A DNA stretch of 64,000 bases from Candidatus Omnitrophota bacterium (GTDB lineage: Bacteria; Omnitrophota; Gorgyraeia; Aquiviventales; Aquiviventaceae). Position numbers and translations under genes: made by a program. The stretch covers positions 8,686 to 72,685 of the forward strand of contig JACPTX010000028.1 in NCBI GenBank assembly GCA_016192545.1. Reading direction: 5' to 3'. Positions within the stretch are counted from its first letter, which is position 1, and each line of letters starts with the position of its first letter. Below the pieces are notes generated by a model. The model did not search any database and was not told where the DNA came from. It was given only the letters and a program-made list of their open reading frames with translations. Positions 1-64,000 of this stretch are shown here, one piece after another.

Positions 1-1013
1 CCCACGCCGGCTGGCGCCGGACCTACCAGATGCTGGAGCCGAACACGGTCGGCGTCGGCGGCGTCCACTACGCGCCCGCCGCCTGCTCCATCGTCCTGGA
101 CGTCCTCGGCGACGTGCTGGAGCGCGCGTTTCCAGGCCATGTCATGGCCCCGACCCCGGACCCCCGCCAGTTGCTGCTCGAGGAGCTGGTCAGCGTCGCG
201 GGGCGGCTGGGGCGGCGCCTGCGCGGAGTCGCCCTCATCGAAAACACCGACTACACCACCGGCACGGATGAGTTCGGCAGCCTCGCCCGCTACCTCAGGG
301 GGCAGGGGCTCAAGGCCACGGTCACCGACCCCCGCCACGTCCGCCGGACAAACGGCCGCCTGACGGCCGATGGGATTGAGGTGGACCTGGTCTACCGGGA
401 CTGCGAGCTCAGCGAGTTCGTGGAAATCGAGGACGCCGGGCACCGGCTCACCGCCATGCGCCAGGCGGTGCGGGAGGGGCGGCTCGTCTCCGGCCTCATG
501 TGGGAATTCGACCAGAAGGCGAGCTGGGAGCTGTTCACCGACGCGCGCTGGGCGCGGCACTTCACGCCGGTCCAGCAGCGGCTGTTCCGGAAGCATCTGC
601 CCTGGACGCGGATGGTGCGGGAGGCGTCCGTGACGGACCCTGCGGGGCGGCGCGTGGATCTGCCGGCGTACATCCGCCGCCGCAAGGATGCGCTCGTCCT
701 GAAACCCAACAGCCTCTACGGCGGGCAGGGAGTCGTCGTGGGACGGACCGTCAACCAGGCGTCCTGGGAGCGGACGCTGGCCAAGGCCCTGAGGAGAGGC
801 AGCGAGCGCTACGTGGTCCAGCGCCTCGCCCCCATCGCGGCGCACCGCTTCCCGGTGCTGGACGGCGGCTCGCCCCATGAGGTCGAGCGGCGCGTCGTGT
901 CCGGATTCTTCCTGAATTCGACCGGCGTGGGCCTGGTGGGGCGCTTCTCCGAGGACCCGGTCGTCAACGTCTCCCGCGGCGGCGGCCTCCTCCCCGCCCT
1001 CGTCGTGCACTGA
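1..1013 (+). CDS. circularly permuted (type 2) ATP-grasp family protein, 5' end probably outside window
   Basis: ORF 30..1013 (327 aa) has no in-frame stop back to nt 3, so it is likely truncated by the window edge. Sequence resembles cpATP-grasp / glutathionylspermidine-synthase-like proteins (e.g. ...ALVLKPNSLYGGQGVVVG..., C-terminal ...VNVSRGGG...). Family call from memory only. Confidence 0.5.
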   Translation, partial: HAGWRRTYQMLEPNTVGVGGVHYAPAACSIVLDVLGDVLERAFPGHVMAPTPDPRQLLLEELVSVAGRLGRRLRGVALIENTDYTTGTDEFGSLARYLRGQGLKATVTDPRHVRRTNGRLTADGIEVDLVYRDCELSEFVEIEDAGHRLTAMRQAVREGRLVSGLMWEFDQKASWELFTDARWARHFTPVQQRLFRKHLPWTRMVREASVTDPAGRRVDLPAYIRRRKDALVLKPNSLYGGQGVVVGRTVNQASWERTLAKALRRGSERYVVQRLAPIAAHRFPVLDGGSPHEVERRVVSGFFLNSTGVGLVGRFSEDPVVNVSRGGGLLPALVVH

Positions 1014-1049
1014 TGGCCGAACGGATCGTCTGAGACCTGGAGACGCCGC

Positions 1050-1391
1050 ATGATGATCGTTCGGGATGTGCTGACGCGTGACGAGCTCAAGCGCATGGCC
1101 GCCGGGACGTTCGGCGACCTCGTGAAAGCGGTGGTGGACGTGGAGCGGGAGCTGGTCGCAGTGGACGCCGAGCTCCATGCGGATTTGGAGGCCGCGCTGC
1201 TTGAGGACGGGTCCGAGCAGAGGAACCTGTGGGGCGTCAATCTGTATCCGGACGCCCCGGCGGAGCAGTTCGTCGAGTTCGACTCCCTGATCAACATGCG
1301 GCCGTCTCAAGGGAATCGCAGCCGCGGCGTGGAGGATGAGGCGGTGCGGAGGAGCATTCTCACGGTCATCCAGCGGCGGATCCAGCGATGA
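1050..1391 (+). CDS. small conserved hypothetical protein (DUF5674-like)
   Basis: 113-aa ORF with high GC3. Motif ...NLWGVNLYPDAPAEQFVEFDSLINMRPSQGNRSRGVEDE... resembles the DUF5674 family. Its last codons overlap the next ORF by 4 bp (ATGA). Confidence 0.4.
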   Translation: MMIVRDVLTRDELKRMAAGTFGDLVKAVVDVERELVAVDAELHADLEAALLEDGSEQRNLWGVNLYPDAPAEQFVEFDSLINMRPSQGNRSRGVEDEAVRRSILTVIQRRIQR

Positions 1392-1720
1392 CCTACCGGC
1401 ATCGAGCGCTTGCCGCCGGGCGTTGGAGGGCCTTCGCCTTCGTGGAGCAGATGGCCAACGTCGGCGGCGAAGTCGAGCGAATGCTGAACTGGCGCGCGAG
1501 GCAGCAGCCGGCTCACGCTGAGCAGGCCTTTGAGCGCGCCCTGGAATTGCTCGATCTCACGCTGGTTGCGGCGCGCAGCGGGCCGCGCCTCAAAGAAGTC
1601 GCCCGCGTCAGGGAAGCGCTCGTGGATTACTGGGCCGGCGCGAACGGCTCCGCCTCCACGGACGCGTCATGGAGGCGCTACTTTTTGCCTTTTGCCTACG
1701 CCGCCCGCAGGACGCGGTAG
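1388..1720 (+). CDS. hypothetical protein, translationally coupled to upstream ORF
   Basis: 110-aa ORF starting in an ATGA overlap with the previous gene. Helical, Ala/Arg-rich; no family confidently recognised. Confidence 0.35.
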   Translation: MTYRHRALAAGRWRAFAFVEQMANVGGEVERMLNWRARQQPAHAEQAFERALELLDLTLVAARSGPRLKEVARVREALVDYWAGANGSASTDASWRRYFLPFAYAARRTR

Positions 1721-1738
1721 GCCCACGCGGGAGAGACA

Positions 1739-2560
1739 ATGGGTGAGAGGATTGTGCTGGATTTGGAGACGCAGAGGGAGTTCAGCGAAGTCGAGGGGCG
1801 GAAGATGGAGCTCCTCGGCGTGTCGCTCGTGGGCATCTACCGCTACGGGACCGACCGCTACGAGGCCTACCTCGAGTCCGAGCTGAAGCAGCTCGAGCCG
1901 CTCCTCCAGCAGGCGGAGCTGGTCATCGGGTTCAACATCCGGCGCTTCGACCTGCCGGTGCTCTCGCCCTACCTCTCATTTCCCATTGCGGACATCCCGG
2001 TGCTGGACATCATCGAAGACGTGGTGAAGCATCTCGGCCACCGCGTCAGTCTCGAAAGTTTGGCGCAGGCGACCTTGGGGCGGGGCAAGAGCGGCAGCGG
2101 GCTCGACGCGCTGAAATGGTTCAAGGAAGGGCGGTTCGATCTGATTAAGCAGTACTGCCTCGACGACGTGAAGCTGACCAAGGAGCTGTACGACTACGGC
2201 CGCGCCAACGGCCGGCTGTTCGCGACCAGCCGGTTCAGCGACGAGAAGCTCCAGATTCCGGTCTTCTGGCCCGAGCGCAAGCGCGACATGGGGACGATCG
2301 CGAAGCTGCTGCGCGAGGCGTTCGACAAGCGCCTGCAGGTCGAGATCGAATACCTGTCGGCCAGCGTCCAGAGCGGGGAATCGCCCCAGCGCGTCCGCCG
2401 CGTGGACGTCTACCACATCCGCGAGCCGTATTTCGAGGGCTACTGCCACTTCCGCAAGGACCTCCGCCAGTTCCGCATTGACCGCATCCTCGACGCCAAG
2501 CCCACCTGGCAGCGCTACACGATCCCCGCCGACTACATCCCCGCCGCCGTTCCCGAATGA
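1739..2560 (+). CDS. RNase H-like (DEDD-type) 3'-5' exonuclease fused to a C-terminal WYL domain
   Basis: The N-terminus has DEDD motifs (LDLETQ..., ...FNIRRFDLPVL..., ...YCLDDVKLTKELYDY). The C-terminus has a WYL-like stretch (REPYFEGYCHFRKDLRQFRIDRIL). An SD-like GAGAGACAATGGG precedes the start. Overlaps the next gene via ATGA. Confidence 0.55.
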   Translation: MGERIVLDLETQREFSEVEGRKMELLGVSLVGIYRYGTDRYEAYLESELKQLEPLLQQAELVIGFNIRRFDLPVLSPYLSFPIADIPVLDIIEDVVKHLGHRVSLESLAQATLGRGKSGSGLDALKWFKEGRFDLIKQYCLDDVKLTKELYDYGRANGRLFATSRFSDEKLQIPVFWPERKRDMGTIAKLLREAFDKRLQVEIEYLSASVQSGESPQRVRRVDVYHIREPYFEGYCHFRKDLRQFRIDRILDAKPTWQRYTIPADYIPAAVPE

Positions 2561-3309
2561 AGGTCGTGATTCTCGGCAGCGGGACCGGGGTGCCGGTGAA
2601 GGAGCGCGGCTGCGCCGGCCTCTACGTCCGGATCGGGGGCGAGCACGTCCTGTTGGATGCCGGGCCCGGGACGCTCAGGCAGCTCGTCCGTCTGGGCGTG
2701 ACCTATCTCGACCTTGACCGCATCTTCCTCACGCACTTTCATCCGGACCACTGCCTTGATCTCGTGTCGATCCTCTTTGCGATGCGGATCCCCCGCCCCC
2801 CGCGCACCAAGCCGCTGGTCATCTACGGCCCGCGCGGCCTGCGGCAGTTGTACCGCCGGCTCAACACCGCTTTTGGCGGCTGGATCGCGCCGCGGACCTA
2901 CCGGCTGGCGTTCAAGGAGCTGCGCGGCCACACCACGTTGCGGCTCGGTGGCTACACCGTGCGGACCGCGCCCATGCGCCATTCGCCCGGGGCGCTGGGC
3001 TACCGGCTGGAGCATCGGGGCAGGGCGGTGGCGTACTCCGGCGACACGGATGTCTGCGAGGGGATTGTGCGGCTCGGCCGCCGGGCGGACCTCTTGATTC
3101 TGGAATGCTCCATGACGGATGAGCGGAAGGTGGCCGGACACCTGACGCCGAGCGACTGCGGGCGGATCGCGGCGCAGGCCGGCTGCCGCCATCTGGTCCT
3201 GACGCATTTCTACCCGGTCTTCAAGGGCTACGACATCCCCGGCCGGGTCCGCCGCGCGTTCCGGGGCCGGCTGACGCTCGCGAGAGACCTTGCCAAGTTT
3301 TCGATCTGA
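2557..3309 (+). CDS. MBL-fold metallo-hydrolase (RNase Z / ElaC-like)
   Basis: 250 aa with the HxHxDH motif (LTHFHPDHC), downstream His/Asp ligands (GDTD, LTHF) and a Gly-rich N-terminus (ILGSGTG). Confidence 0.7.
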   Translation: MKVVILGSGTGVPVKERGCAGLYVRIGGEHVLLDAGPGTLRQLVRLGVTYLDLDRIFLTHFHPDHCLDLVSILFAMRIPRPPRTKPLVIYGPRGLRQLYRRLNTAFGGWIAPRTYRLAFKELRGHTTLRLGGYTVRTAPMRHSPGALGYRLEHRGRAVAYSGDTDVCEGIVRLGRRADLLILECSMTDERKVAGHLTPSDCGRIAAQAGCRHLVLTHFYPVFKGYDIPGRVRRAFRGRLTLARDLAKFSI

Positions 3310-3318
3310 CCTATAATA
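3290..3318 (+). promoter_or_regulatory. sigma70-like promoter (TTGCCA-17-TATAAT) inside the 3' end of the MBL gene, driving the membrane-protein/htpX genes
   Basis: TTGCCA at 3290-3295, 17-nt spacer, TATAAT at 3313-3318. Directly followed by the tandem palindromes below. Confidence 0.4.
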
Positions 3319-3350
3319 GGGGTCTGACCCCTCAAAGGGGTCTGACCCCT
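3318..3350. promoter_or_regulatory. two tandem copies of 15-bp perfect palindrome AGGGGTCTGACCCCT (putative operator, motif 1)
   Basis: Identical 15-mers at 3318-3332 and 3336-3350, centres 18 bp apart. They start 0-2 nt after the -10 hexamer, i.e. at the expected transcription start. RBS AGGAGGG then ATG 3374 follow. Confidence 0.5.
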
Positions 3351-3373
3351 AACAACAACCAGGAGGGTCGAGC

Positions 3374-4156
3374 ATGGGGACATGGCAGATCGTCGGGACC
3401 GCGTGGAGATCGGCCCGCAAAGCCCTGAAGGTGGTCGGGTTCGTCGCGCTGATCCAGCTGGTCCTGGGGCTGTGCGCCCTGCCGCTGGTGGGGAACGATC
3501 CGCAGCCGACCGGTCCGCAGGCGCTGGGGGTGCTGGCTCTGGTGCTGGTCCAATTTTTCCTCCTGCCGCTGATTCAGGGCGGGTGCCTGTCGTTCGCCAA
3601 TGCGACCTTGATCCAGCCGCCCGCGCCGTTTGAGAGTTTCACCCAGGGCGCGAAGCGGATCTACCTCCGCCTCCTGGGGTTTGAGGCGCTGACGCTGGTC
3701 GCGGTGCTGCTGCTGGCGATCCTCGCGGTGGTCTTGTTCGGGCTGGCCTCGCTGCCGGAAGACAACCCCGCGCTGGGGGTGGCGCTGACGGTCCTCGCCG
3801 CCGCGCCGGTCGGGCTGGGGCTGTATCTGCTGTTCCTCATCGTGACCCTGACCCCGCCCGCCATTGCCGCCGAGCCCCTGCGGGTCTTCGCCGCGATCAA
3901 GAAGAGCCTGAAGATCGGGCGCGCCGCGCTGGGCAAGCTCATGCTCCTGACGCTGGCGCTCGGGCTGACGCTCATTCCCGCGATCCTGGTGCCGTGGATC
4001 CCCACCATCGTGCAAGGCGGCGTCGCGCCGGGCCTCGGCACCACGCTGCTGTCGCTGGTCCTCCAGAGCGCGGTCGGGGCGCTGTCCATGCTGCTCTTCG
4101 CCGTCGCCTACGTCCAGCTCTACCGCCAGCGCGCCAACCTCACCTTCGCCCGCTAG
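3374..4156 (+). CDS. polytopic integral membrane protein, function unknown
   Basis: 260 aa, multiple long hydrophobic segments, strong SD (AGGAGGG) upstream. Lies in an operon arrangement with htpX. Confidence 0.6.
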   Translation: MGTWQIVGTAWRSARKALKVVGFVALIQLVLGLCALPLVGNDPQPTGPQALGVLALVLVQFFLLPLIQGGCLSFANATLIQPPAPFESFTQGAKRIYLRLLGFEALTLVAVLLLAILAVVLFGLASLPEDNPALGVALTVLAAAPVGLGLYLLFLIVTLTPPAIAAEPLRVFAAIKKSLKIGRAALGKLMLLTLALGLTLIPAILVPWIPTIVQGGVAPGLGTTLLSLVLQSAVGALSMLLFAVAYVQLYRQRANLTFAR

Positions 4157-4173
4157 GCAAGGAGGATGCTCAC

Positions 4174-5028
4174 ATGAACGTGCTGAAGACCGGATTCTTG
4201 CTGGCGCTCTTGACGGTGCTCCTGGTGTTCCTGGGGCACCTGATGGGCGGGGCCCAGGGGGCGACCTTCGCGTTTGCCTTCGCCCTGGTGATGAACTTCA
4301 TCGCCTACTGGTTCAGCGACAAGATCGTCCTGGCGATGTACCGCGCCAAGCCCCTCGGCGAGGCGGACGCCCCGGCCGTGTATCGGGCGGTGCGCGAGAT
4401 CGCCGCGCGCACCCACATGCCCATGCCGAAGCTCTACTGGATTCCAACCGCCACCCCGAACGCGTTTGCGACCGGCCGCAGCCCCAAGCACGCGGCTGTC
4501 GCCGTCACGTCCGGGCTCTTGGACATCATGGGCGAGGAGGAGCTGAAAGGGGTGCTGGCGCATGAGCTGTCGCACGTGAGAAATCGCGACACGCTCGTCA
4601 TGACGCTGGCCGCGGCGATCGCCGGCGCGATCATGTACCTGGCCCGGATGGCGCAGTGGGCCATGTGGTTCGGCGGCGGCAACCGGGAGCGGAACCGCGG
4701 CTCCGGGGCGCTGCAGCTCGTCGTGCTCCTGCTCATTGCGATTCTCGCCCCGATCGCCGCGATGCTGATCCAATTGGCGATCTCGCGCACGCGCGAATAC
4801 GGCGCGGATGAGACCGGCGCGCGCCTGACCGGCAACCCGTACGGCCTGGCGGATGCGCTGGAGAAGCTGCACCAGGCCGCGCGCGCCCATCCGCTGCCGA
4901 ACGCGAACCCCGCGACGGCGCACCTGTTCATCGTGAATCCCCTGTCGGCCGGCGCGATCGCCAATCTCTTCTCGACGCATCCGCCGGTCGAGGAGCGCGT
5001 CCGCCGCCTGCGCCACATGCGCCTGTAG
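4174..5028 (+). CDS. htpX: zinc metalloprotease HtpX (M48 family)
   Basis: HELSH zinc motif (VLAHELSHVRNRD), N-terminal TM helices, ...EYGADETGA... downstream ligand. RBS AAGGAGG 9 nt upstream of ATG 4174; the ORF-track start at 3994 is upstream out-of-context sequence. Confidence 0.85.
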   Translation: MNVLKTGFLLALLTVLLVFLGHLMGGAQGATFAFAFALVMNFIAYWFSDKIVLAMYRAKPLGEADAPAVYRAVREIAARTHMPMPKLYWIPTATPNAFATGRSPKHAAVAVTSGLLDIMGEEELKGVLAHELSHVRNRDTLVMTLAAAIAGAIMYLARMAQWAMWFGGGNRERNRGSGALQLVVLLLIAILAPIAAMLIQLAISRTREYGADETGARLTGNPYGLADALEKLHQAARAHPLPNANPATAHLFIVNPLSAGAIANLFSTHPPVEERVRRLRHMRL

Positions 5029-5035
5029 GCCTGCG

Positions 5036-5455
5036 ATGCACCGCCTCCTGGCCGTCGTCCTCGCCGTGGCGGCGGCGTCGCCGGCGTGGGCGCAGGGCGT
5101 CAACATCTCCGCCACGGTCGACCAGACCCGCGTCGACGTCGGCGCGCAGCTCACGCTTACGATCACGATCGAAGGGGCATTCACGAACGTCAACCTCAAG
5201 CCGATCGAATTCCCGCAGGCTTTCCACGTGGTCGCCCAGAGCCGTTCCTCGAACATCTCGCTGGAGGTCGGCGGCGTCAAGCGCTCGGTGAGCCTGCTCT
5301 ACGTCTTGATGGCCACCGAGCCGGGGACCTTCCAGCTGGGGCCGTTTCAGATCATGCATCACGACACGCCGCTGGCGACCGACCCCATCGAGATCACGGT
5401 CAACAAATCCGCCCTGCCTCCCAAGCTGCGAAAACAGGAGCGGTATCTCCTCTAA
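5036..5455 (+). CDS. small secreted protein (signal peptide; BatD-like N-terminal region)
   Basis: 139 aa with a signal peptide (MHRLLAVVLAVAAASPAWAQG). Weak resemblance to BatD-type oxygen-tolerance protein N-termini. Confidence 0.4.
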   Translation: MHRLLAVVLAVAAASPAWAQGVNISATVDQTRVDVGAQLTLTITIEGAFTNVNLKPIEFPQAFHVVAQSRSSNISLEVGGVKRSVSLLYVLMATEPGTFQLGPFQIMHHDTPLATDPIEITVNKSALPPKLRKQERYLL

Positions 5456-5544
5456 CCCCCCACCGGTAGGGGGAATTCCTCGTCGGAGACTCAAGATCTG
5501 GTAGTTTTGCTTCATTTTTCGCTTGACAGGCCCCCCAGGACTGA

Positions 5545-5604
5545 CCACAATGGGTGGTGTTTGTCTCCGGATTGATTCACAAGGGCTTGGGTTTTTGGTA
5601 TAAT
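5545..5604 (+). promoter_or_regulatory. nrdJ promoter region: extended -10 (TGgTATAAT 5596-5604) preceded by two NrdR-box-like 16-mers spaced 32 bp
   Basis: CCACAATGGGTGGTGT (5545-5560) and TCACAAGGGCTTGGGT (5577-5592) are mutually similar imperfect palindromes. They resemble the NrdR box consensus (acaCwAtATaTwGtgt) and have the ~3-helical-turn spacing typical of tandem NrdR boxes. Confidence 0.3.
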
Positions 5605-5642
5605 GATAAGGGAAAGTGGAAACGGGGAGGGGGGAGAAGAGG

Positions 5643-8321
5643 ATGGCTGAGCAGGTGAAGGCGCTTCCCGAGGAGAAGGCCAACGGACAGACGGCGCGGG
5701 GGGGCTTGTCCATCCCTCGCCGCTGGAGCCGCCCCGGTATTCATCCATTCGATGAGATCACCTGGGAATTGCGCACCGCCGCCATCACGAACGAGAAGGG
5801 CGAGGTGGTCTTCGAGCAGAAGGGCGTGGAGGTCCCGAACTTCTGGTCGCAGCTCGCCACCAACGTCGTCGTGTCGAAATACTTCCGCGGCGCGCTGAAC
5901 ACCCCCCAGCGGGAGCGCAGCGTCAAGCAGCTCGTGTCCCGCGTCGCCGACACCATCGCCGGCTGGGGCCTGAAGGACGGCTATTTCGCCACGCCCGAAG
6001 ACGCCGAGACCTTCCGCGCCGAGCTGTCCTACCTCCTCGTCAACCAGTACGCCTCCTTCAACTCGCCGGTGTGGTTCAATGTCGGCATCGAAAAAGAGCG
6101 AGCCCCTCAGTGCAGTGCTTGCTTTATCCTTTCGGTTGAAGACAATATGAACTCCATCCTCGAGTGGTACCGCAACGAGGGGATGATCTTCAAGTACGGC
6201 TCCGGCTCGGGCCTCAACGTCTCGCCCATCCGCTCCTCGCGCGAGAAGCTCGCCGGTGGCGGCACCGCGTCCGGCCCGGTCTCGTTCATGAAAGCGGCCG
6301 ACGCCTCCGCCGGCGTCATCAAGTCCGGCGGAAAAACCAGAAGGGCCGCAAAAATGGTGGTGATGAACGCCGACCACCCGGACATCAAGCCCTTCATCAT
6401 GTGCAAGTGGAAGGAGGAAGAGAAGGCCCACAAGCTCATCGACATCGGTTACGACGCCTCCATTGACGGCGAGGCCTACTCCTCGGTCTTTTTCCAGAAC
6501 GCGAACAACTCGGTCCGCGTGACGGACGACTTCATGAGGCGCGCGCTCGACGACGAGGAGTGGAACCTGCACGCGGTGACCACGGGCGAGATCATGGAGC
6601 GCGTCAAGGCGCGCGACCTCCTGCGCCTCATCGCCGAGGCCGCGTGGCACTGCGGCGACCCCGGCATGCAGTTCGACACGACCATCAACGACTGGCACAC
6701 CTGCCCCAACACCAACCTCGCCTCCATCAACCTCCTGAAGTTCCTCGATGACGAGGGCAACTTCCTGATCGAGCCGTTCAAGTACGCGGTCCAGATCATG
6801 ATCCTCGCGCAGGACATCGTCGTGGACAACTCCTCCTACCCGACGCAGAAGATCGCGGCCAACGCCCATGCCTACCGCGAGCTGGGCCTGGGATTCGCGA
6901 ACCTCGGCGCGCTGCTGATGTCCCTCGGGATCTCCTATGACTCGGACGCCGGGCGCGCCTGGGCCGGGGCGATCACCGCGCTCATGTGCGGCCACGCCTA
7001 CGAAATTTCCAACCGCATTGCGGAGCACCTCGGGCCCTACGAGGGCTTCGCCCGGAATCGGGAGCCGCAGCTCCGCATCCTGCGCAAGCACCGCGCGCAG
7101 GTGGACAAGATCAACCCGCGGCTCGTGCCGCAGCCGCTCCTGTCCGCGTCGGCGCGCGTGTGGGACGAGTCCATCAAACTCGGCGAGCAGTTCGGCGTGC
7201 GCAACTCGCAGGTCACGGTCATCGCCCCGACCGGCACGATCGCGTTCATGATGGACTGCGACACGACGGGCATCGAGCCGGACATCGCGCTCATCAAGTA
7301 CAAGCGGCTCGTCGGCGGCGGGATGCTGAAGATCGTCAACCAGACCGTCTCGAAGGCGTTGCACGTGCTGGGCTACGGGCCTGAGCAGATCGACGAGATT
7401 CTGAAGCACCTCGATGAGAAAGAAACCATCGAGGGCGCCCCGCACCTCAAGCCTGAGCACCTGTCGGTCTTCGACTGCGCCTTCAAGGCCGTCAACGGCA
7501 CGCGCTTCATCCACTACATGGGCCACGTGCGCATGATGGGGGCGGTGCAGCCGTTCATCAGCGGGGCCATCAGCAAGACGGTCAACCTGCCGGAGTCGGC
7601 GAGCGTCGAGGAGATCGCGCAGGCGTACATCGAGTCCTGGAAGCTGGGCCTGAAGGCCGTGGCGGTCTACCGCGACGGCTCCAAGCGCGTCCAGCCGCTC
7701 TCGACCGGCAAGGGCGAGGGCAAGGGCAGGGCGCAGGCGCCGGTCGGCGAGCCGTACCGCCGCCGCCTGCCGGATGAGCGCGACGCGGTCATCCACAAGT
7801 TCTCCCTCGGCGGGCACGAGGGCTACATCACCATCGGCATGTACGAAGACGGCTCGCCCGGCGAGATCTTCATCGTGATGTCGAAGGAGGGCTCGACCCT
7901 CTCCGGCGTGATGGACTCCTTCGCCACCGCGGTGTCGCTCGCCCTGCAGTACGGGGTGCCGCTCAAGGTGCTCATCGACAAGTTCTCGCATGTGCGCTTC
8001 GAGCCCTCGGGCGTGACGAACAACCCAGACATCCGCTTCGCGAAGTCGGTGGTCGACTACATCTTCCGCTGGATGGCGCTGAAGTTCCTCCCGAAGGAGG
8101 AGGCGCAGGAGTTTGCGGTCACAGAAGGGCCGAAAGCCGCGGCGTCCACGGCGGCCCAGCCCTCAACAGGCAACGGGAGCAATCCGCTTGAGCGGCACGA
8201 GAAGCAGACCTTCGTCGCGCAGGCGGATGCTCCCGTCTGTGTGGACTGCGGCTCGCTGATGGTCCGCAACGGCAACTGCTACAAGTGCCTCAACTGCGGG
8301 ACGACCTCAGGGTGTTCGTGA
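5643..8321 (+). CDS. nrdJ: adenosylcobalamin-dependent (class II) ribonucleotide reductase
   Basis: ~890 aa with the conserved catalytic region (...QCSACFILSVEDNMNSI...), monomeric class II architecture and a C-terminal zinc ribbon (CVDCGS...CYKCLNCG). Purine-rich SD precedes ATG 5643; the ORF-track start at 5616 is probably too far upstream. Confidence 0.9.
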   Translation: MAEQVKALPEEKANGQTARGGLSIPRRWSRPGIHPFDEITWELRTAAITNEKGEVVFEQKGVEVPNFWSQLATNVVVSKYFRGALNTPQRERSVKQLVSRVADTIAGWGLKDGYFATPEDAETFRAELSYLLVNQYASFNSPVWFNVGIEKERAPQCSACFILSVEDNMNSILEWYRNEGMIFKYGSGSGLNVSPIRSSREKLAGGGTASGPVSFMKAADASAGVIKSGGKTRRAAKMVVMNADHPDIKPFIMCKWKEEEKAHKLIDIGYDASIDGEAYSSVFFQNANNSVRVTDDFMRRALDDEEWNLHAVTTGEIMERVKARDLLRLIAEAAWHCGDPGMQFDTTINDWHTCPNTNLASINLLKFLDDEGNFLIEPFKYAVQIMILAQDIVVDNSSYPTQKIAANAHAYRELGLGFANLGALLMSLGISYDSDAGRAWAGAITALMCGHAYEISNRIAEHLGPYEGFARNREPQLRILRKHRAQVDKINPRLVPQPLLSASARVWDESIKLGEQFGVRNSQVTVIAPTGTIAFMMDCDTTGIEPDIALIKYKRLVGGGMLKIVNQTVSKALHVLGYGPEQIDEILKHLDEKETIEGAPHLKPEHLSVFDCAFKAVNGTRFIHYMGHVRMMGAVQPFISGAISKTVNLPESASVEEIAQAYIESWKLGLKAVAVYRDGSKRVQPLSTGKGEGKGRAQAPVGEPYRRRLPDERDAVIHKFSLGGHEGYITIGMYEDGSPGEIFIVMSKEGSTLSGVMDSFATAVSLALQYGVPLKVLIDKFSHVRFEPSGVTNNPDIRFAKSVVDYIFRWMALKFLPKEEAQEFAVTEGPKAAASTAAQPSTGNGSNPLERHEKQTFVAQADAPVCVDCGSLMVRNGNCYKCLNCGTTSGCS

Positions 8322-8572
8322 TGAGCGCGCTGCACGCGGATCTGACGAAGAAGTGCAAGCGGTTCGTGCTGTCGCACTGGGGGGAGGACGGGCTGGAGCA
8401 GGTGCAGGAGCGGCCGGTGACGTGGGCGCTCTACCAGGCGAACCCGCACCTGAAGCTCCTCCGGCGCAAGCACAAGCACCTGCCGCTCATCACCATCCAG
8501 GGCGGGGCCAACCGCATCCGCCTGGCCCTCTCAACCGAAAGGAGCACGGATGGATCGCTACGTGGACGCTGA
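8321..8572 (+). CDS. hypothetical small protein overlapping nrdJ stop and dcd start
   Basis: 83-aa ORF with high GC3. The ATG overlaps the nrdJ stop (GTGATG). No recognisable family; could be spurious. Confidence 0.3.
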
Positions 8573-9173
8573 AACCAGGCCGGTGAACTCGCCGCATCCC
8601 GAGCACATCAAGTCCATGGGGCGCCTGCTGGTGGACTGGGAGATCCGTGAGTACGCCAAAAAGTACCGGATGCTCGAGCCGTTCGAGGAGAGCCTCAAGC
8701 GGGAAGGCGTGATTTCCTACGGCCTGTCCTCGATGGGCTACGACATCCGCGTGACGGACGAGTTCAAGATCTTCACGAACATCAAGCAGGCGGTAGTGGA
8801 CCCCAAGCAGTTCAGCCCCGACTCGTTCATCGACTTCAAGGGCCCGGTCTGCGTCATTCCGCCCAATTCCTTCACGTTGGCGCGCTCGGTCGAGTACTTC
8901 CGCCTGCCGCGCTCGGTCATGGGCATCTGCCTCGGCAAATCCAGCTACGCCCGCTGCGGGATCGTCGTGAACATCACGCCGCTGGAGCCGGAGTGGGAAG
9001 GGCACCTGACCATCGAGATTTCGAACACCACGCCGCTGCCCGCGCGCATCTACTCGCACGAGGGCATCGCCCAGGTGCTGTTCTTCGAGGCCGGCTCGCT
9101 GCCCGAGGTCTCCTACGCCGACCGCAAGGGCAAGTACCAGGCCCAGCAGGGCATCACCTTGCCCCGCGTGTAA
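8550..9173 (+). CDS. dcd: dCTP deaminase
   Basis: Trimeric dUTPase-like fold motifs (GYDIRV..., ...[16 protein letters not shown]...[14 protein letters not shown]...). SD GAAAGGAG precedes ATG 8550. Confidence 0.85.
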
Positions 9174-10078
9174 TGCTGTCAGTCCACGCGCCGGACTTCT
9201 CCCTCCGGCACACGCTTGAGTGCGGCCAGGCCTTCCGTTGGAAGTTCACCCCCGCCACCGGCGCCTACTACGGCTTCATCGCCGGGGCCGCGGTCCGCGT
9301 CCGCCAGCAGCACGACCACCTCGCCGTCGAGACCATTGACCCCAACCTGACCGCCGGGGACGTGCGGCGGTATTTCGCGCTCGACGTGGACCTCGGCGCC
9401 ATCCTGTCGTCCCTCGACGCGGACGCGCAGATCCACGAGGCCATCGCGAAGTTCCGCGGCCTGCGCGTCCTGCGCCAGGATCCCTGGGAGTGTCTCGCGT
9501 CGTTCATCTGCTCCGCCTTCAACAACATCGCGCGCATCGAGGGGATGATCGAGCGGCTGTCGGTCCACTTCGGCGTGCCGCTCGCGTTCAACGGGTTCCG
9601 CGGGTCCAGCTTTCCGTCGGCGGAGGTGCTCGCGCGCGTGCCAGAGCGGCGGCTGCGCGAGTTGGGGCTGGGGTTCCGCGCGCCGTATCTGAAGCGCACC
9701 GCGCGGCTCATCGCGGAGGGGAAGCTGCCGCTGGAGACGCTGCGGCGCACGGATTACGTGGTCACGAAGTCCGCGCTGCTGCGCTGCGACGGGGTGGGGG
9801 ACAAGGTCGCGGACTGCGTGGCGCTGTTCGGGCTGGAGAAGTACGAGGCGTTTCCGGTGGACCTGTGGATCGAGCGGGCGATGCGCTACTACTTCCGCGA
9901 CGCCAAGCCCACGCCCGCGCGGGTGCACGACTTCGCGTGGAAGCACTTCGGGCGTTACGCGGGCTACGCCCAGCAGTATCTGTACCACTACGTGAGGACC
10001 GCGCGCGAGCGGAGCGAGTCCCGAGCGCAGTCGAGGGACGCCGCGTCGCCTGGGGAGCCGTCCGCGGCCAATGCCTGA
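9173..10078 (+). CDS. HhH-GPD superfamily DNA glycosylase (8-oxoguanine glycosylase / AlkA-like)
   Basis: Helix-hairpin-helix plus Gly/Pro...Asp motif (...LRCDGVGDKVADCVALFGL...FPVDLWIERA...). Start ATG overlaps the dcd stop (TAATG). Confidence 0.7.
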   Translation: MLSVHAPDFSLRHTLECGQAFRWKFTPATGAYYGFIAGAAVRVRQQHDHLAVETIDPNLTAGDVRRYFALDVDLGAILSSLDADAQIHEAIAKFRGLRVLRQDPWECLASFICSAFNNIARIEGMIERLSVHFGVPLAFNGFRGSSFPSAEVLARVPERRLRELGLGFRAPYLKRTARLIAEGKLPLETLRRTDYVVTKSALLRCDGVGDKVADCVALFGLEKYEAFPVDLWIERAMRYYFRDAKPTPARVHDFAWKHFGRYAGYAQQYLYHYVRTARERSESRAQSRDAASPGEPSAANA

Positions 10079-10082
10079 GGGC

Positions 10083-10657
10083 TTACTCTTCGAGCAGGGT
10101 ATGGACGGTCTTGTTGAGGATGGCGCCGTCGCGGTCGATCTCGTAGATGATCGGCGCGCCGGTTTCGAGGTTCAGGCCGAGGACTTGCTCCTTAGTGAGT
10201 GTATCGAGGTCCATGACGATGGCACGCAGGCTGTTGCCGTGCGCGACGACGAGCACGGTCTTGCCGGCCTTGACCAGCGGCAGGATCTTCGCGGTGAAGT
10301 AGGGGATGGCGCGCGCGGCGGTGTCCTTGAGGCTCTCGCCCTGCGGCGGGGCGACGTCATAGCTGCGGCCTTGTTCAGCCCCTGCAGGGCGCCGTAGTGC
10401 CGCTCGTTGAGCGCCTGGTCCCGCTCGACGGGGACGTCCGGCTGGCCGACGGCGTCCAGGACGATCTGCAGCGTCTCCTGCGCGCGCGAGAGGGCCGAGG
10501 TGAACGCGCGGTCAATCGCGTAGCGGCGGATGAGCTCCGCGCCCCGGCGGGCCTCCTCGCGCCCCGCGTCGGTCAGGGGCACGTCAATCCAGCCCGTAAA
10601 CCGGTTCTCGAGATTCCATTGCGATTGCCCGTGGCGGATCAAGATGAGTGTCCCCAT
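10083..10657 (-). pseudogene. gpmA: 2,3-bisphosphoglycerate-dependent phosphoglycerate mutase, interrupted by an internal ~47-49-nt deletion/frameshift
   Basis: N-terminal 97 aa ([26 protein letters not shown]...[13 protein letters not shown]) read in one frame. The conserved C-terminal half ([23 protein letters not shown]...[14 protein letters not shown]...) reads in the +1 frame from ~10365. About 16 aa expected between them (AETAAKYGDEQVKIWRR-like) are missing. Confidence 0.7.
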
Positions 10658-10664
10658 ATGCGTC

Positions 10665-10710
10665 GAGGTGTCTGACGCGTCCTGAGCAATTCACCGGACG
10701 CGTCTGACAC
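10665..10710. promoter_or_regulatory. near-perfect 16-bp inverted repeat, each arm containing a motif-1-like half site (GGTGTCTGAC / GTCTGACACC), in the gpmA/ddl-like divergent region
   Basis: AGGTGTCTGACGCGTCC ...14 nt... GGACGCGTCTGACACCT. Each arm matches 10/13 of GGTGTCTGACACC. Confidence 0.35.
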
Positions 10711-10738
10711 CTTATTTTCATGATAACACAACTTCGCT

Positions 10739-10775
10739 TGACAAGCGATGCGGACAATGGTAAGAAAGAACCACC
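10739..10775 (+). promoter_or_regulatory. candidate sigma70 promoter for the ddl-like/kamA operon (TTGACA-17-TAAGAA)
   Basis: TTGACA at 10739-10744, 17-nt spacer, TAAGAA. Would give a ~150-nt leader. Confidence 0.3.
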
Positions 10776-10896
10776 AGATGAACACACACGTGATGGCCAC
10801 TCGATCGGTAGACGCTCGCGCGCTCTGTGGTGGAGCGCGTCGGGTGCTCTGACGATCAGTGCATCACCCGTGACACAACTGACCGGTCCAGGGACA

Positions 10897-10925
10897 GGGA
10901 CTCCCAGAGAGTCCCTTTTTGTTTG
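10897..10925 (+). terminator. intrinsic-terminator-like hairpin (GGGACUC-CCAGA-GAGUCCC + UUUUUGUUUG) abutting the ddl-like start codon; candidate attenuator/riboswitch expression platform
   Basis: 7-bp GC-rich stem, 5-nt loop, then a T-rich tract running to ATG 10926. No SD between hairpin and ATG. Confidence 0.45.
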
Positions 10926-11957
10926 ATGGGCTTCCGGGTCGGCTTGACCTACAACGCCAAGAGCGACTACCCGCTGAAGCCCGGCGACCCGCCGGACGCC
11001 AACGCCGAGTTCGACCACGACGACACGATCGGCGTGATTGAAGACGCGATCGCGGCGGGCGGGCACGAGGTCGTGCGCGTCGGCAACGCCCGGCAGGTGC
11101 TCGAGTGGGGCGAGCGGCTGAAGACGCTCGACATCGTCTTCAACATCGCCGAGGGCTATGAGGGGCGCAACCGCGAGTCGCAGGTCCCGATCCTGCTGGA
11201 GATGCTGCGCGTCCCCTTCGTCGGCGGCGACGGGCTGACGCTCGGCGTGACCCTGGACAAGATCATCACGAAGAAGCTCCTGCTCGCCGAGGGGATTCCG
11301 ACGCCGCGCTTCGTCGAATTGACCGACCCGGACCAGAGCTGGTCGGTCGAGTTGCCGTACCCGCTCATCGTCAAGCCGCGCTACGAGGGCTCCAGCAAGG
11401 GCCTGCGCAAGACCTCGCTTGTCACCGGCGCGCAGGAGCTCGCCCAGCAGGCGCGCTGGCTCATCGAGACCTACCGGCAGCCCGCGCTCGTCGAGGAATT
11501 CATCGAGGGGCGCGAGTTCACCGTCGCGCTCATCGGCAACGACCCGCCCGAGGTCCAGCCCGTCGTGCAGATTCAGATCGAAGGCCGGCTCGAGCTGGGG
11601 CGGCTCTTCTACACGTTCGACCACATCCGCTCCGGAGCCGACTACGTCTGCCCGGCGCAGATCGAGGACGGCCTGCGGCGCGAGCTCGAGGCCGTCGCGC
11701 TCAAGACGTATCAGGCGGTCGAGTGCCTCGACTTCGGGCGGGTGGACATCCGGGTGGACCGCGCCGGGCGCGCCTCCGTGCTGGAGATCAACCCGCTGCC
11801 CTCGCTGTCGACCGAGGACGTGTTCTGGTTCGTCGCCAGAGCGCAAGGGATGACCTACGAGGCGATCATCAACAAGGTGCTGGACGCCGCGCTCGCGCGC
11901 TACGGCCTCAAACCCCACAACGAGGGGGCTTCCGTATCAGCCAGACGATCGCGCTGA
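10926..11957 (+). CDS. D-alanine--D-alanine ligase family ATP-grasp protein (paralog 1)
   Basis: Ddl-like N-domain (MGFRVGLTYNAK...) and ATP-grasp core (PLIVKPRYEGSSKG..., EEFIEGREFTV..., ...VDIRVD...SVLEINPLPSL). Confidence 0.75.
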   Translation: MGFRVGLTYNAKSDYPLKPGDPPDANAEFDHDDTIGVIEDAIAAGGHEVVRVGNARQVLEWGERLKTLDIVFNIAEGYEGRNRESQVPILLEMLRVPFVGGDGLTLGVTLDKIITKKLLLAEGIPTPRFVELTDPDQSWSVELPYPLIVKPRYEGSSKGLRKTSLVTGAQELAQQARWLIETYRQPALVEEFIEGREFTVALIGNDPPEVQPVVQIQIEGRLELGRLFYTFDHIRSGADYVCPAQIEDGLRRELEAVALKTYQAVECLDFGRVDIRVDRAGRASVLEINPLPSLSTEDVFWFVARAQGMTYEAIINKVLDAALARYGLKPHNEGASVSARRSR

Positions 11958-12997
11958 CATACAATCTGAAACGCCAGGCGCAGGAAGCCGAGTCGGTGCC
12001 GTTCGACTTCTACTCGGAATTCGACTCGCCGGCCACGCTGGAGGCGATCAGCGGGGCCTTGCGCGCCGCCGGGCATGAGGTGCTTCTCGTCGAGGCCGAC
12101 GAGAGCCTCCCGCGCTGGTTCTTCGAGCATCCCGTCGATCTCGTCTTCAACATCGCCGAGGGCACCGGGGGCCGCCACCGCGAATCGCAGGTGCCGGCCA
12201 TCCTCGAGTCGCTGGGCGTGCCGTTCACCGGATCCGGCAGCACGACGCTCTCCCTCGCTCTCGACAAAGCGCGCACGAAACAGCTCCTGGCCTACGAAGG
12301 CATCCCCACGCCGGCCTGGCAGGTGTTCCGCTCGCCGGATGACCCGCTGGATCCCCGCCTGCAGTTTCCGCTCATCGTCAAGCCCAACCGCGAAGGCTCC
12401 GCCAAGGGCATCATGCGGGAGAACGTCGTGCAGGACGCCTCCGCGCTGCGCCGCCAGGTGCGGCGGGTCTTCGGGCGGTACCGGCAGGAGGTGCTCGTCG
12501 AGGAATTCATCGACGGCCTGGAGCTGACCGTCGGCGTGCTGGGCAACGACGTCCTGCAGGCGCTGCCGATCCTGGAAATCGATTTCGCCGGCTGCGAGCG
12601 GTCCGGGGAATTCTTCTACTCGTGGCGGATGAAGGAGTATGAGGGCAACAAGGAGCTCGGCTTGGACCCGGCGCACCACTGCCCGGCGCGCCTCCCGGCG
12701 GCGACGGCCGCGGCGGTCCAGCGCGTCGCGCTGCGCGTGCACCGGGCGCTGGGCTGCCGGGACCTGTCGCGCACCGACATCCGCCTGCGGCGCGACGGCA
12801 CGCCCTTCGTCCTCGAGATCAACCCGCTGCCCGGACTCTCTCCCCAGGACAGCAATTTTCCGATTATGACCACCGCCGCGGGGATCGCGTATCCCGCGCT
12901 GATCACTCATCTGGTGGGGTTGGCGCTGGCACGGTACCGTCAAGGTGCCCAGCCTCATGAGCTGTCACCGCTCGCGGTGAGCCGGTCAGCTCCCTGA
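11936..12997 (+). CDS. D-alanine--D-alanine ligase family ATP-grasp protein (paralog 2); start codon uncertain
   Basis: Homologous to paralog 1 from ...ISQTIALTYNLK... onward (PLIVKPNREGSAKG, EEFIDGLELTV, RTDIRLRRDGTPFVLEINPLPGL). No in-frame ATG/GTG/TTG near the conserved N-terminus. The frame opens at 11723 inside paralog 1; an ATC at 11936 is the nearest candidate. Confidence 0.65.
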   Translation: MSQTIALTYNLKRQAQEAESVPFDFYSEFDSPATLEAISGALRAAGHEVLLVEADESLPRWFFEHPVDLVFNIAEGTGGRHRESQVPAILESLGVPFTGSGSTTLSLALDKARTKQLLAYEGIPTPAWQVFRSPDDPLDPRLQFPLIVKPNREGSAKGIMRENVVQDASALRRQVRRVFGRYRQEVLVEEFIDGLELTVGVLGNDVLQALPILEIDFAGCERSGEFFYSWRMKEYEGNKELGLDPAHHCPARLPAATAAAVQRVALRVHRALGCRDLSRTDIRLRRDGTPFVLEINPLPGLSPQDSNFPIMTTAAGIAYPALITHLVGLALARYRQGAQPHELSPLAVSRSAP

Positions 12998-13026
12998 GGG
13001 ATGGGCGAGAAGGAGGGGCGTCTCCG

Positions 13027-14202
13027 GTGAACGTGGAAGCGTATCGGCGTATTCCCGTTTGGAAGGATGTGCCTCTGGAGGAATGGGAAACGTACGGATG
13101 GCAGATGCGTCACCGCATCACCACCGTCGAGCAGCTGCGGCAGGTCATCCACGTGACCCCGTCCGAAGAGGCGGCGGTCACGAAGCGGGACGGCCGCTTC
13201 ATCATGGGCATCCCGCCGTACTGGGCGGCGCTGATGGACCCGGACGACCCGACCTGCCCGATCCGGCGGCAGGCGGTGCCGCTGGAGGAGGAATACTACA
13301 CGAGCCCCAACGATCTGGTGGATCCGCTGGCCGAGGACAGCCACATGCCGGTCCCGGGCCTGGTGCACCGCTATCCGGACCGGGTGCTGCTCCTGGTCGT
13401 CGAGGTCTGCTCGATGTACTGCCGGTTCTGCACGCGCAGCCGCGTCGTCGGCACGAGCGCGGGGTTTTCCCGCGGCGCGAACATCGATGCCGCCATCGAC
13501 TACATCCGCAGCCACCGCAAGATCCGCGACGTGCTGATCTCCGGCGGCGATCCGCTGACGCTGTCGGATGAGCGGCTCGACGAGATCCTGGCCAAGCTCA
13601 AGGCGATCCCGCACGTCGAGTTCGTCCGCATCGGCACGCGCAACCCGGTGACCCTGCCGTACCGGGTGACCGAGTCGCTGTGCAGCGTCCTGAAGAAGCA
13701 CAAGCCGATCTGGATGAGCGTCCACTTCAACCACCCCAAGGAAGTGACGCCGGCCGTCAAGCGCGCCTGCGGGATGCTGGCGGACAGCGGCGTGCCGCTC
13801 GGGTCCCAGACGGTGCTGCTCAAGGGCATCAACGACCGGCCCGCGATCATGAAGAAGCTCTTCCATGAGCTGTTGAAGAGCCGGGTGCGGCCGTACTACA
13901 TCTATCAGTGCGATCCGGTGCGCGGGACCTCGCACTTCCGCACGACGGTCGCGACGGGCGTGCAGATCCTCGAGAAGCTGCGCGGGCACACGACCGGCTA
14001 CGCGGTGCCGACGTTCGTGGTGGACGCGCCGGGCGGCGGCGGCAAGATCCCCGTCATGCCCAGCTACGTCGTGTCGTACAAGCCGGGCGAGGTCGTCCTG
14101 CGCAACTACGCCGGCAAGGTCTACACGTATAAAGAGGAAGTGGGGACGGACGAGCGCGCAAAAGCCCCGCTGGCCGAGCCGTCCTACGCGCTCGCCGACT
14201 AA
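13027..14202 (+). CDS. KamA-family radical SAM aminomutase (lysine 2,3-aminomutase-like)
   Basis: CxxxCxxC radical-SAM motif in KamA context (...VCSMYCRFCTRS...), a GGDPL motif and a KamA-type C-terminal region. Confidence 0.85.
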   Translation: MNVEAYRRIPVWKDVPLEEWETYGWQMRHRITTVEQLRQVIHVTPSEEAAVTKRDGRFIMGIPPYWAALMDPDDPTCPIRRQAVPLEEEYYTSPNDLVDPLAEDSHMPVPGLVHRYPDRVLLLVVEVCSMYCRFCTRSRVVGTSAGFSRGANIDAAIDYIRSHRKIRDVLISGGDPLTLSDERLDEILAKLKAIPHVEFVRIGTRNPVTLPYRVTESLCSVLKKHKPIWMSVHFNHPKEVTPAVKRACGMLADSGVPLGSQTVLLKGINDRPAIMKKLFHELLKSRVRPYYIYQCDPVRGTSHFRTTVATGVQILEKLRGHTTGYAVPTFVVDAPGGGGKIPVMPSYVVSYKPGEVVLRNYAGKVYTYKEEVGTDERAKAPLAEPSYALAD

Positions 14203-14232
14203 GCCCTCCGGGTTGTCGCGGTGGGGTACCCT

Positions 14233-14278
14233 CGACCCTTGACATCCCAGAGGGTGACTCGCGGGATGTCAAGGGTCG
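14233..14278. terminator. perfect 16-bp inverted repeat (CGACCCTTGACATCCC / GGGATGTCAAGGGTCG, 14-nt spacer) after kamA; terminator or operator
   Basis: rc(14233-14248) equals 14263-14278 exactly. Followed by TTTCTCT. Contains TTGACA and the candidate ATG (14266) of the next gene. Confidence 0.4.
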
Positions 14279-14850
14279 TTTCTCTGATGATGAGACTCTC
14301 TCAGCTCATGATGGCGGTGGCCTTGTGCGGGATGGCCGGCTGCAGCCCGCCGGGCCAGTCCGAGAAGCTGCGCAAGGAAGTGCTCAGCGCCGATCCGCCC
14401 TTTGCCAAGGTCCTGGACCGGCGCGATGAGCTGGCCGACAAGATCACGCTCCTCCAGCGGGAGCTGGCCTTGAAGAAGAGCACGGTCGAGCGCCGGGTCG
14501 CCCAGCTGCGCGCCGAACTGCGCGAGGCGAAGCGCGAGGTCGCGCAGAAAGTCCGGCAGACCGCGGTGCAGCTGAAGCCGGAACAGGAGCGGGTCGAGCT
14601 GGCCGTCGGGAGGGCGGCGGAAGAGCTCAAGACCAAGCGGGCGCATCGCGACGGGCTCGCGCGCTCCATCAGCCGGATCCGCAAGGCGCTGGGGGACAAG
14701 AGCGCGACGTGGACGGCAGCCGACCGCTCCCGCCTGGCCCAGGAACTCGACGACCTGGCGCGGGAAACGCAGCGCCTTGACCAGGAGCTGGCCGTCCTCG
14801 CCAAGCACCTCCGCCTCCTGAAGGCCAAGCGCCTCCTCCTCCGTCTATAG
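14266..14850 (+). CDS. coiled-coil lipoprotein (lipobox ...LCGMAGC)
   Basis: Signal peptide plus lipobox Cys, then long Arg/Glu/Leu-rich coiled-coil. Alternative start ATG 14287. Confidence 0.55.
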   Translation: MSRVVSLMMRLSQLMMAVALCGMAGCSPPGQSEKLRKEVLSADPPFAKVLDRRDELADKITLLQRELALKKSTVERRVAQLRAELREAKREVAQKVRQTAVQLKPEQERVELAVGRAAEELKTKRAHRDGLARSISRIRKALGDKSATWTAADRSRLAQELDDLARETQRLDQELAVLAKHLRLLKAKRLLLRL

Positions 14851-14895
14851 AAGTGACCGTCACTTTTCCCGCTTTGCGAAGTGACTGTCACTTTT
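14850..14895. repeat. tandem pair of 18-bp palindromic motif GAAGTGAC(C/T)GTCACTTTT (motif 2), centres 28 bp apart
   Basis: Copies at 14850-14867 and 14878-14895; AAGTGAC-N-GTCACTT is a perfect palindrome. The first copy starts at the lipoprotein-gene stop (TAG 14848-14850). The second overlaps the GTG/ATG region upstream of pabB. Confidence 0.6.
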
Positions 14896-14919
14896 AAGGT
14901 ATGTTACAATAGCACGCCG

Positions 14920-16395
14920 ATGCCGTCGGGTTCTCCGCAGTCCTGTCCAGGGTTGCCGTCTGCCTGGTGCCTTGCCGTTGACGCGCCTCTTCCGCTCGCC
15001 GGAATCGTCGAGGCGGCGCGGGCGTCTTCCCAGTCCGTGGTGTGGCTCGACAGCGCCCGCCGGCACCCGGCCACCGGCCGGTACTCCATCGCGGGATGGG
15101 ACCCGTGGCTGACGCTGACCGCGTCAGGCCGCGCGGCGGTCCTGACCACCAGCACGTCCACGACGACGCAGGCAGGCAATCCGCTTGACCTCCTGCAGGC
15201 GGTGCTGGCGCGGTATCCCGGCCCCCGCCACGAGGCGCTGCCGCCGGTCGGATGCGGATGGCTCGGGGCGTTCGGGTATGAGCTGAATCGCTGGATCGAG
15301 CGGCTGCCGCCACCGCCGTCCCCCGCGTTGGACACGCCTGACCTGCTGCTCTTTGGGATGCGGCAGCTGATCGTCGTCGACCACGCGGCAGCCAAGAGCT
15401 GGCTGGTGATCATGGCGGATCCGCATCAGCCGGCCGCCCGCGCGATGCGCGAGGCCCGCGAGCGTCTCGACGCTCTCACCGCGCTGACGCGCTCCTCGGC
15501 AGCTGAACCAGCGGCGGTCTTGGCGGACGTGCAGGCCGCCGCCTCGGTGGACCCGACCATGCCGCAGGGACAGTTTGAGGCGCTCGTGCGGCGCGTGCAG
15601 GAGTACATCCGGGATGGGGAGATCTTCCAGGCCAACCTGTCGCAGCGGTTTGAAGCGGCGTGGCCCGGCTCTGCCTGGTCGCTGTACCTGGCGCTGCGGC
15701 AGGTGAACCCCTCGCCGTTTGCGTGCTTCCTCCAGACGCCGTCCGTGTCGCTGGTCAGCTGTTCGCCTGAGCGGCTGGTCGCGGTGCGCGGCGGCCAGGC
15801 GTCCGCCCGTCCCATCGCCGGCACGCGGCCGCGCGGGGCGAGCGCCGAGGAAGACGTGGTCAACAGCCTGGAGCTGATCCTCAGCGACAAAGAACGGGCC
15901 GAGCACATCATGCTGGTGGACCTGGCGCGCAACGACCTGGGGCGCGTGTGCCGGTTCGGCTCCGTGGGCGTGGATGAGCTGATGGTGCTGGAAGATTATT
16001 CCCACGTCATCCATATCGTCTCGAACGTCCTGGGGCGCGTGCGGGCGGGGGTCGGTGCGGTGGAGGTCCTGCGCGCGGTGTTTCCCGGCGGCACCATCAC
16101 CGGCTGTCCGAAAGTGCGGTGCATGGAGATCCTCCAGGAGCTGGAGCCGGTCGCGCGGGGCTTCTACACCGGCTCGGCCGGATGGCTGGGGTTCGACGGT
16201 TCGCTCGACCTGAATATCCTGATCCGGACCATGGTGATGCAGGGCTCGCGCGTCTCGTTTCACGTCGGGGCGGGGATTGTCGCCGATTCCCAGCCGGACC
16301 GCGAGTATCACGAAACCTTGGCGAAGGGCGCCGCGCTGCTGCACGCGCTGCGCGGTTCAGGAGCCATAATGGCGTCGGATGCAGGTGGTCGTTAA
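14920..16395 (+). CDS. pabB: aminodeoxychorismate/anthranilate synthase component I (chorismate-binding; PabB-like by context)
   Basis: Chorismate-utilising enzyme motifs (...SPERLVAVRGG..., PIAGTRPRG, ...HIMLVDLARNDLGRVC..., ...GGTITGCPKVRCMEIL...). ADC lyase and folC lie downstream. TACAAT sits just upstream of ATG 14920. Confidence 0.7.
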   Translation: MPSGSPQSCPGLPSAWCLAVDAPLPLAGIVEAARASSQSVVWLDSARRHPATGRYSIAGWDPWLTLTASGRAAVLTTSTSTTTQAGNPLDLLQAVLARYPGPRHEALPPVGCGWLGAFGYELNRWIERLPPPPSPALDTPDLLLFGMRQLIVVDHAAAKSWLVIMADPHQPAARAMREARERLDALTALTRSSAAEPAAVLADVQAAASVDPTMPQGQFEALVRRVQEYIRDGEIFQANLSQRFEAAWPGSAWSLYLALRQVNPSPFACFLQTPSVSLVSCSPERLVAVRGGQASARPIAGTRPRGASAEEDVVNSLELILSDKERAEHIMLVDLARNDLGRVCRFGSVGVDELMVLEDYSHVIHIVSNVLGRVRAGVGAVEVLRAVFPGGTITGCPKVRCMEILQELEPVARGFYTGSAGWLGFDGSLDLNILIRTMVMQGSRVSFHVGAGIVADSQPDREYHETLAKGAALLHALRGSGAIMASDAGGR

Positions 16396-17194
16396 TCCGC
16401 CCCGCTGGGCGCTGCCGGGGCTCGAGGCCGCCTCCGGTTGCTTCGAGACGATGCGGGTCTACGCGGGCAGGATGTTCCGCCTCGACGCGCATCTCGCGCG
16501 GCTGGCCGCGTCGACCAGATATCTCGGGGTCAAGCTTCAGGACCCCCTCCCGCAGCTGCGGCGGCGGCTCGTGAAGGCGTTGAAGGGTTCCGGGATCCCC
16601 GAGGCGGTCGTGCGGGTCGCCCTGATCCCGAACGGACGGCGCGTGGCGTCGGCCAGCATCGTCGTGCAGCCGGTGCAGCTGCCGGCGCCGGCATGCTATG
16701 CGCGCGGGATCCGCGCGGCGGTCGTCCCGACAAGGAAATTCCCGGTGAGCCAGATCGATCCGCAGTCGAAATTCTCCTCGCGGCTGGGCAGCATCCTGGC
16801 GGTCATGGAATCCCAGCTGCGCCGGGCGGATGAGGCGATCTTCATGGACGCGATGGGCTACGTGACCGAGAGCACCGCCAGCAATCTCGGCATCATCAAG
16901 GACGGCGCGTTCCTCGCCCCGCCGTGCTGGCTGGGGCTGCTGCCCGGCATCACGTGGCAGGCGCTCGTGGAGGCGGCGGCGCGCGCGGGCATCGCGTATC
17001 GGGAGACCCCCCTGACCCGGCATGACCTCTACAACGCGGACGAGGCGTTCCTGTCGAGCACGATTAAAGAGGTCTTGGCCATCACGACCGTCGATGGGCG
17101 CAGGATCGGGACCGGCAAGCCAGGCCCGTTCACCCGGCGGCTCCATCGGGCCTTCCGGCAGCTGGTGGAGGAGGAGCTGCATGGCCGCGGTTAA
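16379..17194 (+). CDS. pabC: aminodeoxychorismate lyase / class IV aminotransferase
   Basis: Fold-type IV PLP enzyme motifs (...ESTASNLGIIKDG..., ...LPGITWQALVE..., ...EAFLSSTIKEVLAITTVDG...). Overlaps pabB by 17 bp. Confidence 0.7.
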   Translation: MQVVVNPPRWALPGLEAASGCFETMRVYAGRMFRLDAHLARLAASTRYLGVKLQDPLPQLRRRLVKALKGSGIPEAVVRVALIPNGRRVASASIVVQPVQLPAPACYARGIRAAVVPTRKFPVSQIDPQSKFSSRLGSILAVMESQLRRADEAIFMDAMGYVTESTASNLGIIKDGAFLAPPCWLGLLPGITWQALVEAAARAGIAYRETPLTRHDLYNADEAFLSSTIKEVLAITTVDGRRIGTGKPGPFTRRLHRAFRQLVEEELHGRG

Positions 17195-18728
17195 CGTCAA
17201 GCGCGCGCTGCTGAGCTGCCACGATAAGGCCGGCCTGGACGTCTTCGCCAGGGGCCTGGCGGAGCTGGGGGTGGAGCTGGTGGCCTCGGGCGGGACCGCG
17301 GCGTTTTTGAAAGACCGCGGCCTGCGGGTCACGAGCGTCGAGGACTTCGCCGGCATCACCGAGCAGCTCGACGGGCGCGTCAAGACCTTGCATCCGAAGA
17401 TCCACGCCGGGATCCTGGCGCGCCGCGACGACCCCGCCCACGTGCAGGCCGTGGGGGCGGGCGGCCTGATTGACCTGGTGGTCGTCAACCTCTATCCGTT
17501 TGAAGCCACCAGCCGGAAATCCGGGGTGTCGCTCGCCGAGGCGGTCGAGCAGATTGACATCGGCGGCGTGGCGCTCCTCCGGGCGGCGGCGAAGAACTTT
17601 ACCGGGGTCGCGGTGGTGAGCGCGCCGCAGCAATACCTGCCGGTGCTGGACGCGCTGACACGCGGCAAGGGGGCGCTGCCGGATGCGCTGAGCCGGTCGC
17701 TGGCCACGGAGGCATTCCGCCTGACCAGCGCGTACGATCAGCTGATTGCCGGCTACCTGGCTCCGCGCGAGCCGGCCCCGTCATCCGAGCTGGTCACCGT
17801 GCAGGCGCGTCTGCGCCAGACCTTGCGCTACGGGGAGAATCCGCACCAGCGGGCCGGCTGGTATGTCCCGCCACCAGCGGAATCCGCTGGTGGGCTGGCA
17901 GGGCTTATCCAGCTGCAGGGTAAGGAGCTGACCTACAACAATCTGCTCGATCTGGACGCGGCGGTGCGGTGCCTGGCGGAGTTTGAGCGGCCGACCTGCG
18001 TCATCGTCAAGCACGCCTCGCCCTGCGGGATCGCCAGCGCCGCGAGCGCCGCCGAGGCGTACCAGCGCGCGCATGAGGCGGATACCGAGTCGGCGTTCGG
18101 GGGCATCGTCGCGCTCAACCGGCCGCTGGACATCCGGAGTGCCGAGCAGATGAGCCGGGTGTTTTTGGAGGTCATCATCGCCCCGAGCGTGGAGCCGCCG
18201 GCCAGGCAGGCCTTCGCCAAGAAACCGAACCTGAGGCTGCTGGAATGGCCGGCGGGAGAGGCGGCGGCAGGCTCGATGGAATGGCGGACCATCCTCGGCG
18301 GATGGCTGGCGCAGGAACCGGACCGCGCGGCGCTGGATGACTCGCTGCTGCGCGTCGTGACCACGCGGCAGCCGACCGAGGCCGAGCGCCGCGACCTGCG
18401 GTTCGCGTGGCTGTGCGCCAAACACGTGAAGTCCAACGCGATTGTGCTGGCGAAGGATGAAGCCACGGTCGGCATCGGGCAAGGACAGCCCAGCCGGCTG
18501 CGGGCGGTCCGGCTGGCGATTCAGAACGCCGGGGGCAGGGGCCGGGGGGCGGTGCTCGCCTCGGACGGATTCTTTCCGTTCCCCGATAATGTGGAGGCGG
18601 CGGCGCAGGCCGGTGTCGCCGCGCTCATTCAGCCCGGCGGGTCGGTGAAAGATGCGGACGTGACCGCCGCGGCGGACCGAGCGGGACTGGCAATGCTGTT
18701 CACGGGCCTGCGGCACTTTAAACATTGA
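17181..18728 (+). CDS. purH: bifunctional AICAR transformylase / IMP cyclohydrolase
   Basis: MGS-like N-domain (KRALLSCHDKAGL...LVASGGTA...) and AICARFT domain (...RYGENPHQ..., ...KHASPCGIA...). SD GGAGGAG precedes ATG 17181. Confidence 0.9.
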   Translation: MAAVNVKRALLSCHDKAGLDVFARGLAELGVELVASGGTAAFLKDRGLRVTSVEDFAGITEQLDGRVKTLHPKIHAGILARRDDPAHVQAVGAGGLIDLVVVNLYPFEATSRKSGVSLAEAVEQIDIGGVALLRAAAKNFTGVAVVSAPQQYLPVLDALTRGKGALPDALSRSLATEAFRLTSAYDQLIAGYLAPREPAPSSELVTVQARLRQTLRYGENPHQRAGWYVPPPAESAGGLAGLIQLQGKELTYNNLLDLDAAVRCLAEFERPTCVIVKHASPCGIASAASAAEAYQRAHEADTESAFGGIVALNRPLDIRSAEQMSRVFLEVIIAPSVEPPARQAFAKKPNLRLLEWPAGEAAAGSMEWRTILGGWLAQEPDRAALDDSLLRVVTTRQPTEAERRDLRFAWLCAKHVKSNAIVLAKDEATVGIGQGQPSRLRAVRLAIQNAGGRGRGAVLASDGFFPFPDNVEAAAQAGVAALIQPGGSVKDADVTAAADRAGLAMLFTGLRHFKH

Positions 18729-18733
18729 GTTAG

Positions 18734-19264
18734 ATGGACATTGACGCGTTGTGGCAGAAGGCGCTGAAGCAGACCGAGATTATCCGGACGCGCGCGCTGG
18801 ACCTGAGCGCCGTGGAGGCGACCGCGCTGCCGTATGTCTTTCTGGCGGAATCGTCGCTGAACCAGGGCGACACCGTCGTGCGCAGGGGCCACGTCCTCAT
18901 CGAGCGGCCCGCGCTGATCCTGCCCAGCGCGCAGCTGGAGGGGTTTGAGTTCGGGAAGGACTACCGCGTGAGCGAGGACGCGGTGCTGAATTTCCTCCTC
19001 GTGCGGGGCATCCGCTTCCCCTCGATGCGCTACCGCCACGAGCTGTCGTCGCTCGACCTGCGGGAGGGCCCGCTCACCCAGGCGATCGAGCATTTCACGG
19101 AGCGGCTGAAGCAGGGCGAGGACCTGAAGACCGGGCTGGTCGTCGGGCCGGAGGATGCGTGGCAGTTTTCCGTGCTCATCCTCGTCGGGGCCCTGGCGGT
19201 CCGGTCGGCCGAGGGCGACCTGCGGCGGCTCCTGGACGAATGGCACCGGCGCAAACCGTCATGA
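18734..19264 (+). CDS. conserved hypothetical protein
   Basis: 176-aa ORF between purH and folC with coding-like codon usage. Its stop overlaps the folC start (TCATGA). Family not recognised. Confidence 0.45.
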   Translation: MDIDALWQKALKQTEIIRTRALDLSAVEATALPYVFLAESSLNQGDTVVRRGHVLIERPALILPSAQLEGFEFGKDYRVSEDAVLNFLLVRGIRFPSMRYRHELSSLDLREGPLTQAIEHFTERLKQGEDLKTGLVVGPEDAWQFSVLILVGALAVRSAEGDLRRLLDEWHRRKPS

Positions 19265-20637
19265 CGTACGACGACGCGCTCCGCTTCCTCGACTCCTTGA
19301 CGAATTACGAGCGGACGCACGATCCGCAGGCGATGCGGCAGGTCAGCCTGGAGCGGATGCGGCGTCTCTGCGGCCGGCTGGGCGATCCGCAGCAGCGATT
19401 CCGCTCGATCCTCGTCGCCGGCACCAACGGCAAGGGCTCGATCTGCGCGATGCTCGACGCGATCCTGCGGGCGGCGGGCTTCCGGGTCGGCTTGTACACC
19501 TCGCCTCATCTGACCGATCCCCGCGAGCGCATCCGCGTCAGCGAGGGCGGGACGGGAGGGGAGGCCGGGTGGATCAGCCAGGAGGCGTTTGCCGCGGTCA
19601 TCGGGCGCCTGCAGCCCGCCATCGAGTCGGGCCGCAGCGACCCGGACGGCCCGCTGACGTACTTCGAGACGCTCACCGCGGCCGCCTGGCTGCACTTCGC
19701 GCAGCAGGGGGTGCACCTGGCGGTGCTCGAAGTGGGATTGGGCGGGCGGTGTGACGCGACGAACGTCGCCGAGCCGGCCGTGTCCGTGATCGGTCCGATC
19801 GGATTCGACCATGCCGACGTGCTCGGCCCGGATCTCCTGTCCATTGCCCGCGAGAAAGCCGCCATCATGCGGCCGGGCCGGCCGGTGGTCTCCGCCCAGC
19901 AGCCGCCGGAAGTCGCCGCGCTGCTGCGGGAGCTGGCGGCGCAGCACGAATCACCGCTGATCGAATACGGTCAGGCCGTTTCCGCGGACGTCATCACGCA
20001 CGATCCGCTCGGCGGGGTGTGTGTGTCCGTCCAGGGGACCCGCAGCCGCTATGAGGCCTTGCAGATTCCGCTGCTGGGCCGGCACCAGGCGCAGAACGCG
20101 GCCCTGGCGATTGCCGCGGTCGAATGGCTGTCCCGCGAGGGCAGCCCCTTTGCCGCGATCCGGGCGGGGCTGGGTCAGGTGTCCTGGCCCGGCCGTCTGG
20201 AGCTCGTCTGGGACAGCCCGCTGGTGCTGCTCGACGGCGCGCACAATCCCCCGGCGGCCCGCGCGCTGCGCGAGACGCTGGACGAGTTCTGGCCGGACCG
20301 CCCCGTGTCGCTGCTGCTGGGGATGTCCAGGGACAAGGCGGTGCGTGAGGTCGGCGAGATCCTGGCGGGCCGGGCGGAGACCATCGTCTGCACGCAGAGC
20401 GCCCATCCGCGGGCGTGCAATCCGAAACGCCTGGCGGCGCAGCTCAAGGGCCTGCCGTCCACGGTCGTGGCGATTCCTGACGCGGTGGATGCCTGCACGT
20501 ATCTGCTGAACACCGCCGACCCGGCCCGGCTGATCGTGGTCACCGGCTCGCTGTTTCTCGTGGGGCAGCTGCGGGCCGCCCTGAAGCGGGCCGAAGCGCA
20601 GCACGGCGTCATCGTCGCCGGACTCTCGCAGTCGTAA
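19261..20637 (+). CDS. folC: bifunctional folylpolyglutamate synthase / dihydrofolate synthase
   Basis: Mur-ligase family P-loop (VAGTNGKGS), ...SPHL... and a FolC-type C-domain. Confidence 0.85.
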   Translation: MTYDDALRFLDSLTNYERTHDPQAMRQVSLERMRRLCGRLGDPQQRFRSILVAGTNGKGSICAMLDAILRAAGFRVGLYTSPHLTDPRERIRVSEGGTGGEAGWISQEAFAAVIGRLQPAIESGRSDPDGPLTYFETLTAAAWLHFAQQGVHLAVLEVGLGGRCDATNVAEPAVSVIGPIGFDHADVLGPDLLSIAREKAAIMRPGRPVVSAQQPPEVAALLRELAAQHESPLIEYGQAVSADVITHDPLGGVCVSVQGTRSRYEALQIPLLGRHQAQNAALAIAAVEWLSREGSPFAAIRAGLGQVSWPGRLELVWDSPLVLLDGAHNPPAARALRETLDEFWPDRPVSLLLGMSRDKAVREVGEILAGRAETIVCTQSAHPRACNPKRLAAQLKGLPSTVVAIPDAVDACTYLLNTADPARLIVVTGSLFLVGQLRAALKRAEAQHGVIVAGLSQS

Positions 20638-20652
20638 ACGGGAGGAGGCGTT

Positions 20653-20838
20653 ATGCCGGTCATCACCATCGAGTGGCTCGAGGGGCGCAGCGCCCGGCAG
20701 AAGGCGCAGCTGGCGCGCGCGATCACGGAGGCGTTCGTCGAGGCCGCCAAGGTCTCGCCCGAGCAGGTGTGGATCGTGTTCCGGGACGTGGCCCGCGCGG
20801 ACTGGGCCATGGGTGGGAAACTCCTCAGCGACCGCTAG
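20653..20838 (+). CDS. 4-oxalocrotonate tautomerase family protein
   Basis: 61 aa with Pro immediately after Met (MPVITIEW...), typical tautomerase superfamily size. SD GGAGGAGG upstream. Confidence 0.7.
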   Translation: MPVITIEWLEGRSARQKAQLARAITEAFVEAAKVSPEQVWIVFRDVARADWAMGGKLLSDR

Positions 20839-21662
20839 TCCGGCGCGTTCAGATAGTCGGTGTAGTCCGCGACGCCGAAGAGCTCTTCCTTGATCGCGCG
20901 GATGCGCTCCGGCACGAAGGGGTGGGTCATCCCGTACTGCGGCCGCACGACGCCGCGCGGCAGATACCGCAGGCGGTCGTGCTCCCACTCCTGCAGGTGC
21001 TCCAGAAACGTGAGCGCGGCCGCCGGGTCGAATCCCGCCGCCTTCAGATACCGCACCGCCAGGCGGTCCGCCTCCAATTCATCCTGCCTCGCGTAGGCCA
21101 ACTGCGCCGCCTGTATCGCCACCCCCACACCCCGCGCGGCCTTCGCCTCGCGGCCCGCGGCCAGCGACGCCAACTGGATGAGCTGCAGCCCCAGGTTCGT
21201 TTCGAAGCGCTTGACCGAGTGGCGCGCCGCGATGTGGGCGATTTCATGCGCCAGGACCGAGGCCAGCTCGTCGTCGCGCTCCGCCTTCTTCACCAGCCCT
21301 GAGTTGACGAAGACGTACCCCCCGGGCAGGGAAAAGGCGTTGACCTCCTTGTCCTCCACCACCGCGAAGCTGTAGATGAGCTCCTTGCGGTCGCACACCG
21401 CCGCCAGCCGGTCGCCGATGCCGCGGACCCGCGCCTGCATCGGCTCATCCGCGATAAGGGTGAGCTCCGCCTCGACCTGCCGGGCGAGCTTCCGGCCCAC
21501 CTCGACCTCCTTCTCGGTGGACGTGATCGAATATTCCTGGCGCTGGGTGGCGAGGCCGTAGCTGGTGGACACGCAGCCGGGCGCAGTGAGGGCCGCGAGG
21601 AGCGTAATGCGGAGCGCGAGCGGGGCGTTACAGTTGCACGCCGGATTGGCGGAGAATCGCAT
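20835..21662 (-). CDS. M48-family zinc metallopeptidase lipoprotein
   Basis: HEIAH motif (VLAHEIAHIAARH), ...ELEADR... third ligand region and an N-terminal lipobox (LTAPGC). Confidence 0.8.
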   Translation of the reverse strand: MRFSANPACNCNAPLALRITLLAALTAPGCVSTSYGLATQRQEYSITSTEKEVEVGRKLARQVEAELTLIADEPMQARVRGIGDRLAAVCDRKELIYSFAVVEDKEVNAFSLPGGYVFVNSGLVKKAERDDELASVLAHEIAHIAARHSVKRFETNLGLQLIQLASLAAGREAKAARGVGVAIQAAQLAYARQDELEADRLAVRYLKAAGFDPAAALTFLEHLQEWEHDRLRYLPRGVVRPQYGMTHPFVPERIRAIKEELFGVADYTDYLNAPD

Positions 21663-22107
21663 CCAGTTCCGGCATCTGCTGGAGCAAGCGGTTGATGAGG
21701 TAGGGCGTCGCCAGGAAGAGCAGCACCGCCCCCAGCACCACGGTCGTCCACGTCCAGCGGGCCGCGGCGGAAAAATGCGGGCTGCGCCACAGGAGGGGCA
21801 GCGCCACCGGGCCGAGCAGCAGCAGCATGGCGACGACGTAGGGCCGCCGGTAGTACCAATCCAGCGGCCGGCCGCTCATCTGCGCGGTCTTGTAGGCATC
21901 GACGATCGCCGAGGTCCACACGACGAACAACGCCAGCGCCGCCGTGACGCGCGAAATCCCCGCCAGCCAGGTGGTGGCCAGGACCAGCGCCAGGCAGGCC
22001 CCGCACAGCACCCAGGCTTTCGCGCGCTGCCCGTTGTAGAGCTGGCCCAGGCCCGGGGCAAGGGAAAGCCCTGCGGCCACCCACGGGTTCTTCGTCGAGG
22101 TCGTCAT
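21628..22107 (-). CDS. small integral membrane protein
   Basis: ~160 aa with 3-4 hydrophobic helices. Start chosen at the internal Met (MTTSTKNPW...) of the 177-aa ORF. Confidence 0.45.
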   Translation of the reverse strand: MTTSTKNPWVAAGLSLAPGLGQLYNGQRAKAWVLCGACLALVLATTWLAGISRVTAALALFVVWTSAIVDAYKTAQMSGRPLDWYYRRPYVVAMLLLLGPVALPLLWRSPHFSAAARWTWTTVVLGAVLLFLATPYLINRLLQQMPELDAILRQSGVQL

Positions 22108-22232
22108 CTTCACGGTTGCTTCCGAGGCGCGTGGGACTGTTGAGGGAGCTTGCGTTTCCACGACGCTGGGGTTATGATAGGTGCTTCTGAACTTAACACA
22201 GCCAACCGCACACGGTCAAGGAGATTCCCGCA

Positions 22233-22835
22233 ATGCATCCATCGCGACCTGTTGTTGTTTGGTGGCTTGCCGGCGGGCTGGTGGTCAGCAGCGCCCTGGC
22301 AGCCAAGTTCGTGTTCGACAAGCGCCGGCTGGCGACCGCCTATGAGCAGGCCAAGGTCTCCCTGGCCCAGCTGGAGCGGGAACGGACCCACCTCAGCCAG
22401 GAGCTCGCTCAGGCCAAGGAGACGATGACGGACCAGGCGGAGGAGATCGGCAGCCTCGAGCAGGAACTGAACAACCTGCAAAGCCGCTTCGATCTCGCCG
22501 AACAGGAGGTCTGGCGCCTGCAGACCGAGCAATTGGCGCTCCGCGAGGCGAATGACGGCATCAGCCGGCGGCTGGCGGCGGCCGTCCAGGACAAGCAGGC
22601 GCTGGAAGCCCGCTTGTCCTCGCTGAAAGAGCTCAAGCTGGCCATGCAGGCCGTCCGGCGCAAGCTGCGCGATGAGCGCTGGCAGGCGTGGCTCGCGCGC
22701 ATCCGCGTGCAGAGAGTTCACGACCAGCAGCAGCTGGCCAACGGCAACCGGGGGTACGTGGTCCGCAACGGCGTGCCGACCCTCGGCGAGCCGACCCGGC
22801 TCCAGGTGCGCGTGCTTGACCCTCAAACGCCCTGA
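22233..22835 (+). CDS. membrane-anchored coiled-coil protein
   Basis: N-terminal TM segment followed by a long heptad-repeat Gln/Glu/Leu-rich region. Confidence 0.5.
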   Translation: MHPSRPVVVWWLAGGLVVSSALAAKFVFDKRRLATAYEQAKVSLAQLERERTHLSQELAQAKETMTDQAEEIGSLEQELNNLQSRFDLAEQEVWRLQTEQLALREANDGISRRLAAAVQDKQALEARLSSLKELKLAMQAVRRKLRDERWQAWLARIRVQRVHDQQQLANGNRGYVVRNGVPTLGEPTRLQVRVLDPQTP

Positions 22836-22850
22836 GCAGCGAACACCTTC

Positions 22851-23303
22851 ATGACGGCCCTCACGGCCTGGTGGCAGAACCAGGTGTTCTGGACGTGGTT
22901 TGTGGCCTGTATTATCGCCCAGGTGACGAAAATCGCGCTGGGAGCCGTTCGCCAACGCCGCTTTGACTTCCGCTGGCTCGTCGGGACCGGCGGCATGCCC
23001 AGCACCCACGCCGCCGGCGTTGCCGCCCTCAGCACCGCCATCGGCCTGCATGTGGGGTTTGACACCCCCCTCTTCGCCATCGCCGTCGTCTTCACGGTGA
23101 TCACCCTCTTCGATGCGCAAGGGGTGCGCCGCTGGAGCGGCAAGCAGGCGCAGATCCTCAACAAGATGCTCGAGGATATTTACTTCAAGCGGCGGATTCA
23201 GGACGAACGCGTCAAAGAGCTCCTCGGCCATACCCCCACCGAGGTGCTGGCGGGAATGGGGATGGGGATCGTCACGGCGTTGGCCATGCACGCGAGCGGG
23301 TGA
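22851..23303 (+). CDS. divergent PAP2 family membrane protein
   Basis: 150 aa with the ...GGMPSTHAA... motif characteristic of the divergent PAP2 (DUF212) family. Confidence 0.65.
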   Translation: MTALTAWWQNQVFWTWFVACIIAQVTKIALGAVRQRRFDFRWLVGTGGMPSTHAAGVAALSTAIGLHVGFDTPLFAIAVVFTVITLFDAQGVRRWSGKQAQILNKMLEDIYFKRRIQDERVKELLGHTPTEVLAGMGMGIVTALAMHASG

Positions 23304-23312
23304 GGAGTCGAG

Positions 23313-24221
23313 ATGCGTCGGCAGGGATGGATCGGGTTGCTTGTCGGGGTGGGGATCGTCATCGGGGCAGGCTGTTTGGTCTGGGCCGCATCGCAGGGAT
23401 GGATCGGCGGCACGGCACGGCGCCTCCTGACCACGGCTCAACGCGCCGCCGAGCGCGGGGATGTCGGCGCGGCGCAGGCGAATCTCGAAGAGCTCATCGG
23501 CACGCAGCCGGATTCGCCGCTCGTGGATGACGCGCTGCTGACCCTGGCGCAGGTCTACGAGCAGCAGCAGCAGCTCGTCGAGGCGCGGGCGACCTACCAG
23601 CTCTTGCTGCAGCAGTTCCCCAGCTCGCCGCTGTCGGCCCACAGCCAATCGCGTCTGGGGGTGCTCAATGTCGCCCTCCTGTTTTCCCCCGCCGTCACCG
23701 ACCTCGACGCCACGTATGAGGTCAAGACCGGGGACACCCTGGGCAAAATCGCCTCGGCCCATCACACCACCGTGGAGCTGATCAAGAAGGCCAACGGGCT
23801 GAAGGGCGATGTGATTCACCCCCGGCAGGCGCTCAAGGTTCCCAAGGGGCCGTTCCGCATCGTCGTGGATAAATCGCAGAACGAGCTCCTCCTGACGGCG
23901 GGCAACCAGTTTTTCAAGCTCTACCCGGTGGCGACCGGCAAGGACGACTCGACTCCGGCCGGCACCTTCAAGATTGTCAACAAAATCCCCAATCCCGTCT
24001 GGTACCGCCAGGGCGCGGTGGTCCCGCCCGACAGCCCCGAGAACATCCTCGGCACGCGCTGGCTGGGGCTGGACAAGCAGGGCTACGGCATTCACGGCTC
24101 GATTGACCCAACGGCCGTCGGACAGTCCGTCACCGCGGGCTGCGTGCGGATGACCAACGCGGACGTGGAAGAGCTATTCGCCATCGTGCCGACGGGGACC
24201 GAAGTCGCCATCGTCGATTAG
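23313..24221 (+). CDS. L,D-transpeptidase with LysM domain
   Basis: LysM motif (YEVKTGDTLGKIASAHHTTVELIKKANGL) and YkuD catalytic domain (...HGS...SVTAGCVRM). Confidence 0.75.
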   Translation: MRRQGWIGLLVGVGIVIGAGCLVWAASQGWIGGTARRLLTTAQRAAERGDVGAAQANLEELIGTQPDSPLVDDALLTLAQVYEQQQQLVEARATYQLLLQQFPSSPLSAHSQSRLGVLNVALLFSPAVTDLDATYEVKTGDTLGKIASAHHTTVELIKKANGLKGDVIHPRQALKVPKGPFRIVVDKSQNELLLTAGNQFFKLYPVATGKDDSTPAGTFKIVNKIPNPVWYRQGAVVPPDSPENILGTRWLGLDKQGYGIHGSIDPTAVGQSVTAGCVRMTNADVEELFAIVPTGTEVAIVD

Positions 24222-24252
24222 TGCATCCTTCCGGTCCCCTCCGGACCGCGCC

Positions 24253-25242
24253 ATGAGCATTGACGGGTTCTACCGGTACGAATTCGAAAAGCCCATCGCG
24301 GAGCTGGAGCGCCGCCTGCAGGAGCTGCGCAAGGGCGGCGAGCGCAAGGCCGATCCGGCCGCCACCCGTACGCTCGAGGCGCAGCTCGAGCAGCTCAAGC
24401 GCAAGGTCTACGGCAACCTCACCGCCTGGCAGCGCGTCCAGCTGGCCCGCCACCCGCTGCGGCCCTATACCCTCGATTACGTCCAGCGCCTGATGACCGA
24501 CTTCGTGGAGCTCCACGGGGACCGGCTCTACGGCGATGACAAGGCGATGGTCGGGGGGGTGGCCCGCCTGGAGGGTCGGGCCTGCTTCGTCATCGGCCAC
24601 CAGAAGGGGCGGGAGACGCGGGAGAATCTCATCCGGAATTTCGGGATGGCGCACCCCGAGGGCTACCGCAAGGCCCTGCGGTTCATGCGCCTGGCGGAAA
24701 AATTCCGCCTGCCCGTGGTCATCTGCATCGATACGCCCGGCGCGTATCCGGGCATCGGCGCCGAGGAGCGGGGGCAGGCGCATTCCATCGCCCACAACAT
24801 GCGCGAGATGGCCCGCATCAAGAGCCCGATCTATCTGTGCGTGATCGGCGAGGGCGGCTCGGGCGGGGCGCTGGGCGTCGGGGTCGGCGACTGGGTGGCG
24901 ATGCTGGAAAACGCCTACTACTCGGTGATCTCGCCGGAGGGCTGCGCCTCGATCCTGTGGCGCGACCGGGCCCGGGCGCCGGAGGCGGCGGAAGCGCTGA
25001 AGATGACGGCCCGGGACCTGCTGAGCTTGGGGCTGGTGGATGAGATCCTGCGGGAGCCGCCGGGCGGGGCGCATCACGACCCGGCGGTGGTCGCGCAGCA
25101 AGTCAAGGAATCGATCCTGCGGTTCTGGAAGTCCGTCGAGGGGCTCTCGACGGAGGAGCTGCTCAAGCGCCGCTACGAGCGGTTCAGACGCATCGGCATC
25201 TACACGACCGCCGACCTGTCCCCGTTCCCACCCCCCGCCTAA
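24253..25242 (+). CDS. accA: acetyl-CoA carboxylase carboxyltransferase alpha subunit
   Basis: Characteristic AccA motifs (...RPYTLDY..., ...CFVIGHQKGRETRENL..., ...TPGAYPGIGAEERGQ..., ...VIGEGGSGGAL...). Confidence 0.9.
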   Translation: MSIDGFYRYEFEKPIAELERRLQELRKGGERKADPAATRTLEAQLEQLKRKVYGNLTAWQRVQLARHPLRPYTLDYVQRLMTDFVELHGDRLYGDDKAMVGGVARLEGRACFVIGHQKGRETRENLIRNFGMAHPEGYRKALRFMRLAEKFRLPVVICIDTPGAYPGIGAEERGQAHSIAHNMREMARIKSPIYLCVIGEGGSGGALGVGVGDWVAMLENAYYSVISPEGCASILWRDRARAPEAAEALKMTARDLLSLGLVDEILREPPGGAHHDPAVVAQQVKESILRFWKSVEGLSTEELLKRRYERFRRIGIYTTADLSPFPPPA

Positions 25243-25356
25243 AGCCAGCTCTCGAAATTTGAGATTTGAAATTAGACCGCATTTGAAATGTTTACCGTCC
25301 ACTTTCTCATCTCACATTTCAAATGCTCTGCGATTTTCGCCAGAGGCGAAAATCGC
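25243..25356. terminator. AT-rich convergent terminator region between accA and tRNA-Leu: 12-bp perfect IR (GCATTTGAAATG/CATTTCAAATGC) plus hairpin GCGATTTTCGCC-AGAG-GCGAAAATCGC
   Basis: Locally ~35-40% GC in a ~68% GC genome. Repeated TTTGAAAT units; the 12/12-bp hairpin ends at the tRNA-Leu 3' end. Confidence 0.4.
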
Positions 25357-25440
25357 TGCCGGGGGTGGGAATCGAACCCACATGACCTTTCGGTCACGGG
25401 TTTTTGAGACCCGCGCGTATACCGGTTCCGCCACCCCGGC
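25357..25440 (-). tRNA. tRNA-Leu (anticodon CAA), type II with long variable arm, CCA not encoded
   Basis: Reverse complement folds as acceptor GCCGGGG/CCCCGGC, anticodon stem-loop CGGGU-CUCAAAA-ACCCG, extra arm GUGACCGAAAGGUCA, T-arm GUGGG-UUCGAUU-CCCAC. Confidence 0.85.
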
Positions 25441-25506
25441 GTACAATGCCGGTGTCTGGCTCCCCGCTGGCGGTGACCCTGGGCGGGGTGCCTGACACCG
25501 GAAGGA

Positions 25507-26259
25507 TCATCGTTTTTCAAGAAACGGCTTGATGAGGTCGATGGGGATGGGGAAGATGGTCGTCGAGTTCTTTTCGGTGGCGATTTCCGCCAGGGTCTGC
25601 AGGTAGCGCATCTGCAGGGCCATCGGCTGCTCGCTCATGATTCGAGCGGCCTCCACCAGTTTTTGGGCAGCCTGGAACTCCCCATCGGCCCCGATGATCT
25701 TCGCCCGCTTGACCCGCTCCGCCTCAGCTTGGCTTGCCATCACCCGCCGCATCTCTTCCGGCAGGTCCACGTGCTTGATTTCCACCGCCGAGACCTTCAC
25801 GCCCCACGGATCGGTCTGTTTATCGATAATGGCCTGGAGCCGTTGGTTGAGCGTCTCGCGATGGGCGAGCAGCTCGTCGAGCTCGACCTGCCCCAGCACG
25901 CTGCGCAGCGTGGTCTGGGCCATCTGCGAGGTCGCGAACAGGTAGTCCTCCACCTCGACGACGGCCTTGTTGGGCTCGAGGACCCGGAAATAGATGACCG
26001 CGTTCACCTTGATGGACACGTTGTCTTTCGTGATGACGTCCTGCGGCGGCACGTCCAGCGCGACCGTGCGCAGGCTGATGCGCAGGAGCCGGTCGATGGG
26101 CCAGATGATGAACACCAGGCCCGGCCCCATCGGCTTCGGGGTCAGGCGGCCGAGGCGGAACACCACGCCCCGCTCGTATTCCCGCAGGATCTTGACGCAG
26201 TTGACGATGTACAGCACGACGAGCACGACCGGCAAGCTCACTCCCCCGAAGAACGGCAT
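25507..26259 (-). CDS. SPFH/band-7 (stomatin/prohibitin-like) membrane protein
   Basis: N-terminal TM helix then SPFH domain (...[12 protein letters not shown]..., ...[15 protein letters not shown]...) and a coiled-coil tail. Confidence 0.8.
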
Positions 26260-26283
26260 CGCTGACCTCCGCGTTTCCTGTGG

Positions 26284-27672
26284 CTAGACTTTCTCAACCG
26301 TCAATTTTAATCCCTGCACGCTGAGCACCCGGACCCGCTCGCCCTGGCGGATCGGCGCCGCGCTGGTCGCGTTCCACAGCTCGCCGTGGACGAAGACCAT
26401 CCCGTCCGGGTCGAGATTCGTCGAGGCCGTCCCCAGCTCCCCCTGCAGCCCCTGCGGGCCGGTCGTGACCGGCTGGGTCTGCGAGCGCAGCGCGCGCTGC
26501 ACGACGAACAGGACGATCGCCGCCAGCGTCGCCACGGTCGGCAGGATGACGTACAGGGAAATCCGCAGCGCTGGCTCGGCATGTCCCACCAGCATCAGGC
26601 TGCCGAGCGTCAGGGCGATGACCCCGCCCAGCGCGAGCAGCCCGTGGCTGACGACCTGCACCTCCGCAATCAGCAGCAGGACGCCGATCCCCATCAGCGC
26701 CAGCGCCGCGTAGTTGATGGGCAGCGCCTGGAACGCGTAGAGCGCGAGGATGAGGCAGATGAGGCCCGCGATGCCGGGGAAGCCGATCCCCGGATGGGTG
26801 AACTCGAAGATCAGCCCCAGCGTGCCCAGCAGCATCAGCAGATAGGCGATGTTCGGGTTCGTGATGACCGCCAGGAACTGCTCGCGCGGGCTCATGACGA
26901 TGGTCGCGGGGCGGGCCTCGGCCGTCGCCAGCGTCCGGGTGCCGTCCGGCAGCTCCACGGGCCAGCCGTCGATCTTCTGCAGCAGATCCTCGAGGTCCTT
27001 GGCGATGAGGTCCACGATGTGCTCCTGCACCGCCTCGGCCTCCGTCACCGAAACGCTCTCCGTCACCGCTTTCTTCGCCCACGCCTCGTTGCGGTGCCGC
27101 GTCCTGGCGATCGTCGTGACCCAGGCGACCGTGTCGTTGATGATCTTGTCGGCCATCGGGTCCTTGGATTCTTCCTCGACGATCTCTTCCTCGTCCGGCT
27201 TGGACGGCTTGCCGAACTCATCCTTCGCGGCGCGCTTGATCCGCTTGATGAGCTTCTTCACCGGCCCGCCGCCCTCGCCGACCGCCACCGGATGCGCCGC
27301 CCCGATGTTCGTCGAGGGCGCCATCGCGGCGATGTGGCCGGCCAGCGTGATGAAGACGCCGGCCGAGCCGGCCCGGGCCCCCGACGGGGCGACGTAGACC
27401 ACCACCGGCACGCGGGCGTTCATCAGGCGCTTGACGATGGCGCGGGTGGATTCCAGCAGCCCGCCGGGGGTGTCGAGGAGGACGACCAGGCACTCCGCGC
27501 CGTCCTGCTCGGAGCGCTCCACCGCCTTGACGAGGTACTGCTGCGTGACCGGGCTGATGATCTGGTTGTCCAGCTCGATCACGTTGACATGCGCCGCCCA
27601 GCCTAGCGCGGGAAGGCTGAACGCGGTTCCCGCGAGGATGGTGGCGAAAAGGGTCAGACAAACTCGCTTCAT
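26284..27672 (-). CDS. NfeD-family membrane-bound ClpP-class serine protease
   Basis: Signal peptide, ClpP-like domain (...LLDTPGGLLESTRAIV...APSGARAGSAGVFIT...), TM region and a C-terminal OB-fold. Start at MKRVCLTL (ATG 27672). Gene pairing with SPFH is canonical. Confidence 0.8.
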   Translation of the reverse strand: MKRVCLTLFATILAGTAFSLPALGWAAHVNVIELDNQIISPVTQQYLVKAVERSEQDGAECLVVLLDTPGGLLESTRAIVKRLMNARVPVVVYVAPSGARAGSAGVFITLAGHIAAMAPSTNIGAAHPVAVGEGGGPVKKLIKRIKRAAKDEFGKPSKPDEEEIVEEESKDPMADKIINDTVAWVTTIARTRHRNEAWAKKAVTESVSVTEAEAVQEHIVDLIAKDLEDLLQKIDGWPVELPDGTRTLATAEARPATIVMSPREQFLAVITNPNIAYLLMLLGTLGLIFEFTHPGIGFPGIAGLICLILALYAFQALPINYAALALMGIGVLLLIAEVQVVSHGLLALGGVIALTLGSLMLVGHAEPALRISLYVILPTVATLAAIVLFVVQRALRSQTQPVTTGPQGLQGELGTASTNLDPDGMVFVHGELWNATSAAPIRQGERVRVLSVQGLKLTVEKV

Positions 27673-27689
27673 AGTGTGAGATGCAAAGA

Positions 27690-27766
27690 TGGTGGAGCAG
27701 ACGGGGATCGAACCCGTGGCCTCGTGTATGCCATACACGCGCTCTCCCAGGCTGAGCTACTGCCCC
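27690..27766 (-). tRNA. tRNA-Ala (anticodon GGC), CCA encoded
   Basis: Reverse complement gives GGGGCAG-UA-GCUC-AGCCUGGGA-GAGC-G-CGUGU-AUGGCAU-ACACG-AGGCC-ACGGG-UUCGAUC-CCCGU-CUGCUCC-ACCA. G3:U70 identity pair present. Confidence 0.85.
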
Positions 27767-27785
27767 ACAGAAATCTGAGACCGCT

Positions 27786-27815
27786 AACATAGCACGCCGG
27801 CCTCGTCGGTGTCAA
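27786..27815 (-). promoter_or_regulatory. sigma70-like promoter for tRNA-Ala (TTGACA-18-TATGTT on minus strand)
   Basis: rc of 27786-27815 reads TTGACAccgacgaggccggcgtgcTATGTT. The -10 lies ~17 nt upstream of the tRNA 5' end. Confidence 0.4.
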
Positions 27816-27894
27816 CGTAAGGCGAGTGCCGCAGTCGCGAGTGGTGGACGGTTGCGTTGCTCTCGTCGGCGGCTCATGATAAGATAGCCGTTCC

Positions 27895-28791
27895 ATGCGT
27901 ATTGGTGTCCATGTCTCCATCGCCGGCGGACTGCTGGAATCCCTCGCCCGTGCCAAGCGATTGTCCTGCAATACGATGCAAATCTTCAGCCGCAGCCCAC
28001 GGGGCGGGCCGGCGCCGGCGCGCACCGATGAGGAGCTGGACGATTTCGACCGGGCCAGGCGCGCAGCCGGCATTGACCCGTTGGTCATCCACGCGCCCTA
28101 CATTATTAATCTGGCCTCGCCGGACCGGCGCGTGTTCGGCTTCTCCATGGCGCTCTATCAGGAAGAGTACCGCCGCGCAGCGCGGTTGGGCGCGCAGTAT
28201 CTCGTGACGCATGTCGGCAGCCACCGCGGAACCGGCGAGCAGGCCGGCATTGCGCGGGTCGCCGAGGCGCTCAACCGGACCCTGGCGGATGGCGAGTCGG
28301 ACGTCATGATCCTGCTGGAAAACACCGCCGGCTCAGGGCAGGGGCTGGGCTACGCGTTTGAGCAATTGGCGGCGATGCGGGCACAGGTCGCGAGGAAGGA
28401 GCGCGTCGGATTTTGCCTCGACACCGCGCATCTGTTCGCCGCGGGATTTCCGATTCACACCGAGGAGGGGCTTGAGGAGACGCTCGCGCAGGCCGACCGG
28501 ACCCTGGGGCTTGAGCACGTGAAGCTGGTCCATCTCAACGACTCCAAGAGCGCCTTCGACAGCCGCGTGGACCGGCACTGGCACATCGGCACCGGGCAGA
28601 TCGGCCGCGAGGCGATGCGGCGGATCGTCACCCACCGCCGCTTGCGCGACCTGCCCTTCATTCTGGAAACGCCGAAGAAAACGCCGCAGGATGACCCGCG
28701 CAATCTCCGGACGGTCCGGGGATTCGGGGTCACTCGAAAGGGCCACGCACATGAAACCTCCCGCACCCGCAGCCGTCCAGCAGCTCGCTGA
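27895..28791 (+). CDS. nfo: endonuclease IV (AP endonuclease)
   Basis: TIM-barrel AP endonuclease motifs (MRIGVHVSIAGG..., ...LVIHAPYIINLAS..., ...LENTAG..., ...HLNDSK...). C-terminal ~20 aa extended relative to typical Nfo. Confidence 0.85.
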   Translation: MRIGVHVSIAGGLLESLARAKRLSCNTMQIFSRSPRGGPAPARTDEELDDFDRARRAAGIDPLVIHAPYIINLASPDRRVFGFSMALYQEEYRRAARLGAQYLVTHVGSHRGTGEQAGIARVAEALNRTLADGESDVMILLENTAGSGQGLGYAFEQLAAMRAQVARKERVGFCLDTAHLFAAGFPIHTEEGLEETLAQADRTLGLEHVKLVHLNDSKSAFDSRVDRHWHIGTGQIGREAMRRIVTHRRLRDLPFILETPKKTPQDDPRNLRTVRGFGVTRKGHAHETSRTRSRPAAR

Positions 28792-29059
28792 CTTGCTCGC
28801 GCGCCTGGCCGTTTCGATTGAGCAGGGACAGCCCACCGGCTTCGTCCAACACGTATTGGCGGATGCCCAGGCGCAGTGCGAGCAGGCGGCGGTGAAGGCG
28901 CCCGCCGACCTGAAGATGCTCCTGGCCAATTTTATGGACGCGCTGCGCGCCTGGTACAACGTCTGGCCGACGATGGGCGCCAGGCCGGAGTTCCGGCAGG
29001 CGGTCTCGCGCGAAGCCCGCCAGTGGTCCCATCGCGTGTTGGAACCGCCGACGTCGTAG
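28751..29059 (+). CDS. hypothetical protein (overlaps nfo 3' end by ~40 nt)
   Basis: 102-aa Ala-rich ORF from ATG 28751. No family recognised; may be spurious. Confidence 0.3.
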   Translation: MKPPAPAAVQQLADLLARLAVSIEQGQPTGFVQHVLADAQAQCEQAAVKAPADLKMLLANFMDALRAWYNVWPTMGARPEFRQAVSREARQWSHRVLEPPTS

Positions 29060-29086
29060 CGGTGGGGTCGCCAGGCGGCGGTCGGC

Positions 29087-29767
29087 GTGCCAGTCTTTCA
29101 GCAGTTCGGACCCTCGCACCTGACGGCTCTGCTGCTGATGCTGGCAGCAGGAGCAGTGCTCGTCGCGAACGCCAAGCGTCTGCGCAGTGCCGGCGATGAT
29201 CGCCTCGTCCGACGCATCCTGGCGGCTGTCCTCGTCGGCAACGAAGTCGGCTCGTGGGGAGTGGCGGTGGTGCAGGGACGCTGGGGGCTGCCCTGCCAAC
29301 TCTGCGACCTGGCGGTGTTCCTGATGGCTTGGGCGCTCCTCGGGCGCCGCCGTCTCGTTGGGGAAATCGCGGTGCTGTGGGGGCTGGCGGGCAGCGTGCA
29401 GGCGGTCCTGACGCCGGATCTGTCGGAGGGCTTCCCGTCGTATGCGTGGGTCCAGTTTTTCCTCGGCCACTGCGCCGTCGTGCTGAGCGCGGTGTACCTG
29501 GTGGCACGGGGGCGTGTCCATCTGACGAGTGCGTCGGTGTGGCGGGTGTGGCTCGTCAGCAATGTCTATGTCGTCATCGCGGGACTGTTGAACTGGCAGC
29601 TCGGCACCAACTTCGGGTACCTGGCCCGCAAGCCCGCGCATCCGAGTCTGTTGGATGCGCTCGGGCGGTGGCCGTGGTACATCGTAGGAGTGGAGGGCAT
29701 TGCGCTGGCGTTGTTTTTCTGCTGCGTCGGATTCGCCAGGCTGGTGGATCGTTGGGCGCGCGCATGA
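29087..29767 (+). CDS. integral membrane protein (TIGR02206/YwaF-like)
   Basis: 226 aa, 6-7 TM helices, Trp-rich; resemblance to the TIGR02206 conserved membrane family. Confidence 0.5.
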   Translation: MPVFQQFGPSHLTALLLMLAAGAVLVANAKRLRSAGDDRLVRRILAAVLVGNEVGSWGVAVVQGRWGLPCQLCDLAVFLMAWALLGRRRLVGEIAVLWGLAGSVQAVLTPDLSEGFPSYAWVQFFLGHCAVVLSAVYLVARGRVHLTSASVWRVWLVSNVYVVIAGLLNWQLGTNFGYLARKPAHPSLLDALGRWPWYIVGVEGIALALFFCCVGFARLVDRWARA

Positions 29768-29770
29768 GGA

Positions 29771-30100
29771 ATGCGGATGGCTGACCCACTTGAGATTGTC
29801 GTGGAGGGAACCCCGAACCCCAACGCGGCGAAGTTCACCCTCAACCGCGTCGTCGCCACGCAGGGCAAAACCTATCGTGACGCGGCCGCCGCCGATGCGC
29901 CGTCCTTCGGCAAAACTCAGGACGGCGGCCTGAGCGAAGTCGAATGGCCGCCCTGGGCCAAGGCGCTGCTGGCCATCCCCGGCCTCGTCCAGGTCTTCGC
30001 GGTCAACAACTTCATCTCCGTCACCAAATCCCCCGACGCCGAGTGGGACATCCTCGTCCCGCAGGTGGAAGAAGAGCTGAAGAAGGCGTTCAGCGCATGA
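29771..30100 (+). CDS. Nfu/NifU N-terminal domain protein
   Basis: ...VEGTPNPNAAKFTL... matches the Nfu_N scaffold N-domain signature. No C-terminal CxxC domain. Confidence 0.65.
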   Translation: MRMADPLEIVVEGTPNPNAAKFTLNRVVATQGKTYRDAAAADAPSFGKTQDGGLSEVEWPPWAKALLAIPGLVQVFAVNNFISVTKSPDAEWDILVPQVEEELKKAFSA

Positions 30101-30345
30101 TCCAGACGTTGGGCCTCATCGCGGCCGTGGCCATGCCGCTGTGGAATATTCCGCTGATCGTGCGGATTGAGCAGCGGAAATCCTCGCGGGACATCAGCGT
30201 GCCGTGGGCATTGGGCGTGTTCGGGTGCATCCTCCTGATGCTGCCGGCCGCGCTCGACTCGCCGGACGCCATCTTCAAGGCGTTCGGCATCGTGAACACC
30301 GTGCTCTTCGGCGCCGTCGTCATCCAAATCCTCCGCTACCGATAA
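30097..30345 (+). CDS. PQ-loop / semiSWEET-like small membrane protein
   Basis: 82 aa, 3 predicted TM helices, ...[19 protein letters not shown]... resembling the PQ-loop motif. ATGA overlap with upstream gene. Confidence 0.45.
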
Positions 30346-30353
30346 GTCCTCTA

Positions 30354-32852
30354 ATGGCTGACAAATACCCGTTCGCGGAAATCGAGCCGAAGTGGCAGAG
30401 ATACTGGGAAGAGAAGAAGCTCTTCCGGGCGGTGGACGGCGACGCCAAGCGGAAGAAGCTCTACGTGCTGGACATGTTCCCGTACCCGTCTGGCGCCGGG
30501 CTGCACGTCGGGCACCCGGAGGGCTACACCGCGACGGACATCTACTGCCGGTACCAGCGGATGCGCGGGTTCAACGTCCTGCACCCGATGGGCTGGGACG
30601 CCTTCGGCCTGCCCGCCGAGCAGTACGCGATTGAGACCGGCACGCACCCCTCCGTGACGACCCGCAAGAACATCGAGACCTTCCGCCGGCAGATCACGCG
30701 CTTCGGCTTCTCCTACGACTGGGACCGCGAGGCGGACACGACCGATCCGAAATACGTCAAATGGACCCAGTGGATTTTCCTGAAGCTGTTTGAGCGCGGG
30801 CTGGCCTACATGGCGGAGGCGCCGGTGTGGTGGTGTACAGGTTGCGGGACCGTGCTGGCGAATGAGGAAGTGGTGGACGGCACGTGCGAGCGCAAGGGCC
30901 ATCCGGTCGAGCGGCGCCCGATGCGCCAGTGGATGCTGAAAATCACCGCCTATGCCGAGCAGCTCCTGAACGACCTGGAGCAATTGGACTGGCCCGAGCA
31001 CATCAAGCAGATGCAGCGCAACTGGATCGGCAGGAGCGAAGGTGCCGACGTCTGGTTCACGCTCGATCCAAAGAACGCCTCAGTGCCGGATGGCGTGATT
31101 GATGGCGCGCGCGTGCGCACGCGCGAGGGCAAGATCGAGCTCAAGATTTTCACGACGCGCCCCGACACCCTCTTCGGCGCCACGTACATGGTGCTCGCGC
31201 CGGAGCATCCGCTGGTACCGGTCGTGACCACGGATGCGCGCCGGAAGGTTGTCGAGGGTTACCGGCAGGAAGCCGCGCGCAAGAGCGAGCTGGACCGGAC
31301 CGATCTGGCCAAGGAAAAGACCGGCGTGTTCACCGGTGCCTACGCCGTGAATCCGGTGAATCAGGAACGCGTTCCGATTTGGATCGCGGACTACGTGCTG
31401 GCGACGTACGGCACCGGCGCCATCATGGCGGTGCCGGCGCATGACCAGCGCGACCTGGAATTCGCCCTGCAGTTCGGGCTCGACGTGCGCATCGTCGTCG
31501 TGCCGGAGGACCGCGCGCTTGAGCTGGCCGGCCTGACGCAGGCGTATGAAGATGCGGGGCGGATGCATGACTCCGGACCGTTCACCGGCCTGCCGAGCGA
31601 AGAGGGAAAGTGGAAGGTCGTCGAGTGGCTGAAGGCGCGCGGTCTTGGTGAGCGCACGGTCCACTACAAGCTGCGCGACTGGCTCTTTTCCCGCCAGCGC
31701 TACTGGGGCGAACCGATCCCCATCGTGCATTGCTCGACCTGCGGCACCGTGCCGCTTCCGGAATCCTCGCTTCCGCTGCTCCTGCCGGAGATGAAGGACT
31801 TTCAGCCGGCCGGAACAGCCGAGCCTCCGCTCGCCAAGGCCAAGGAGTGGGTGAAGACCGCGTGCCCGGCGTGCCGCGGGCCTGCCGAGCGCGAGACCAA
31901 CACGATGCCGCAGTGGGCCGGCTCCTGCTGGTATTACCTGCGCTATCTGGATCCGCGCAACGGCCGTCTGGCCTGGGATCCGGCGAAGGAGCGCTACTGG
32001 ATGCCGGTGGACCTGTACGTCGGCGGGGCGGAGCACGCGGTGCTGCACCTCCTCTACGCGCGGTTCTGGCACAAGGTGCTGCATGACTTGAAGCTTGTCT
32101 CGACGCCGGAGCCGTTCCAGCGGCTCATCAACCAGGGGCTCATCCTGGGCGAGGACGGCGAGAAAATGTCCAAGTCGCGCGGCAACGTCGTGAATCCCGA
32201 CGACGTCATCGCGGCGCACGGCGCCGACGCCTTCCGGCTGTATGAGATGTTCCTGGGCCCGCTGGAGGCGGTGAAGCCCTGGAGCACGCGCTCCATCGAA
32301 GGGGTGGACCGGTTTCTCCAGCGGCTGTGGCGGCTGGTCATCACGGCCGAGGGCGGGGTGAACCCGGCGGTCAAGGATGTCGGAGTGAGCGGGGAATTGA
32401 ACGTCCTTATGCACCAAACCATCCGCGACGTCACCGGCGACGTCGAAGGGTTGCGGTTCAACACCGCGATTTCCAAGTTGATGGTGCTGCTGAACCGCCT
32501 GGCCGATGAATCCGCGATTCCGAAGCCAGCCATCGAGACGTTCGTGCTGCTGCTCTCGCCGTTTGCGCCGCATCTGGCTGAAGAATTATGGAACCGGCTC
32601 GGGCACAAGGACAGTCTCACGTATGAACCGTGGCCGTCGCATGACGCGGCGGTGCTGCAGCAGGCGAATGTCCTGATGGTGGTGCAGGTCAACGGCAAGG
32701 TCCGCGCGCGCCTCACCCTGCCGGCCGGCGTCAGCGAGGAGCAGTTGAAGGCGGCGGTGCTGGCGGATGAGGCCGTGAAGCGCCACCTCAACGGCCAGCC
32801 CATCAAGCAATTCATCGTCGTGCCCAAGCGCCTCGTGAACATCGTCGTTTGA
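30354..32852 (+). CDS. leuS: leucyl-tRNA synthetase
   Basis: HIGH ([16 protein letters not shown]), KMSKS ([10 protein letters not shown]) and a CP1 editing domain; ~830 aa. Real start ATG 30354 ([11 protein letters not shown]...). Confidence 0.95.
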
Positions 32853-33211
32853 TGGGATGGCTGACGGCGCAGGAGCGGGTGACGCTCGCGGTGCTGGGGG
32901 CCGCGGCGCTGGCCGGGCTGGGGATCTTGGGATGGCAGCAGCGTCGCCCGCCGATCACGGTGGAGGTTGGACCGCTGCTCCCCTCTGCCGAGTGGGATGC
33001 GCGGCTGCAGGCGTCGAAGATCGTAGACCTCAACCGCGCCACCGTCGAGGACTTGGAACGGCTGCCGGACGTCGGCCCGGCGACGGCGAAGAAGATCCTC
33101 GACTATCGCCGGCAGCACGGGCGGTTCAGGCGGGTGGAAGATTTGCTCGATGTGCAGGGGATCGGCCCCAAGACCCTTGAAGAACTCAGGGACGACGTGA
33201 CCGTACACTAG
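32849..33211 (+). CDS. comEA: competence protein ComEA (helix-hairpin-helix DNA-binding)
   Basis: TM anchor plus tandem HhH (...[55 protein letters not shown]...). Confidence 0.8.
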
Positions 33212-33222
33212 CAACTCATCGG

Positions 33223-33390
33223 ATGGGAAACCTCGGACTCGGAGAGCTGGCTGTCATCGCCGTGATCGCCTTGGTCGTCATCGGCCCCCGGCGGATGCCG
33301 GACGTCGCGCGGGCGCTGGGCGAGGCGGTCCGGGCGTTTCAGGAGGCGCTGAAGGGCGGCGCCTCCAAGGACGACGGGACTGATGAGTAA
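33223..33390 (+). CDS. tatA: twin-arginine translocase subunit TatA/E
   Basis: 55-aa ORF (below the ORF-track cutoff): MGNLGLGELAVIAVIALVVIGPRRMPDVARALGEAVRAFQEALKG..., the canonical TatA TM plus amphipathic helix. Confidence 0.8.
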   Translation: MGNLGLGELAVIAVIALVVIGPRRMPDVARALGEAVRAFQEALKGGASKDDGTDE

Positions 33391-33999
33391 TCCACGCAGG
33401 GCGTTCCTCGCGTCGGTGCTGGCGTTGGGGACGCTGTCCGTGCTGGCCACCCAGGGGGTGTTGAAGGGCGCGGATCAGCAGATCGCCGTGTGGTTCCTTC
33501 CCCTTCACTCCCGGTATTTGGATGGCCCGATGCAGGTCCTGGCGTGGTTCGGCGGCTCGACGTGGACGATTCTCGCGCTCTTGGGCCTCGGCGCGCTGGC
33601 CTGGCGGCGGGGCGGGAACGCCGGGGCCCTGGCGTTGACCGCGACCTTTTTGGCCGGCGCGCTGCTGCAGGTCTTCCTGCGGTTGTGGGTTTCGCAGTGG
33701 CGGCCCGACGCGGGCGCGATTCCCGCCTCGATGGACCTGCTCACGCGCTTTGAGCTGGCCGGCTTTCCCAGCGGGCACGCCTACCGGTCCGCCTTCCTCT
33801 TCGGATGGATCGCGCGCGCAGCCGTTGGCACGCGGTGGGAGCGCCTCCTCGTGCCGGGATGCGCGCTGATGGTCGGCCTGGTCGGGATCACGCGCGTGTA
33901 TCTCAACCGCCACTGGGCCTCCGACGTGCTGGGGGCCTGGCTGGTGGTCCTGACGATGCTGTCCCTGGTCCGGTGGTGGGAGGAGCGCCGGAGCGTCTA

Positions 34000-34000
<1 letters not shown>
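33383..34000 (+). CDS. PAP2-family phosphatase (phosphatidic acid phosphatase type 2-like)
   Basis: PAP2 motifs (...PSGHAYRSA..., ...RVYLNRHWASDVL...). Confidence 0.7.
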
Positions 34001-36009
<2,009 letters not shown>

Positions 36010-36028
36010 GTCGTTCATCCTCCTCGCC

Positions 36029-38503
36029 ATGCGCGCCCCGCTGGTTCCTGCCGCCCTCCTCTTCATGCTGGGGATCCTCGCGGCGTCGTTGCAGCCGCTT
36101 GCCTGGGGACCCCTCGTCGGAATCGGGAGCGCGGCGGCCGTCCTGGCGTGGCTGTTCCGGCGTCGGCCGTGGGTGAGCGCCCTCGCGCTCCTCATGCTGT
36201 GGGGCGCGCTCGGCGCGCTGCGCTACACGCTCTGGGCGCACCAGCCGGTCCATCACGTGGCGCGCCTGGTCAGCGAGGAGCCCGCGCGGGCCGCCGTCCA
36301 CGGCGTGGTGGTCGAGGATCCGGTCGAGCTCTTCGCGCCGCACGAGCCCTTCGACTCGGCTTCGCCTCGCTCAGGGCGAATGGTGAGCGAAGTCGAACCA
36401 GAGCCCGAACAGCAGGTGTGTGTCATTCGGGCCCGGCATGTGCGGGCGCGTCAGGCGCCGTGGCGGTCGGTTTCCGGGCTGATCCGGACGAAGCTCCAGC
36501 AGCCCCGCGTCGAGCTGGCCTACGGCGATGAGGTGCTGGTGGAAGGCGCCTGGTCGTCGGTCCGCGGTCCCGGCAACCCCGGGCAGTTCGATTGGCGCGC
36601 GGCGCTCGCCCGGCAAGGCGTGCAGGTCGTGCTGTCGGTGAAGCCGTCCGACGGCATGGCGCGCCTGCGGACAGGGCAGGGCGCCTGGTGGATGCGCGCC
36701 GTGACCGCGCTGCGGGCGCGCATCGAATCGCTGCTCAGCGCGTCATTCAGCGAGCATCATGCGGGGCTGCTCCGGGCGATTCTGCTGGGCGAGCGGGTCG
36801 CGCTCGATGAGGACCTCAAGCAGGCGTTCATCGAAACCGGCACGATGCACCTGGTGGTCATCAGCGGCTTCAACGTGGGGCTGATCGCGGTGCTCCTTGA
36901 GTTGTTCCTCCGGGTGGTCGTGGGGCTGTCGCGGCGTCCGCGCCTGCTGATCACCGCGGCAGGGTTACTAGGGTACTGCCTCCTGACCGGGATGCAGCCG
37001 CCGGTCGTCCGCGCGACGCTCATGGCCTGGGTGGTCCTGGGCGCGCTGTGGATGGACCGCCTGATCAGTTGGCCCAATACGCTCGCGGCGGCCGCCCTGG
37101 TCATCTTGTGGGCGCAGCCGGCTCAGCTCATGGATGCGGGGTTTCAGTTGTCCTTCGGGGCGGTGGCCAGCCTCCTCATCTTTACCGGGCGCATGCAGGC
37201 GCTGCTGGAGCCGCATCTGCCCATCCGGCTCGAGCGCCTGCGGCGCTACGTGGCGGTCAGCCTGGCCTCGACCCTGGCGATCTGGGTGGGGTTGTGGCCC
37301 GTCCTGGCGTGGTACTTCCATCTCGTGTCTCCGGTGTCGGTCCTCGCGAATCTCGTGCTGGTGCCGCTGGTCAGCCTGTTGGTGGGGTTGGGGACGGTGG
37401 TGGTGCTGCTCGGGACGGTGACGGCCCCCGTGATGCACTGGACCACCGGCTGGCTCGCGTGGCTGGTGGATGTGACGGTCGGGTGGGTGCACGCATTCCA
37501 CCAGGTGCCGCTCGGCTGGTGGCCGATTGGGCATCCGGCATGGCCGGTGATTGTGGGCTACTATCTCCTCGTCGGGCTGTCCGTGTGGCGGCAACGAATT
37601 CGGCTGAGCCCTGGATGGGCGGCGGTCTGCTGGCTGGCCGGGATCAACCTCTGGATCTGGACGGGGGTGGGCGCGGAGGCCCGCGCGCCGAAGCGGCTGG
37701 AGATCACCGTCCTGGATGTGGGGCATGGGGATGCGATCGTGATCCGCACTCCCAGCCGGCAGACGCTGCTGGTGGATGCCGGCACGCAGGATGCCGGACG
37801 CTATGCGGTGGTGCCGTTCCTGCGCGCGCAGGGGTATCACACGCTCGAGGCGCTGATTCTGACGCATCCTGATGAAGATCACGTCGGCGGCGCAGTCGCC
37901 GTCTTGAAGCATCTGCGCGTCAGGCAACTGCTCACCAATGGGTTTGAGGCGTCCAGCCGGACCGCCCAGCAGGTCTTCGCGCTCGCCGATGAGCGGCGGG
38001 TGCCCAGGGCGCGCGTCACGGCCGGGACGATGTTGGCCGGCTCCCCGGCGGTCACGATGACGGTGCTGCATCCGCCGCCGGGGTTCGTGCCCGGCACGCG
38101 CCCGGCCTCCAACGACAATTCCGTCGTCATGCGGGTGGCCATGGACAAGTTCAGCCTGCTGCTCTGCGGAGACCTTGAGGAGCGCGGGGTCCCGTGGCTG
38201 CTCGCCGGCGGAGGGCCGCTGCGCTCGACGATCCTGAAAGTCCCGCATCACGGCAGCGCCTTGGGGGCTGCCCAGCGGGTGTTCTTCAGGGCGGTGAATC
38301 CGAGGGCGGCCATCCTCAGCGTGGGACGGCTGCACGACCTCCCTGACCGGGAAGTCCTGAGCGACCTTCGGGACCTCGGTGCGCGCCTGTTCCTGACCAG
38401 GCGCGACGGCGCGATCATCGTGCGGACGGATGGCACGCGCCTCTTCGTGCATACCTATCGGCAGCGCCCGCCGACACGTGCCCCGCAAGGTCCGGTCACC
38501 TGA
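36029..38503 (+). CDS. comEC: DNA internalization competence protein ComEC/Rec2 (with C-terminal MBL domain)
   Basis: Multi-TM competence domain (...MHLVVISGFNVGL...) and C-terminal metallo-beta-lactamase domain (...VLDVGHGDAIVI..., ...LILTHPDEDHVGG...). Confidence 0.85.
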   Translation: MRAPLVPAALLFMLGILAASLQPLAWGPLVGIGSAAAVLAWLFRRRPWVSALALLMLWGALGALRYTLWAHQPVHHVARLVSEEPARAAVHGVVVEDPVELFAPHEPFDSASPRSGRMVSEVEPEPEQQVCVIRARHVRARQAPWRSVSGLIRTKLQQPRVELAYGDEVLVEGAWSSVRGPGNPGQFDWRAALARQGVQVVLSVKPSDGMARLRTGQGAWWMRAVTALRARIESLLSASFSEHHAGLLRAILLGERVALDEDLKQAFIETGTMHLVVISGFNVGLIAVLLELFLRVVVGLSRRPRLLITAAGLLGYCLLTGMQPPVVRATLMAWVVLGALWMDRLISWPNTLAAAALVILWAQPAQLMDAGFQLSFGAVASLLIFTGRMQALLEPHLPIRLERLRRYVAVSLASTLAIWVGLWPVLAWYFHLVSPVSVLANLVLVPLVSLLVGLGTVVVLLGTVTAPVMHWTTGWLAWLVDVTVGWVHAFHQVPLGWWPIGHPAWPVIVGYYLLVGLSVWRQRIRLSPGWAAVCWLAGINLWIWTGVGAEARAPKRLEITVLDVGHGDAIVIRTPSRQTLLVDAGTQDAGRYAVVPFLRAQGYHTLEALILTHPDEDHVGGAVAVLKHLRVRQLLTNGFEASSRTAQQVFALADERRVPRARVTAGTMLAGSPAVTMTVLHPPPGFVPGTRPASNDNSVVMRVAMDKFSLLLCGDLEERGVPWLLAGGGPLRSTILKVPHHGSALGAAQRVFFRAVNPRAAILSVGRLHDLPDREVLSDLRDLGARLFLTRRDGAIIVRTDGTRLFVHTYRQRPPTRAPQGPVT

Positions 38504-39417
38504 TGATCCTGATCCGCCTGGTCCTCGGCTTAGGGTTGTTCATCAGCTCGCTCATCGCGGGATGGGCGCTTGGCCGGCGCGGGATATTGACCGAATCCCG
38601 GGCCAGGGCGCTCCTGCACGCGGTCGTGAAGTACGTCGCCCCTGTCGTGCTGACGCTCTCCTTCTGGCGCCTGCAGATCCGCGCGCCCGGCCCGTGGCTG
38701 CTGCCGCTGATCGGCGCGCTCGTGTCCGCGTCCACGCTGCTGCCCGCCTGGGCCTGCACGCGCGCCGCGCCGCTGACCGGGCCGCAGAAGGGCAGCGTCC
38801 TGACGTCGGCCTTCTTCTCGAATCTGGGGTTCTTCGGCGCGTTCGTCGCGTTTGCGCTGCGCGGGGAAGAAGCGTACGGGCTGGCGACGCTCTACCTGGT
38901 CTATTTCAGCCCCTGCTTTTATTCGCTGGGGTTTGCGCTGGCCCGGCGGTTCGGCGCGGGCCGTCGGGAGGTGCAGCCTCCCGATGAGCTGCGGTGGTAT
39001 CCATTTGCGGGGATGGCGATCGGCCTCGCGCTCAACCTGCTCAACGTGCCGCGTCCCGCCTTCTGCGAACCGGTCAACCGGGTGCTCATTCCGCTCGACA
39101 CCATCCTGCACGTCGCCGCGATCGGCTCCCAGCTGAGCCTGCGCCTGCCCCGCCGGTGGCTGAGGGTCTCGCTGGCGATGAGCGCGATCAAATTCTGGTG
39201 GAGCCCCCTGGTGGGATGGGGGCTGGCGTCGGCATTCGGGTTGGAGGGGCTGCCGCGGTTCATCGTGCTGCTCCAGGCGGCCATGCCGGTGGGGGTGTCG
39301 CCGCTGATGCTGTCGATCCTCTTCGGCCTGGACCGCCGGCTGACCAACAGCCTCTTCGTCTTCACGACGCTGCTGGCCGTCCCGTGGCTGCTGGTCTACC
39401 TGCCATGGATTCGGTGA
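38503..39417 (+). CDS. auxin-efflux-carrier (AEC) family transporter
   Basis: 304 aa, ~10 TM helices in two repeats, typical AEC/malate-permease-like architecture. Confidence 0.65.
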   Translation: MILIRLVLGLGLFISSLIAGWALGRRGILTESRARALLHAVVKYVAPVVLTLSFWRLQIRAPGPWLLPLIGALVSASTLLPAWACTRAAPLTGPQKGSVLTSAFFSNLGFFGAFVAFALRGEEAYGLATLYLVYFSPCFYSLGFALARRFGAGRREVQPPDELRWYPFAGMAIGLALNLLNVPRPAFCEPVNRVLIPLDTILHVAAIGSQLSLRLPRRWLRVSLAMSAIKFWWSPLVGWGLASAFGLEGLPRFIVLLQAAMPVGVSPLMLSILFGLDRRLTNSLFVFTTLLAVPWLLVYLPWIR

Positions 39418-39462
39418 GGTTTTGACTTTGTGGGGGGAGGTGTGGTATCGTGGTCGTCGCTG

Positions 39463-40419
39463 ATGTGGCCTCGCAGGATTGTCCTCCTCGCCTTCCTCGC
39501 GCTTGCCGTCGGGGCGCCGGAACAGGGTGAAGCCGGCTGGGTCTGGTCGCCGCAGACCGGCTGGATCGGCCCGTCCGGCGCGGTCAAGGACACCCCGGCG
39601 GAGCAGATGGCCCATGCCATGAGCTTCTTCCAGAAGCCGGACTACGACAAGGCGCGGATCGAGTTCAAGAAGCTCATCCGGCGCTACAAGGATTCCCCCG
39701 AGGCGCCCGAGGCCCAGTATTTCCTCGGCCGCTGCCATGAGGAGAAGGGGGATTACTACGAGGCCTTCCTCGAATACCGCAAGACGATCCAGGTCTATCC
39801 GTCCACCGTGCGGTTCAGCGAGGTCCTGGAGCGGATGTATCAGATCGGCAACTACTTCCTGAGCGGCAAGAAGCGCCGGCTGTTGGGGACGGCCGCGCTC
39901 CTGCCGGCCCGCGACAAGGCCATCGAGGTCTTCAAGGCGATCAGCGAGGAGGGGCCGTTCAGCGACGTCGGGGAGCTGGGGCAGTATAAGCTGGGCATCG
40001 CGCATCTGGCGCTCGGCGAATACGAGCAGGCGGTCGTCGCGTTCGAGCAGCTCATCGACCGCTACCCCGACTCGCCGCTCGTTGACGATGCGCGCTTTCA
40101 GCTGGCGCAGGCCAGCCTCAAGGGCACGTTCGAGCCCGGCTACGACCAGCACGCCACCGACCAGGCCATGGAGCAATTGCACGTCTTCGTGGAGGAATAC
40201 CCGGGCAGCGACCTCTCGCCTGAGGCGTCGGAACGCATCACGGGCCTTCGGGAGCGCCGGGCGGAGCACGAGTTTCAGGTGGGGCGGTTTTACGAGGACC
40301 GCAAGCAGTTCGCCTCCGCGCTGGTGTCCTATCGGGAGGTGGTAAGCCGCTACGCGGATACGTCCTGGGCCTCGAAAGCCACCGCCCGCATCGATGCCCT
40401 GGAGTCCAAGGTCCAATGA
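39463..40419 (+). CDS. bamD: BamD-like TPR protein (outer-membrane protein assembly factor)
   Basis: Signal peptide and TPR repeats with BamD-like pattern (...ARIEFKKLIRRYKDSPEAPEAQYFLGRCHEEKGDY..., ...AVVAFEQLIDRYPDSPLVDDARFQLAQ...). No lipobox Cys seen. Confidence 0.6.
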   Translation: MWPRRIVLLAFLALAVGAPEQGEAGWVWSPQTGWIGPSGAVKDTPAEQMAHAMSFFQKPDYDKARIEFKKLIRRYKDSPEAPEAQYFLGRCHEEKGDYYEAFLEYRKTIQVYPSTVRFSEVLERMYQIGNYFLSGKKRRLLGTAALLPARDKAIEVFKAISEEGPFSDVGELGQYKLGIAHLALGEYEQAVVAFEQLIDRYPDSPLVDDARFQLAQASLKGTFEPGYDQHATDQAMEQLHVFVEEYPGSDLSPEASERITGLRERRAEHEFQVGRFYEDRKQFASALVSYREVVSRYADTSWASKATARIDALESKVQ

Positions 40420-41003
40420 TGGTCAGCACGCAGAAGGCAGAATGCAGAAGGCAGATCATCTCCCGGATATTCCTCCGCTGCTTCCTGCCTACTGCCTCCT
40501 GCCTCCTGCTGGCGGGGTGTGGCTACACGACACGGCCGGGGCTGGCCGCGCATCTGAAGACCATCTACGTGAAGCCCATCACGAACAAGATTGACCTCAC
40601 CCAGCTGACGAACGACTACGATCAGATGCCGATCTACCGGCCCGGGATGGAAACGACGATCACCAAGGCGATCGTCGAACGGTTCCAGTTCACCGGGCTC
40701 ATGCGTCCGGCCAGGCCTGAGAAGGCGGACAGCCGCCTGGAAGGGGAGCTGGTGACGTTCCGGCGGGATGCGTTGCGCTACAACGCGTCCCGGCAGGTCG
40801 AGGAATGGCGGCTGAGCATCGTCCTCAACCTGACGTTCTACGACCTGCACAGCAACACCGTGACGTGGGAAGAAACCAGCTTCACCGGCGACACGACCTA
40901 CTTCGCGCTCGGGGCCAACGCGAAGTCCGAAGCCACCGCCCTTGACCTGGCCATCACAGACGTCGCCCGCCGCGTGGTCGAACGCACCGTCGAAAACTGG
41001 TGA
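40416..41003 (+). CDS. lptE: LptE-like LPS-assembly lipoprotein
   Basis: Lipobox (LLAGCGY). Size and position immediately upstream of holA fit the lptE-holA pairing. Start overlaps the bamD stop (ATGATG). Confidence 0.55.
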   Translation: MMVSTQKAECRRQIISRIFLRCFLPTASCLLLAGCGYTTRPGLAAHLKTIYVKPITNKIDLTQLTNDYDQMPIYRPGMETTITKAIVERFQFTGLMRPARPEKADSRLEGELVTFRRDALRYNASRQVEEWRLSIVLNLTFYDLHSNTVTWEETSFTGDTTYFALGANAKSEATALDLAITDVARRVVERTVENW

Positions 41004-41004
41004 T

Positions 41005-41109
41005 CCCACGCCCTAGCTGGGCTCGCCTTCGGCGAGCCGCGAACATGACTGCGGCCTTCACACGTGTGAGTGTTCGCCAGCCCGGACGGGCTGGCAGCCA
41101 GGGCGTGGG
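41005..41109 (+). other. highly structured 105-nt intergenic element exactly filling lptE-holA spacer: outer 10-bp inverted repeat enclosing three perfect hairpins
   Basis: Outer IR CCCACGCCCT (41005-41014) / AGGGCGTGGG (41100-41109). H1 GGCUCGCC-UUCG-GCGAGCC (~41019-41039). H2 CGAACA...(CACACGUGUG)...UGUUCG (41040-41076). H3 GCCAGCCC-GGAC-GGGCUGGC (41076-41095). Confidence 0.4.
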
Positions 41110-41898
41110 ATGATGGCCCCCTCATCAGGACCGGGGGTGTATCTCCTCCTCGGTCCTGACCGCCTCCGCAAGCGATCCCGCCTCGAGGCCCTCGCGAACG
41201 CCTGCGCACCCAACCTCCTCGACCGCCACCAGTTCAGCGCGGCGGAGTGCGCGCCGGCGTTTCTTGCAGGGCTCATCCGCGAGCAGCCCGCCGCCGGCCG
41301 CTGCAAGCTCATCGTGATTGACGACGCCCACCGCCTCAGCCGCGAGTGCGTGGAGGTACTGGTGCGCCATCAGGAGGTCGTGCGCCAATTGGCCTGCGTG
41401 GTGGTGATGACGGAGCACGACGTCGAGGCGAAGCACCCGCTGACGGCCCTCCGACCCTGCTCGACGGTGGAGGAATTCCGGGATGCCGCGCCGGACGCCA
41501 AGCAGGGCTTTGCGCTGGTGGAGGCGATTGGGCGGCGGGATGTCGCGGCAGCCCTCCAGGCGATGAACCGGGAGCTGGCGGAGGGCAGGGAGGCGGTCGA
41601 GCTCTTCGGGCTGCTGGCGTGGCAGCTGCAGCGCTGGCTGACGGTCGGCCACCTGCTGGAACGCGGCCTTCCGCGTCAGCAGATCGCGGCGGCGACGAAG
41701 CTCCAGCCGTGGCTGATTGAGCGGATGAGCGGCGAGCTGGCCGGCCGGCCGACCGCGTGGCTGAGACGGATGGTGCAGCGGTGCTGGGAGCGGGACGTCG
41801 GGGCCAAGACCGGGCGCGTGATCCCGCGGCTGGCGCTGGAAGAGCTGATTGTGGAGCTGTGTCTTGTCAGTTCGCCTTCGAGGCGAGCTGTTGCATGA
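41110..41898 (+). CDS. holA: DNA polymerase III delta subunit
   Basis: 262 aa, ...VYLLLGPD... start, ...LIVIDDAHRL... and a delta-subunit-like C-terminal helical domain. Conserved lptE-holA context. Confidence 0.7.
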   Translation: MMAPSSGPGVYLLLGPDRLRKRSRLEALANACAPNLLDRHQFSAAECAPAFLAGLIREQPAAGRCKLIVIDDAHRLSRECVEVLVRHQEVVRQLACVVVMTEHDVEAKHPLTALRPCSTVEEFRDAAPDAKQGFALVEAIGRRDVAAALQAMNRELAEGREAVELFGLLAWQLQRWLTVGHLLERGLPRQQIAAATKLQPWLIERMSGELAGRPTAWLRRMVQRCWERDVGAKTGRVIPRLALEELIVELCLVSSPSRRAVA

Positions 41899-42133
41899 AG
41901 CGGGATTTGGTCCGGGAGGCGGTGTTGGCGTGAATCACGCCTTTGGCGGCGGCCTGGTCGAACCGCTTCATGACCTGCGGGAGCAGCTTGGCCGCCTCGT
42001 CCCGCTTCCGTTGAGCCAGCAGCGCGCGCATCCGTTTGGCCAGGGTTTTGAGCTCCGAGGCGACGGCCTGGTTCCGGATGCTGCGCACGCGGTCCTTCCG
42101 AAGTTGTCGTAGTGCGGCACGCTTAATCGGCAT
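41867..42133 (-). CDS. rpsT: 30S ribosomal protein S20
   Basis: 88 aa, MPIKRAALRQLRKDRVRSIRNQAV..., canonical bS20. Confidence 0.9.
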   Translation of the reverse strand: MPIKRAALRQLRKDRVRSIRNQAVASELKTLAKRMRALLAQRKRDEAAKLLPQVMKRFDQAAAKGVIHANTASRTKSRFMQQLASKAN

Positions 42134-42195
42134 GAGTCTCCTTTGTGGGGTGCGCAGACTCTACCACGCTCCCCCGTCGCTGTCAACCCCGTGAG

Positions 42196-43782
42196 ATGAC
42201 GGCCGCCTCCGACCACGCGCGCATCGCGGCCTCCACGCGGGCTATCTCCCTGGCCACCGCCGCCAGCCGCATCCTCGGCTTCATCCGGGATCTGCTCATC
42301 GCGAAGCTGTTCGGCACCGGCATCCAGGCGCAGGCGTTCGTCGTCGCGTTCCGCCTGCCGAACCTCTTCCGCGATCTCGTCGCGGAGGGCGCGATGACGG
42401 CGGCGGTCGTGCCGGTCCTCAGCGCCTATCGCGCGACCCGGTCCGCGCAGGACTTCTGGCGCCTCGCGCAGGCGACGGCGGTGCGCGTGCTCGTGCTCGT
42501 CGGCGTGCTGATGATCCTCGGGGCCGCGTGCGCGCCGTGGCTGGTGACCGTCGTGGCGCCGGGCTTCGTGTCGGAGCCGGAGAAATTCGCGCTGACCGTG
42601 CAGGTGACCCGCGTCCTGTTTCCCTTCATCCTGCTCGTCGCGCTCTGGGCGTTTTTCTGCGGCCTGCTGAACACCCTCCGTCAGTTTGCGGTTCCCGCGC
42701 TGGGCCCGGCGGTCCTGAACGTCGTCGTGATCGCGGGCTGCCTGTGGGTGGCTCCGCGCGTGAACCCGCCGGTGCTGGGGGTGGCGTGGGCGGTGATGGC
42801 GGGCGGGCTGGCGCAGCTGCTCATGCAGCTGCCCGTGGCCTCGGCGCACGGATTCCGGTGGCGGTGGGTCTGGCGCCACCCCGACGGCGGTCGGGGCGAG
42901 GTCATGCGGCTGCTCACCCCGAGACTGCTCGGGGCGGCGGTCTATCAGGTCAGCGTGCTGTTCAACACGATGCTGGCGTCGCTCGGAGCGCTGGCCGGGG
43001 AGGGGGCGGTGGCCGCGCTGTATTTCGCCAACCGCCTCGTGCAGCTGCCGCTGGCGCTCTTCGCGACCTCCTCGGCGCAGGCCAGCCTCCCCCATCTGTC
43101 CGAGCGCGCGGCCGTCAACGATCTCGCGGAATTCCGCGCGACCCTCGTCACGGTGCTGCGGATAGTGCTGTTCGAGAGCCTGCCGGCGGCGGTCGGGTTG
43201 ATGGCGCTGTCAGCGCCCATCGTGCAGGTCTGTTTCGAGCGCGGGGCCTTTGACCGCGGTGCGACCGTGATGACCGCGCAGACCCTGGTGTGGCTGGCGC
43301 TCGGCCTCATCGCCTATGCGGCAGGGCGCGTGCTCACCGGCGCGTTCTACGCCCTGCAGGACACCGCCACGCCGGTGAAGCTCGCGATGGAGGCGCTGGT
43401 CGTGAATGTCGTGCTGGCGGTCCTGTTCCTCAAGCCGATGCAGGTCGGCGGGCTGGCGCTCGCGACGGCGCTGTCCAGCAGCCTCAACGCGTGGCGGCTG
43501 CTGGCGATGTTGGAACGCCGGCTCGGCGAGCCGCTCGTGCCGCACCTCCTCCGGCCCGCCCTGCGCATGGGCCTGGCGGCGGCGGCCATGGGAGCGGGCT
43601 GCGCGCTGGCCTGGCAGCGGCTGGCCCCGGTCATCCCGCCGCTCGCCGCGTTGTCCGTCATCATCCCTGGTGGTATCATGCTCTATGGGACGATCAGCTG
43701 CCTGATCGGCGTCGAGGAATGCTCCGCCGCCCTCCGATGGCTCGCCCGGCTCGTCACCCGCCAGCCCTCCTCGCGCGCGTAA
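42196..43782 (+). CDS. murJ: lipid II flippase MurJ (MviN)
   Basis: 14-TM MOP-superfamily protein with MurJ N-terminal signature (...ILGFIRDLLIAKLFGTG...AFVVAFRLPNLFRDL...). Confidence 0.85.
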   Translation: MTAASDHARIAASTRAISLATAASRILGFIRDLLIAKLFGTGIQAQAFVVAFRLPNLFRDLVAEGAMTAAVVPVLSAYRATRSAQDFWRLAQATAVRVLVLVGVLMILGAACAPWLVTVVAPGFVSEPEKFALTVQVTRVLFPFILLVALWAFFCGLLNTLRQFAVPALGPAVLNVVVIAGCLWVAPRVNPPVLGVAWAVMAGGLAQLLMQLPVASAHGFRWRWVWRHPDGGRGEVMRLLTPRLLGAAVYQVSVLFNTMLASLGALAGEGAVAALYFANRLVQLPLALFATSSAQASLPHLSERAAVNDLAEFRATLVTVLRIVLFESLPAAVGLMALSAPIVQVCFERGAFDRGATVMTAQTLVWLALGLIAYAAGRVLTGAFYALQDTATPVKLAMEALVVNVVLAVLFLKPMQVGGLALATALSSSLNAWRLLAMLERRLGEPLVPHLLRPALRMGLAAAAMGAGCALAWQRLAPVIPPLAALSVIIPGGIMLYGTISCLIGVEECSAALRWLARLVTRQPSSRA

Positions 43783-45035
43783 GCGGCCTGCCGGACCAGC
43801 CCGGCGTGTATCTCTTCAAGGATGCACAGGACCGCGTGCTCTATGTGGGGAAGGCCCTCAGCCTGCGCACGCGGGTCAGCTCCTACTTCCACACCCCTGC
43901 CAATCTTGCGCCGCGCATCCAGCGCCTCGTGCCGTTGATCGCCGGCGTGGAGGTGCAGACGACCGCCTCGGAGGCCGAGGCGCTCCTCCTCGAATCCCGG
44001 CTCATCAAGCAGCATCAGCCGAAGTACAACGTCGCCTACCGCGACGACAAAAGCTATCCGCTGCTGAAGCTGACGGACGAGCGCTTCCCGCGGCTGGTCG
44101 TGGTGCGCGAGCGGCGGCCCGGCTCGGGCGGGCGGGCCTTCGGGCCGTATGCGGACGCCGGGCTGCTGCGGCAGGCGCTGCAGTTCATGCGGCGGGTCTT
44201 CCCGCTGCGGACGTGCCGGACGTTTCCGGCGAGCCCCTGCCTCGAGTACCATCTCGGGCAGTGCCTCGCGCCCTGCGTCGGCTCCATCGACGAGGCCGCA
44301 TACGGCCGCATCGTGGCGGACCTCGTCGCGTTCCTCGAGGGCCAGCGCGACGACCTGCTGCGCGAGCTGGCCCGCCGGATGAAGGAGGCCTCGCGCCATC
44401 AGCGGTTCGAAGAAGCCGCCCGGCTGCGCGACCAGATCGAAGCGCTCACCTCCGTCATCGTCGCGAAAGCCAAGTCCTCGCAGGCAGGCCCGTTGGAGCA
44501 GCTGCAGGTGGCGCTGAAGCTGCCGGTGCTGCCGCGGCGCATCGAGGCGTTCGACATTTCGAACCTGTACGGGCAGTTCGCCGTCGGCTCCCTGGTGGTC
44601 TTCGTGGACGGCAAACCGTACAAGGCGCACTACCGGCATTTCAAGATCGAGACCGTGCAGGGCATCGATGACTATCAGATGATGCGCGAGGTCATCCGGC
44701 GCCGCTACGGCGGGACGCTAGCCTCAGAATTGCCCGCGCCGGATTTAATTCTCGTCGATGGCGGCAAGGGGCAGTTGAGCGCGGCGCTTGAGGAGCTCGC
44801 CGCGCTGCACCTGACGACGCCCTCGCTGGGACTGGCGAAGCAGTTTGAGCACATCTTTGTCCCCGGCCGGCGCGATCCCATCATCCTGCTGCCGACCTCG
44901 CCGGTCCTCCACCTGGTGCAGCATCTCCGGAACGAAGCGCACCGGTTTGCGATTCGCTACCACCGCACGCGCCGCGCCATGGCCCTGCGCGAAGAGGTCG
45001 CTTCCCTTCGACGCCGCAGGCCGCCGCACCGATGA
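43737..45035 (+). CDS. uvrC: excinuclease ABC subunit C
   Basis: GIY-YIG (LPDQPGVYLFKD...VLYVGKA), a UvrBC motif and a C-terminal RNase-H-like/HhH region. Overlaps the murJ 3' end by ~46 nt. Confidence 0.85.
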   Translation: MARPARHPPALLARVSGLPDQPGVYLFKDAQDRVLYVGKALSLRTRVSSYFHTPANLAPRIQRLVPLIAGVEVQTTASEAEALLLESRLIKQHQPKYNVAYRDDKSYPLLKLTDERFPRLVVVRERRPGSGGRAFGPYADAGLLRQALQFMRRVFPLRTCRTFPASPCLEYHLGQCLAPCVGSIDEAAYGRIVADLVAFLEGQRDDLLRELARRMKEASRHQRFEEAARLRDQIEALTSVIVAKAKSSQAGPLEQLQVALKLPVLPRRIEAFDISNLYGQFAVGSLVVFVDGKPYKAHYRHFKIETVQGIDDYQMMREVIRRRYGGTLASELPAPDLILVDGGKGQLSAALEELAALHLTTPSLGLAKQFEHIFVPGRRDPIILLPTSPVLHLVQHLRNEAHRFAIRYHRTRRAMALREEVASLRRRRPPHR

Positions 45036-45313
45036 CGATGCACCGGCTACGCGAAGTCACCGTCAGCCCGTTTCAGCGACGGGTGTTTGCTGTGGTGAAG
45101 CGGATTCCGAAAGGCGAGGTGCGCTCGTATCAGTGGGTGGCGCGCCGACTGGGGAATCCCCAGCTCGCGCGGGCGGTGGGGCAGGCGCTCCGTCGCAATC
45201 CCTGGCCCATCCGCGTGCCCTGCCACCGAGTCGTGCGCGCCGACGGCTCCCTCGGCGGCTACGCCTGGGGCGCGGCGAAGAAGCGCCGCCTGCTTAAGAG
45301 GGAAGGAGCGTGA
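45032..45313 (+). CDS. MGMT-family (methylated-DNA-protein-cysteine methyltransferase DNA-binding domain) protein
   Basis: 93 aa with ...IPKGEVRSYQWVARRLG... winged HTH and the PCHRV active-site-like motif. Confidence 0.7.
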   Translation: MTMHRLREVTVSPFQRRVFAVVKRIPKGEVRSYQWVARRLGNPQLARAVGQALRRNPWPIRVPCHRVVRADGSLGGYAWGAAKKRRLLKREGA

Positions 45314-45327
45314 GGGGTCTGACCCCT
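45313..45327. promoter_or_regulatory. third copy of 15-bp palindrome AGGGGTCTGACCCCT (motif 1), between convergent genes
   Basis: Identical 15-mer. Begins at the last base of the MGMT stop codon; followed by TATTTGG and the stop of the convergent minus-strand gene. Confidence 0.4.
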
Positions 45328-45337
45328 TATTTGGACG

Positions 45338-46123
45338 TTACGGGCGGGGGCTGTGCATGGTGGCGGGGCCGTCGCGCTCGGCGTGCATCATGCCGTCCTG
45401 GTCCACCATGAAGTGCCGCATGCCTGAGTTCGGGTTGTTCGGGGTGGCGTGGACTTCGCACCCCCAGCCCTCAGCCGAGGGCTGGACCGAATAGGCGTAG
45501 TAGCCGGTGTGGTCCTCAAATGCCTGCGGCAGCATCTGCATCTCCTTCATCCGCTCGAACGTGAACGTGGGCGGCACGACATTGCCCTGCGCGTTGGTCT
45601 CGTCCATGCTGGCCAGCACCGCGCAGGCGGTCGAAATCCGCTTGACGTCCGCCATCGCCTGCACCTCATAGGCCATGTTCAGCATCCCAAACGGGTTCAG
45701 GCCTCCTGGCAGCGCGGCGCCGGATTGCTGGGTCGCCGCGGCCGCCCGTTCCGCCATCTGTTCGGACTCCGTCAGCCTGCTTGAAGTTTCGGCCGCAGCA
45801 CGCGAGGCGGGTGCTGCGCGTGCGCCTGGCGATGGAGGCGTGGGCGGCGGTTTCGGCGCAGCGCTCCACACCCTCAGGCGGAGGGGCATGCCGCCTGTCT
45901 CCGGCTGCAGGACCGCGAAATCCTCGCCGATTTCCCGAACCACGTGGCCGTGATACGCGTCGCCTGGCTTGAGGATGGCGCCGTTGATGATGGCCATGGA
46001 GTCTGCGGGCCGCGCAGTCTCATAGACGACGCCCTCAAGCGTGAAGTCGTCGTCCGCCGCCTGCGCCTGTCCGCAGAACCCGATCAGGAGCGCCGTCAGC
46101 AGGAGTGGAATGCGCCGATTCAT
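45338..46123 (-). CDS. secreted hypothetical protein (signal peptide, Pro/Ala-rich linker)
   Basis: 261 aa with a signal peptide (MNRRIPLLLTALLIGFCGQAQA). No family recognised. Confidence 0.5.
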   Translation of the reverse strand: MNRRIPLLLTALLIGFCGQAQAADDDFTLEGVVYETARPADSMAIINGAILKPGDAYHGHVVREIGEDFAVLQPETGGMPLRLRVWSAAPKPPPTPPSPGARAAPASRAAAETSSRLTESEQMAERAAAATQQSGAALPGGLNPFGMLNMAYEVQAMADVKRISTACAVLASMDETNAQGNVVPPTFTFERMKEMQMLPQAFEDHTGYYAYSVQPSAEGWGCEVHATPNNPNSGMRHFMVDQDGMMHAERDGPATMHSPRP

Positions 46124-46184
46124 AATTTCCAGTATAGCATGAGCGCGGCGTCCGTGTTAGACTAGGGGCCGCACCAATCTTCCC

Positions 46185-47287
<1,103 letters not shown>

Positions 47288-47295
<8 letters not shown>

Positions 47296-47334
47296 CAGTC
47301 ACTTTTTGTGCGGGAAAAAGTGACAGTCACTTTT
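47288..47334. repeat. tandem pair of perfect 19-bp palindrome AAAAGTGACAGTCACTTTT (motif 2), centres 28 bp apart
   Basis: Copies at 47288-47306 and 47316-47334. The prfB stop codon TGA (47293-47295) lies inside copy 1; the secA ATG is at 47349. Confidence 0.6.
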
Positions 47335-47348
47335 GTGAGGGCTAACAG

Positions 47349-50300
47349 ATGATCCAGTGGGTGCTCCAAAAACTCTTGGGGACGCAGAACGCGCGGGAGC
47401 TGAAGCGGCTCTGGCCGACGGTCGAGCGGATCAACCGGCTCGAACCGGACCTCCAGAAGCTCTCGGACGACCAACTGCGCGCCAAGACCGAGGAGTTCCG
47501 GGCCCGCCTGCGCGGGCGGATGGGCGGCACGCGCCTCATCGCGCCCAACAGCGCGGAGTGGTACGACCTCAGTTTCGAGGAGCGGCTCAAGCTGCGGCAG
47601 GAGCGGCGCGCGGTCCAGGACCGGTTCCTCAACGAGCTCCTGCCGGAGGCCTTTGCCGTGGTGCGCGAGGCGGCGCGGCGGACCGTCAACATGCGCCACT
47701 TCGACGTCCAGCTCATCGGCGGCATGGTCCTCCATGAGGGCAAGATCGCGGAGATGGCGACGGGGGAAGGGAAAACGCTCGTCGCCACCCTGGCCGTGTA
47801 CCTCAACGCGCTCACCGGCCGCGGCGTGCATGTCGTGACGGTCAACGACTACCTCGCCCGGCGCGATGCCCGCTGGATGGGGCCGATCTACCACGCGCTG
47901 GGATTGTCCGTCGGCGTGATCCAGGGGGTGGACCCGGCCGAGCGGCGCGGCGGCGCCGAGTCGCTGTCCTTCCTCTATGATCCGGCGTTCACCGCGACGG
48001 CCGAGCGGTTCCTGCAGCTGCAGCCGGTCAGCCGGCGGGAGGCCTACGCCGCCGACATCACCTACGGGCAGAACAACGAGTTCGGGTTCGACTACCTGCG
48101 CGACAACATGCGCTGGCGCCTGGACGACAGGGTCCAGCGCGAGTACCATTTCGCGGTGGTGGACGAGGTGGACAGCATCCTCATCGACGAGGCGCGCACC
48201 CCCCTCATCATCTCCGGCCCGGCCGAGGAGTCCACCGAGCTGTACTACCGCCTCGACAAGATCGTGGACCGCCTCCAGAAGGAGGCCGACTTCGAGGTGG
48301 ACGAGAAGCAGCGGGCGGTCAGCCTCACCGAGCAGGGTATTGCGCGCTGCGAGGAGCTGCTGAGCGTCGAGAACCTGTACGACGAGCTCAACATGCGCCT
48401 CGTCCACCACGTCAACCAGGCCCTGCGCGCCCACCAGCTCTTCCAGCGCGACGTGGATTACATGGTGAAGGACGACGAGATCATCATCGTGGATGAGTTC
48501 ACCGGCCGGCTCATGCCCGGGCGGCGCTGGAGCGACGGGCTGCACCAGGCGATCGAGGCGAAGGAGCAGGTGAAGATCCGCGAGGAGAACCAAACGCTCG
48601 CCTCGGTGACGTTCCAGAACTACTTCCGGATGTACGAGAAGCTCGCCGGCATGACCGGCACCGCCGCGACCGAGGCGCAGGAGTTCCGCGAAATCTACCG
48701 CCTCGACGTGGTCACGGTCCCGACCAATCAATCGCTCCTCCGCTTCACGAACCCGGACGTCGTGTTCAAGACCGAGGCGGAGAAGTTTCTCGCGGTCGCC
48801 GAGGAAATCGTCGAGCTCCACCGCCAGGGCCGTCCGGTGCTCGTCGGGACCATCTCCATCGAAAAGTCCGAGCGGCTCTCGCGCATGCTCAAAGAGCCCG
48901 GCCCCATGCTCACGCGCCTGGCGACGGTGTGCCGGTGGACCGCGGAGGAGCTGGCGAAAGAGGCGATCCCGGACGCGCTGAAGCAGTCGCTGACCCAATT
49001 GGTGAGCCGTCCGGCGATGCTGAACGACGCGGATGCGGCGAAGCTGTTGGAGCAGGTCAAGGCGGCGGCGCCGAAGTCCACGCTCGTCTGGCGCCTGGAA
49101 GACCTGGTGCGCCTGGCGCAGACGGCCGCCGCCATCAAGGCGGGCGTGCCGCACAACGTGCTCAACGCGAAGTACCACGAGCACGAGGCGCGCATCGTCG
49201 CGCAGGCCGGCCGCCTGGGCGCGGTGACCATCGCGACGAACATGGCCGGACGAGGCACCGACATCCTGCTCGGCGGCAATCCGCAGTTCCTCGCCGAGGA
49301 CGCCATCCGCGAGCGGGAGGCTGCCCCCGCCGATGGCGGGGCAGGTGGACGGCTGATCGCCGATGAGGAGAAGCGCGCGCTCAGCGAGCAGGTCCGCCGG
49401 CAGGCGGACGAGGAGCACAAGAACGTCGTCGCGCTGGGCGGCCTGCACATGCTGGGAACCGAGCGCCACGAGGCCCGCCGCATTGATAATCAGCTGCGGG
49501 GGCGGGCCGGCCGCCAGGGGGACCCCGGCTCGTCCCGCTTCTATCTCTCGCTTGAAGACGACCTCATGCGGATCTTCGGGTCGGACCGGATCGCCAAGCT
49601 GATGGAGTTCAAGTGGTTTCAGTGGGAAGAGGGGCTGCCGATCGAGCATCCCTGGGTGACGAAGTCCATCGAGACCGCCCAGCGCCGGGTCGAAGGGGAG
49701 AACTTCGAGGCGCGCAAGCACCTGCTGGAATACGACAACATCATGAACCGCCAGCGCGAGGTCATCTACGAGCAGCGGCGGCGCATCATCGAGGGCGTCC
49801 GGCTGGAGGCCTTCATCGAGGAGGTCATCGACGAGGTCGCCGATGAGCTGGTGGAGACCGCGGCGCCGAAAGAGCTGCGGCCGGACGCCTGGGACCTCGA
49901 CGGGCTGCGCACGGCACTGGGCCGCCAATTCGGCGTCGACGGCGCGATGGAGCTGGCGGGGCGGGACCGCGAGGGGCTCGCCGAGCAGATCAGCGAGCGG
50001 GTGAAGGCCGCCTACCATGCCAAGGAACAGGCGATCGGCCCTGAGCTGATGCGCCAGCTTGAGCGCAACGTGCTGCTGGCGGTGATGGACGGCAAGTGGA
50101 AGGACCACCTCTATATGATGGACGCGCTGCGCGAAGGCATCGGCCTGCGCGCCTACGGCCAGCGCGACCCGCTCGTCGAGTACCAGCGCGAGGCCTACGC
50201 GATGTTCCAGGACCTGGTGGCGTCGGTCAAGGCCGAGGCGCTCACGCTGCTGTTGCGCATCCAGCCCAAGGCCGAGGCCCAGCCGGTCAGCGTCTTCGCG

Positions 50301-50558
50301 AAGACCCCGCAGCAGGAGGTCCATGAGGAGGTTTCGACGAAACTGGCGGACCGTTTTCCTGCAGAAGGCTCTAGGCTGAAGGCTGAAGGCCGGTCAGAAG
50401 AGGGAAGCGGGTTTGGCCTGGAGCCTGGAGCCTCGAGCCTGGAGCCAGCCCGTAGCTCTCCGGGGATGCCGTACCACCGGACCGGCCCCAAGGTCGGTAG
50501 GAACGACCCCTGCCCCTGCGGCAGCGGCCTGAAATACAAAAAGTGCCACGGCAAATAA
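47349..50558 (+). CDS. secA: preprotein translocase ATPase SecA
   Basis: DEAD-like motor motifs, preprotein crosslinking and helical scaffold domains, and a C-terminal zinc finger ([14 protein letters not shown]). Confidence 0.95.
50364..50446. repeat. palindromic heptamer-array element (GCTNNAG x3-4 / CTNNAGC x4) inserted in-frame in the secA C-terminal linker
   Basis: Left arm GAAGGCTCTAGGCTGAAGGCTGAAGGC, right arm GCCTGGAGCCTGGAGCCTCGAGCCTGGAGCC. Translates as ...[32 protein letters not shown]... just before the zinc-finger tail. Confidence 0.5.
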
Positions 50559-50563
50559 TCGGA

Positions 50564-50627
50564 ATAGGGGACGTTTCTATTTTTCAATCACCCTCATCCA
50601 AAATTAGAAACGTCCCCATTTTTCTAC
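50564..50627 (+). terminator. secA terminator: 18-bp AT-rich near-perfect inverted repeat (GGGGACGTTTCTATTTTT / AAAATTAGAAACGTCCCC) followed by T-tract
   Basis: Arms at 50565-50582 and 50599-50616 with one indel. Downstream ATTTTTCTACTT. Shares the ACGTTTC unit with the heptamer repeat at 50915. Confidence 0.5.
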
Positions 50628-50632
50628 TTCGC

Positions 50633-52156
50633 TTGATCTTGGCGCTCAGTAGCGCCGCGCTCCTCGTCGTGTCCTTCCCGAATGTCAACCAGCCGTACTG
50701 CGCGTGGGTCGCGCTGGTGCCGTGGCTGGTGCTGCTCCAAAAAGTGCCCTCTTTAGCGGCGTTCGGGTGGTCGTGGCTGACCGGCTTCCTTTTTTTCCTC
50801 GGCTCGCTGTGGTGGCTCGTACATCTGACGGCCTTCGGCGGCCCGGCGGCGATCCTCGGCTGGCTCGCGCTGTGCGCCTACCTCGCGCTGTACTTCGGCG
50901 TATTTGGGTGGGTCGTTCAACGTTTCACGTTGCACGTTTCACGTTTCGCGCAGTTGTTACTCGTTCCTTCTGCATGGGTGGCACTCGAATATCTGCGCAG
51001 CCACCTCCTCTCAGGATTCGGCTGGAACCTCCTGGGCTATTCCCAGACGCCGGCGCTGTCGGCGATTCAGATGGCGGATCTCACCGGCGTATGGGGCGTG
51101 TCGTTCGTGCTCGTGCTGATGAACGCCGGCATCGCGCAGTACCTCACGGAGCAGGACCGCCGGCGGCGCGTGATCGGCGTGCTCATCGGCATCGGGGCGG
51201 TGGCGGCCATGTGGCAGTACGGCACGTGGCGGCTGGGCCAGACGTTCCAGGGCCCGCCGGCCCGGATCGCCGTCGTGCAGGGCAACATCCCGCAGCAGGA
51301 GAAGTGGGACGAGGCGTTTGAGGCCGCCATCCTGGAACGGTATGCGCGGCTGACGCGCCAGGCCGCCCAACAGGGGCCGCAGCTCGTCGTCTGGCCCGAG
51401 ACCTCGGTGCCCGGATATTTGGGACTCGATGAGGCGTTGACGGACCAGGTGAGTTTCTTGGCGCGCAGCGTGAAGATCCCGTTGCTGGTCGGCGCGCCGA
51501 TGGGCGTGTTTCGAGGTGAGCGGTGGGCTCTGACCAACAGCGCGGCCCTGCTCGAGGCCGACGGGGCGCCGTTGGAATCGGCCGCGCCGTGGCTGCGCGC
51601 CATCCTGCCGCCGATCGGCGAGTTCGTGCCGGGCCACGAGTTCACGGTCTTCAGACTCGGCCGTTCAAGGTTCAAGGTTCTAGGTTCTAGGCCAGACCTT
51701 GAACCTTCAACCTCGAACCTCGAACTGGCGTTTAGCGTGTTGGTCTGTTTCGAAGACGTCTTCCCGGAGCTGGCCCGCCGGTTCGTCCGGCGCGGCGCGC
51801 GGCTGCTGATGACCATCACGAACGACGCGTGGTTCGGCAAGACGGCCGCGGCCTACCAGCATGCCCAGGCCTCGACCTTCCGGGCGGTCGAGCTGCGCGT
51901 ACCCATGGTGCGGGCCGCCAACACCGGCTGGTCCGGCTGCATTGATGCCCACGGCCGGTGGGTCGCCAGCGTCAAGGACGCCGCAGGGCAGGAGCTCTTC
52001 ACGGAGGGCGTGGCGCTCTGCGAGGTGGCGGCGGGTGACGCCGACCCCGCCTTCGGCGAGGCAGGGACTCCCTACCGGCGCTGGGGGGACTGGTTCGCCT
52101 GGCTGTGCGTGCTGGGATGCCTTGGCTGGGCAATTTTTGCTATAATGAAACGTTAA
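50633..52156 (+). CDS. lnt: apolipoprotein N-acyltransferase
   Basis: N-terminal multi-TM domain and CN-hydrolase domain with a catalytic-Cys region (...SVLVCFEDVFPE...). No ATG/GTG near the conserved N-terminus, so TTG 50633 (MILALSSAALLVVSFP...) was chosen; start uncertain. Confidence 0.8.
   Translation: MILALSSAALLVVSFPNVNQPYCAWVALVPWLVLLQKVPSLAAFGWSWLTGFLFFLGSLWWLVHLTAFGGPAAILGWLALCAYLALYFGVFGWVVQRFTLHVSRFAQLLLVPSAWVALEYLRSHLLSGFGWNLLGYSQTPALSAIQMADLTGVWGVSFVLVLMNAGIAQYLTEQDRRRRVIGVLIGIGAVAAMWQYGTWRLGQTFQGPPARIAVVQGNIPQQEKWDEAFEAAILERYARLTRQAAQQGPQLVVWPETSVPGYLGLDEALTDQVSFLARSVKIPLLVGAPMGVFRGERWALTNSAALLEADGAPLESAAPWLRAILPPIGEFVPGHEFTVFRLGRSRFKVLGSRPDLEPSTSNLELAFSVLVCFEDVFPELARRFVRRGARLLMTITNDAWFGKTAAAYQHAQASTFRAVELRVPMVRAANTGWSGCIDAHGRWVASVKDAAGQELFTEGVALCEVAAGDADPAFGEAGTPYRRWGDWFAWLCVLGCLGWAIFAIMKR
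50915..50949. repeat. five tandem heptamers GTTNNRC (GTTCAAC GTTTCAC GTTGCAC GTTTCAC GTTTCGC) within lnt
   Basis: Direct heptamer array, also readable as two ACGTTTCACGTT 12-mers. Encodes ...VQRFTLHVSRFAQ... Confidence 0.4.
51664..51725. repeat. palindromic heptamer-array element (GTTCAAG/GTTCTAG x4 - CCAGAC - CTTGAAC/CTCGAAC x4) inserted in-frame in lnt just upstream of the catalytic-Cys region
   Basis: Left GTTCAAGGTTCAAGGTTCTAGGTTCTAGG, right CTTGAACCTTCAACCTCGAACCTCGAAC. Encodes ...RLGRSRFKVLGSRPDLEPSTSNLELAF... between conserved ...GHEFTVF and SVLVCFED. Confidence 0.55.
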
Positions 52157-52170
52157 CCCTCTCTATTCCC

Positions 52171-53694
52171 GTGGCTTCCAACGACCAAACCGTCAACCGG
52201 CGCGACAAATTTGACGCTCTCAAGCGGCAGGGGCGTTCGCCATTCGACCAGCGGCGCTTCCACAAGGGAGAGTCTATTCGCGAACTGGTCAACAGCTTCA
52301 CGCCGGAGACGCTCGTCGTCTCAACTGCGGGGCGTCTGAGCGCGATCCGCGGCCACGGCGGGCTGATCTTCGGAGATCTGCGGGACGCCACCGGCAAGAT
52401 TCAGATTTCAGTCAAGCGGGACGCGGTCGGAGAGACGGCGTGGTCGCTCTTTGAGCACCTGGATCTCGGGGACATCATCGGCGTCACCGGTCCGCTGTTC
52501 AAGACCAAGACCGGCGAGGTGACGGTCGCCGTGGACTCCGTCACCCTGCTGGCGAAAGCCCTACGGCCGATGCCGGAGAAATGGCACGGGCTGAAGGATG
52601 TCGAGGTCCGCTACCGCAAGCGGTATTTGGACCTCATCGCCAACGAGCCGGTGCGCCGGGTATTCGAGCAGCGCGCGCGCCTGCTGGCGAGTTTGCGCCG
52701 GACGCTGGACGCGGGCGGGTTCCTGGAAGTCGAAACGCCCATGATGCACGCCATCCCGGGCGGGGCGGCAGGGGAGCCGTTCGTCACGCACCATAAGGCG
52801 CTGGACGTGGACCTCTATATGCGGCTGGCTCCGGAGCTGCACCTGAAGCGGCTCCTGGTCGGCGGCTTCGACCGCGTCTATGAGATGAACCGGTCGTTCC
52901 GCAACGAGGGCATTTCGAGCCGGCACAACCCCGAGTTCACCATGCTCGAGGCCTACCAGGCCTACTGGGACTGTCGGGATATGATGGAGCTGGTGGAGCG
53001 CCTCATCAAGCAGGCCGCGCAGGACGTGCTGGGGACGCTGACGTTCCAGTACCAGGAGCGGACCATTGACTTGTCGCCGTCTGGGTCCTGGCCGAAGTTG
53101 TCGTTTACCGAGACCATGCAACAGCTTGGCTTGTCACCCGATTCGTCACAGGAACAGATTCAGCGCGTCTTGGAAAAGAAGGGCATCAAGCTCAAGGGAC
53201 TGACGCGCTCCCAGCTCGTGCGGCTCACCGAGCAGCTGATCGAGCAGTTCGTCGAACCGCAGTCCACGCGGTTCCCGCTCTTCGTCGTGGACTACTGGAC
53301 CGAGCTGTCGCCGCTGGCCAAGAGCAAAGCGGACAACCCGCTGGTGGCGGACCGCTTCGAGCTGTTCATCGGCGGGATGGAAGTCGCCAACGCGTACTCC
53401 GAGCAGAACGACCCCATCGAGCAGCGCCGCCGCTTCGAGGCGCAAAGACGAGAGCGCGTTCAAGGTTCAAGGGTGAAGGTTCAAGGGAAAAACCTCGAAC
53501 CTCGAACCTTGAACCTTGAACGGCAGATTGATGAGGACTTCCTTGAAGCGCTGGAATACGGGATGCCGCCGGCTGGCGGGCTTGGCGTCGGCGTGGACCG
53601 GCTCGCGATGCTCCTGTTCAATCAACCCTCGATCAAGGATGTCATCCTGTTCCCGTTATTAAAGCCCAGCGAGGGGTCCCGTGATGCCGTATGA
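52171..53694 (+). CDS. lysS: lysyl-tRNA synthetase (class II)
   Basis: OB anticodon-binding N-domain (...GHGGLIFGDLRD...) and class II motifs 1-3 (...FLEVETPMMH..., ...FRNEGISSRHNPEFTMLE..., ...GGLGVGVDRL...). Start taken as GTG 52171 (VASNDQTVNRRDKF...) just after the lnt stop; uncertain. Confidence 0.85.
   Translation: MASNDQTVNRRDKFDALKRQGRSPFDQRRFHKGESIRELVNSFTPETLVVSTAGRLSAIRGHGGLIFGDLRDATGKIQISVKRDAVGETAWSLFEHLDLGDIIGVTGPLFKTKTGEVTVAVDSVTLLAKALRPMPEKWHGLKDVEVRYRKRYLDLIANEPVRRVFEQRARLLASLRRTLDAGGFLEVETPMMHAIPGGAAGEPFVTHHKALDVDLYMRLAPELHLKRLLVGGFDRVYEMNRSFRNEGISSRHNPEFTMLEAYQAYWDCRDMMELVERLIKQAAQDVLGTLTFQYQERTIDLSPSGSWPKLSFTETMQQLGLSPDSSQEQIQRVLEKKGIKLKGLTRSQLVRLTEQLIEQFVEPQSTRFPLFVVDYWTELSPLAKSKADNPLVADRFELFIGGMEVANAYSEQNDPIEQRRRFEAQRRERVQGSRVKVQGKNLEPRTLNLERQIDEDFLEALEYGMPPAGGLGVGVDRLAMLLFNQPSIKDVILFPLLKPSEGSRDAV
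53458..53521. repeat. palindromic heptamer-array element (GTTCAAG x4 - AAAAA - CTCGAAC/CTTGAAC x4) inserted in-frame in lysS between motif-3-proximal conserved blocks
   Basis: Left GTTCAAGGTTCAAGGGTGAAGGTTCAAGGG, right CCTCGAACCTCGAACCTTGAACCTTGAAC. Encodes ...RERVQGSRVKVQGKNLEPRTLNLE..., ~12-15 aa more than the usual spacing between ...QRRRFEAQ... and ...DEDFLEALEYG... Confidence 0.55.
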
Positions 53695-54785
53695 GGTGTG
53701 GCTAGGCCTGCGCTACCTGTTGAATCGGCGGCGCGAGCGGTTCGTGTCGGTCATCGCGGTGCTGTCCATCGGCGGGGTCGCGCTGGGGGTCATGGCGCTG
53801 CTCATCGTCCTGTCGGTGATGAGCGGGTTCGACCACGACCTCAAGGAAAAGCTCATCGGCGCCAACGCCCACCTGACCGTGGAGGCGGCGAGGGACATCG
53901 GCCAGGTCGAGGAGTTGGTCCGCGCGATCTCGGCGAGCGAGCACGTCGTCGGCGCCAGCCCCTTCATCACCGGGCAGGCGATCGTGCGGTCTCGTCGTCG
54001 GCCAGCTGCCGGCGAGCGACCAAGATGTGGTGATCGGGGTGGAGCTGGCGCGCTTCCTGGGATTACGGCGGGGCGATCCGCTGCGGCTCATCAGCCCGGC
54101 GGACGGCAAGGCGCATGAGCTGGTGGTGAGCGGCCTGTTCCGCTCCGGTATGTACGAATTCGACGCGGGGCTCATCGGGGTGAGCCTGCGGCGCGCGCAG
54201 CAGCTCTTCGCGCTGCCCGGGACGGTGACGGGCGTGGCGGTCCGCGTCGACCAGCTCGAGCGGGCCGAGGCCGTCAAAGCCCAGCTGGCCCAGGCGCTGG
54301 GCGGCGCGTACCTCGTCAAGACGTGGATGGAATTGAACCAGACGCTCTTCGACGCGTTGAAGCTGGAGAAGATCACAATGTTCGTCATCCTGACGCTCAT
54401 CGTGCTCGTCGCGGCGGTGAACATCGTCTCGACCCTCATCATGATGGTCATCGAGAAGACGCGCGACATCGGGATCCTCAAGTCGATCGGCGCCTCCAGC
54501 GGCTCGGTCGGCTGGATTTTTACGTGGCAGGGGCTCCTCATCGGCGCGATCGGCACGACGCTGGGGCTGGCCGGGGCGTGGCTGGTCGTGTGGCTGCTGG
54601 ACACGTACCACTTCATCCAACTGCCCAGCACGATCTACTACCTGGATCACCTGCCGGTGCGCATCGAGTGGGCCGACTGGGGCGTGACGGTCGGCGCGGC
54701 GATGCTCATCAGCCTGCTGGCGACGGTGTATCCGGCGCGGCAGGCCGCGCGGATGAATCCGGTGGAAGCGCTGCGCTATGAGTAA
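53681..54785 (+). pseudogene. lolE: lipoprotein-releasing system permease LolC/E (FtsX-like), interrupted by a 1-nt frameshift near 53987
   Basis: N-terminal part (MMPYEVWLGLRYLLNRRRERFVSVIAVLSIGGVALGV...SPFITGQAIV) is in frame 2 up to ~53986. The conserved continuation (GLVVGQLPASDQDVVIGVELARFLGLRRGDPLRLISP...) reads in frame 0 from 53988 to 54785. Confidence 0.65.
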
Positions 54786-54787
54786 GG

Positions 54788-55468
54788 ATGCTTGAAGCGC
54801 GGCATGTGCACAAGACGTACCGCACCGGCGCGGTGCCGCTGCATGTGCTCAAGGGGGTCAACCTGACGGTGGCACCGGGGGAGTTCGTCGCGGTCACCGG
54901 CCCCTCCGGCGCCGGGAAGTCGACGCTGCTGCACGTGCTGGCGGGGCTGGACGTGCCGAGCCAGGGCGACGTGCTGTGGGAAGGCCGGTCCCTGGCGAAG
55001 ATGACCGACCGGCAGCGCGCGCACTTCCGTAATCGGACGATCGGGGTCATCTTTCAGTTCTATCATCTGCTGCCGGAGCTCTCGGCGCTGGAGAACGTCA
55101 TGCTGCCGGCCCTGGTGGAGGCCCAGGAGGGCCGCCGGGAGCTGCGCCCGCGGGCGCTGGAGTGCCTGGAGCAGGTGCGGCTGAAGGCCCGCGCCGCGCA
55201 CAAACCCTCGCAATTGTCGGGCGGGGAGCTGCAGCGGCTGGCGATGGCGCGCGCGCTCATCAACCGCCCGAAGGTCATCTTCTGCGACGAGCCGACCGGC
55301 AACCTCGATTCGCAGACCGGGCAGGCGGTGATGGACCTGCTGGTGGATCTGCATCAGCGGCAGCACATGGCGCTGGTGCTGGTGACGCATGAGCACGCGT
55401 TTGCGCAATTGGCGGATCGGTGGCTGGGGCTGCAGGACGGGCAGTTCGCACATGAAGCCGCAACTTAG
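54788..55468 (+). CDS. lolD: lipoprotein-releasing system ATP-binding protein LolD
   Basis: ABC ATPase Walker A (GPSGAGKST), signature ([15 protein letters not shown]), Walker B ([12 protein letters not shown]). Operon context with lolE. Confidence 0.85.
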
Positions 55469-55504
55469 CGAGCGAAGCGATGCTAAGTTGCATGGCTGAA
55501 TGTG

Positions 55505-55588
55505 CCCCGCCCGCTTTGCTTCGCAAAGCGAAGCAGGCGGGGTCAATTCGCGCAGTGACTTACGTTCGCTAGCGCTCCGTAAGTCACG
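55505..55588. terminator. two GC-rich hairpins after lolD / before ilvE: nested hairpin (CCCCGCC...GCTTCGC-AAA-GCGAAGC...GGCGGGG) and 10-bp IR GTGACTTACG/CGTAAGTCAC
   Basis: 55505-55542 forms a ~14-bp interrupted stem. 55554-55588 is a perfect 10-bp IR with a 13-nt spacer. No U-tract follows. Confidence 0.3.
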
Positions 55589-55609
55589 CGCTCATTGAAG
55601 GAGGGCGAC

Positions 55610-56476
55610 GTGAAAGTCTACCTGAACGGCAAATTCGTGGACCGGCAGGCGGCGACGGTGTCGGTGTTCGACCACGGGCTGTTGTACGGCGACGGGGTGT
55701 TCGAGGGGATCCGCTCCTACAACGGGCTCATCTTCAAGCTCCACGAGCATCTCGACCGGCTCTTCGAGTCGGCGCACACGATCATGCTCAAGATCCCGCT
55801 CTCGAAGCCGGAGCTGGCCGACGCGGTGCGGCAGTCCCTGCGCGTGAACAAGCTGTCCAACGCCTACATCCGGCTCGTCGTGACGCGCGGCGAGGGGGAC
55901 CTGGGGCTCGACCCGCGCAAGTGCACGCGCCCGACGGTGTTCGTGATCGCGGACCGCATCGAGCTCTACCCCAAGAAGCTCTACGAGCAGGGCCTGGAGC
56001 TCATCACGGTGGCGACCCAGCGCAACGTGCCGGAGGCGCTGAACCCGCAGATCAAGTCGCTCAACTACCTCAACAACATCCTCGCGAAGATCGAGGCGAT
56101 CACCGCGGGATATGAAGAGGCGATCATGCTCTCCCCGTCGGGCTACGTGACCGAGTGCACCGGGGAGAATATCTTCGTCGTGTCAGGCAAGCGGCTCCTC
56201 ACGCCGCCGCCCTACATCGGCGTCCTGCGCGGGATCACGCGCCGGAGCGTCATGGAGCTGGGGCGCAAGCAGAAGCTGGACGTGGCCGAGGAGCTCCTGA
56301 CGCGCTACGACCTGTTCAACGCGGAGGAGTGCTTCCTGACCGGCACCGCCGCCGAGATCGTGCCGGTGGTCAAGATTGACGGCCGCGTGATCGGCGCCGG
56401 CAAGCCCGGCCCGGCGACCAGGCAGCTCCAGGCGGCCTTCCGCCGGCTGACGAAGACCGAGGGTGTGCGCTACTAG
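55610..56476 (+). CDS. ilvE: branched-chain amino acid aminotransferase
   Basis: Fold-type IV (MKVYLNGKFV...SVFDHGLLYGDGVFEGIRSY...). Start taken as GTG 55610 with SD GAAGGAGGG 5 nt upstream (the ORF-track TTG 55595 lies inside the SD). Confidence 0.85.
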   Translation: MKVYLNGKFVDRQAATVSVFDHGLLYGDGVFEGIRSYNGLIFKLHEHLDRLFESAHTIMLKIPLSKPELADAVRQSLRVNKLSNAYIRLVVTRGEGDLGLDPRKCTRPTVFVIADRIELYPKKLYEQGLELITVATQRNVPEALNPQIKSLNYLNNILAKIEAITAGYEEAIMLSPSGYVTECTGENIFVVSGKRLLTPPPYIGVLRGITRRSVMELGRKQKLDVAEELLTRYDLFNAEECFLTGTAAEIVPVVKIDGRVIGAGKPGPATRQLQAAFRRLTKTEGVRY

Positions 56477-56553
56477 TTCCGACGCATCAGGTTACGTCAT
56501 ATCCCCGGTTCGCACACGGTCGGTGGCGCTGTGATTTTCGATGAAAAACTGCT

Positions 56554-56574
56554 ACAATTAAGGTGTCTGACACC
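56554..56574 (+). promoter_or_regulatory. -10 box TACAAT immediately followed by 13-bp perfect palindrome GGTGTCTGACACC (motif 1 variant), 15 nt upstream of mcsA
   Basis: TACAAT 56554-56559, palindrome 56562-56574, ATG 56589. Same -10-plus-palindrome layout as at 3313-3350. Confidence 0.45.
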
Positions 56575-56588
56575 GTGAGGGAATCGCC

Positions 56589-57107
56589 ATGGTCTGCGAC
56601 GCCTGTAAACAACAGCAAGCGACGGTCCATTTGACGGAAATCGTCAATGACGAGATGACCGAGCTGCACCTCTGCGAGGCGTGCGCCAACCAGAAGGGCG
56701 CCCAGGTGGAAAGCCACTTCGGGCTGTCCGACTTGCTGGGGGGCCTGGCCGAGGTCGGCAAGACCCAGGAGCCCGAGGAAGAGGTCGCCGCCAAGGCCTG
56801 CCCCAGCTGCGGGATGACCTATGAAGATTTCCGCAAGGTGGGGCGGCTGGGCTGCGCGGAGTGCTACACGACCTTCAAGCGGAATCTGGCGACGCTGCTC
56901 AAGCGGATCCACGGCTCGCCGCATCATCTGGGCAAGTCGCCGGGCCGGCTGGTCAAACCGCCGAAGGCCAAGCTGGAGTTGACCGAGCTCAAGAAGCGGC
57001 TCGAGCGCGCGATTGAGATGGAGGAATTCGAGGAGGCGGCCCATCTCCGGGACCAGATCCGGGAGCTGGAGCATCAGGATCGCACGAAGAAGAAAAGCGG
57101 CGAGTGA
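56589..57107 (+). CDS. mcsA: McsA-like protein (zinc-finger N-terminus plus UvrB/UvrC motif); activator of protein arginine kinase
   Basis: Two CxxC zinc-finger pairs (CDACK...CEACAN; CPSCG...CAECY) and a C-terminal UVR motif (...LEFEEAAHLRDQIRELE...). Overlaps mcsB via ATGA. Confidence 0.7.
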   Translation: MVCDACKQQQATVHLTEIVNDEMTELHLCEACANQKGAQVESHFGLSDLLGGLAEVGKTQEPEEEVAAKACPSCGMTYEDFRKVGRLGCAECYTTFKRNLATLLKRIHGSPHHLGKSPGRLVKPPKAKLELTELKKRLERAIEMEEFEEAAHLRDQIRELEHQDRTKKKSGE

Positions 57108-58195
57108 CGATGGCGAAGGAACTGGACGATCTGCTGAAACAGACGAGCGAGTGGCTGCGGGGCGTGGGGCCGGTGTCGGAGATCGTGATGTCCAGCCGCC
57201 TCCGGCTGGCCCGCAACTTCGACAAGCTGCCCTTTGCGACGCGCTCGACCAAGGTCTCGCAGGCCGAGGTGCTGCGCATCGCCAAGGAGGGGATTCTCCA
57301 GGCGCCCTCGATGGGCACGCCGCTCATCTTCGAGATGGCGGAGCTGGATGAGGTGGACCGCCTGTTTCTCGTCGAGCGGCATCTCATCAGCCGGGAGCAC
57401 GCCAGCCGGCCGGACCATCGGGCGGTGGCCATCGGCAAGGGCGAGGTCATCAGCATCATGATCAACGAAGAAGACCACCTGCGCGTCCAGGTGATGCAGT
57501 CGGGGCTGAACCTCCACGAAGCCTGGACGCTGATCGACACGCTGGATGACGAGCTCTCGGAAGCCGTCCCGTTCGCCTACTCGACGGACTGGGGGTATCT
57601 CACGTGCTGCCTGACGAACACGGGCACGGGCCTGCGGGCCTCCGTGATGGTCCACCTGCCGGCGCTCGTCATCACGAAGCAGATCAACAAGGTCCTCCAT
57701 GCGATCACGAAGCTGGGGCTGACCGCGCGCGGGCTCTACGGCGAGGGGACCGAGGCGTCGGGCAACTTCTTCCAGATTTCGAACCAGGTGTCGCTGGGGC
57801 GGACCGAGGAAGAGCTCGTCGAGAACATCGAGCGCATCCTCAAGCAGGTCATCGGCCATGAGCAGAGCGCGCGCGAGGGGCTCCTGGCGCACAACCGCGT
57901 CCAGCTGGAAGACCGCATCTGGCGGGCCTACGGCATCCTCCGGCACGCGCAGACCATGAGCTCCAACGAGACGCTGGACCTGCTGTCGGCGCTGCGCCTC
58001 GGCGTCGACCTGGGGATCATGACCAACGGCAGCGCCCCCGGCCGCACGCCGCTGGACCGCTCGACGGTCAATGAGCTGCTGATCTTTTCGCAGCCGGCCC
58101 ACCTGCAGAAGGTCGAGGGCGCCAAGCTGTCCGCGCAGGAACGGGACACGAAACGGGCGGCGCTGATCCGGCAGCGGCTCGGCGTCCGCGACTGA
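57104..58195 (+). CDS. mcsB: protein arginine kinase McsB (ATP:guanido phosphotransferase family)
   Basis: Phosphagen-kinase-like catalytic domain (...YLTCCLTNTGTGLRASVMVHLPAL..., ...LGRTEEELVEN...). Confidence 0.85.
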   Translation: MTMAKELDDLLKQTSEWLRGVGPVSEIVMSSRLRLARNFDKLPFATRSTKVSQAEVLRIAKEGILQAPSMGTPLIFEMAELDEVDRLFLVERHLISREHASRPDHRAVAIGKGEVISIMINEEDHLRVQVMQSGLNLHEAWTLIDTLDDELSEAVPFAYSTDWGYLTCCLTNTGTGLRASVMVHLPALVITKQINKVLHAITKLGLTARGLYGEGTEASGNFFQISNQVSLGRTEEELVENIERILKQVIGHEQSAREGLLAHNRVQLEDRIWRAYGILRHAQTMSSNETLDLLSALRLGVDLGIMTNGSAPGRTPLDRSTVNELLIFSQPAHLQKVEGAKLSAQERDTKRAALIRQRLGVRD

Positions 58196-58213
58196 GCGAA
58201 CAAGGAGCATCCG

Positions 58214-60664
58214 ATGTTCAATAAATTCACCGAACGGGCCCGGAAAGTCATCCTGCTGGCGAAGGAAGAGGCCAAGCGGTTCAACCACGACTACATCGGG
58301 ACCGAGCACATCCTCCTCGGCCTCATCCGCGAGGGCGAGGGGGTGGCGGCGGCGGTCCTGCAGAAACTGGGCCTCTCGCCGGAGAAGATCCGCCTGGAGG
58401 TCGAGAAGCTCGTGCAGAGCGGCCCCAGCACCATGGTCTCCGGCGACATCCCCTTCACGCCGAAGGCGAAGAAGGTCATCGAGCTGGCGATGGAGGAGGC
58501 CCGGTCGCTCGGCCACAACTACATCGGGACCGAGCACCTGCTCCTCGGCCTCATCCGCGAGGGCGAGGGGGTGGCCTCGCAGGTGCTCATGAACCTCGGG
58601 CTGGACCTCAACCGCGTGCGCAACGAAGTCATCACCCTGCTGGGCTCCAGCGGCCCGGCCCCGACGGGCGGCGGCTCCTCGAAGACGAAGACGCCGGCGC
58701 TGGATGCGTTCGGCCGCGACCTCACGAAGCTCGCGCAGGACGGCAAGCTTGATCCGGTCATCGGCCGCAAGGACGAGATCGAGCGCGTCATCCAGATTCT
58801 CGCGCGCCGCACCAAGAACAACCCGGTGCTGCTCGGCGAGGCGGGCGTCGGCAAGACGGCGATCGTCGAAGGGCTGGCGCAGAAGATCGTGAAGGGCGAC
58901 GTGCCCGAGATCCTGCGCGACAAGCGCGTCATCATCCTGGACCTGGCCCTGATGGTCGCCGGCACCAAGTACCGCGGGCAGTTCGAGGAGCGCATCAAGG
59001 CCGTGATGGATGAGATCCGCCGCTCCGAGAACATCACCCTGTTCATCGACGAGCTGCACACGCTCGTGGGCGCCGGCTCCGCGGAGGGCGCGATCGACGC
59101 CTCCAACATCCTGAAGCCCGCGCTGTCCCGCGGCGAGGTCCAGTGCATCGGCGCGACGACGCTCGATGAGTACCGCAAGTACATCGAGAAGGACTCGGCC
59201 CTCGAGCGCCGGTTCCAGACGATTGTGGTCGAGCCGCCGTCGGTGTCGGAGACGATCGAGATCCTGAAGGGCCTGCGCGACAAGTACGAGGCGCACCACC
59301 GGGTGAAGTACCTCGACGAAGCGCTCGAGGCGGCGGCGAAGACGTCGGACCGCTACATCGCCGGGCGCTTCCTGCCGGACAAGGCGATTGACCTGATCGA
59401 CGAGGCGGGCTCCCGCGCGCGGCTGTCGGTCCTGACCGTGCCGCCGGACATCAAGGAGCTCGAGGAGAAGATCGAGACCATCCGCAAGGAGAAGGAAGCC
59501 GCCATCAAGGGCCAGGACTTCGAGCGGGCCGCCAGCTTGCGCGACCAGGAGCGCGAGGCGAAGGAGCGCCTGGAGAAGGTCAAGCTGGAGTGGAAGAAAA
59601 CGAAGGGCGATGCGATGCCGGTCATCACGTCGGAGGACATCGCCATCGTCGTGTCGAAGTGGACCGGCGTGCCGGTCTCGCGGCTGGAGGAGAAGGAAGG
59701 CGAGCGGCTCCTCAAGATGGAGCAGGCGGTGCACAGCCGCATCATCGGGCAGGAGGAAGCGATCTCCGCCATCGCCCGCGCCATCCGCCGCTCGCGCGCC
59801 GGCATCAAGGATCCCCGCCGGCCGATCGGCTCCTTCATCTTCCTCGGACCCACCGGGGTCGGGAAAAGCCTGCTGGCCAGGGCGCTGGCCGAGTTTCTGT
59901 TCGGCGATGAAGAGGCCCTGACCCAGATCGACATGTCCGAGTATATGGAGAAGTTCAACGTCTCCCGGCTGGTGGGCGCCCCGCCCGGCTACGTCGGCTA
60001 CGAAGAGGGCGGCCAGCTCACGGAACGGATCCGCCGCCGGCCGTACTCGGTGGTCCTGCTGGATGAGATCGAGAAGGCCCACCCGGACGTCTTCAACCTG
60101 CTCCTGCAGGTGCTGGAGGACGGGCGGCTGACGGACAGCTTCGGCCGCAAGGTGGACTTCCGCAACACGGTGCTCATCATGACCTCGAACCTCGGCGCGG
60201 AGCAGCTGAAGAAGCAGGGCAGCCTCGGCTTTGCGCCCGCGAAGGAAGAGGTCACGTTCGAGAAGATGAAGGACCAGCTGATGGACGAGGTCAAGCGGGC
60301 CTTCAAGCCGGAGTTCCTCAACCGGATCGACGACGTGATTGTGTTCCGGCCGCTCACCCGCGAGGACCTCAACCAGATCGTGGAGCTGGAGATCGGCTAC
60401 GTGAAGGAGCGCCTGCGCGAGCAGGAGGTCCTCATCGAGCTGGATCAGAGCGCCAAGGATTTCCTCGTCGAGAAGGGCTTCGACCCGGTGTTCGGCGCCC
60501 GGCCGCTCAAGCGCGTGATCCAGCGCTTCCTGGAGGACCCGCTGGCGGAGGAGGTCATCGCTCGCCGGTTCAAGCAGGGCTCGCCCGTCCGGGTCTTCCG
60601 CAAGGGCGAGCGGCTGGAATTCGAAGGCGAGCTGGTTGTGGAACGTCCTGCGACCACGAGCTGA
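58214..60664 (+). CDS. clpC: ATP-dependent Clp protease ATP-binding subunit ClpC
   Basis: Double Clp-N repeats, two AAA+ modules ([15 protein letters not shown]; [15 protein letters not shown]), a UVR linker motif and a ClpP-loop region. Confidence 0.95.
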
Positions 60665-60683
60665 CACCAGTGTCCCCTCCACA

Positions 60684-60727
60684 AAAAGTGACAGTCACTT
60701 TTTCCCGAAAAAGTGACTGTCACTTTT
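60684..60727. repeat. tandem pair of 19-bp palindrome AAAAGTGAC(A/T)GTCACTTTT (motif 2), centres 25 bp apart
   Basis: Copies at 60684-60702 and 60709-60727, 20 nt after the clpC stop and 14 nt before the mlaE ATG. Confidence 0.6.
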
Positions 60728-60740
60728 CCTGTTGCCGCGG

Positions 60741-61538
60741 ATGAAAGTGTCCCGGATCGCCGTGCCCGTCGCCGTGGCGGGCGCCTGGATGGTGGAGCTG
60801 CTGGAATACGCCGGCCACCTGGGCCTCCTGCTGGTCCAGTCGGTGGGCGGGTGTTTCCTGCGGCCGCTGCGCGTCAAGTCGATAGGCTACGAGCTCCTGA
60901 AGATCGGCGCGCAGTCCTGGTTCATCGTCTCCCTCTCCTTGCTCTTCGTCGGGATGGTGCTCGCGTTCCAGAGCGCCTACCAGATGAAGCGGCTGGCCGC
61001 GGAAATCTACATCGCCAGCCTCGTGTCGCTCTCGGTGGTGCGCGAGATCGGGCCGGTCATCACCGCCCTCATCGTCGCCGGCCGCGTCGGCTCGGCGATC
61101 GCCGCGGAGCTGGGCACGATGAAGGTGACCGAGCAGATCGACGCGCTGGTGACGCTGGCCACCGATCCGGTCCGCTACCTGGTCGTGCCGCGCCTGCTGG
61201 CCGCGGTGGTGGCCTTGCCGCTCCTGACGCTGTGGGCGGATGCGGTCGGCATCCTGGGCGGGATGCTCGTGGGGACCATGAAGCTCAGCATCCTGCCGAG
61301 CCTGTACTGGAAGATGACGACGCTGCCGCTCGTGTTCAAGGATCTGGGCTCCGGGCTGCTCAAATCCCTTGTGTTCGCGGTCATCATCTGCGTGGTGAGC
61401 TGCCTGGAAGGGTTCCGCACGGAGGGCGGGGCGGAAGGGGTGGGCCGGGCGACGACGAAAGCCGTCGTGTCGTCGTTCATCCTGATCATCGCGGCCGACT
61501 GTTTCTTCACCGCGCTCTTCTACTTCGTCGGGCGATGA
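60741..61538 (+). CDS. mlaE: ABC transporter permease MlaE
   Basis: 265 aa, 5 TM helices, typical MlaE/TTG2B pattern (...GPVITALIVAGRVGSAIAAELGTMKVTEQIDAL...). Confidence 0.85.
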   Translation: MKVSRIAVPVAVAGAWMVELLEYAGHLGLLLVQSVGGCFLRPLRVKSIGYELLKIGAQSWFIVSLSLLFVGMVLAFQSAYQMKRLAAEIYIASLVSLSVVREIGPVITALIVAGRVGSAIAAELGTMKVTEQIDALVTLATDPVRYLVVPRLLAAVVALPLLTLWADAVGILGGMLVGTMKLSILPSLYWKMTTLPLVFKDLGSGLLKSLVFAVIICVVSCLEGFRTEGGAEGVGRATTKAVVSSFILIIAADCFFTALFYFVGR

Positions 61539-61542
61539 GCGC

Positions 61543-62367
61543 ATGATTGAGATCGCCGGCCTCACGAAGTCGTTCAACAGCCATCAGGTCCTCGACCGCC
61601 TGAGCCTCACCGTCAAGACGGGCGAGACCCTGGTCGTCATCGGGCGCTCCGGCTGCGGCAAGTCCGTCCTGCTGAAGCACATCATCGGGCTGATGAAGCC
61701 GCAGGAGGGCTCCATCATCATTGACGGGATCGACGTGACCAAGCTCTCGGGGCGCGCCTTGGACGTCCTGCGCAAGCGATTCGGCATGCTCTTCCAGGGC
61801 GCGGCCCTCTTCGACTCGCTGACGGTCTGGGAGAACGTGGGGTTCGCCCTGCACGAGCACACCTCGACGGAGGAGGCCGCGATCCGCGAGCGGGTGCGCG
61901 AGTGCCTGGCGCTCGTGGGGCTGGAGGGGGTGGAGGAGCTGATGCCCTCGGAGCTGTCCGGCGGGATGCGCAAGCGGGTGGGCCTGGCGCGCGCGATCGC
62001 GATGAACCCGGATATCATCCTGTACGATGAACCGACGACCGGGGTCGATCCCATCATGGGCGACGTCATCAACGACCTCATCATCGGCCTGCGGGACCGC
62101 ATGCGCGTCACCTCGGTCGTGGTGACGCACGACATGGCCAGCGCCTACAAGGTGGCGGATCGCATCGCCATGCTTTACAATGGGGGCATCGTGGAGGTCG
62201 GCAGCCCGGAGGAGATCCGGCAGTCCCGGAATCCCGTCGTGCAGCAGTTCATCCAAGGCAAGGCCGCGGGGCCGATCCAGGAGGGCCTGCCGGACCGCCG
62301 CATCCTGTCGCGCTGGCGCAAGCTGCCGTGGAAGAGCCAGCGGAATCCGGAGGAACCGGAAGTCTGA
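61543..62367 (+). CDS. mlaF: ABC transporter ATP-binding protein MlaF
   Basis: Walker A (GRSGCGKSV), signature (LSGGMRKRVGLARAI), Walker B (IILYDEPTTGVD). Confidence 0.9.
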   Translation: MIEIAGLTKSFNSHQVLDRLSLTVKTGETLVVIGRSGCGKSVLLKHIIGLMKPQEGSIIIDGIDVTKLSGRALDVLRKRFGMLFQGAALFDSLTVWENVGFALHEHTSTEEAAIRERVRECLALVGLEGVEELMPSELSGGMRKRVGLARAIAMNPDIILYDEPTTGVDPIMGDVINDLIIGLRDRMRVTSVVVTHDMASAYKVADRIAMLYNGGIVEVGSPEEIRQSRNPVVQQFIQGKAAGPIQEGLPDRRILSRWRKLPWKSQRNPEEPEV

Positions 62368-63122
62368 TGGCACCACGCCGCGTGTCGCTCGAGATGAAAG
62401 TCGGGGCGTTCATCGTCACCGGCGTCGCCCTCCTCGTCTTCTTCCTCTTTGCCATCGGTGACCTCGCCACCTACCTGCAGCCGGGCTACTCCCTGCGGGT
62501 CCTGTTCGATTCGGCCAACGGGATCGGTGAGGGCTCCCCGGTGCAGTACGCCGGGGTGGAAGTCGGGAAGGTGGCCGTCGTCCGCATCGTGTATCCGGAC
62601 AACGGGCCGGTCCCCAAGGTCGAGCTGCTGGCGCGCCTGCCGCGCCATGTCAAGATCCGCAGCGACGACGAAGCGTCCATCAGCACCTTCGGACTCCTGG
62701 GGGAGAAGTATCTCGCGCTCATGCCGGGGCCCGGCGCGGGGGCCCTGCTCCAGTCGGGCGAGGTGCTGGTCGGCAAGCCGCCCGTGTCGACCGAGCAGGT
62801 CATCGAACGGTCCAACGAAGTCCTCTCGGAGCTCAAGCGCACCTTGGAGGGGCTGAACAATATCGTGGGGGATCCGGAAACTCGGACCAACCTGAAGGAA
62901 ACCCTGAACGAGGCCCGTGATGCCACGCGCAACTGGAAGATCCTCGGCCAGCGGTTGAACCTCGCCATGTCGCACGTCGAAGACGGCCAGGGCTCGGTGG
63001 GCAAGCTCCTCTATGACGAGGAGCTCTACCAGCGGATCGTGCTGTTCGTGGACGACCTCCGCTCGCATCCCTGGAAGCTGCTGATCCGTCCTCCAAAGAC
63101 CCAACAGAAATCAACGCGTTGA
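62367..63122 (+). CDS. mlaD: MCE-domain periplasmic substrate-binding protein MlaD
   Basis: N-terminal TM helix then MCE domain (...YSLRVLFDSANGIGEGSPVQYAGVEVGKVAVV...). Start ATG overlaps the mlaF stop (TGATG). Confidence 0.8.
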   Translation: MAPRRVSLEMKVGAFIVTGVALLVFFLFAIGDLATYLQPGYSLRVLFDSANGIGEGSPVQYAGVEVGKVAVVRIVYPDNGPVPKVELLARLPRHVKIRSDDEASISTFGLLGEKYLALMPGPGAGALLQSGEVLVGKPPVSTEQVIERSNEVLSELKRTLEGLNNIVGDPETRTNLKETLNEARDATRNWKILGQRLNLAMSHVEDGQGSVGKLLYDEELYQRIVLFVDDLRSHPWKLLIRPPKTQQKSTR

Positions 63123-63185
63123 AGGCGTTCTAGGCTCTAGGTTGAAGGCTCTAGGCCTGGAGCCTTGAGCCTCGAACCTCGAGCG
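63119..63185. repeat. palindromic heptamer-array element (GTTGAAG/GTTCTAG/GCTCTAG x5 / CTGGAGC/CTTGAGC/CTCGAAC/CTCGAGC x4), intergenic mlaD-radA
   Basis: Begins within the mlaD stop codon (TGA 63120-63122) and ends 8 nt before the radA ATG (63194). Same heptamer families as the in-frame copies. Confidence 0.55.
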
Positions 63186-63193
63186 AGTTTGTC

Positions 63194-64000
63194 ATGCCGA
63201 AGCTCAAGACCCTCTTCATCTGCCAGCAGTGCGGGTCCCAGTCCGTCAAATGGCTGGGCCGCTGCCCATCCTGCGACGCCTGGGGCTCCCTCGTCGAGGA
63301 AGTCGTTGACGAGGGCCCGCGGACCGCCACCCTGCCGGCCGAGGCCGCCGCGCCGACGCCCTTGGCCGACGTGACCTTCGATGACACCGCCCGCATTCCG
63401 AGCGGCATCGGGGAGCTGGACCGCGTGCTGGGGGGAGGCCTGGTCCCCGGCTCGGTGACGCTCGTCGGCGGGGAGCCCGGCATCGGGAAGTCCACGCTGC
63501 TGCTGTCGATGGCCGGCCGCTTGAGCGCCGCCGGCATCCGCGTCCTGTACGTCAGCGGCGAGGAGAGCCTGCGCCAGACCAAGCTGCGCGCGGTCCGGCT
63601 GGGATTCGCGTCGTCGGCCATGCAGCTGCTGGCGCACACCCAGCTGGACGCGGTCGAAGAGGCGCTGCGCAACGTCTCGCCGCAGGCCGCCATCGTCGAC
63701 TCGATTCAGGTGATGGAATCGGCGGACCTGGGCTCCGCGCCCGGCTCCATCAGCCAGGTGCGCGCCTGCGCCCATGCGCTGGTGCGCATCGCGAAGACGT
63801 CCGGCTGCGCGCTCTTGCTCGTCGGGCATGTGACGAAGGACGGCTTCTTGGCCGGTCCGAAGGTGCTGGAGCATCTCGTGGATACGGTGCTGTATTTCGA
63901 CGGGGAGCCGACGAGCGGCTTCCGGCTGCTGCGCAGCCTGAAGAACCGGTTCGGCGCGACGCATGAGCTGGGCGTCTTCCACATGACCTCCGAGGGGCTC
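63194..64000 (+). CDS. radA: DNA repair protein RadA/Sms (N-terminal part; runs off window end)
   Basis: Zinc ribbon (CQQCGSQSVKWLGRCPSCDAWG) then RecA-like Walker A (GGEPGIGKSTLLL) and a KNRFG motif; not in the ORF track because the frame is open at the window end. Confidence 0.9.
   Translation, partial: MPKLKTLFICQQCGSQSVKWLGRCPSCDAWGSLVEEVVDEGPRTATLPAEAAAPTPLADVTFDDTARIPSGIGELDRVLGGGLVPGSVTLVGGEPGIGKSTLLLSMAGRLSAAGIRVLYVSGEESLRQTKLRAVRLGFASSAMQLLAHTQLDAVEEALRNVSPQAAIVDSIQVMESADLGSAPGSISQVRACAHALVRIAKTSGCALLLVGHVTKDGFLAGPKVLEHLVDTVLYFDGEPTSGFRLLRSLKNRFGATHELGVFHMTSEGL

Follow-up and report, generated by a model that had tools for sequence, protein, structure and literature searches.

Lysine 2,3-aminomutases of the KamA/AblA type, exemplified by the Clostridium subterminale enzyme (2A5H) and by AblA of methanogens, form beta-lysine. 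In pyrrolysine biosynthesis lysine is rearranged by PylB, a radical-SAM enzyme outside the KamA family of aminomutases, and the Ddl-like ATP-grasp ligase PylC joins the product to an amine via an amide bond. A paralogue of KamA, EpmB, supplies beta-lysine for EF-P; in that system the second enzyme, EpmA, which ligates beta-lysine to an amine, is a paralogue of lysyl-tRNA synthetase. Some ATP-grasp enzymes, RimK and LysX for example, modify proteins. In the negamycin cluster, beta-lysine formation is co-located with ATP-grasp enzymes that form amide bonds (bioRxiv 10.1101/2025.05.27.656397).

The operon described here lies on the + strand of a 64-kb stretch of DNA from the candidate phylum Omnitrophota (the window) and comprises genes for two ligases (AG1 and AG2) that are related to, but distinct from, Ddl, the D-alanine--D-alanine ligase of cell-wall synthesis, followed by a gene for a KamA-type enzyme; its composition points to a pathway for a beta-lysine-containing compound. 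The pairing of KamA with a ligase follows the same logic as PylB/PylC, although pylD, pylS and pylT are missing, there are two ligases instead of one, and no sequence relation of PylC to AG1 or AG2 was detected among solved structures. Whereas EpmB is partnered by a synthetase paralogue, and KamA/AblA by the acetyltransferase AblB or by enzymes of lysine fermentation, the partners here are ATP-grasp ligases. Clusters of the negamycin type offer a precedent for the co-location, but they are sporadic secondary-metabolite clusters of actinomycetes with tailoring enzymes, in contrast to the present unit of three genes, which keeps a fixed place in housekeeping synteny throughout the phylum. Full-text literature searches turned up no paper describing a pathway encoded by a cluster of this composition, just as a prior reading of the DNA letters (the sequence-only reading) had known of none. 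All the sequence features which that reading listed were recovered where it had placed them. Its interpretation is likewise supported: none of the findings that would speak against it, namely an aminomutase of the EF-P type, genuine Ddl ligases or a leader lacking conserved structure, was made.

The aminomutase and the two ligases

KamA (13027-14202, 391 aa) starts with GTG, preceded by GAAGGAGGGG, and matches the Pfam families Radical_SAM and LAM_C, the latter over 56 of 127 positions; its C-terminal domain is shortened relative to the known lysine 2,3-aminomutase (416 aa). The protein scores 361 bits on the KamA family model TIGR00238 (cut-off 199) and 513.9 bits on the lysine 2,3-aminomutase model TIGR03820, 11 bits short of the cut-off of 525.4. 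It aligns with 2A5H without gaps over 367 residues at 55% identity and keeps CxxxCxxC, R134, D293, D330 and K337 of that enzyme, so that the cysteines for the iron-sulfur cluster, the lysine for PLP and the Arg and Asp residues that bind the substrate lysine are all conserved. That this radical-SAM/PLP enzyme converts L-lysine to beta-lysine is well supported by its sequence. We also considered, and rejected, an assignment as EpmB, since the score on the EpmB model is 248 bits (cut-off 369).

AG1 (10926-11957, 343 aa) and AG2 (11936-12997, 353 aa) are 42% identical paralogues that match Pfam Dala_Dala_lig_C (E = 1e-35 and 5e-37, respectively). On the Ddl subfamily model, whose cut-off is 243 bits, they reach 162 and 192, and both score below every curated Ddl cut-off. 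Alignment with E. coli DdlB (2DLN) indicates that AG1 conserves K97, K144, E180, E187, R255, D257, E270 and N272, whereas E15, K215/Y216 and S281/L282 of DdlB are not conserved. Both ligases hold the full set of ATP-binding, Mg-binding and catalytic residues of the fold family, and in neither are the residues that bind D-Ala1 and D-Ala2 kept. In addition, their first 55-60 residues are acidic (TYNxK...DPPDxNAEFD) and have no counterpart in Ddl; the alignment of AG1 with its solved relatives begins only at residue ~55, and overall identity to Ddl and Van ligases is 28-31%. AG1 and AG2 thus look active, and they are not Ddl enzymes.

Note that the sequence-only reading was right about the extent of AG2, but its frame has no canonical start: the codon at 11936, after GAGGGGG, is ATC, the gene overlaps the end of AG1 by 22 nt, and an automatic gene call placed the start at a GTG at 11996. 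All 17 loci of the high-GC clade to which the window belongs have ATC or ATA at the aligned position, five of them have an in-frame TGA 4-6 codons further upstream, and the codons downstream, for ALTYNLK, vary synonymously among high-GC loci.

We entertained the idea that the genes are unrelated neighbours, the ligases being ordinary paralogues of D-Ala-D-Ala ligase (the name that some sources give to their relatives) and KamA serving lysine fermentation or some separate role. With sub-cut-off Ddl scores and a lost D-alanine site, with linkage to KamA that survives changes of gene order across phyla, with no kamDE, kdd, kce or kal fermentation genes near the operon, and with one promoter-leader and one 3' hairpin shared by the three genes, this idea is highly improbable. 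The identification of the ligases as genuine Ddl was rejected on the same scores and residues and on the divergent first 55-60 residues, and no mur or fts genes lie nearby.

A role in the cell envelope, in which a beta-lysine dipeptide or side branch is built into peptidoglycan precursors in the manner of Ddl, VanA or the enterococcal D-aspartate ligase, would accord with several observations: Ddl and Van ligases make up all of the closest solved and curated relatives, a gene for the lipid II flippase MurJ lies in the same window, phylum-wide conservation suits a structural role, and a related subfamily of fused ligases adjoins Peptidase_S58 (the DmpA/BapA family, which acts on D- and beta-aminoacyl peptides). 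We nevertheless hold such a role to be distinctly unlikely, given the lost D-alanine-binding residues and the lack, at all loci examined, of a mur, ddl, fts or pbp gene linked to the three genes; moreover, beta-lysine is not known from any peptidoglycan.

Gene order and genomic neighbourhood

Every one of the 70 Omnitrophota loci that extend far enough (genome GC 37-68%) has the order AG1-AG2-KamA, often with overlapping stop and start codons. Elsewhere, KamA-AG-AG-GNAT occurs in one Acidobacteriota genome and at least 12 metagenome loci, Elusimicrobiota have AG...KamA, fused AG-AG proteins exist, and some loci pair KamA with a single ligase, which is always of the AG1 type. The linkage of KamA to the ligases thus holds across phyla and across changes of gene order, and this neighbourhood analysis, which had been proposed for the locus, adds support to the sequence-only interpretation. 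Record titles assign most of the operon-bearing genomes to groundwater and fresh water. Conservation throughout a phylum in such genomes is unusual for a dispensable secondary metabolite, and this counts against the explanation that we favour.

The flanking genes are housekeeping genes in long synteny and therefore give little information on the function of the operon. In 21 Omnitrophota loci the gene immediately upstream, in the same orientation, encodes a mechanosensitive-channel-like membrane protein, and this is one reason to ask whether the product might be a compatible solute, a zwitterionic beta-lysine derivative that accumulates against osmotic or other stress and whose charge the ligases neutralise, much as acetylation does in N-epsilon-acetyl-beta-lysine. 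Others are that the AblA model, which derives from the osmolyte pathway, gives KamA its best score, and that a GNAT acetyltransferase is added in the cassettes of other phyla. However, the groundwater and fresh-water origin of most of the genomes is at odds with this role, an acetyltransferase is absent in Omnitrophota, the GNAT of the four-gene cassettes does not match the AblB model, and two ATP-dependent ligations are a high cost for a bulk solute. We thus regard a solute as unlikely.

The same neighbourhoods bear on whether the ligases, in place of EpmA, attach KamA-made beta-lysine to a lysine or terminus of a protein, as happens with EF-P. In low-GC Omnitrophota the operon is followed by an EF-G paralogue and ychF, and in locus L087 by rpsU; the cassette GNAT scores best on RimI, though below the cut-off; and conservation across the phylum suits a core function. 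Together with the precedents of EpmB, RimK and LysX, these observations count in favour of the proposal. The nearby translation genes, however, belong to the long syntenic array, and neither the window nor any of 166 related loci contains an efp gene. By its scores KamA belongs to the KamA/AblA and not the EpmB type (514 versus 248 bits). Furthermore, the known members of the Ddl-type ligases act on small molecules, and the ATP-grasp enzymes that modify proteins belong to other subfamilies (Pfam RimK matches the ligases at only 20 bits). Protein modification is accordingly a reading to which we give little credence.

Promoter, structured leader and terminator

Upstream of AG1 there is a sigma-70-type promoter (10738-10766), as had been read from the letters, with a -35 box TTGACA (10738-10743), a 17-nt spacer containing TG (10758-10759) and a -10 box TAAGAA (10761-10766). 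The arrangement TTGACA-N14/15-TGnTA(A/C)(G/A)AA recurs upstream of AG1 in the high-GC clade, and the promoter recurs in the low-GC clade as TTGACA-...TGTGATAAAAAA. The leader that follows contains a structured RNA (10787-10882), for which RNAalifold on 14 loci gave one long stem-loop of three helices (P1, 10790-10795/10862-10867; P2, about 10802-10812/10847-10857; P3, 10817-10825/10833-10841) and then a conserved tail, CCGUGACACAACUGA. Within the window's clade 94% of cells are paired, as compared with about 42% (30-48%) in slid controls; none of 500 shuffles reaches the observed values, 15 of 26 pairs show compensatory changes (21 sequences), and folding of the single sequence reproduces the structure (z = -3.2). 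A covariance model (R1) scores 94.3 bits on the window's element and, in 1.8 Mb, finds it only upstream of AG1, at 22 loci. The leader is thus conserved in orthologous loci; the 96-nt stem-loop is confined to the high-GC clade, and low-GC relatives have a different leader made of short sequence boxes.

Pattern scanning located an intrinsic-terminator-like hairpin with an 8-bp stem and a 5-nt loop, AGGGACTC-CCAGA-GAGTCCCT (10896-10916), after which the U-tract TTTTTGTTTG runs to the AG1 ATG at 10926 (whole element, 10896-10925). No purine-rich Shine-Dalgarno sequence precedes this ATG, as had also been reported from the letters. At 56 of 80 loci a hairpin and U-tract of this kind ends within 60 nt upstream of AG1, where 0.034 per locus would be expected, with a median gap of 18 nt between stem end and start codon; stem sequences differ between clades and the pairing is kept.

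The layout of promoter, structured leader and intrinsic terminator just before the first gene is that of terminator riboswitches and leader-peptide attenuators, from which this leader differs in that it matches no Rfam family, has no antiterminator pairing conserved across loci (a pairing that most relatives show has been lost from the window) and contains no run of regulatory codons. Of the earlier suggestion of attenuation or riboswitch control, the terminator and the conserved structure are confirmed, and a riboswitch is one option among several, since no Rfam family matches.

Two short frames in the leader may be translated, to judge from aligned open frames. The first, MNTHVMATRSVDARALCGGARRVL (10778-10852, 24 codons), starts ~11 nt past the -10 box and takes in the loop of the structure as well as its 5' arm before a TGA in the 3' arm of P2 closes it; 13 of 14 aligned loci have an uninterrupted frame of 24-25 codons with this aligned stop, the exception (L016) having an internal stop. 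Its third codon positions are the more variable in unpaired columns (1.53 versus 1.0 and 0.79 bits). The second, VTQLTGPGTGTPRESLFV (10870-10926, GTG start, 18 codons), crosses the terminator hairpin, and its TGA stop and the AG1 ATG overlap as TGATG. In nine of ten high-GC loci a conserved (G/T)TG frame is open for 18-27 codons, to 2-10 nt before the AG1 ATG, and in the tenth it ends 19 nt before it; the pattern is not consistent in the low-GC clade.

These frames raise the question of whether the leader works by classical attenuation, controlled by ribosomes on the short ORFs, or else is a small RNA gene in its own right or a leader that binds protein, and not a metabolite riboswitch. Its structure is a single rod-like stem-loop and not a multi-helix junction, and in the window's clade both ORFs are kept open, with the stop of the second on the AG1 start codon. 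Low-GC relatives have AGGAGG, 13 nt and then AUUGGAAAAA, with mini-ORFs of 3-5 codons that end 11-14 nt before the terminator, and a palindrome spans their -10 box. We take this possibility seriously while rating it somewhat below an even chance. Against it are the missing run of regulatory codons, the inconsistency of the ORFs across clades and the constant attachment of the promoter-to-terminator unit to AG1. Moreover, a compensatory change in P2 of the window removes a Shine-Dalgarno-like GAGGA, which speaks for selection on base pairing and not on ribosome binding.

At the other end, a perfect 16-bp inverted repeat (14233-14278; arms 14233-14248 and 14263-14278, loop of 14 nt), confirmed as previously noted, lies 31 nt past the KamA stop and probably marks the operon's 3' end. 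The ATG (14266) of the next gene, which encodes a predicted lipoprotein with a signal sequence, falls within the 3' arm of the repeat. GC-rich perfect inverted repeats follow the KamA stop by 1-51 nt at ~18 mainly high- or mid-GC loci (by no more than 30 nt at 15 of them); they are unrelated in sequence, and some have U-rich tracts after them.

A proposed pathway and its control

The account that we favour, and think probable with considerable room for doubt, is that of a self-contained operon for a beta-lysine-derived amide compound, in which beta-lysine is made and then enters one or two amide ligations driven by ATP, with expression governed by transcription attenuation. Besides the phylum-wide conservation, the sub-cut-off score and shortened C-terminal domain of KamA, the lack of an antiterminator pairing conserved across loci and the restriction of the stem-loop to the high-GC clade weigh against it. 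KamA would convert L-lysine to beta-lysine. AG1, catalytically intact by its residues and with a substrate-binding region unlike that of Ddl, would then form an acyl-phosphate at the expense of ATP and link beta-lysine with a partner by an amide bond, as family chemistry and gene linkage suggest, and its paralogue AG2 may add a second amide bond. The product, by inference a beta-lysine peptide, would be a small di- or tri-(pseudo)peptide. Transcription would begin at the conserved sigma-70-type promoter and pass through the ~150-nt leader, which holds the structured RNA and, abutting the AG1 start codon, the terminator; by default it would halt, with the start region occluded, and a metabolite, a protein or ribosomes on the two leader ORFs could provide the signal for read-through. 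The 16-bp hairpin after KamA would close the operon. That the operon is conserved and carries a structured leader with a terminator suggests that Omnitrophota possess an undescribed, regulated pathway for a beta-lysine-containing compound.

Composition and neighborhoods of the operon

The sequence-only reading had proposed that two tandem ligase genes and an aminomutase gene form an operon for a beta-lysine peptide. All three genes were found where it had placed them: two neighboring ATP-grasp paralogues of the Ddl superfamily, AG1 (10926-11957) and AG2 (11936-12997), each encoding a Ddl C-terminal ATP-grasp domain, and a radical-SAM gene of the KamA family (13027-14202, here called KamA) that starts with GTG after a strong Shine-Dalgarno sequence. 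The products of AG1 and AG2 are 42% identical to one another, and AG1 is a 100% match to an NCBI entry named [quoted passage not shown]. When one genome per species was scanned for relatives of AG1, at least 587 stretches encoding such relatives were recovered. The best 80 of these at least 587 stretches were all from Omnitrophota records, or from TPA assemblies that are labelled Planctomycetales or Planctomycetia and have the same synteny (taxon labels are as given in the records). In each of the 70 loci of sufficient length, the three genes follow one another in the order AG1, AG2, KamA on the same strand and their junctions are short or overlap; the genomes concerned range from 37 to 68% GC. 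The window itself, which stems from a metagenome-assembled genome of Candidatus Omnitrophota, is 67% GC.

The genes that flank the triad are of two types, namely RNR, dcd, ogg and gpm upstream with pabB, pabC, purH and folC downstream, or M20, PAC2, HAD, HypE-like and UPF0280 genes upstream with an EF-G paralogue, ychF, purH and folC downstream. Because these are housekeeping genes in long-range synteny they carry little information on function; the cell-wall context of a Ddl gene (mur, ftsQAZ) was not found among them. The class II RNR gene upstream, which is uninterrupted in the window (5616-8321), carries insertions of ~1.1-1.2 kb at residue 169 in some relatives (L002, ~1795-2876; L018, ~1319-2400; L105), with a second near residue 550 in L018 (3635-4869), and these insertions resemble inteins. 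Among the low-GC relatives, the EF-G paralogue (651 aa) lies 40-470 nt 3' of KamA on the same strand in L032, L041, L054, L076 and 20 other loci, which also encode on that strand a 233-aa protein whose sole match is to the C-terminal domain of YchF. The window also contains two tRNA genes (25357-25440 and 27693-27766, - strand) together with a MurJ lipid II flippase gene and a class II aminoacyl-tRNA synthetase gene of the Asp/Lys/Asn type (listed at 42145-43782 and 52105-53694); because the synthetase has an anticodon-binding domain, it is no truncated form of the EpmA kind. Housekeeping genes make up the remainder of the window (LeuRS, UvrD, ComEC, release factor, SecA, Lnt, ClpC-like).

Predicted activities of the aminomutase and the ligases

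KamA aligns with the structurally characterized lysine 2,3-aminomutase of Clostridium subterminale (2A5H) over 367 residues with zero gaps and 55% identity. The radical-SAM motif CxxxCxxC and the PLP lysine K337 of 2A5H are matched by CSMYCRFC and GGGGK, and all three iron-sulfur cysteines are retained. Moreover, the residues that grip the carboxylate and the epsilon-amino group of lysine (R134, D293 and D330 of 2A5H) are all present in KamA; in glutamate 2,3-aminomutase both of these aspartates are replaced. The score of KamA on the lysine 2,3-aminomutase model (TIGR03820, an NCBIfam equivalog) was 513.9 bits, which falls narrowly under the cut-off of 525.4 because the C-terminus of KamA is shorter. 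KamA passed the general family model TIGR00238 (361 bits against a cut-off of 199) and remained below the cut-offs for glutamate 2,3-aminomutase (456 against 650 bits) and arginine 2,3-aminomutase (408 against 600 bits). The KamA proteins found outside Omnitrophota and in metagenome contexts belong to the same short subfamily, with 511-515 bits on TIGR03820. We take KamA to be a lysine 2,3-aminomutase whose C-terminus is shortened and which is predicted to convert L-lysine to beta-lysine.

Beta-lysine could instead be destined for a protein, as in the modification of EF-P, and a grouping of KamA with the EF-P enzymes had been named in advance as an outcome that would count against the peptide proposal. 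The score of KamA on the EpmB model TIGR03821 was 247.7 bits, under the cut-off of 369.3. Neither the window nor 166 related loci (~1.8 Mb) contained an efp gene, so that linkage to EF-P is rejected. An EF-P-like role for the operon is thus disfavored by the KamA/AblA type of the aminomutase, by the missing linkage to efp and by the Ddl type of the ligases. The similarity to AblA would suit a product that serves as a compatible solute, as would a channel-like neighbor: 21 loci encode a small membrane protein bearing a mechanosensitive-channel TM-helix domain (PF05552) immediately 5' of AG1, on its strand and at a median distance of 74 nt (e.g. L012, L017, L019, L025, L026, L031, L033, L042, L044, L051-L053, L058, L061 and L065). 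Most of the genomes, however, come from fresh water and groundwater, which fits an osmotic role poorly, and we consider a compatible solute unlikely. (Note that in the mid-GC clade the last codons and stop of the PF05552 gene, ...GGAGGTAG, fall on the leader's conserved GGAGG box.)

The two ATP-grasp proteins are 28% and 31% identical to the E. coli D-Ala-D-Ala ligase DdlB, and sequence places both in the Ddl fold. On the Ddl model NF002378 (cut-off 243) AG1 scored 161.7 and AG2 191.7 bits, and both fell even further under the cut-offs of the remaining Ddl and Van models. We took as criteria for an ATP-grasp enzyme the ATP-binding lysines, the adenine-binding glutamate, the Mg-binding D/E/N residues and the catalytic arginine. 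The corresponding residues of DdlB (K97, K144, E180, E187, R255, D257, E270 and N272) were invariant in 14 of 14 aligned AG sequences. In the same alignment the D-Ala-binding residues of DdlB (E15, K215/Y216 and S281/L282) were not kept: they are not conserved in AG1, AG2 has just a Lys/Tyr-like pair left, and the N-terminal region could not be aligned. Similarly, solved relatives align with the AG proteins only from about residue 55 onward, and the N-terminal segment is acidic and specific to the family (TYNxK...DPPDxNAEFD). Since the ATP, Mg and catalytic residues are kept and the D-Ala residues are lost, both paralogues look like active ligases for substrates other than D-alanine. The possibility that one of them is a genuine Ddl, which had also been raised as a point that could overturn the proposal, does not agree with the scores below cut-off, the lost D-Ala residues and the absence of adjoining cell-wall genes. 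Likewise, the Ddl scores, the lost D-Ala residues and the conserved gene linkage led us to reject the idea that these are ordinary Ddl paralogues that happen to lie beside an unrelated KamA.

An exhaustive profile-free search extended the family to 971 cluster representatives (E<=1e-30), many of which are 550-790 residues long and consist of two ATP-grasp halves; named members outside Omnitrophota come from Elusimicrobiota, Verrucomicrobiae, Acidobacteriota and Myxococcota. A locus query with a 6-sequence alignment (a 20-sequence alignment was too divergent) yielded 80 further metagenome loci. The contexts that recur beyond Omnitrophota include AG1-AG2-KamA, a lone AG1-type ligase followed by KamA, and an AG gene separated by a gap of 4-5 kb from KamA-AG. 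Another is the cassette KamA-AG-AG-GNAT, found in an Acidobacteriota genome (L085, 6883-10500) and in at least 12 metagenome loci (among them L123, L131, L152, L153, L157-L160 and L163-L165). The GNAT of this cassette did not match the model for the beta-lysine acetyltransferase AblB (its best match was RimI, below cut-off), and no transporter, tailoring enzyme or other gene recurs in these cassettes beyond the four. KamA lies inside the locus in 48 of 86 of these wider loci, and 22 of the 38 loci that lack it are shorter than 6 kb. The linkage of KamA to the ligases thus outlasts changes of gene order and of phylum, and this strongly supports a joint function of the aminomutase with the ligases. 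Of the two paralogues, AG1 more likely uses beta-lysine, since wherever only one ligase is present it is of the AG1 type.

In a sister subfamily (six loci: L084, L086, L128 and L148-L150), AG2-like ligases that are tandem or fused (680-720 aa) are followed by a gene for a Peptidase_S58 protein (DmpA/BapA family), with no KamA. These peptidases, and the presence of the MurJ gene within the window, might be taken to point to a role of the beta-lysine product in peptidoglycan, but the triad itself has no linked cell-wall gene and we regard such a role as quite improbable.

Promoter, leader and translation starts

The promoter that the sequence-only reading had described was present (TTGACA, 17 nt, TAAGAA; 10738-10766), as was the terminator hairpin AGGGACTC/GAGTCCCT at 10896-10916, whose U-tract reaches the ATG of AG1 at 10926, a start codon that has no Shine-Dalgarno sequence. 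Promoters of the high-GC clade, to which the window belongs, have the form TTGACA-N14/15-TGnTA(A/C)(G/A)AA, and those of the low-GC clade the form TTGACA-...TGTGATAAAAAA. Of 80 loci, 56 have a terminator-like hairpin with a U-tract ending no more than 60 nt before AG1 (0.034 expected per locus), and the median distance from the end of the stem to the AG1 start codon is 18 nt. The stems vary by clade with pairing kept (GGGACUC/GGGUCCC, AGGGCUC/GAGCCCU, AGAGGGGC/GCCCCUCU). Because the upstream gene gpm is divergent in the window, the hairpin is not the terminator of gpm and instead belongs to the operon's 5' untranslated region. As in an attenuator, a predicted intrinsic terminator that is conserved in orthologues stands between the promoter and the first start codon. 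(Note that the divergent gene, gpmA at 10083-10657 on the - strand, is itself disrupted: one frame runs to ~10364 (...QGLNKAA) and another starts at 10367 (RSYDVAPP...), and ~16 residues of the orthologues are absent, as expected of an internal deletion with a frameshift. This reflects a pseudogene or else an error of assembly; the same 5' part is present in an independent Logan contig.)

At the other end of the operon, the perfect 16-bp inverted repeat that had been described 3' of KamA was present at 14233-14278. GC-rich perfect inverted repeats of unrelated sequence lie shortly 3' of the KamA stop codon in ~18 mainly high- and mid-GC loci, some followed by U-tracts, which is consistent with the repeat marking the end of the operon. 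The next gene (14266-14850) has its ATG within the 3' arm of the repeat and encodes a predicted lipoprotein, with a signal peptide ending in ...GMAGC and a long charged region that is probably a coiled coil; it had no family match, and its orthologues are 25-46% identical.

Within the leader of the high-GC clade we found a 96-nt element (10787-10882) that forms a single long stem-loop of three helices (P1, P2 and P3); its apical loop, CUGYGGYGGA, and its 3' tail, (G/U)UGA(C/G/A)ACAAC, are conserved. Across 14 sequences 94% of cells pair, compared with ~42% for slid partners, and compensatory changes occur in 14 pairs; none of 500 shuffles attained the observed values. A covariance model (R1) built from 12 sequences matched 22 loci, 10 of them outside the building set and always just upstream of AG1, and elsewhere on both strands of 1.8 Mb it gave only low-scoring matches at chance level (E above 0.001). 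With 21 sequences, compensatory changes occur in 15 of 26 pairs and the covariation score is 0.455, as against at most 0.12. Folded as a single sequence, the window's leader gives this structure again, together with the terminator (z = -3.2). In a search of Rfam 15, no match to a known riboswitch or leader family at gathering score was obtained in the window or in 8 loci, and the leaders gave only chance-level matches (E up to 10). The proposed control by attenuation or a riboswitch is supported by a conserved terminator and a covariation-supported structure in the window's clade, and finds no counterpart among the riboswitch families of Rfam. Taken together, these comparisons suggest that the leader is an undescribed regulatory RNA.

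How the leader might act was considered for several arrangements. A 5-6-bp pairing between the 5' arm of P2 and the 5' arm of the terminator is possible in most relatives; this candidate antiterminator is lost in the window itself, where P2 is GAUCG/CGAUC, and was set aside as a conserved feature. The compensatory change in P2 of the window destroys the Shine-Dalgarno-like GAGGA of its relatives, which favors selection for pairing. A first candidate leader ORF (10778-10852, 24 codons) begins ~11 nt downstream of the -10 box; 13 of 14 loci keep it open, and its third codon positions are slightly more variable. A second starts at a conserved (G/U)UG (10870), crosses the terminator and ends in a UGA that overlaps the AUG of AG1; 9 of 10 high-GC loci keep this frame open for 18-27 codons, up to a point no more than 10 nt from the start of AG1. 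Translation of this second ORF could be coupled to the AG1 start, which lacks a Shine-Dalgarno sequence, and could oppose hairpin formation. A single ORF through the terminator in all clades was rejected, since it holds only in the high-GC clade and part of the mid-GC clade, and in low-GC loci about half have such an ORF, in two different frames.

The leaders of low-GC loci lack the stem-loop and have conserved sequence boxes instead. In L027-L081, ~150 to 60 nt upstream of AG1, a palindrome AATATTGTG...CACAATATT extends across the -10 box, and its halves change together in some loci. A second box consists of AGGAGG, 13 nt and then AUUGGAAAAA; 28 of its 30 occurrences in ~1 Mb lie at -77 to -102 from AG1, so that the motif is essentially unique to this position. 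The same motif often opens a mini-ORF of 3-5 codons, often UUG GAA AAA UAG, that ends 11-14 nt before the terminator. The KamA-first cassettes of other phyla share no upstream motif or terminator and are not matched by R1, and no single sensing mechanism valid in all clades was found.

The junction between AG1 and AG2 has a further peculiarity. In all 17 high-GC loci, including the window (11922-11957; L002-L022), the sole candidate start codon where the conserved AG2 protein begins is ATC (ATA once). A purine-rich stretch precedes it by 7-10 nt, an in-frame TGA lies 4-6 codons upstream in five loci, the codons that follow (ALTYNLK) show synonymous variation, and the AG1 stop codon always falls inside AG2 codons 7-8. 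In low-GC relatives AG2 has an ATG directly after the AG1 stop. A programmed -1 frameshift joining AG1 to AG2 was also considered; because the 33-39-nt overlap region has no slippery heptamer, we dropped this explanation and prefer AUC initiation. AG2 of the high-GC clade thus appears to begin at a conserved non-canonical AUC codon, a rare example of comparative data backing such initiation.

A predicted beta-lysine pathway and its significance

Sequence comparison points to a lysine 2,3-aminomutase and two predicted-active ATP-grasp ligases other than Ddl, which would be encoded by one transcription unit with a conserved promoter, a structured leader, a leader terminator and a 3' hairpin. From the chemistry of the families and the gene linkage, we infer that KamA would make beta-lysine, that the ligases would join it through acyl-phosphate intermediates and amide bonds to one or two partners, and that the product would be a small beta-lysine (pseudo)peptide. 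The leader would by default stop transcription and mask the start region, and a signal would permit read-through. We consider this mechanism as a whole, beta-lysine synthesis and amide ligation under termination control, to be probable. More tentatively, the product may be a core Omnitrophota metabolite (e.g. an envelope block, or a protein modification in which ATP-grasp ligases replace EpmA), with the leader acting as a new sensor of lysine, beta-lysine or the end product (as a riboswitch or as a nascent-peptide- or ribosome-dependent attenuator) and the AUC start setting the ratio of AG1 to AG2; this fuller picture is possible and rather doubtful.

Pyrrolysine synthesis, where the Ddl-like ligase PylC acts together with a radical-SAM mutase of lysine, is alike in logic, as are EF-P beta-lysylation and the negamycin-type clusters of actinomycetes, but the composition, distribution and leader of the triad differ from those of all three systems. 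In the negamycin cluster, beta-lysine formation sits beside ATP-grasp ligases (bioRxiv 10.1101/2025.05.27.656397). A full-text search of the literature on aminomutases or beta-lysine with ATP-grasp, Ddl or Omnitrophota gave no description of the cluster, in agreement with the sequence-only reading, which knew of no described pathway of this composition. The enzyme logic would thus be known, but the phylum-wide operon and its regulatory RNA appear to be undescribed.

The cells of Omnitrophota are very small, and the phylum is widespread and uncultured. The triad occurs in essentially every lineage of the phylum, and related cassettes exist in Acidobacteriota, Elusimicrobiota and others; this distribution suggests an undescribed beta-lysine compound. 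Because the enzymes are small and soluble, the pathway is directly testable, and the ligand of the leader, once found, would also help to identify the product. The ligases, for their part, would define a new substrate class for the Ddl-like family.

Follow-up and report, generated by a model that had tools for sequence, protein, structure and literature searches.

In the window, by which we mean the whole 64,000-nucleotide stretch of DNA analyzed here, the list of open reading frames and their Pfam matches give the gene order bamD (39430-40419), lptE (40416-41003), holA (41110-41898), rpsT (on the minus strand) and murJ. The forward-strand lptE (Pfam LptE PF04390, E = 6e-9) encodes a protein identical to the NCBI protein with locus tag HYY91_03125, which assigns the window to a Candidatus Omnitrophica MAG. 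Downstream and on the same strand, holA encodes the delta subunit of DNA polymerase III (Pfam DNA_pol3_delta_C, E = 1e-17); its N-terminus aligns with those of relatives, and its start codon is the ATG at 41110 or the ATG at 41113. The predicted HolA has 262 aa, versus 289 aa in the relative L188 and 353 aa in the relative L002, and in the alignment to L002 a central segment is missing and the N-terminus is shorter. Upstream, bamD and lptE overlap in an ATGA (40416-40419), which is unoccupied.

A sequence-only reading of the window had drawn attention to a 105-nt structured stretch that exactly fills the spacer between the lptE stop codon (41001-41003) and the holA ATG (41110), and this description proved accurate. 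The underlying unit is 107 bp long (41004-41110, assigned to neither strand), so that the A of the holA ATG lies within it. It is bounded by perfect 11-bp terminal inverted repeats (TIRs), TCCCACGCCCT on the left (41004-41014) and AGGGCGTGGGA on the right (41100-41110), which match at 11 of 11 positions, and it is bracketed by a 3-bp direct repeat, TGA, at 41001-41003 and again at 41111-41113. The outer repeat had been read as 10 bp: these arms are present, with CCCACGCCCT at 41005-41014 pairing with AGGGCGTGGG at 41100-41109, but T41004 and A41110 make the repeat really 11 bp long, and beyond a single A.C mismatch the helix is extended by four further pairs between GCTG (41016-41019) and CAGC (41095-41098). 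The region therefore reads TGA-TCCCACGCCCT-A-GCTG-[three hairpins]-CAGC-C-AGGGCGTGGGA-TGA-TGG on the forward strand. The sole ORF spanning the element has 37 codons, leaving it without coding capacity for a transposase.

The 105-mer folds with a minimum free energy (MFE) of -69.8 kcal/mol on the forward strand (z -6.1) and -71.2 kcal/mol on the reverse strand (z -7.4), and none of 200 dinucleotide shuffles reached its MFE, which bears out the earlier impression that the nesting of its repeats is non-random. The fold is a compact four-way junction of abutting helices, with zero to one unpaired nucleotide between them and with the stop and start codons sitting at the base of the 11+4-bp helix. 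Hairpin 1 lies where it had been placed (41020-41038), with an 8-bp stem, GGCUCGCC/GGCGAGCC; the UUCG tetraloop attributed to it does not form, since the cUUCGg motif is out of register and the stem closes on a UUC triloop instead, and the loop sequence is not conserved among copies of the element. Hairpin 2 (41039-41077) has an 8-bp stem, GCGAACAU/GUGUUCGC, and a variable 23-nt loop that does contain CACACGTGTG (41059-41068), although the CACACGUGUG palindrome noted earlier is specific to the window copy. Hairpin 3 (41078-41093; CCAGCC/GGCUGG around a GGAC loop) is as first described.

The identities offered for this structure by the sequence-only reading included a cis-regulatory RNA for holA and a small noncoding RNA, with a search of Rfam as a check. 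A cmscan of 40700-41400 at E <= 10 returned only two chance matches, at 13 and 9 bits where the gathering scores are 50 and 153. Nothing resembling a promoter or a terminator was found within the element, nor any hairpin followed by a U-tract, as in an intrinsic terminator: beyond the outer stem the sequence continues as AUGAUGGCCCCC. We also considered a Shine-Dalgarno role for AGGGCGUGGG upstream of the holA ATG, and dropped it from the core model for its weak complementarity.

Empty junctions and the target-site duplication

In the closest relatives, whose LptE is 85% and 71% identical to that of the window, the lptE-holA junction is an empty site, ...CTGGTGATGG..., in which stop and start overlap. 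The closest homologue (L001; 85%) has a single TGA overlapping ATG without any spacer, ...GAAAACTGGTGATGGCCC..., and L188 (71%) likewise has an empty TGATG overlap, so that both sites take the form CTGG/TTGG-TGA-TGG/TGA with one TGA. Set against AACTGGTGATGGCCC in L001, the window reads AACTGG-TGA-[107 nt]-TGA-TGGCCC: it carries exactly 110 nt more than the empty junction, namely the 107-nt T...A unit and a second TGA. A more diverged junction, in L179, is also empty and has a TAA stop, while two more distant relatives (L002 and L190) have short unrelated spacers at this position. [quoted passage not shown]

Comparison of these junctions shows that the lptE-holA junction was ancestrally ...CTG GTG ATG G..., with the TGA stop of lptE overlapping the start of holA, and that insertion of the element at this TGA duplicated it as a 3-bp target-site duplication. 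The first TGA copy (41001-41003, forward strand) is the one found singly in the empty sites of L001 and L188. Because the first base of the element is T and its last is A, the upstream TGA still terminates lptE, and the terminal A joins the TG of the second copy (41111-41113, forward strand) to form a new ATG for holA; this second copy also supplies the A of the ATG at 41113. The ancestral start of holA was probably the ATG of the TGATG, and holA most probably keeps its native start. Together with the ATGA shared by bamD and lptE, the ancestral lptE/holA overlap implies that stop and start codons overlapped at both junctions of this operon before the insertion.

Nine filled/empty pairs were found when flanks were joined with a single TGA and matched against all collected loci and the window: two for the window insertion and seven for other copies of the element. 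Removing an element together with one TGA restores the orthologous junctions, and the insertions are polymorphic between close relatives; copies of the family offer insertion-polymorphism markers for Omnitrophota populations. One of the nine pairs involves an unoccupied junction in the window itself: at the orthologue of the ATGA at 61543-61546, between the ORFs 60713..61546 and 61543..62367, the metagenome contig L141 carries a copy of the same family (near 2044).

Copies, flanks and fold of the family

Within the 64-kb window the element is present once. Exact and mismatch patterns, blastn-short and a covariance model run with its filters off found no second copy there; the model recovered only 41004-41110, at 107.7 bits, and its next-best matches (35741-35816 and 54929-55024; at most 19 bits) lie within apparent coding sequence and were rejected. 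A single copy, together with no expression and no conservation, would in the earlier reading have left only a fortuitous cluster of GC-rich palindromes. Being single is true of the element in the window but not of the family: elements of this type are found at over 80 unrelated junctions between genes, in Omnitrophota metagenome-assembled genomes (MAGs), in one MAG labeled Planctomycetales and in environmental metagenomes, some from groundwater. The MITE-like element that had been offered as a further option is supported by the TIRs, the 3-bp target-site duplication, the empty orthologous sites and these many dispersed copies.

A genome scan for CCCACGCCCT-N70-100-AGGGCGTGGG, with the flanks left free, found at least 15 copies in four Omnitrophota MAGs and the MAG labeled Planctomycetales, and a metagenome scan with the 11-mers, again with free flanks, found 71 loci, many of them from the sample that yielded L001. 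The copy number per related MAG ranges from at least 3 to at least 10, and it exceeds 20 in single metagenomes; a scan of a plasmid collection gave no match to the element. The genome scan fixed the inner 10 nt and the metagenome scan 11 nt at both ends, so the uniformity of the TIRs among these copies is by construction. Matches to the covariance model, which imposes no such pattern, include variant TIRs (TCCCACACCCT, TCCCCCCACCT, TCCCACCACCT and CCCCACCCCCT), and all family copies have window-type TIRs or close variants of them. Relative to the flanking genes, the element interior can lie either way round. Tandem arrays occur rarely, with neighbors sharing a single TGA and at times belonging to different subfamilies, and nested copies have entered the loop of hairpin 1 in another copy, duplicating CGA there (tandem and nested loci: L108:234-554, L122:2486-2679, L166:227-330 and L113:4728-4834).

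The flanks, which were free in the scan, are TGA/TGA in 78 copies, 44 on one strand and 34 read as TCA/TCA on the other. Rarer flanks are TGG or its complement CCA (three copies), TAA (one copy) and a few degenerate cases, and the covariance-model matches also include CGA/CGA and, as its complement, TCG/TCG. Since the direct repeat keeps its length while its sequence varies, it is a true 3-bp target-site duplication and does not belong to the element. The base before the TGA is A in 61 of the 68 unique TGA copies, giving ATGA. Of 50 copies that were informative, 35 have an ORF of at least 80 codons ending at the TGA and another such ORF starting at the rebuilt ATG, compared with 5.2% of 2881 random ATGA sites from the same loci. 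Family copies are thus overwhelmingly located in (A)TGA stop/start overlaps of co-directional genes, an enrichment for which purifying selection, targeting or the two together could be responsible.

Nearly all family copies fold into an outer stem and three hairpins, at -60 to -84 kcal/mol, and several subfamilies reach this same overall fold with wholly different stem sequences. When the four-helix structure is imposed on 25 copies of the window type, 95.8% of its cells are paired and 14 pairs have changed on both sides, with a covariation score of 0.177 versus 0.061 in shuffles, a value reached by none of 500 shuffles; controls in which the structure was slid along the alignment were about 43-51% paired. 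This scoring used a manual structure, since RNAalifold on the raw MAFFT alignment missed hairpin 2. By helix, hairpin 1 has 99.5% of its cells paired over the 25 copies with three pairs doubly changed, while compensatory changes affect four of the eight pairs of hairpin 2 and five of the six pairs of hairpin 3. The three internal hairpins are therefore maintained by paired changes.

G.U pairs number 75 (2.7%) when the element is read in the sense direction and 129 (4.5%) in the antisense direction: they are rare on both strands and rarer on the sense strand, which gives no sign of a fold selected specifically in mRNA, and since the asymmetry is confounded by orientation bias and shared ancestry, we do not count it as positive evidence. 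The low G.U content and the two internal orientations argue against a fold selected only in mRNA. The upkeep of pairing could have a cause at the DNA level, such as a requirement for transposition or the correction of near-palindromes by template switching; alternatively, it could reflect selection for harmless folding in either orientation. For the discovery of RNA motifs the family is a caution: structures in operon spacers that covary and are very stable can be MITEs.

An open frame across the element

Lengths of 101, 104, 107, 110, 113 or 116 nt account for 62 of 68 copies. All of these are 3n+2, a length at which the second TGA falls in the reading frame set by the start codon of the original overlap, and the frame across the element reads ATG ATC CCA CGC CCT ... 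GGC GTG GGA TGA. A mini-ORF of about 37 codons is open from the start codon to the second TGA in 55 of the 68 copies but in only 25 of 68 when the element is flipped (Fisher p = 3e-7); its start codon is ATG in 49 of the open copies, GTG in three, TTG in two and CTG in one. The family copies share ancestry, so that these and the other counts of copies are not fully independent, a problem that is lessened but not removed by counting clusters: among 35 clusters with interiors at least 80% identical, the mini-ORF is intact in 27 versus 11 when flipped, and the length is 3n+2 in 32. The intact mini-ORF is missing in 13 of the 68 copies, and the broken frames include those of copies 1-2 nt off in length.

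In the window copy the mini-ORF (41000-41113, forward strand; 37 codons, VIPRPSWARLRRAANMTAAFTRVSVRQPGRAGSQGVG, plus stop) runs from a GTG at 41000, forming an overlapping GTGA with the lptE stop, to the TGA at 41111-41113, which overlaps the ATG at 41110 as ATGA and the ATG at 41113 as TGATG. It must start at this GTG, which has no obvious Shine-Dalgarno sequence. Across the family, only the peptide ends encoded by the TIRs are constant (IPRP... and ...QGVG), while the interior peptides are unrelated between subfamilies; judging from these translations, the conserved property is the open frame and not a protein. From the frame statistics we infer that the mini-ORF is translated.

Translation of the mini-ORF could relay translational coupling across the insertion. 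Ribosomes finishing the upstream gene would re-initiate at the old start codon and enter the mini-ORF, and its translation would melt the -70 kcal/mol cloverleaf, whose outer helix would otherwise hide the start codon in its base. These ribosomes would then stop at the second TGA and re-initiate on the rebuilt ATG of the downstream gene, such that coupling would be handed from the first gene to the mini-ORF and on to the second gene via two ATGA-type overlaps. A relay of this kind would make the insertion near-neutral to the operon and so account for the persistence of copies at overlaps. In the window copy the first hand-over would rely on the GTG and is less certain, and holA may be reached directly.

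We consider it highly probable that 41004-41110 is a MITE copy inserted into the lptE/holA overlap, with both codons rebuilt and with coupling putatively relayed through the mini-ORF. For the window, this removes a candidate regulatory RNA and makes the lptE-holA spacer a recent mobile insertion. More broadly, the family illustrates how a selfish element can settle in the most compact part of bacterial genomes, the stop/start overlaps of essential operons (here bamD-lptE-holA), apparently breaking neither gene. The evidence for selection on frame and length also offers a testable example of coupling relayed through an inserted mini-ORF, an idea so far attached mainly to the mycobacterial interspersed repetitive units (MIRUs).

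Known repeats, mobilization and alternative explanations

In structure the element qualifies as a MITE: it is small, it is bounded by TIRs and a target-site duplication, and its site is empty in relatives. Among known MITEs, Correia elements duplicate TA. The window family shares with the bacterial MITEs Correia/NEMIS, ERIC, RUP, Nezha and Chunjie a length of about 100 bp, TIRs, flanking direct repeats, a stable predicted fold and filled and empty sites (PMC3184786, PMC10969869), and Chunjie, which generates a 9-bp duplication, is reported inside an operon that it leaves undisturbed (PMC3184786). Unlike these, the window family has a 3-bp duplication with a strong preference for TGA, occupies stop/start overlaps and rebuilds both codons through its terminal T and A, carries a 3n+2 open frame, and forms a conserved four-way junction with three hairpins rather than one long hairpin. 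Two reviews (PMC3184786 and PMC10969869, the latter from 2024) mention no MITE that targets stop/start overlaps, and our literature search found nothing specific on such a MITE, nor on any MITE in Omnitrophica. The family thus appears to be an undescribed one specialized for stop/start overlaps.

The closest functional analogues of the mini-ORF relay are the MIRUs, a resemblance of function only. MIRUs are often tandemly repeated and are used in VNTR typing. They are intergenic within polycistronic operons (Supply et al. 1997, summarized in PMC3184786), and the ends of the MIRU ORF overlap the adjacent operon genes; they also show short direct repeats, empty and filled sites and GC-rich internal inverted repeats (PMC3184786). 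The same type of overlap is seen in the window, where GTGA (41000-41003) and ATGA (41110-41113) bound the 37-codon ORF. However, MIRUs are 40-100 bp long with imperfect TIRs only and tetranucleotide direct repeats (PMC3184786), whereas most copies of the window family have perfect 11-bp TIRs; the family also has a 3-bp duplication of TGA and a defined cloverleaf, and its hosts are Omnitrophota MAGs and one MAG labeled Planctomycetales rather than mycobacteria.

Mobilization presumably occurs in trans, by a DDE-type transposase that would make 3-bp staggered cuts and prefer TGA. Transposition of the IS5 family and of the PIF/Harbinger type produces 3-bp TNA/TWA duplications. These are candidate mobilizers only: the 3-bp duplication agrees, and TGA (complement TCA) and TAA fit TNA, but the TGG and CGA duplications of the window family do not, and to our knowledge the window TIR, TCCCACGCCCT, bears no resemblance to IS5-family ends. 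Among the collected loci we found no autonomous insertion sequence with matching TIRs, TIR pairs 200-5000 bp apart being separate MITE copies, and an all-against-all comparison of 847 ORFs from these loci revealed no multi-copy transposase-like ORF.

A conserved cis-regulatory RNA or small RNA serving holA or the lptE-holA operon, for example as an attenuator, a processing site or a protein-binding leader, would account for the very stable and non-random fold, for structure kept by paired changes among copies, and for a position within the operon transcript. We nevertheless give this idea very little credence. The empty junctions of L001 and L188 exclude a conserved RNA specific to holA, the spacers of L002, L190 and L189 are unrelated, and the same element separates the genes of more than 80 unrelated pairs; its interior can point either way with respect to gene sense, and the Rfam search and the lack of promoter-like or terminator-like sites described above lend no support to a regulatory or a small noncoding RNA. 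The open frame (55 of 68 copies) and a length periodicity of 3 might instead suggest that the mini-ORF is a real small-protein gene to which the nucleotide structure is secondary. This has scarcely any likelihood: the peptide is constant only at its TIR-encoded ends, substitutions arrive as base-paired couples, and the two orientations of the interior give different peptides. As for a fortuitous cluster of GC-rich palindromes, the 67% G+C of the window would favor chance pairing, but the shuffles, none of which reached the MFE, and the more than 80 homologous copies elsewhere have already refuted it.

Two further possibilities concern how the element moves and what it does for its host. One is that the element is a REP or REPIN repeat moved by a RAYT (HUH Y1), or is handled by an IS200/IS605-type single-strand transposase that recognizes hairpins and inserts 3' of TGAT. 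Its hairpins are GC-rich and conserved in structure rather than sequence, its length of about 100 nt and doublet-like symmetry recall a REPIN, its very low G.U content suggests pairing at the DNA level, and the insertion point beside TGA(T) is constant. Direct repeats of varying sequence, however, are what DDE transposition with staggered cuts should leave, while HUH elements create no duplication. The family combines perfect TIRs with 3-bp direct repeats that vary (TGA, TGG, CGA and TAA), lacks a GTAG-type REP head, and gives back the orthologous junctions when it is removed in silico together with one TGA; we therefore regard such an origin as very improbable. The other possibility is a domesticated module that benefits the host, in which the cloverleaf would hold stop and start together and tune the expression ratio or stabilize the mRNA. 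The 11+4-bp helix has the stop and start codons on either side of its base, the fold is conserved, the constraints on frame and length imply selection after insertion, and a different long palindrome occupies the same junction in another lineage. Yet insertions that are polymorphic between close relatives, tandem and nested copies that look like selfish spread, and G.U pairs without a sense-strand bias make domestication unlikely.

An extension of the MITE reading, which we advance tentatively, is that the family is an 'operon-safe' lineage, in which T/A ends, a TGA target, a 3n+2 length and a stop-free frame would together turn one overlap into two, and in which the four-way junction may be the substrate of a structure-specific transposase. 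If this were true, the elements would be natural insulated operon spacers and would provide a handle on coupling in an uncultured phylum.

REPs are single hairpins of 21-65 bp without the signature of TIRs plus duplication, and RAYTs are thought to move them. The window family resembles REP/BIME sequences, which are GC-rich extragenic palindromes between operon genes that can affect mRNA stability (PMC3184786), in being composed of GC-rich palindromes between operon genes, but its 3-bp duplications of variable sequence set it apart, and membership among the REP/REPIN repeats fails. The matches listed from the genome scan comprised two unrelated repeat families, of which one is that of the window. 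The other, with dozens of copies among these matches in the Pseudomonadales MAG MT5bin.1 (L003-L112, JAZFYA01 contigs), is a repeat of about 123 nt, GTTGGAAC-CCCACGCCCT...AGGGCGTGGG-GTTCCAAC, which also occurs in Halioglobus, Halieaceae and Oceanicoccus MAGs. Conserved sequence continues outside it and its flanks are mostly CG/CG, and it is apparently one section of a larger repeat unit; we rejected this high-copy repeat as a family member, since only the 10-mer is common to both and belongs there to a larger, different unit. REP-like palindromes were also seen in Pseudomonas genomes (L016, L018, L022 and L114), of the form (GGC)TCCCACGCCCTTCGG(A/G)CAGAA...GCCCGAAGGGCGTGGGA, which contain the same 10-11-mer without TGA flanks and are probably an unrelated REP-type repeat.

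Follow-up and report, generated by a model that had tools for sequence, protein, structure and literature searches.

The 64,000-nt stretch analysed here (the window) comes from a 67% GC Candidatus Omnitrophota MAG and carries five palindromic elements built of tandem heptamers plus one direct heptamer array (Table 1), in or beside genes that Pfam confirms as SecA, Lnt, LysS, MlaD, RadA and LptE. A scan of the window returned eight period-7 arrays and none with periods 4–6 or 8–12, and 50 Markov shuffles of it produced no period-7 array. The original prediction had named four of the palindromes and the direct array, all present where it placed them; it missed the fifth, in lptE, and the 5–6-nt spacer that it described is wrong for the secA element, which has 23 nt. 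It had also proposed a check of hairpin stability, which separates the two kinds of feature: all palindromes fold strongly on both strands (−33 to −48 kcal/mol, z = −3.4 to −9.7) and the direct array, which has no complementary arm, does not.

Table 1. Heptamer elements in the window, with their units and predicted hairpins.
Feature	Position	Strand	Location	Units or arms	Translation	Hairpin (kcal/mol; z)
E5	40430..40509	+	inside lptE (40416–41003)	5′ arm GCAGAAG-type (40430–40457), spacer, 3′ arm CTGCCTC-type (40478–40509)		sense −38, antisense −48.5; z −4.0, −5.4
E1	50364..50446	+	SecA C-terminal linker, Wing/Scaffold domain to SEC-C zinc motif	GAAGGCT/CTAGGCT x4, 23-nt spacer, GCCTGGA/GCCTCGA x4	translated (28 protein letters)	−47.7; z −4.3
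Direct array	50915..50949	+	lnt, Lnt site 1, loop following YFGVFGW	(ACGTTTC)x4		none; z about −0.4
E2	51663..51725	+	lnt, Lnt site 2, loop preceding catalytic-Cys strand (..FSVLVCFED)	GTTCAAG/GTTCTAG x4, spacer CCAGA, CCTTGAA/CCTCGAA x4	RSRFKVLGSRPDLEPSTSNLE	sense −33, antisense −43; z −6.1, −8.4
E3	53458..53521	+	lysS, between RRFEAQ and IDEDFLEALEYGMPP	GTTCAAG x4 (one GGTGAAG), spacer GAAAAA, CCTCGAA/CCTTGAA x4	VQGSRVKVQGKNLEPRTLNLE	−42 and −45; z −8.6 and −9.7
E4	63119..63185	.	between mlaD and radA	GTTGAAG/GCTCTAG-type, spacer, CCTGGAG/CCTCGAA-type		−34.8; z −3.5

In the lipoprotein signal peptide of LptE, E5 encodes the n- and h-regions that precede the lipobox LLAGC, and the Pfam match of this LptE begins at residue 47; among LptE homologs there are many other signal peptides that likewise derive from heptamer palindromes. 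The SecA C-terminal linker that houses E1 is variable among orthologs, one of which (L085) bears a related element (RLKAEG..ALNLEP). At the position matching Lnt site 1, orthologs carry other heptamer arrays; Lnt site 2 is empty in L161, L088, L092, L095 and L099 and holds other families elsewhere. E2 and E3 belong to one family, being identical at 51 of 63 nt. E4 lies between mlaD and radA as predicted, yet its first heptamer provides the mlaD stop codon (TGA, 63120–63122), with the radA ATG at 63194; like other intergenic copies, it has stop triplets in several frames.

The phenomenon is clade-wide, and many sequence families compete for identical sites. Close relatives contain 61 elements in 275 kb, a density of ~1 per 4.5 kb that may be far higher than the genome-wide value, because the sampling of the clade is biased toward the secA-lnt-lysS region and no element lies in the initial 40 kb of the window. 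The array density of close relatives is 2.44 per 10 kb, roughly 20-fold above the 0.12 of other phyla, and 295 kb of the clade hold 63 period-7 arrays versus 2–3 at periods 5, 6 and 8. The typical element is an imperfect palindrome (median length 66 bp, arm complementarity about 84%) with arms of 3–5 tandem heptamers (15–36 nt) around a short, A-enriched spacer. The 5′ arm is purine/G-rich and the 3′ arm pyrimidine/C-rich in 27 of 32 cases, a count that is not phylogenetically independent. The antisense strand folds as well as the sense strand or better; the hairpins are not mRNA-specific. Overall, the elements constitute a large population of short dispersed repeats in a high-GC Omnitrophota clade, and the original observation is confirmed and was understated.

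Copies group into discrete families, 88–97% identical at unrelated loci, with irregular units and spacers in common. The copies in lnt and lysS of L165 are identical at 70 of 72 positions, odd unit GGAGCGA included, the L082 copies at 58 of 66, and an element common to L089 and L163 at 59 of 63, between flanks that are just 63% and 75% identical. Within a family the ends are sharp and the flanks unrelated, and no target-site duplication was found at the element ends. Neighbouring sites of one genome have families in common beyond expectation (exact permutation p = 0.005); genome label alone gives no significant sharing of heptamers (p = 0.18). These comparisons establish, at the level of sequence, families that are homologous and appear to have been copied from locus to locus. 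Each element could instead have arisen in place, by slippage from a proto-repeat and intrastrand template switching for the complementary arm, the similarities being convergent. Such an origin would suit the purine-rich proto-repeat AAGGGCAAGG inside the short form of LysS, the occurrence of one-armed and direct arrays, the clustering of elements within the window, and the ACGTTTC heptamer that the lnt direct array has in common with the arms of a hairpin 300 nt upstream (50567–50617). However, slippage gives no reason for an exclusive period of 7, in five phyla a gene is flanked by the same architecture (see below), and convergence is excluded by full-length identity, irregular units and spacers included, across unrelated loci and genomes. 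We thus hold local origin to be distinctly improbable; the irregular units in common largely refute it.

Alignment of orthologs reveals empty, filled and half-deleted states exactly at the positions where lineage-specific insertions had been predicted. In LysS, a short form is conserved in 45 of 114 homologs, pairs that are 95% identical as proteins hold unrelated families whose breakpoints fall at identical codons, and L162 has the family of L167 with its right arm deleted. Such states argue strongly for a fast turnover at permissive sites, with elements being gained, lost and exchanged for members of other families, although the family swap at fixed codons could instead stem from allelic recombination between strains. 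The Omnitrophota data come wholly from metagenome assemblies, which are open to artefacts at repetitive or palindromic sequence. This explanation is nevertheless extremely improbable: filled states recur at the same sites in independent NCBI, JGI, ENA and Logan assemblies, which used different assemblers, every insert preserves the frame between colinear flanks, and finished Nostoc plasmids display the same architecture.

All genic copies are in frame, including those for which this had been claimed (secA, lnt and lysS). Stop triplets are rarer in genic than in intergenic copies (2.5% versus 4.7%), all three sense frames are free of stops in 14 of the 37 genic copies, and one family is read in an identical frame in different genes. 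Irregular units fall exactly where an in-frame TGA would otherwise lie; in the genic copies of the window, positions at which the perfect complement would have an in-frame stop are altered, CTTGAAC becoming CTCGAAC or CTTCAAC. The loop placement put forward in the original prediction agrees with solved LysRS and Lnt structures, in which both sites fall on surface loops. The E2 site aligns to the loop preceding C387 of E. coli Lnt, and the LysS bearing E3 is 14 residues longer than the G. stearothermophilus LysRS (3a74); an AF2 model of mediocre quality shows the E3 segment as coil, at a pLDDT of about 50. Genic copies are firmly predicted to be read as in-frame extra protein loops. That these segments are hydrophilic, Gly/Ser/Pro-rich and placed in loops would also suit ancestral low-complexity linkers with a role at the protein level, their DNA palindromy being incidental. 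But the heptamer and palindrome structure of the DNA far exceeds chance, no ortholog was found with such a peptide lacking the repeat DNA, the short LysS form looks ancestral, and hosts 95% identical carry unrelated peptides. This very improbable reading is refuted by the empty sites and by the intergenic copies, which have stops in the same families.

Intergenic copies often lie directly 3′ of stop codons (lysS in L082, L083, L085 and L162; secA in L085 and L165). This placement, the stability of the hairpins and the proposal that STRR hairpins stabilise transcripts (PMC2670836) would fit a selected RNA or DNA structure, such as 3′ stabilisers or terminators, translational pause sites or intragenic RNase III sites. 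We consider this unlikely as the general account: neither stability nor G:U versus A:C mismatches show a sense-strand bias, sites are often vacant in close relatives, where nothing points to compensation, and the whole sequence is swapped at one site between near-identical hosts. No Rfam family matches the elements. Selection on structure is compatible with copied, mobile-like families, of which individual copies may have been co-opted. Elements persist only at harmless places, namely just past stop codons and in surface loops, linkers and signal peptides. The effect on the host is mostly a tolerated burden, with occasional co-option as a stop codon (mlaD), signal-peptide segments (lptE) or a 3′ hairpin.

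A possible source of these repeats is suggested by genes of the PF05635 family. All 14 that were examined, from Omnitrophota, cyanobacteria, Azospirillum, Riemerella and Gemmatirosa (five phyla), carry arrays of period 7 or 8 at the gene ends. The arrays are clearly inverted, with the polarity of the window elements, in 10 of the 14 (among them L176 of the Omnitrophota clade, Nostocales, Stanieria, Picosynechococcus, Azospirillum and Riemerella), and those of plasmid cassettes are complementary over 17–20 of 21 nt. Some of them use heptamers of the window (Riemerella has GGTTCAA, Stanieria and Nostoc have GGCAGAG), and a gene-less Nostoc palindrome aligns to both ends of the adjacent cassette, as far as the ATG. 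Comparison of the filled L176 site with the empty L166 site delimits a full cassette without target-site duplication; its pyrimidine arm overprints the signal peptide of the next gene, in parallel with E5 in LptE.

The cassette would thus consist of a purine-rich heptamer array, a small PF05635 gene and a pyrimidine-rich heptamer array, the gene product being a four-helix bundle, an Avd-like, 23S-rRNA-intervening-sequence protein. Since these genes are bracketed by like arrays, the window elements look like miniature, gene-less, STRR-like derivatives. With moderate confidence, we infer that they are the gene-less form of a cross-phylum cassette, and, with similar confidence, that cyanobacterial STRR hairpins would belong to the same kind. 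The whole reading, of mobile-like heptamer-palindrome families tolerated as translated loops and related to this cassette, seems to us likely. The window itself has no PF05635 gene and about 300 kb of the clade only one; the genes could be passengers that inserted into pre-existing hairpins and had no role in making them. To our knowledge, PF05635 is not a transposase, and the surroundings of the cassettes showed neither a DGR reverse transcriptase nor a template repeat. In single-stranded DNA or RNA the paired arms would make a long stem, with low confidence the probable substrate for movement; an RT-plus-Avd-like route, a RAYT-like Y1 transposase and replication template switching are tentative candidates for the mover.

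The second candidate leads to a REPIN-type account, in which the hairpins are REP doublets copied via single-stranded DNA by the RAYT-like Y1 transposase of the clade. A Y1_Tnp gene, nearly always single-copy, with REP-associated tyrosine transposase as its best NCBIfam match, is located near lnt, at a distance of 1.2 kb in L166 and 1.8 kb in L176, and its neighbours (HTH-cupin regulator, Big/CBM60 genes) are common to L166, L176/L177 and the P0248 contig. The elements also share with REPs and REPINs the short hairpin, the absence of target-site duplication, a location mostly after genes and sometimes within them, and the supply of stop codons; moreover, one site of a given gene may hold different REPs from one related species to the next (PMC3733652). 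However, REP stems measure 5–13 bp and have no tandem heptamers (PMC3733652), against arms of 15–36 nt here, and the tags are not enriched (GTAG in 3 of 32 elements for 1.1 expected, CGTC in 2 of 32 for 4.1 expected). The Y1_Tnp score is 60 bits for a cutoff of 80, the gene is flanked by neither element nor strong hairpin in L166 and L176, and the Nostoc, Riemerella and Azospirillum cassettes have such arrays with no RAYT in view. Copying by this transposase is accordingly an improbable explanation.

Among known systems, 23S intervening sequences offer a behavioural counterpart. They form stems, are inserted at fixed helices of an essential RNA gene, occur sporadically and vary among strains, and they mirror what the Omnitrophota elements do in protein genes, where no rRNA gene is involved. 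The protein family is identical to that of the cassettes, PF05635 being Avd-like with some members encoded in 23S rRNA intervening sequences (PMC10053308). Like MITEs, the elements are short and non-autonomous, have inverted ends and are apparently internal deletions of a longer gene-carrying element; unlike MITEs, they have neither target-site duplication nor cognate transposase gene, and their "autonomous" partner bears an Avd-like gene and no transposase. With Rickettsia palindromic elements, whose resemblance had been pointed out and is upheld, they share palindromic repeats of several families, translated in frame within genes that are unrelated and frequently essential; both count as selfish DNA that the surface of proteins can accommodate (PMC10969869, PMC3733652). 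Those elements are however about 100–150 bp long, without tandem heptamers and with a CGTC tag (PMC3733652), which is not enriched here, and the lineages are unrelated.

The likeness to STRRs, tandem 7-bp units able to form intergenic hairpins (PMC2670836), was likewise rightly noted, the family itself not being a recognised one. Both have 7-bp tandem units and hairpins, and STRRs too have been reported within a functional gene, that of the RNase P RNA (Vioque 1997, as cited in PMC2858038). Our scan of Nostoc plasmids, whose heptamer arrays we take to be STRRs, found the same period-7 specificity, inverted-array layout and purine-rich 5′ arm as in the window, among them a compact palindrome of 26/31 at L179 44814–44886. 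The window elements differ in being from Omnitrophota, in their high GC and mostly other heptamers, in the massive in-frame colonisation of essential protein-coding genes and in the documented replacement of families at fixed codons. In the limited literature covered, we found no link between STRRs and PF05635 genes, and the proposed kinship with the cassette may help to explain these long-puzzling 7-base repeats of cyanobacteria.

The period-7 elements of the window are real and period-specific. Tandem Repeats Finder recovered paired period-7 arrays at each reported site; the four palindromic elements and the direct array of the original prediction are present at exactly the coordinates it had assigned to them, and an additional pair of arrays, absent from it, lies in lptE (see table). 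A periodicity scan of the 64 kb found eight arrays of period 7 and none of periods 4-6 or 8-12, and 50 Markov shuffles of the window contained no period-7 array. All six features fall within 40.4-63.2 kb of the window (67% GC), with SecA, Lnt, LysS, MlaD, RadA, BamD and LptE as the hosts identified by Pfam. The LysS sequence has 100% identity to that of a Candidatus Omnitrophica MAG, encoded on a contig of 76.8 kb; an exact search with SecA gave no match. The folding check that had been proposed was run, and the five palindromic elements form stable hairpins on both strands (-33 to -48 kcal/mol, z -3.4 to -9.7). Two details had to be corrected: the spacer of the secA element, put at 5-6 nt, is 23 nt long (window elements, 5-30 nt), and the element described as intergenic does lie between mlaD and radA but not wholly outside genes, as it supplies the mlaD TGA stop codon.

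Close to these elements, the arms of a hairpin directly 3' of the secA stop contain ACGTTTC and GAAACGT, the heptamer of the lnt direct array 300 nt further downstream; this hairpin might be an element that has degenerated, or else a local template. Within SecA, the P-loop (NBD2) Pfam match covers 290 residues versus 196 profile positions, implying a ~95-residue insertion without heptamer structure. A separate 17-bp palindrome, AAAGTGAC(N)GTCACTTT, occurs as two tandem copies with a spacing of 25-28 nt at three intergenic sites of the window just upstream of gene starts (12 strand-hits vs 0.01 expected) and was absent from 177 other loci. It has the look of an operator specific to this genome or of another family of repeats.

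Coordinates of the elements and of the other features discussed (positions are those of each locus)
Locus	Coordinates	Feature	Remarks
Window	40430-40509	Palindromic element in lptE	Arrays at 40430-40455 and 40478-40509; codes for the n- and h-regions of the LptE lipoprotein signal peptide
Window	50364-50446	Palindromic element in secA	
Window	50915-50949	Direct array in lnt	(ACGTTTC)x4; no complementary arm, no folding
Window	51664-51725	Palindromic element in lnt	
Window	53458-53521	Palindromic element in lysS	Junction-peptide stretch ...VQGSRVKVQGKNLEPR...
Window	63119-63185	Palindromic element between mlaD and radA	
Window	47349-50558	SecA gene	NBD2 match at residues 464-753
Window	50567-50617	Hairpin 3' of secA	GGGGACGTTTCTATTTTT / AAAATTAGAAACGTCCCC
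Window	14850-14894	17-bp palindrome pair	Gene start 14881
Window	47289-47333	17-bp palindrome pair	Gene start 47349 (secA)
Window	60685-60726	17-bp palindrome pair	Gene start 60732 (mlaE)
L029	9844-9965	AT-rich heptamer palindrome	Directly 3' of lysS
L166	3719-3736	Empty cassette site	
L176	13590-14070	Filled cassette site	
L179	950-1095	Gene-less Nostoc palindrome	
L184	398-754	PF05635 gene, Picosynechococcus plasmid	Between cas10 and cmr3
L186	398-757	PF05635 gene, Pseudanabaena plasmid	Between cas6 and cas4
L166	6409-7098	RAYT-like gene	1.2 kb from lnt
L176	10001-10699	RAYT-like gene	1.8 kb from lnt
L177	1323-2021	RAYT-like gene	

The elements are abundant in close relatives (Lnt 50-69% identical, a set that includes three duplicate loci), with 55 period-7 arrays in 226 kb, or 2.44 per 10 kb, versus eight in 657 kb (0.12 per 10 kb) in other phyla. 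Among the matches listed for distant LysS relatives, obtained by LysS-alignment search of genome contigs as a control and not as orthologs (all at <=56% identity), 22 arrays were found in 1.15 Mb. Clade-wide, 63 arrays have period 7 against 2, 3 and 3 at periods 5, 6 and 8. Further copies beyond the window, on which the original prediction had hinged, thus do exist: with further loci, including those of relatives, the tally is 61 elements over 275 kb, no fewer than 37 being genic, in a sampling centred on the secA-lnt-lysS region, so that the genome-wide density is uncertain. Elements have a median length of 66 nt, with arms typically of 26 nt (range 15-36; 84% complementary) and a spacer typically of 14 nt (range 0-33) that is richer in A than the background (31% vs 18%). 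The 5' arm is G-rich (purine-rich) and the 3' arm C-rich in 27 of 32 palindromic elements, a count that is not phylogenetically independent; in composition, the arms stand at 39% G versus 42% C. Note that the polarity of a palindrome is identical on both strands, and gene orientation therefore cannot be its source.

In a relative of 43% GC (L029), an AT-rich heptamer palindrome, ATCGTAT / ATACGAC, surrounds a GC-rich central hairpin, which suggests that the element type reaches beyond the high-GC clade. When viral contigs were scanned for (GGCTCAA)3, all matches were long microsatellites of direct repeats in unrelated, mostly low-GC contigs; those of L170-L175 (IMG/VR), up to ~16 units long, non-palindromic and adjoining (GGCTCT)n arrays, are probably unrelated to the elements.

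An alignment of 120 LysS homologs, of the kind proposed as a check, places an insert at the precise position of the window's in ~60% of them, and the supposed loop or linker placement holds in that solved structures have surface loops where the LysS and Lnt sites align; in an AF2 model of mediocre quality (pLDDT 70.8), the LysS insert is a low-confidence coil, in weak support of this placement. The LysS insert peptides fall into recurrent types (GSRLKAQG...LQPSALNLE, SGLGAEGSG...PRAPSPEPR, GQETGGRG...PRAPRPVPP and GSRVKGEG...LHPTPYTLHP), and a conserved short form of 12 residues, LDAAGVKGKQRV, occurs in 45 of 114 homologs. Insert type is nearly independent of LysS phylogeny: nearest neighbours, compared because the NJ tree was too star-like to read, share the type in 37 of 114 cases versus 23% expected, and unrelated types occur in LysS proteins that, the insert aside, are 95% identical. 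In the DNA of such pairs, flank identity of ~90% holds as far as sharp boundaries (…GCCCAGCTYGA / element / ATTGAYGA…) and the entire element differs. A partial form also occurs, at locus L162, which has the left arm only of the L167 family, its odd unit GGGTCAA included. Two Lnt sites, the SecA C-terminal linker and the LptE signal peptide behave likewise; in the signal peptide, the charged n-region comes from the purine-rich arm and the hydrophobic h-region from the pyrimidine-rich one. These alignments show a turnover of elements at fixed permissive sites, discrete families displacing one another at fixed codons and outpacing the divergence of the host proteins.

Elements with common heptamers also have irregular units, spacers and ends in common. 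The lnt and lysS copies of locus L165 are identical at 70 of 72 positions, with the odd unit GGAGCGA in both, those of L082 at 58 of 66 and those of the window at 51 of 63; the copies of L089 and L163 are identical at 59 of 63 positions and share the variant unit AATTCGG, with coding flanks of merely 63% and 75% identity. In same-family copy pairs, similarity ends abruptly at the element ends, and no pair displays a target-site duplication. Identical families are found in different genomes and at different sites, which explains why heptamer sharing by genome label is not significant (permutation test, p = 0.18). Nevertheless, a shared family at the lnt and lysS sites of the same genome, separated by 1.8 kb, is far more frequent than expected (exact permutation p = 0.005), which indicates copying between loci, preferentially local, and not independent slippage. 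A telomerase-like healing of double-strand breaks, by repeat addition at both 3' ends, had been prompted by the polarity of the arms; it was dropped because the irregular units and spacers shared within families indicate copying and not de novo synthesis. Taken together, the comparisons show elements that are clade-wide, homologous within families and, as their shared irregularities indicate, copied between loci.

Every genic copy keeps the reading frame, as the original prediction has it for three of them. Stop triplets amount to 2.5% in genic copies (sense strand) versus 4.7% in intergenic ones, all three sense frames are open in 14 of 37 genic copies, and arm mismatches are concentrated at positions where the perfect complement would be TGA or TAG. 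Given the maintained frame and the depletion of stop triplets, genic copies are very probably translated. The reading frame of one family is the same from gene to gene, and irregular units common to its copies sit exactly at the would-be in-frame TGA of the regular unit, indicating that the element was stop-free in that frame before being copied. Folding of both strands gave no sense-strand advantage in hairpin stability, and Rfam matched none of the elements (two tRNAs were the sole matches), which together argues against an mRNA-specific function.

A possible relative of these elements came from Nostoc plasmids, in which genes annotated "four helix bundle protein" are flanked on both sides by heptamer arrays. 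These genes belong to PF05635, a family with homology to Avd, which serves diversity-generating retroelements as a cofactor of their reverse transcriptase; 23S rRNA intervening sequences encode some PF05635 members (PMC10053308). When every ORF in 2.3 Mb was searched with profiles, PF05635 turned up just in the Nostoc plasmid genes and in one Omnitrophota gene, at locus L176, arranged as (AGCACTA)x4, RBS, PF05635/bAvd gene, (TAGTGCT)x4; no ORF of the window matched, so that the window elements would be the gene-less form. With eleven further plasmid genes added, arrays stand at the gene ends in all 14 cases, of period 7 apart from two of period 8. In 10 of the 14 (from Nostocales, Stanieria, Picosynechococcus, Azospirillum, Riemerella and Omnitrophota L176) the arrays are clearly inverted, purine-rich upstream and pyrimidine-rich downstream, with 17-20 of 21 nt complementary between sides in the plasmid cassettes. 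The RBS often comes from the upstream array, and the stop is often overlapped by the downstream one. Contig L178, Calothrix and Gemmatirosa have an array at one side only, and Pseudanabaena has direct arrays on both sides. The period-8 arrays, GGAGATAA-type in Picosynechococcus (L184) and CTCCTGCC x4 in Gemmatirosa (L190), indicate that unit length is not strictly 7 everywhere. Two of the genes are co-oriented within CRISPR-Cas operons, those of Picosynechococcus and Pseudanabaena; the latter is flanked by long direct arrays, (AAAGCTA)x15 and (AAAGCCA)x10.

Units recur between cassettes and elements: the Riemerella heptamer GGTTCAA/TTGAACC is that of the window lnt and lysS elements, GGCAGAG/CTCTGCC of the Stanieria and Nostoc cassettes is close to the LptE element, and GGCAGAG/GGCAGAA-type and GTCAGAA-type units are common to Omnitrophota elements, Nostoc and Stanieria. 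Comparison of a filled site at L176 with its empty counterpart at L166 places the whole PF05635 cassette between two genes, without a target-site duplication; the ATG of the downstream gene overlaps the end of the PF05635 gene, and the pyrimidine arm overprints the signal peptide of that downstream gene and codes for its h-region, mirroring the short element in lptE. In Nostoc, alignment of the gene-less palindrome of L179 with the adjacent cassette extends over both cassette ends, up to the ATG and past the arrays, and the palindrome looks like an internal-deletion derivative of that cassette. By their layout, the window-type elements are shown to have the very architecture of the arms of PF05635 cassettes; from such cassettes they would descend as selfish, non-autonomous derivatives, the stem of the two paired arms serving as the substrate for copying. 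Alternatively, PF05635 genes may target hairpins that already exist, as passengers rather than drivers of the system.

Descent from cassettes leads to a wider reading that we put forward tentatively and regard as rather doubtful: PF05635 cassettes, seen in Omnitrophota, Cyanobacteriota, Alphaproteobacteria, Bacteroidota and Gemmatimonadota, would form a widespread unrecognised mobile class, with cyanobacterial short tandemly repeated repetitive sequences (STRRs) and the present in-frame hairpins as its gene-less derivatives; movement would be via the two-array stem, possibly by an RNA- and reverse-transcriptase-dependent route with the Avd-like protein as cofactor. If so, STRRs, ORF-bearing 23S rRNA intervening sequences and palindromic inserts in essential proteins would be linked, and the elements would be pre-adapted to translation in one frame. 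The link to Avd-like cassettes is apparently undescribed, as a literature search that took in part of the STRR papers returned no connection between PF05635 genes and heptamer arrays. It makes the old STRR question experimentally approachable, since arrays tied to PF05635 in five phyla provide a concrete candidate testable in tractable Nostoc and Anabaena strains. An STRR-like kind of element also thrives in an unrelated, uncultured phylum, largely inside essential protein genes, as loops and signal-peptide segments that are very probably translated; this residence is a natural experiment on the insertion tolerance of proteins such as SecA, LysRS and Lnt, and on the emergence of new peptide segments from selfish DNA. 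In practice, the inserts inflate and fragment Omnitrophota marker-gene alignments and can lead gene callers astray at starts and stops.

Among known systems, integron attC sites have 7-bp core sites without tandem units, and most families here do not fit GTTRRRY/RYYYAAC. PARCEL elements, 75-nt coding repeats (PMC2996958), are unrelated. REP/REPIN sequences bear a GTAG (or CGTC) tetranucleotide at one end (PMC3733652); GTAG is found in 3 and CGTC in 2 of 32 elements versus 1.1 and 4.1 expected at random positions, hence without enrichment, and the arms here are too long for REPs and built of heptamers. A RAYT-like Y1 transposase gene (best NCBIfam match REP-associated tyrosine transposase, 60 bits against a cutoff of 80) was found at three compared loci and in none of the window ORFs scanned, those outside 26-38 kb; at L166 and L176, neither a heptamer array nor a strong hairpin lies beside it. 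It is single-copy and syntenic between an HTH-cupin regulator and Big/CBM60 genes, with ~44 homologs at >=49% identity, the named ones being Omnitrophica MAGs. On tag, arms and surroundings of the gene, a REP/RAYT origin is found wanting. As for MITEs, derivation from a longer element with both ends in common is seen for the Nostoc palindrome and is suggested for the Omnitrophota elements by shared architecture only; the class fails on target-site duplication, at copy pairs and at the filled and empty cassette sites alike. Compared with the cassettes, the window elements have the inverted period-7 arrays, purine arm 5' and pyrimidine arm 3', but not the PF05635 gene between them.

STRRs have long been used as cyanobacterial fingerprinting markers, and to our knowledge their origin and function are still unexplained. 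They are, on layout, the best structural match: period 7 holds in window and clade, Omnitrophota elements form hairpins via inverted arrays, and 100 kb of Nostoc plasmids, analysed with the same detector, display the same period specificity, inverted layout and polarity. The host is however Candidatus Omnitrophota and not a (heterocyst-forming) cyanobacterium with canonical units, from which, we presume, most units differ (STRR1-3). STRRs are described as tandem 7-bp repeats of unknown function that can form intergenic hairpins (PMC2670836), and, by a title cited in PMC2858038, one was reported inside an RNase P RNA gene. Our literature search, with STRR papers partly covered, returned no account of these elements in Omnitrophota. 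Rickettsia palindromic elements (RPEs), in-frame palindromes in essential genes (PMC10969869), are the functional analogue, as palindromic repeats in frame in protein genes whose translation, here, is suggested by frame and stop avoidance; they differ in size (~100-150 bp versus a median of 66 bp with heptamer-built arms), in sequence and in their CGTC tag. The original reading of in-frame heptamer palindromes akin to both is thereby supported and extended: the elements are STRR-like hairpin repeats that behave like RPEs.
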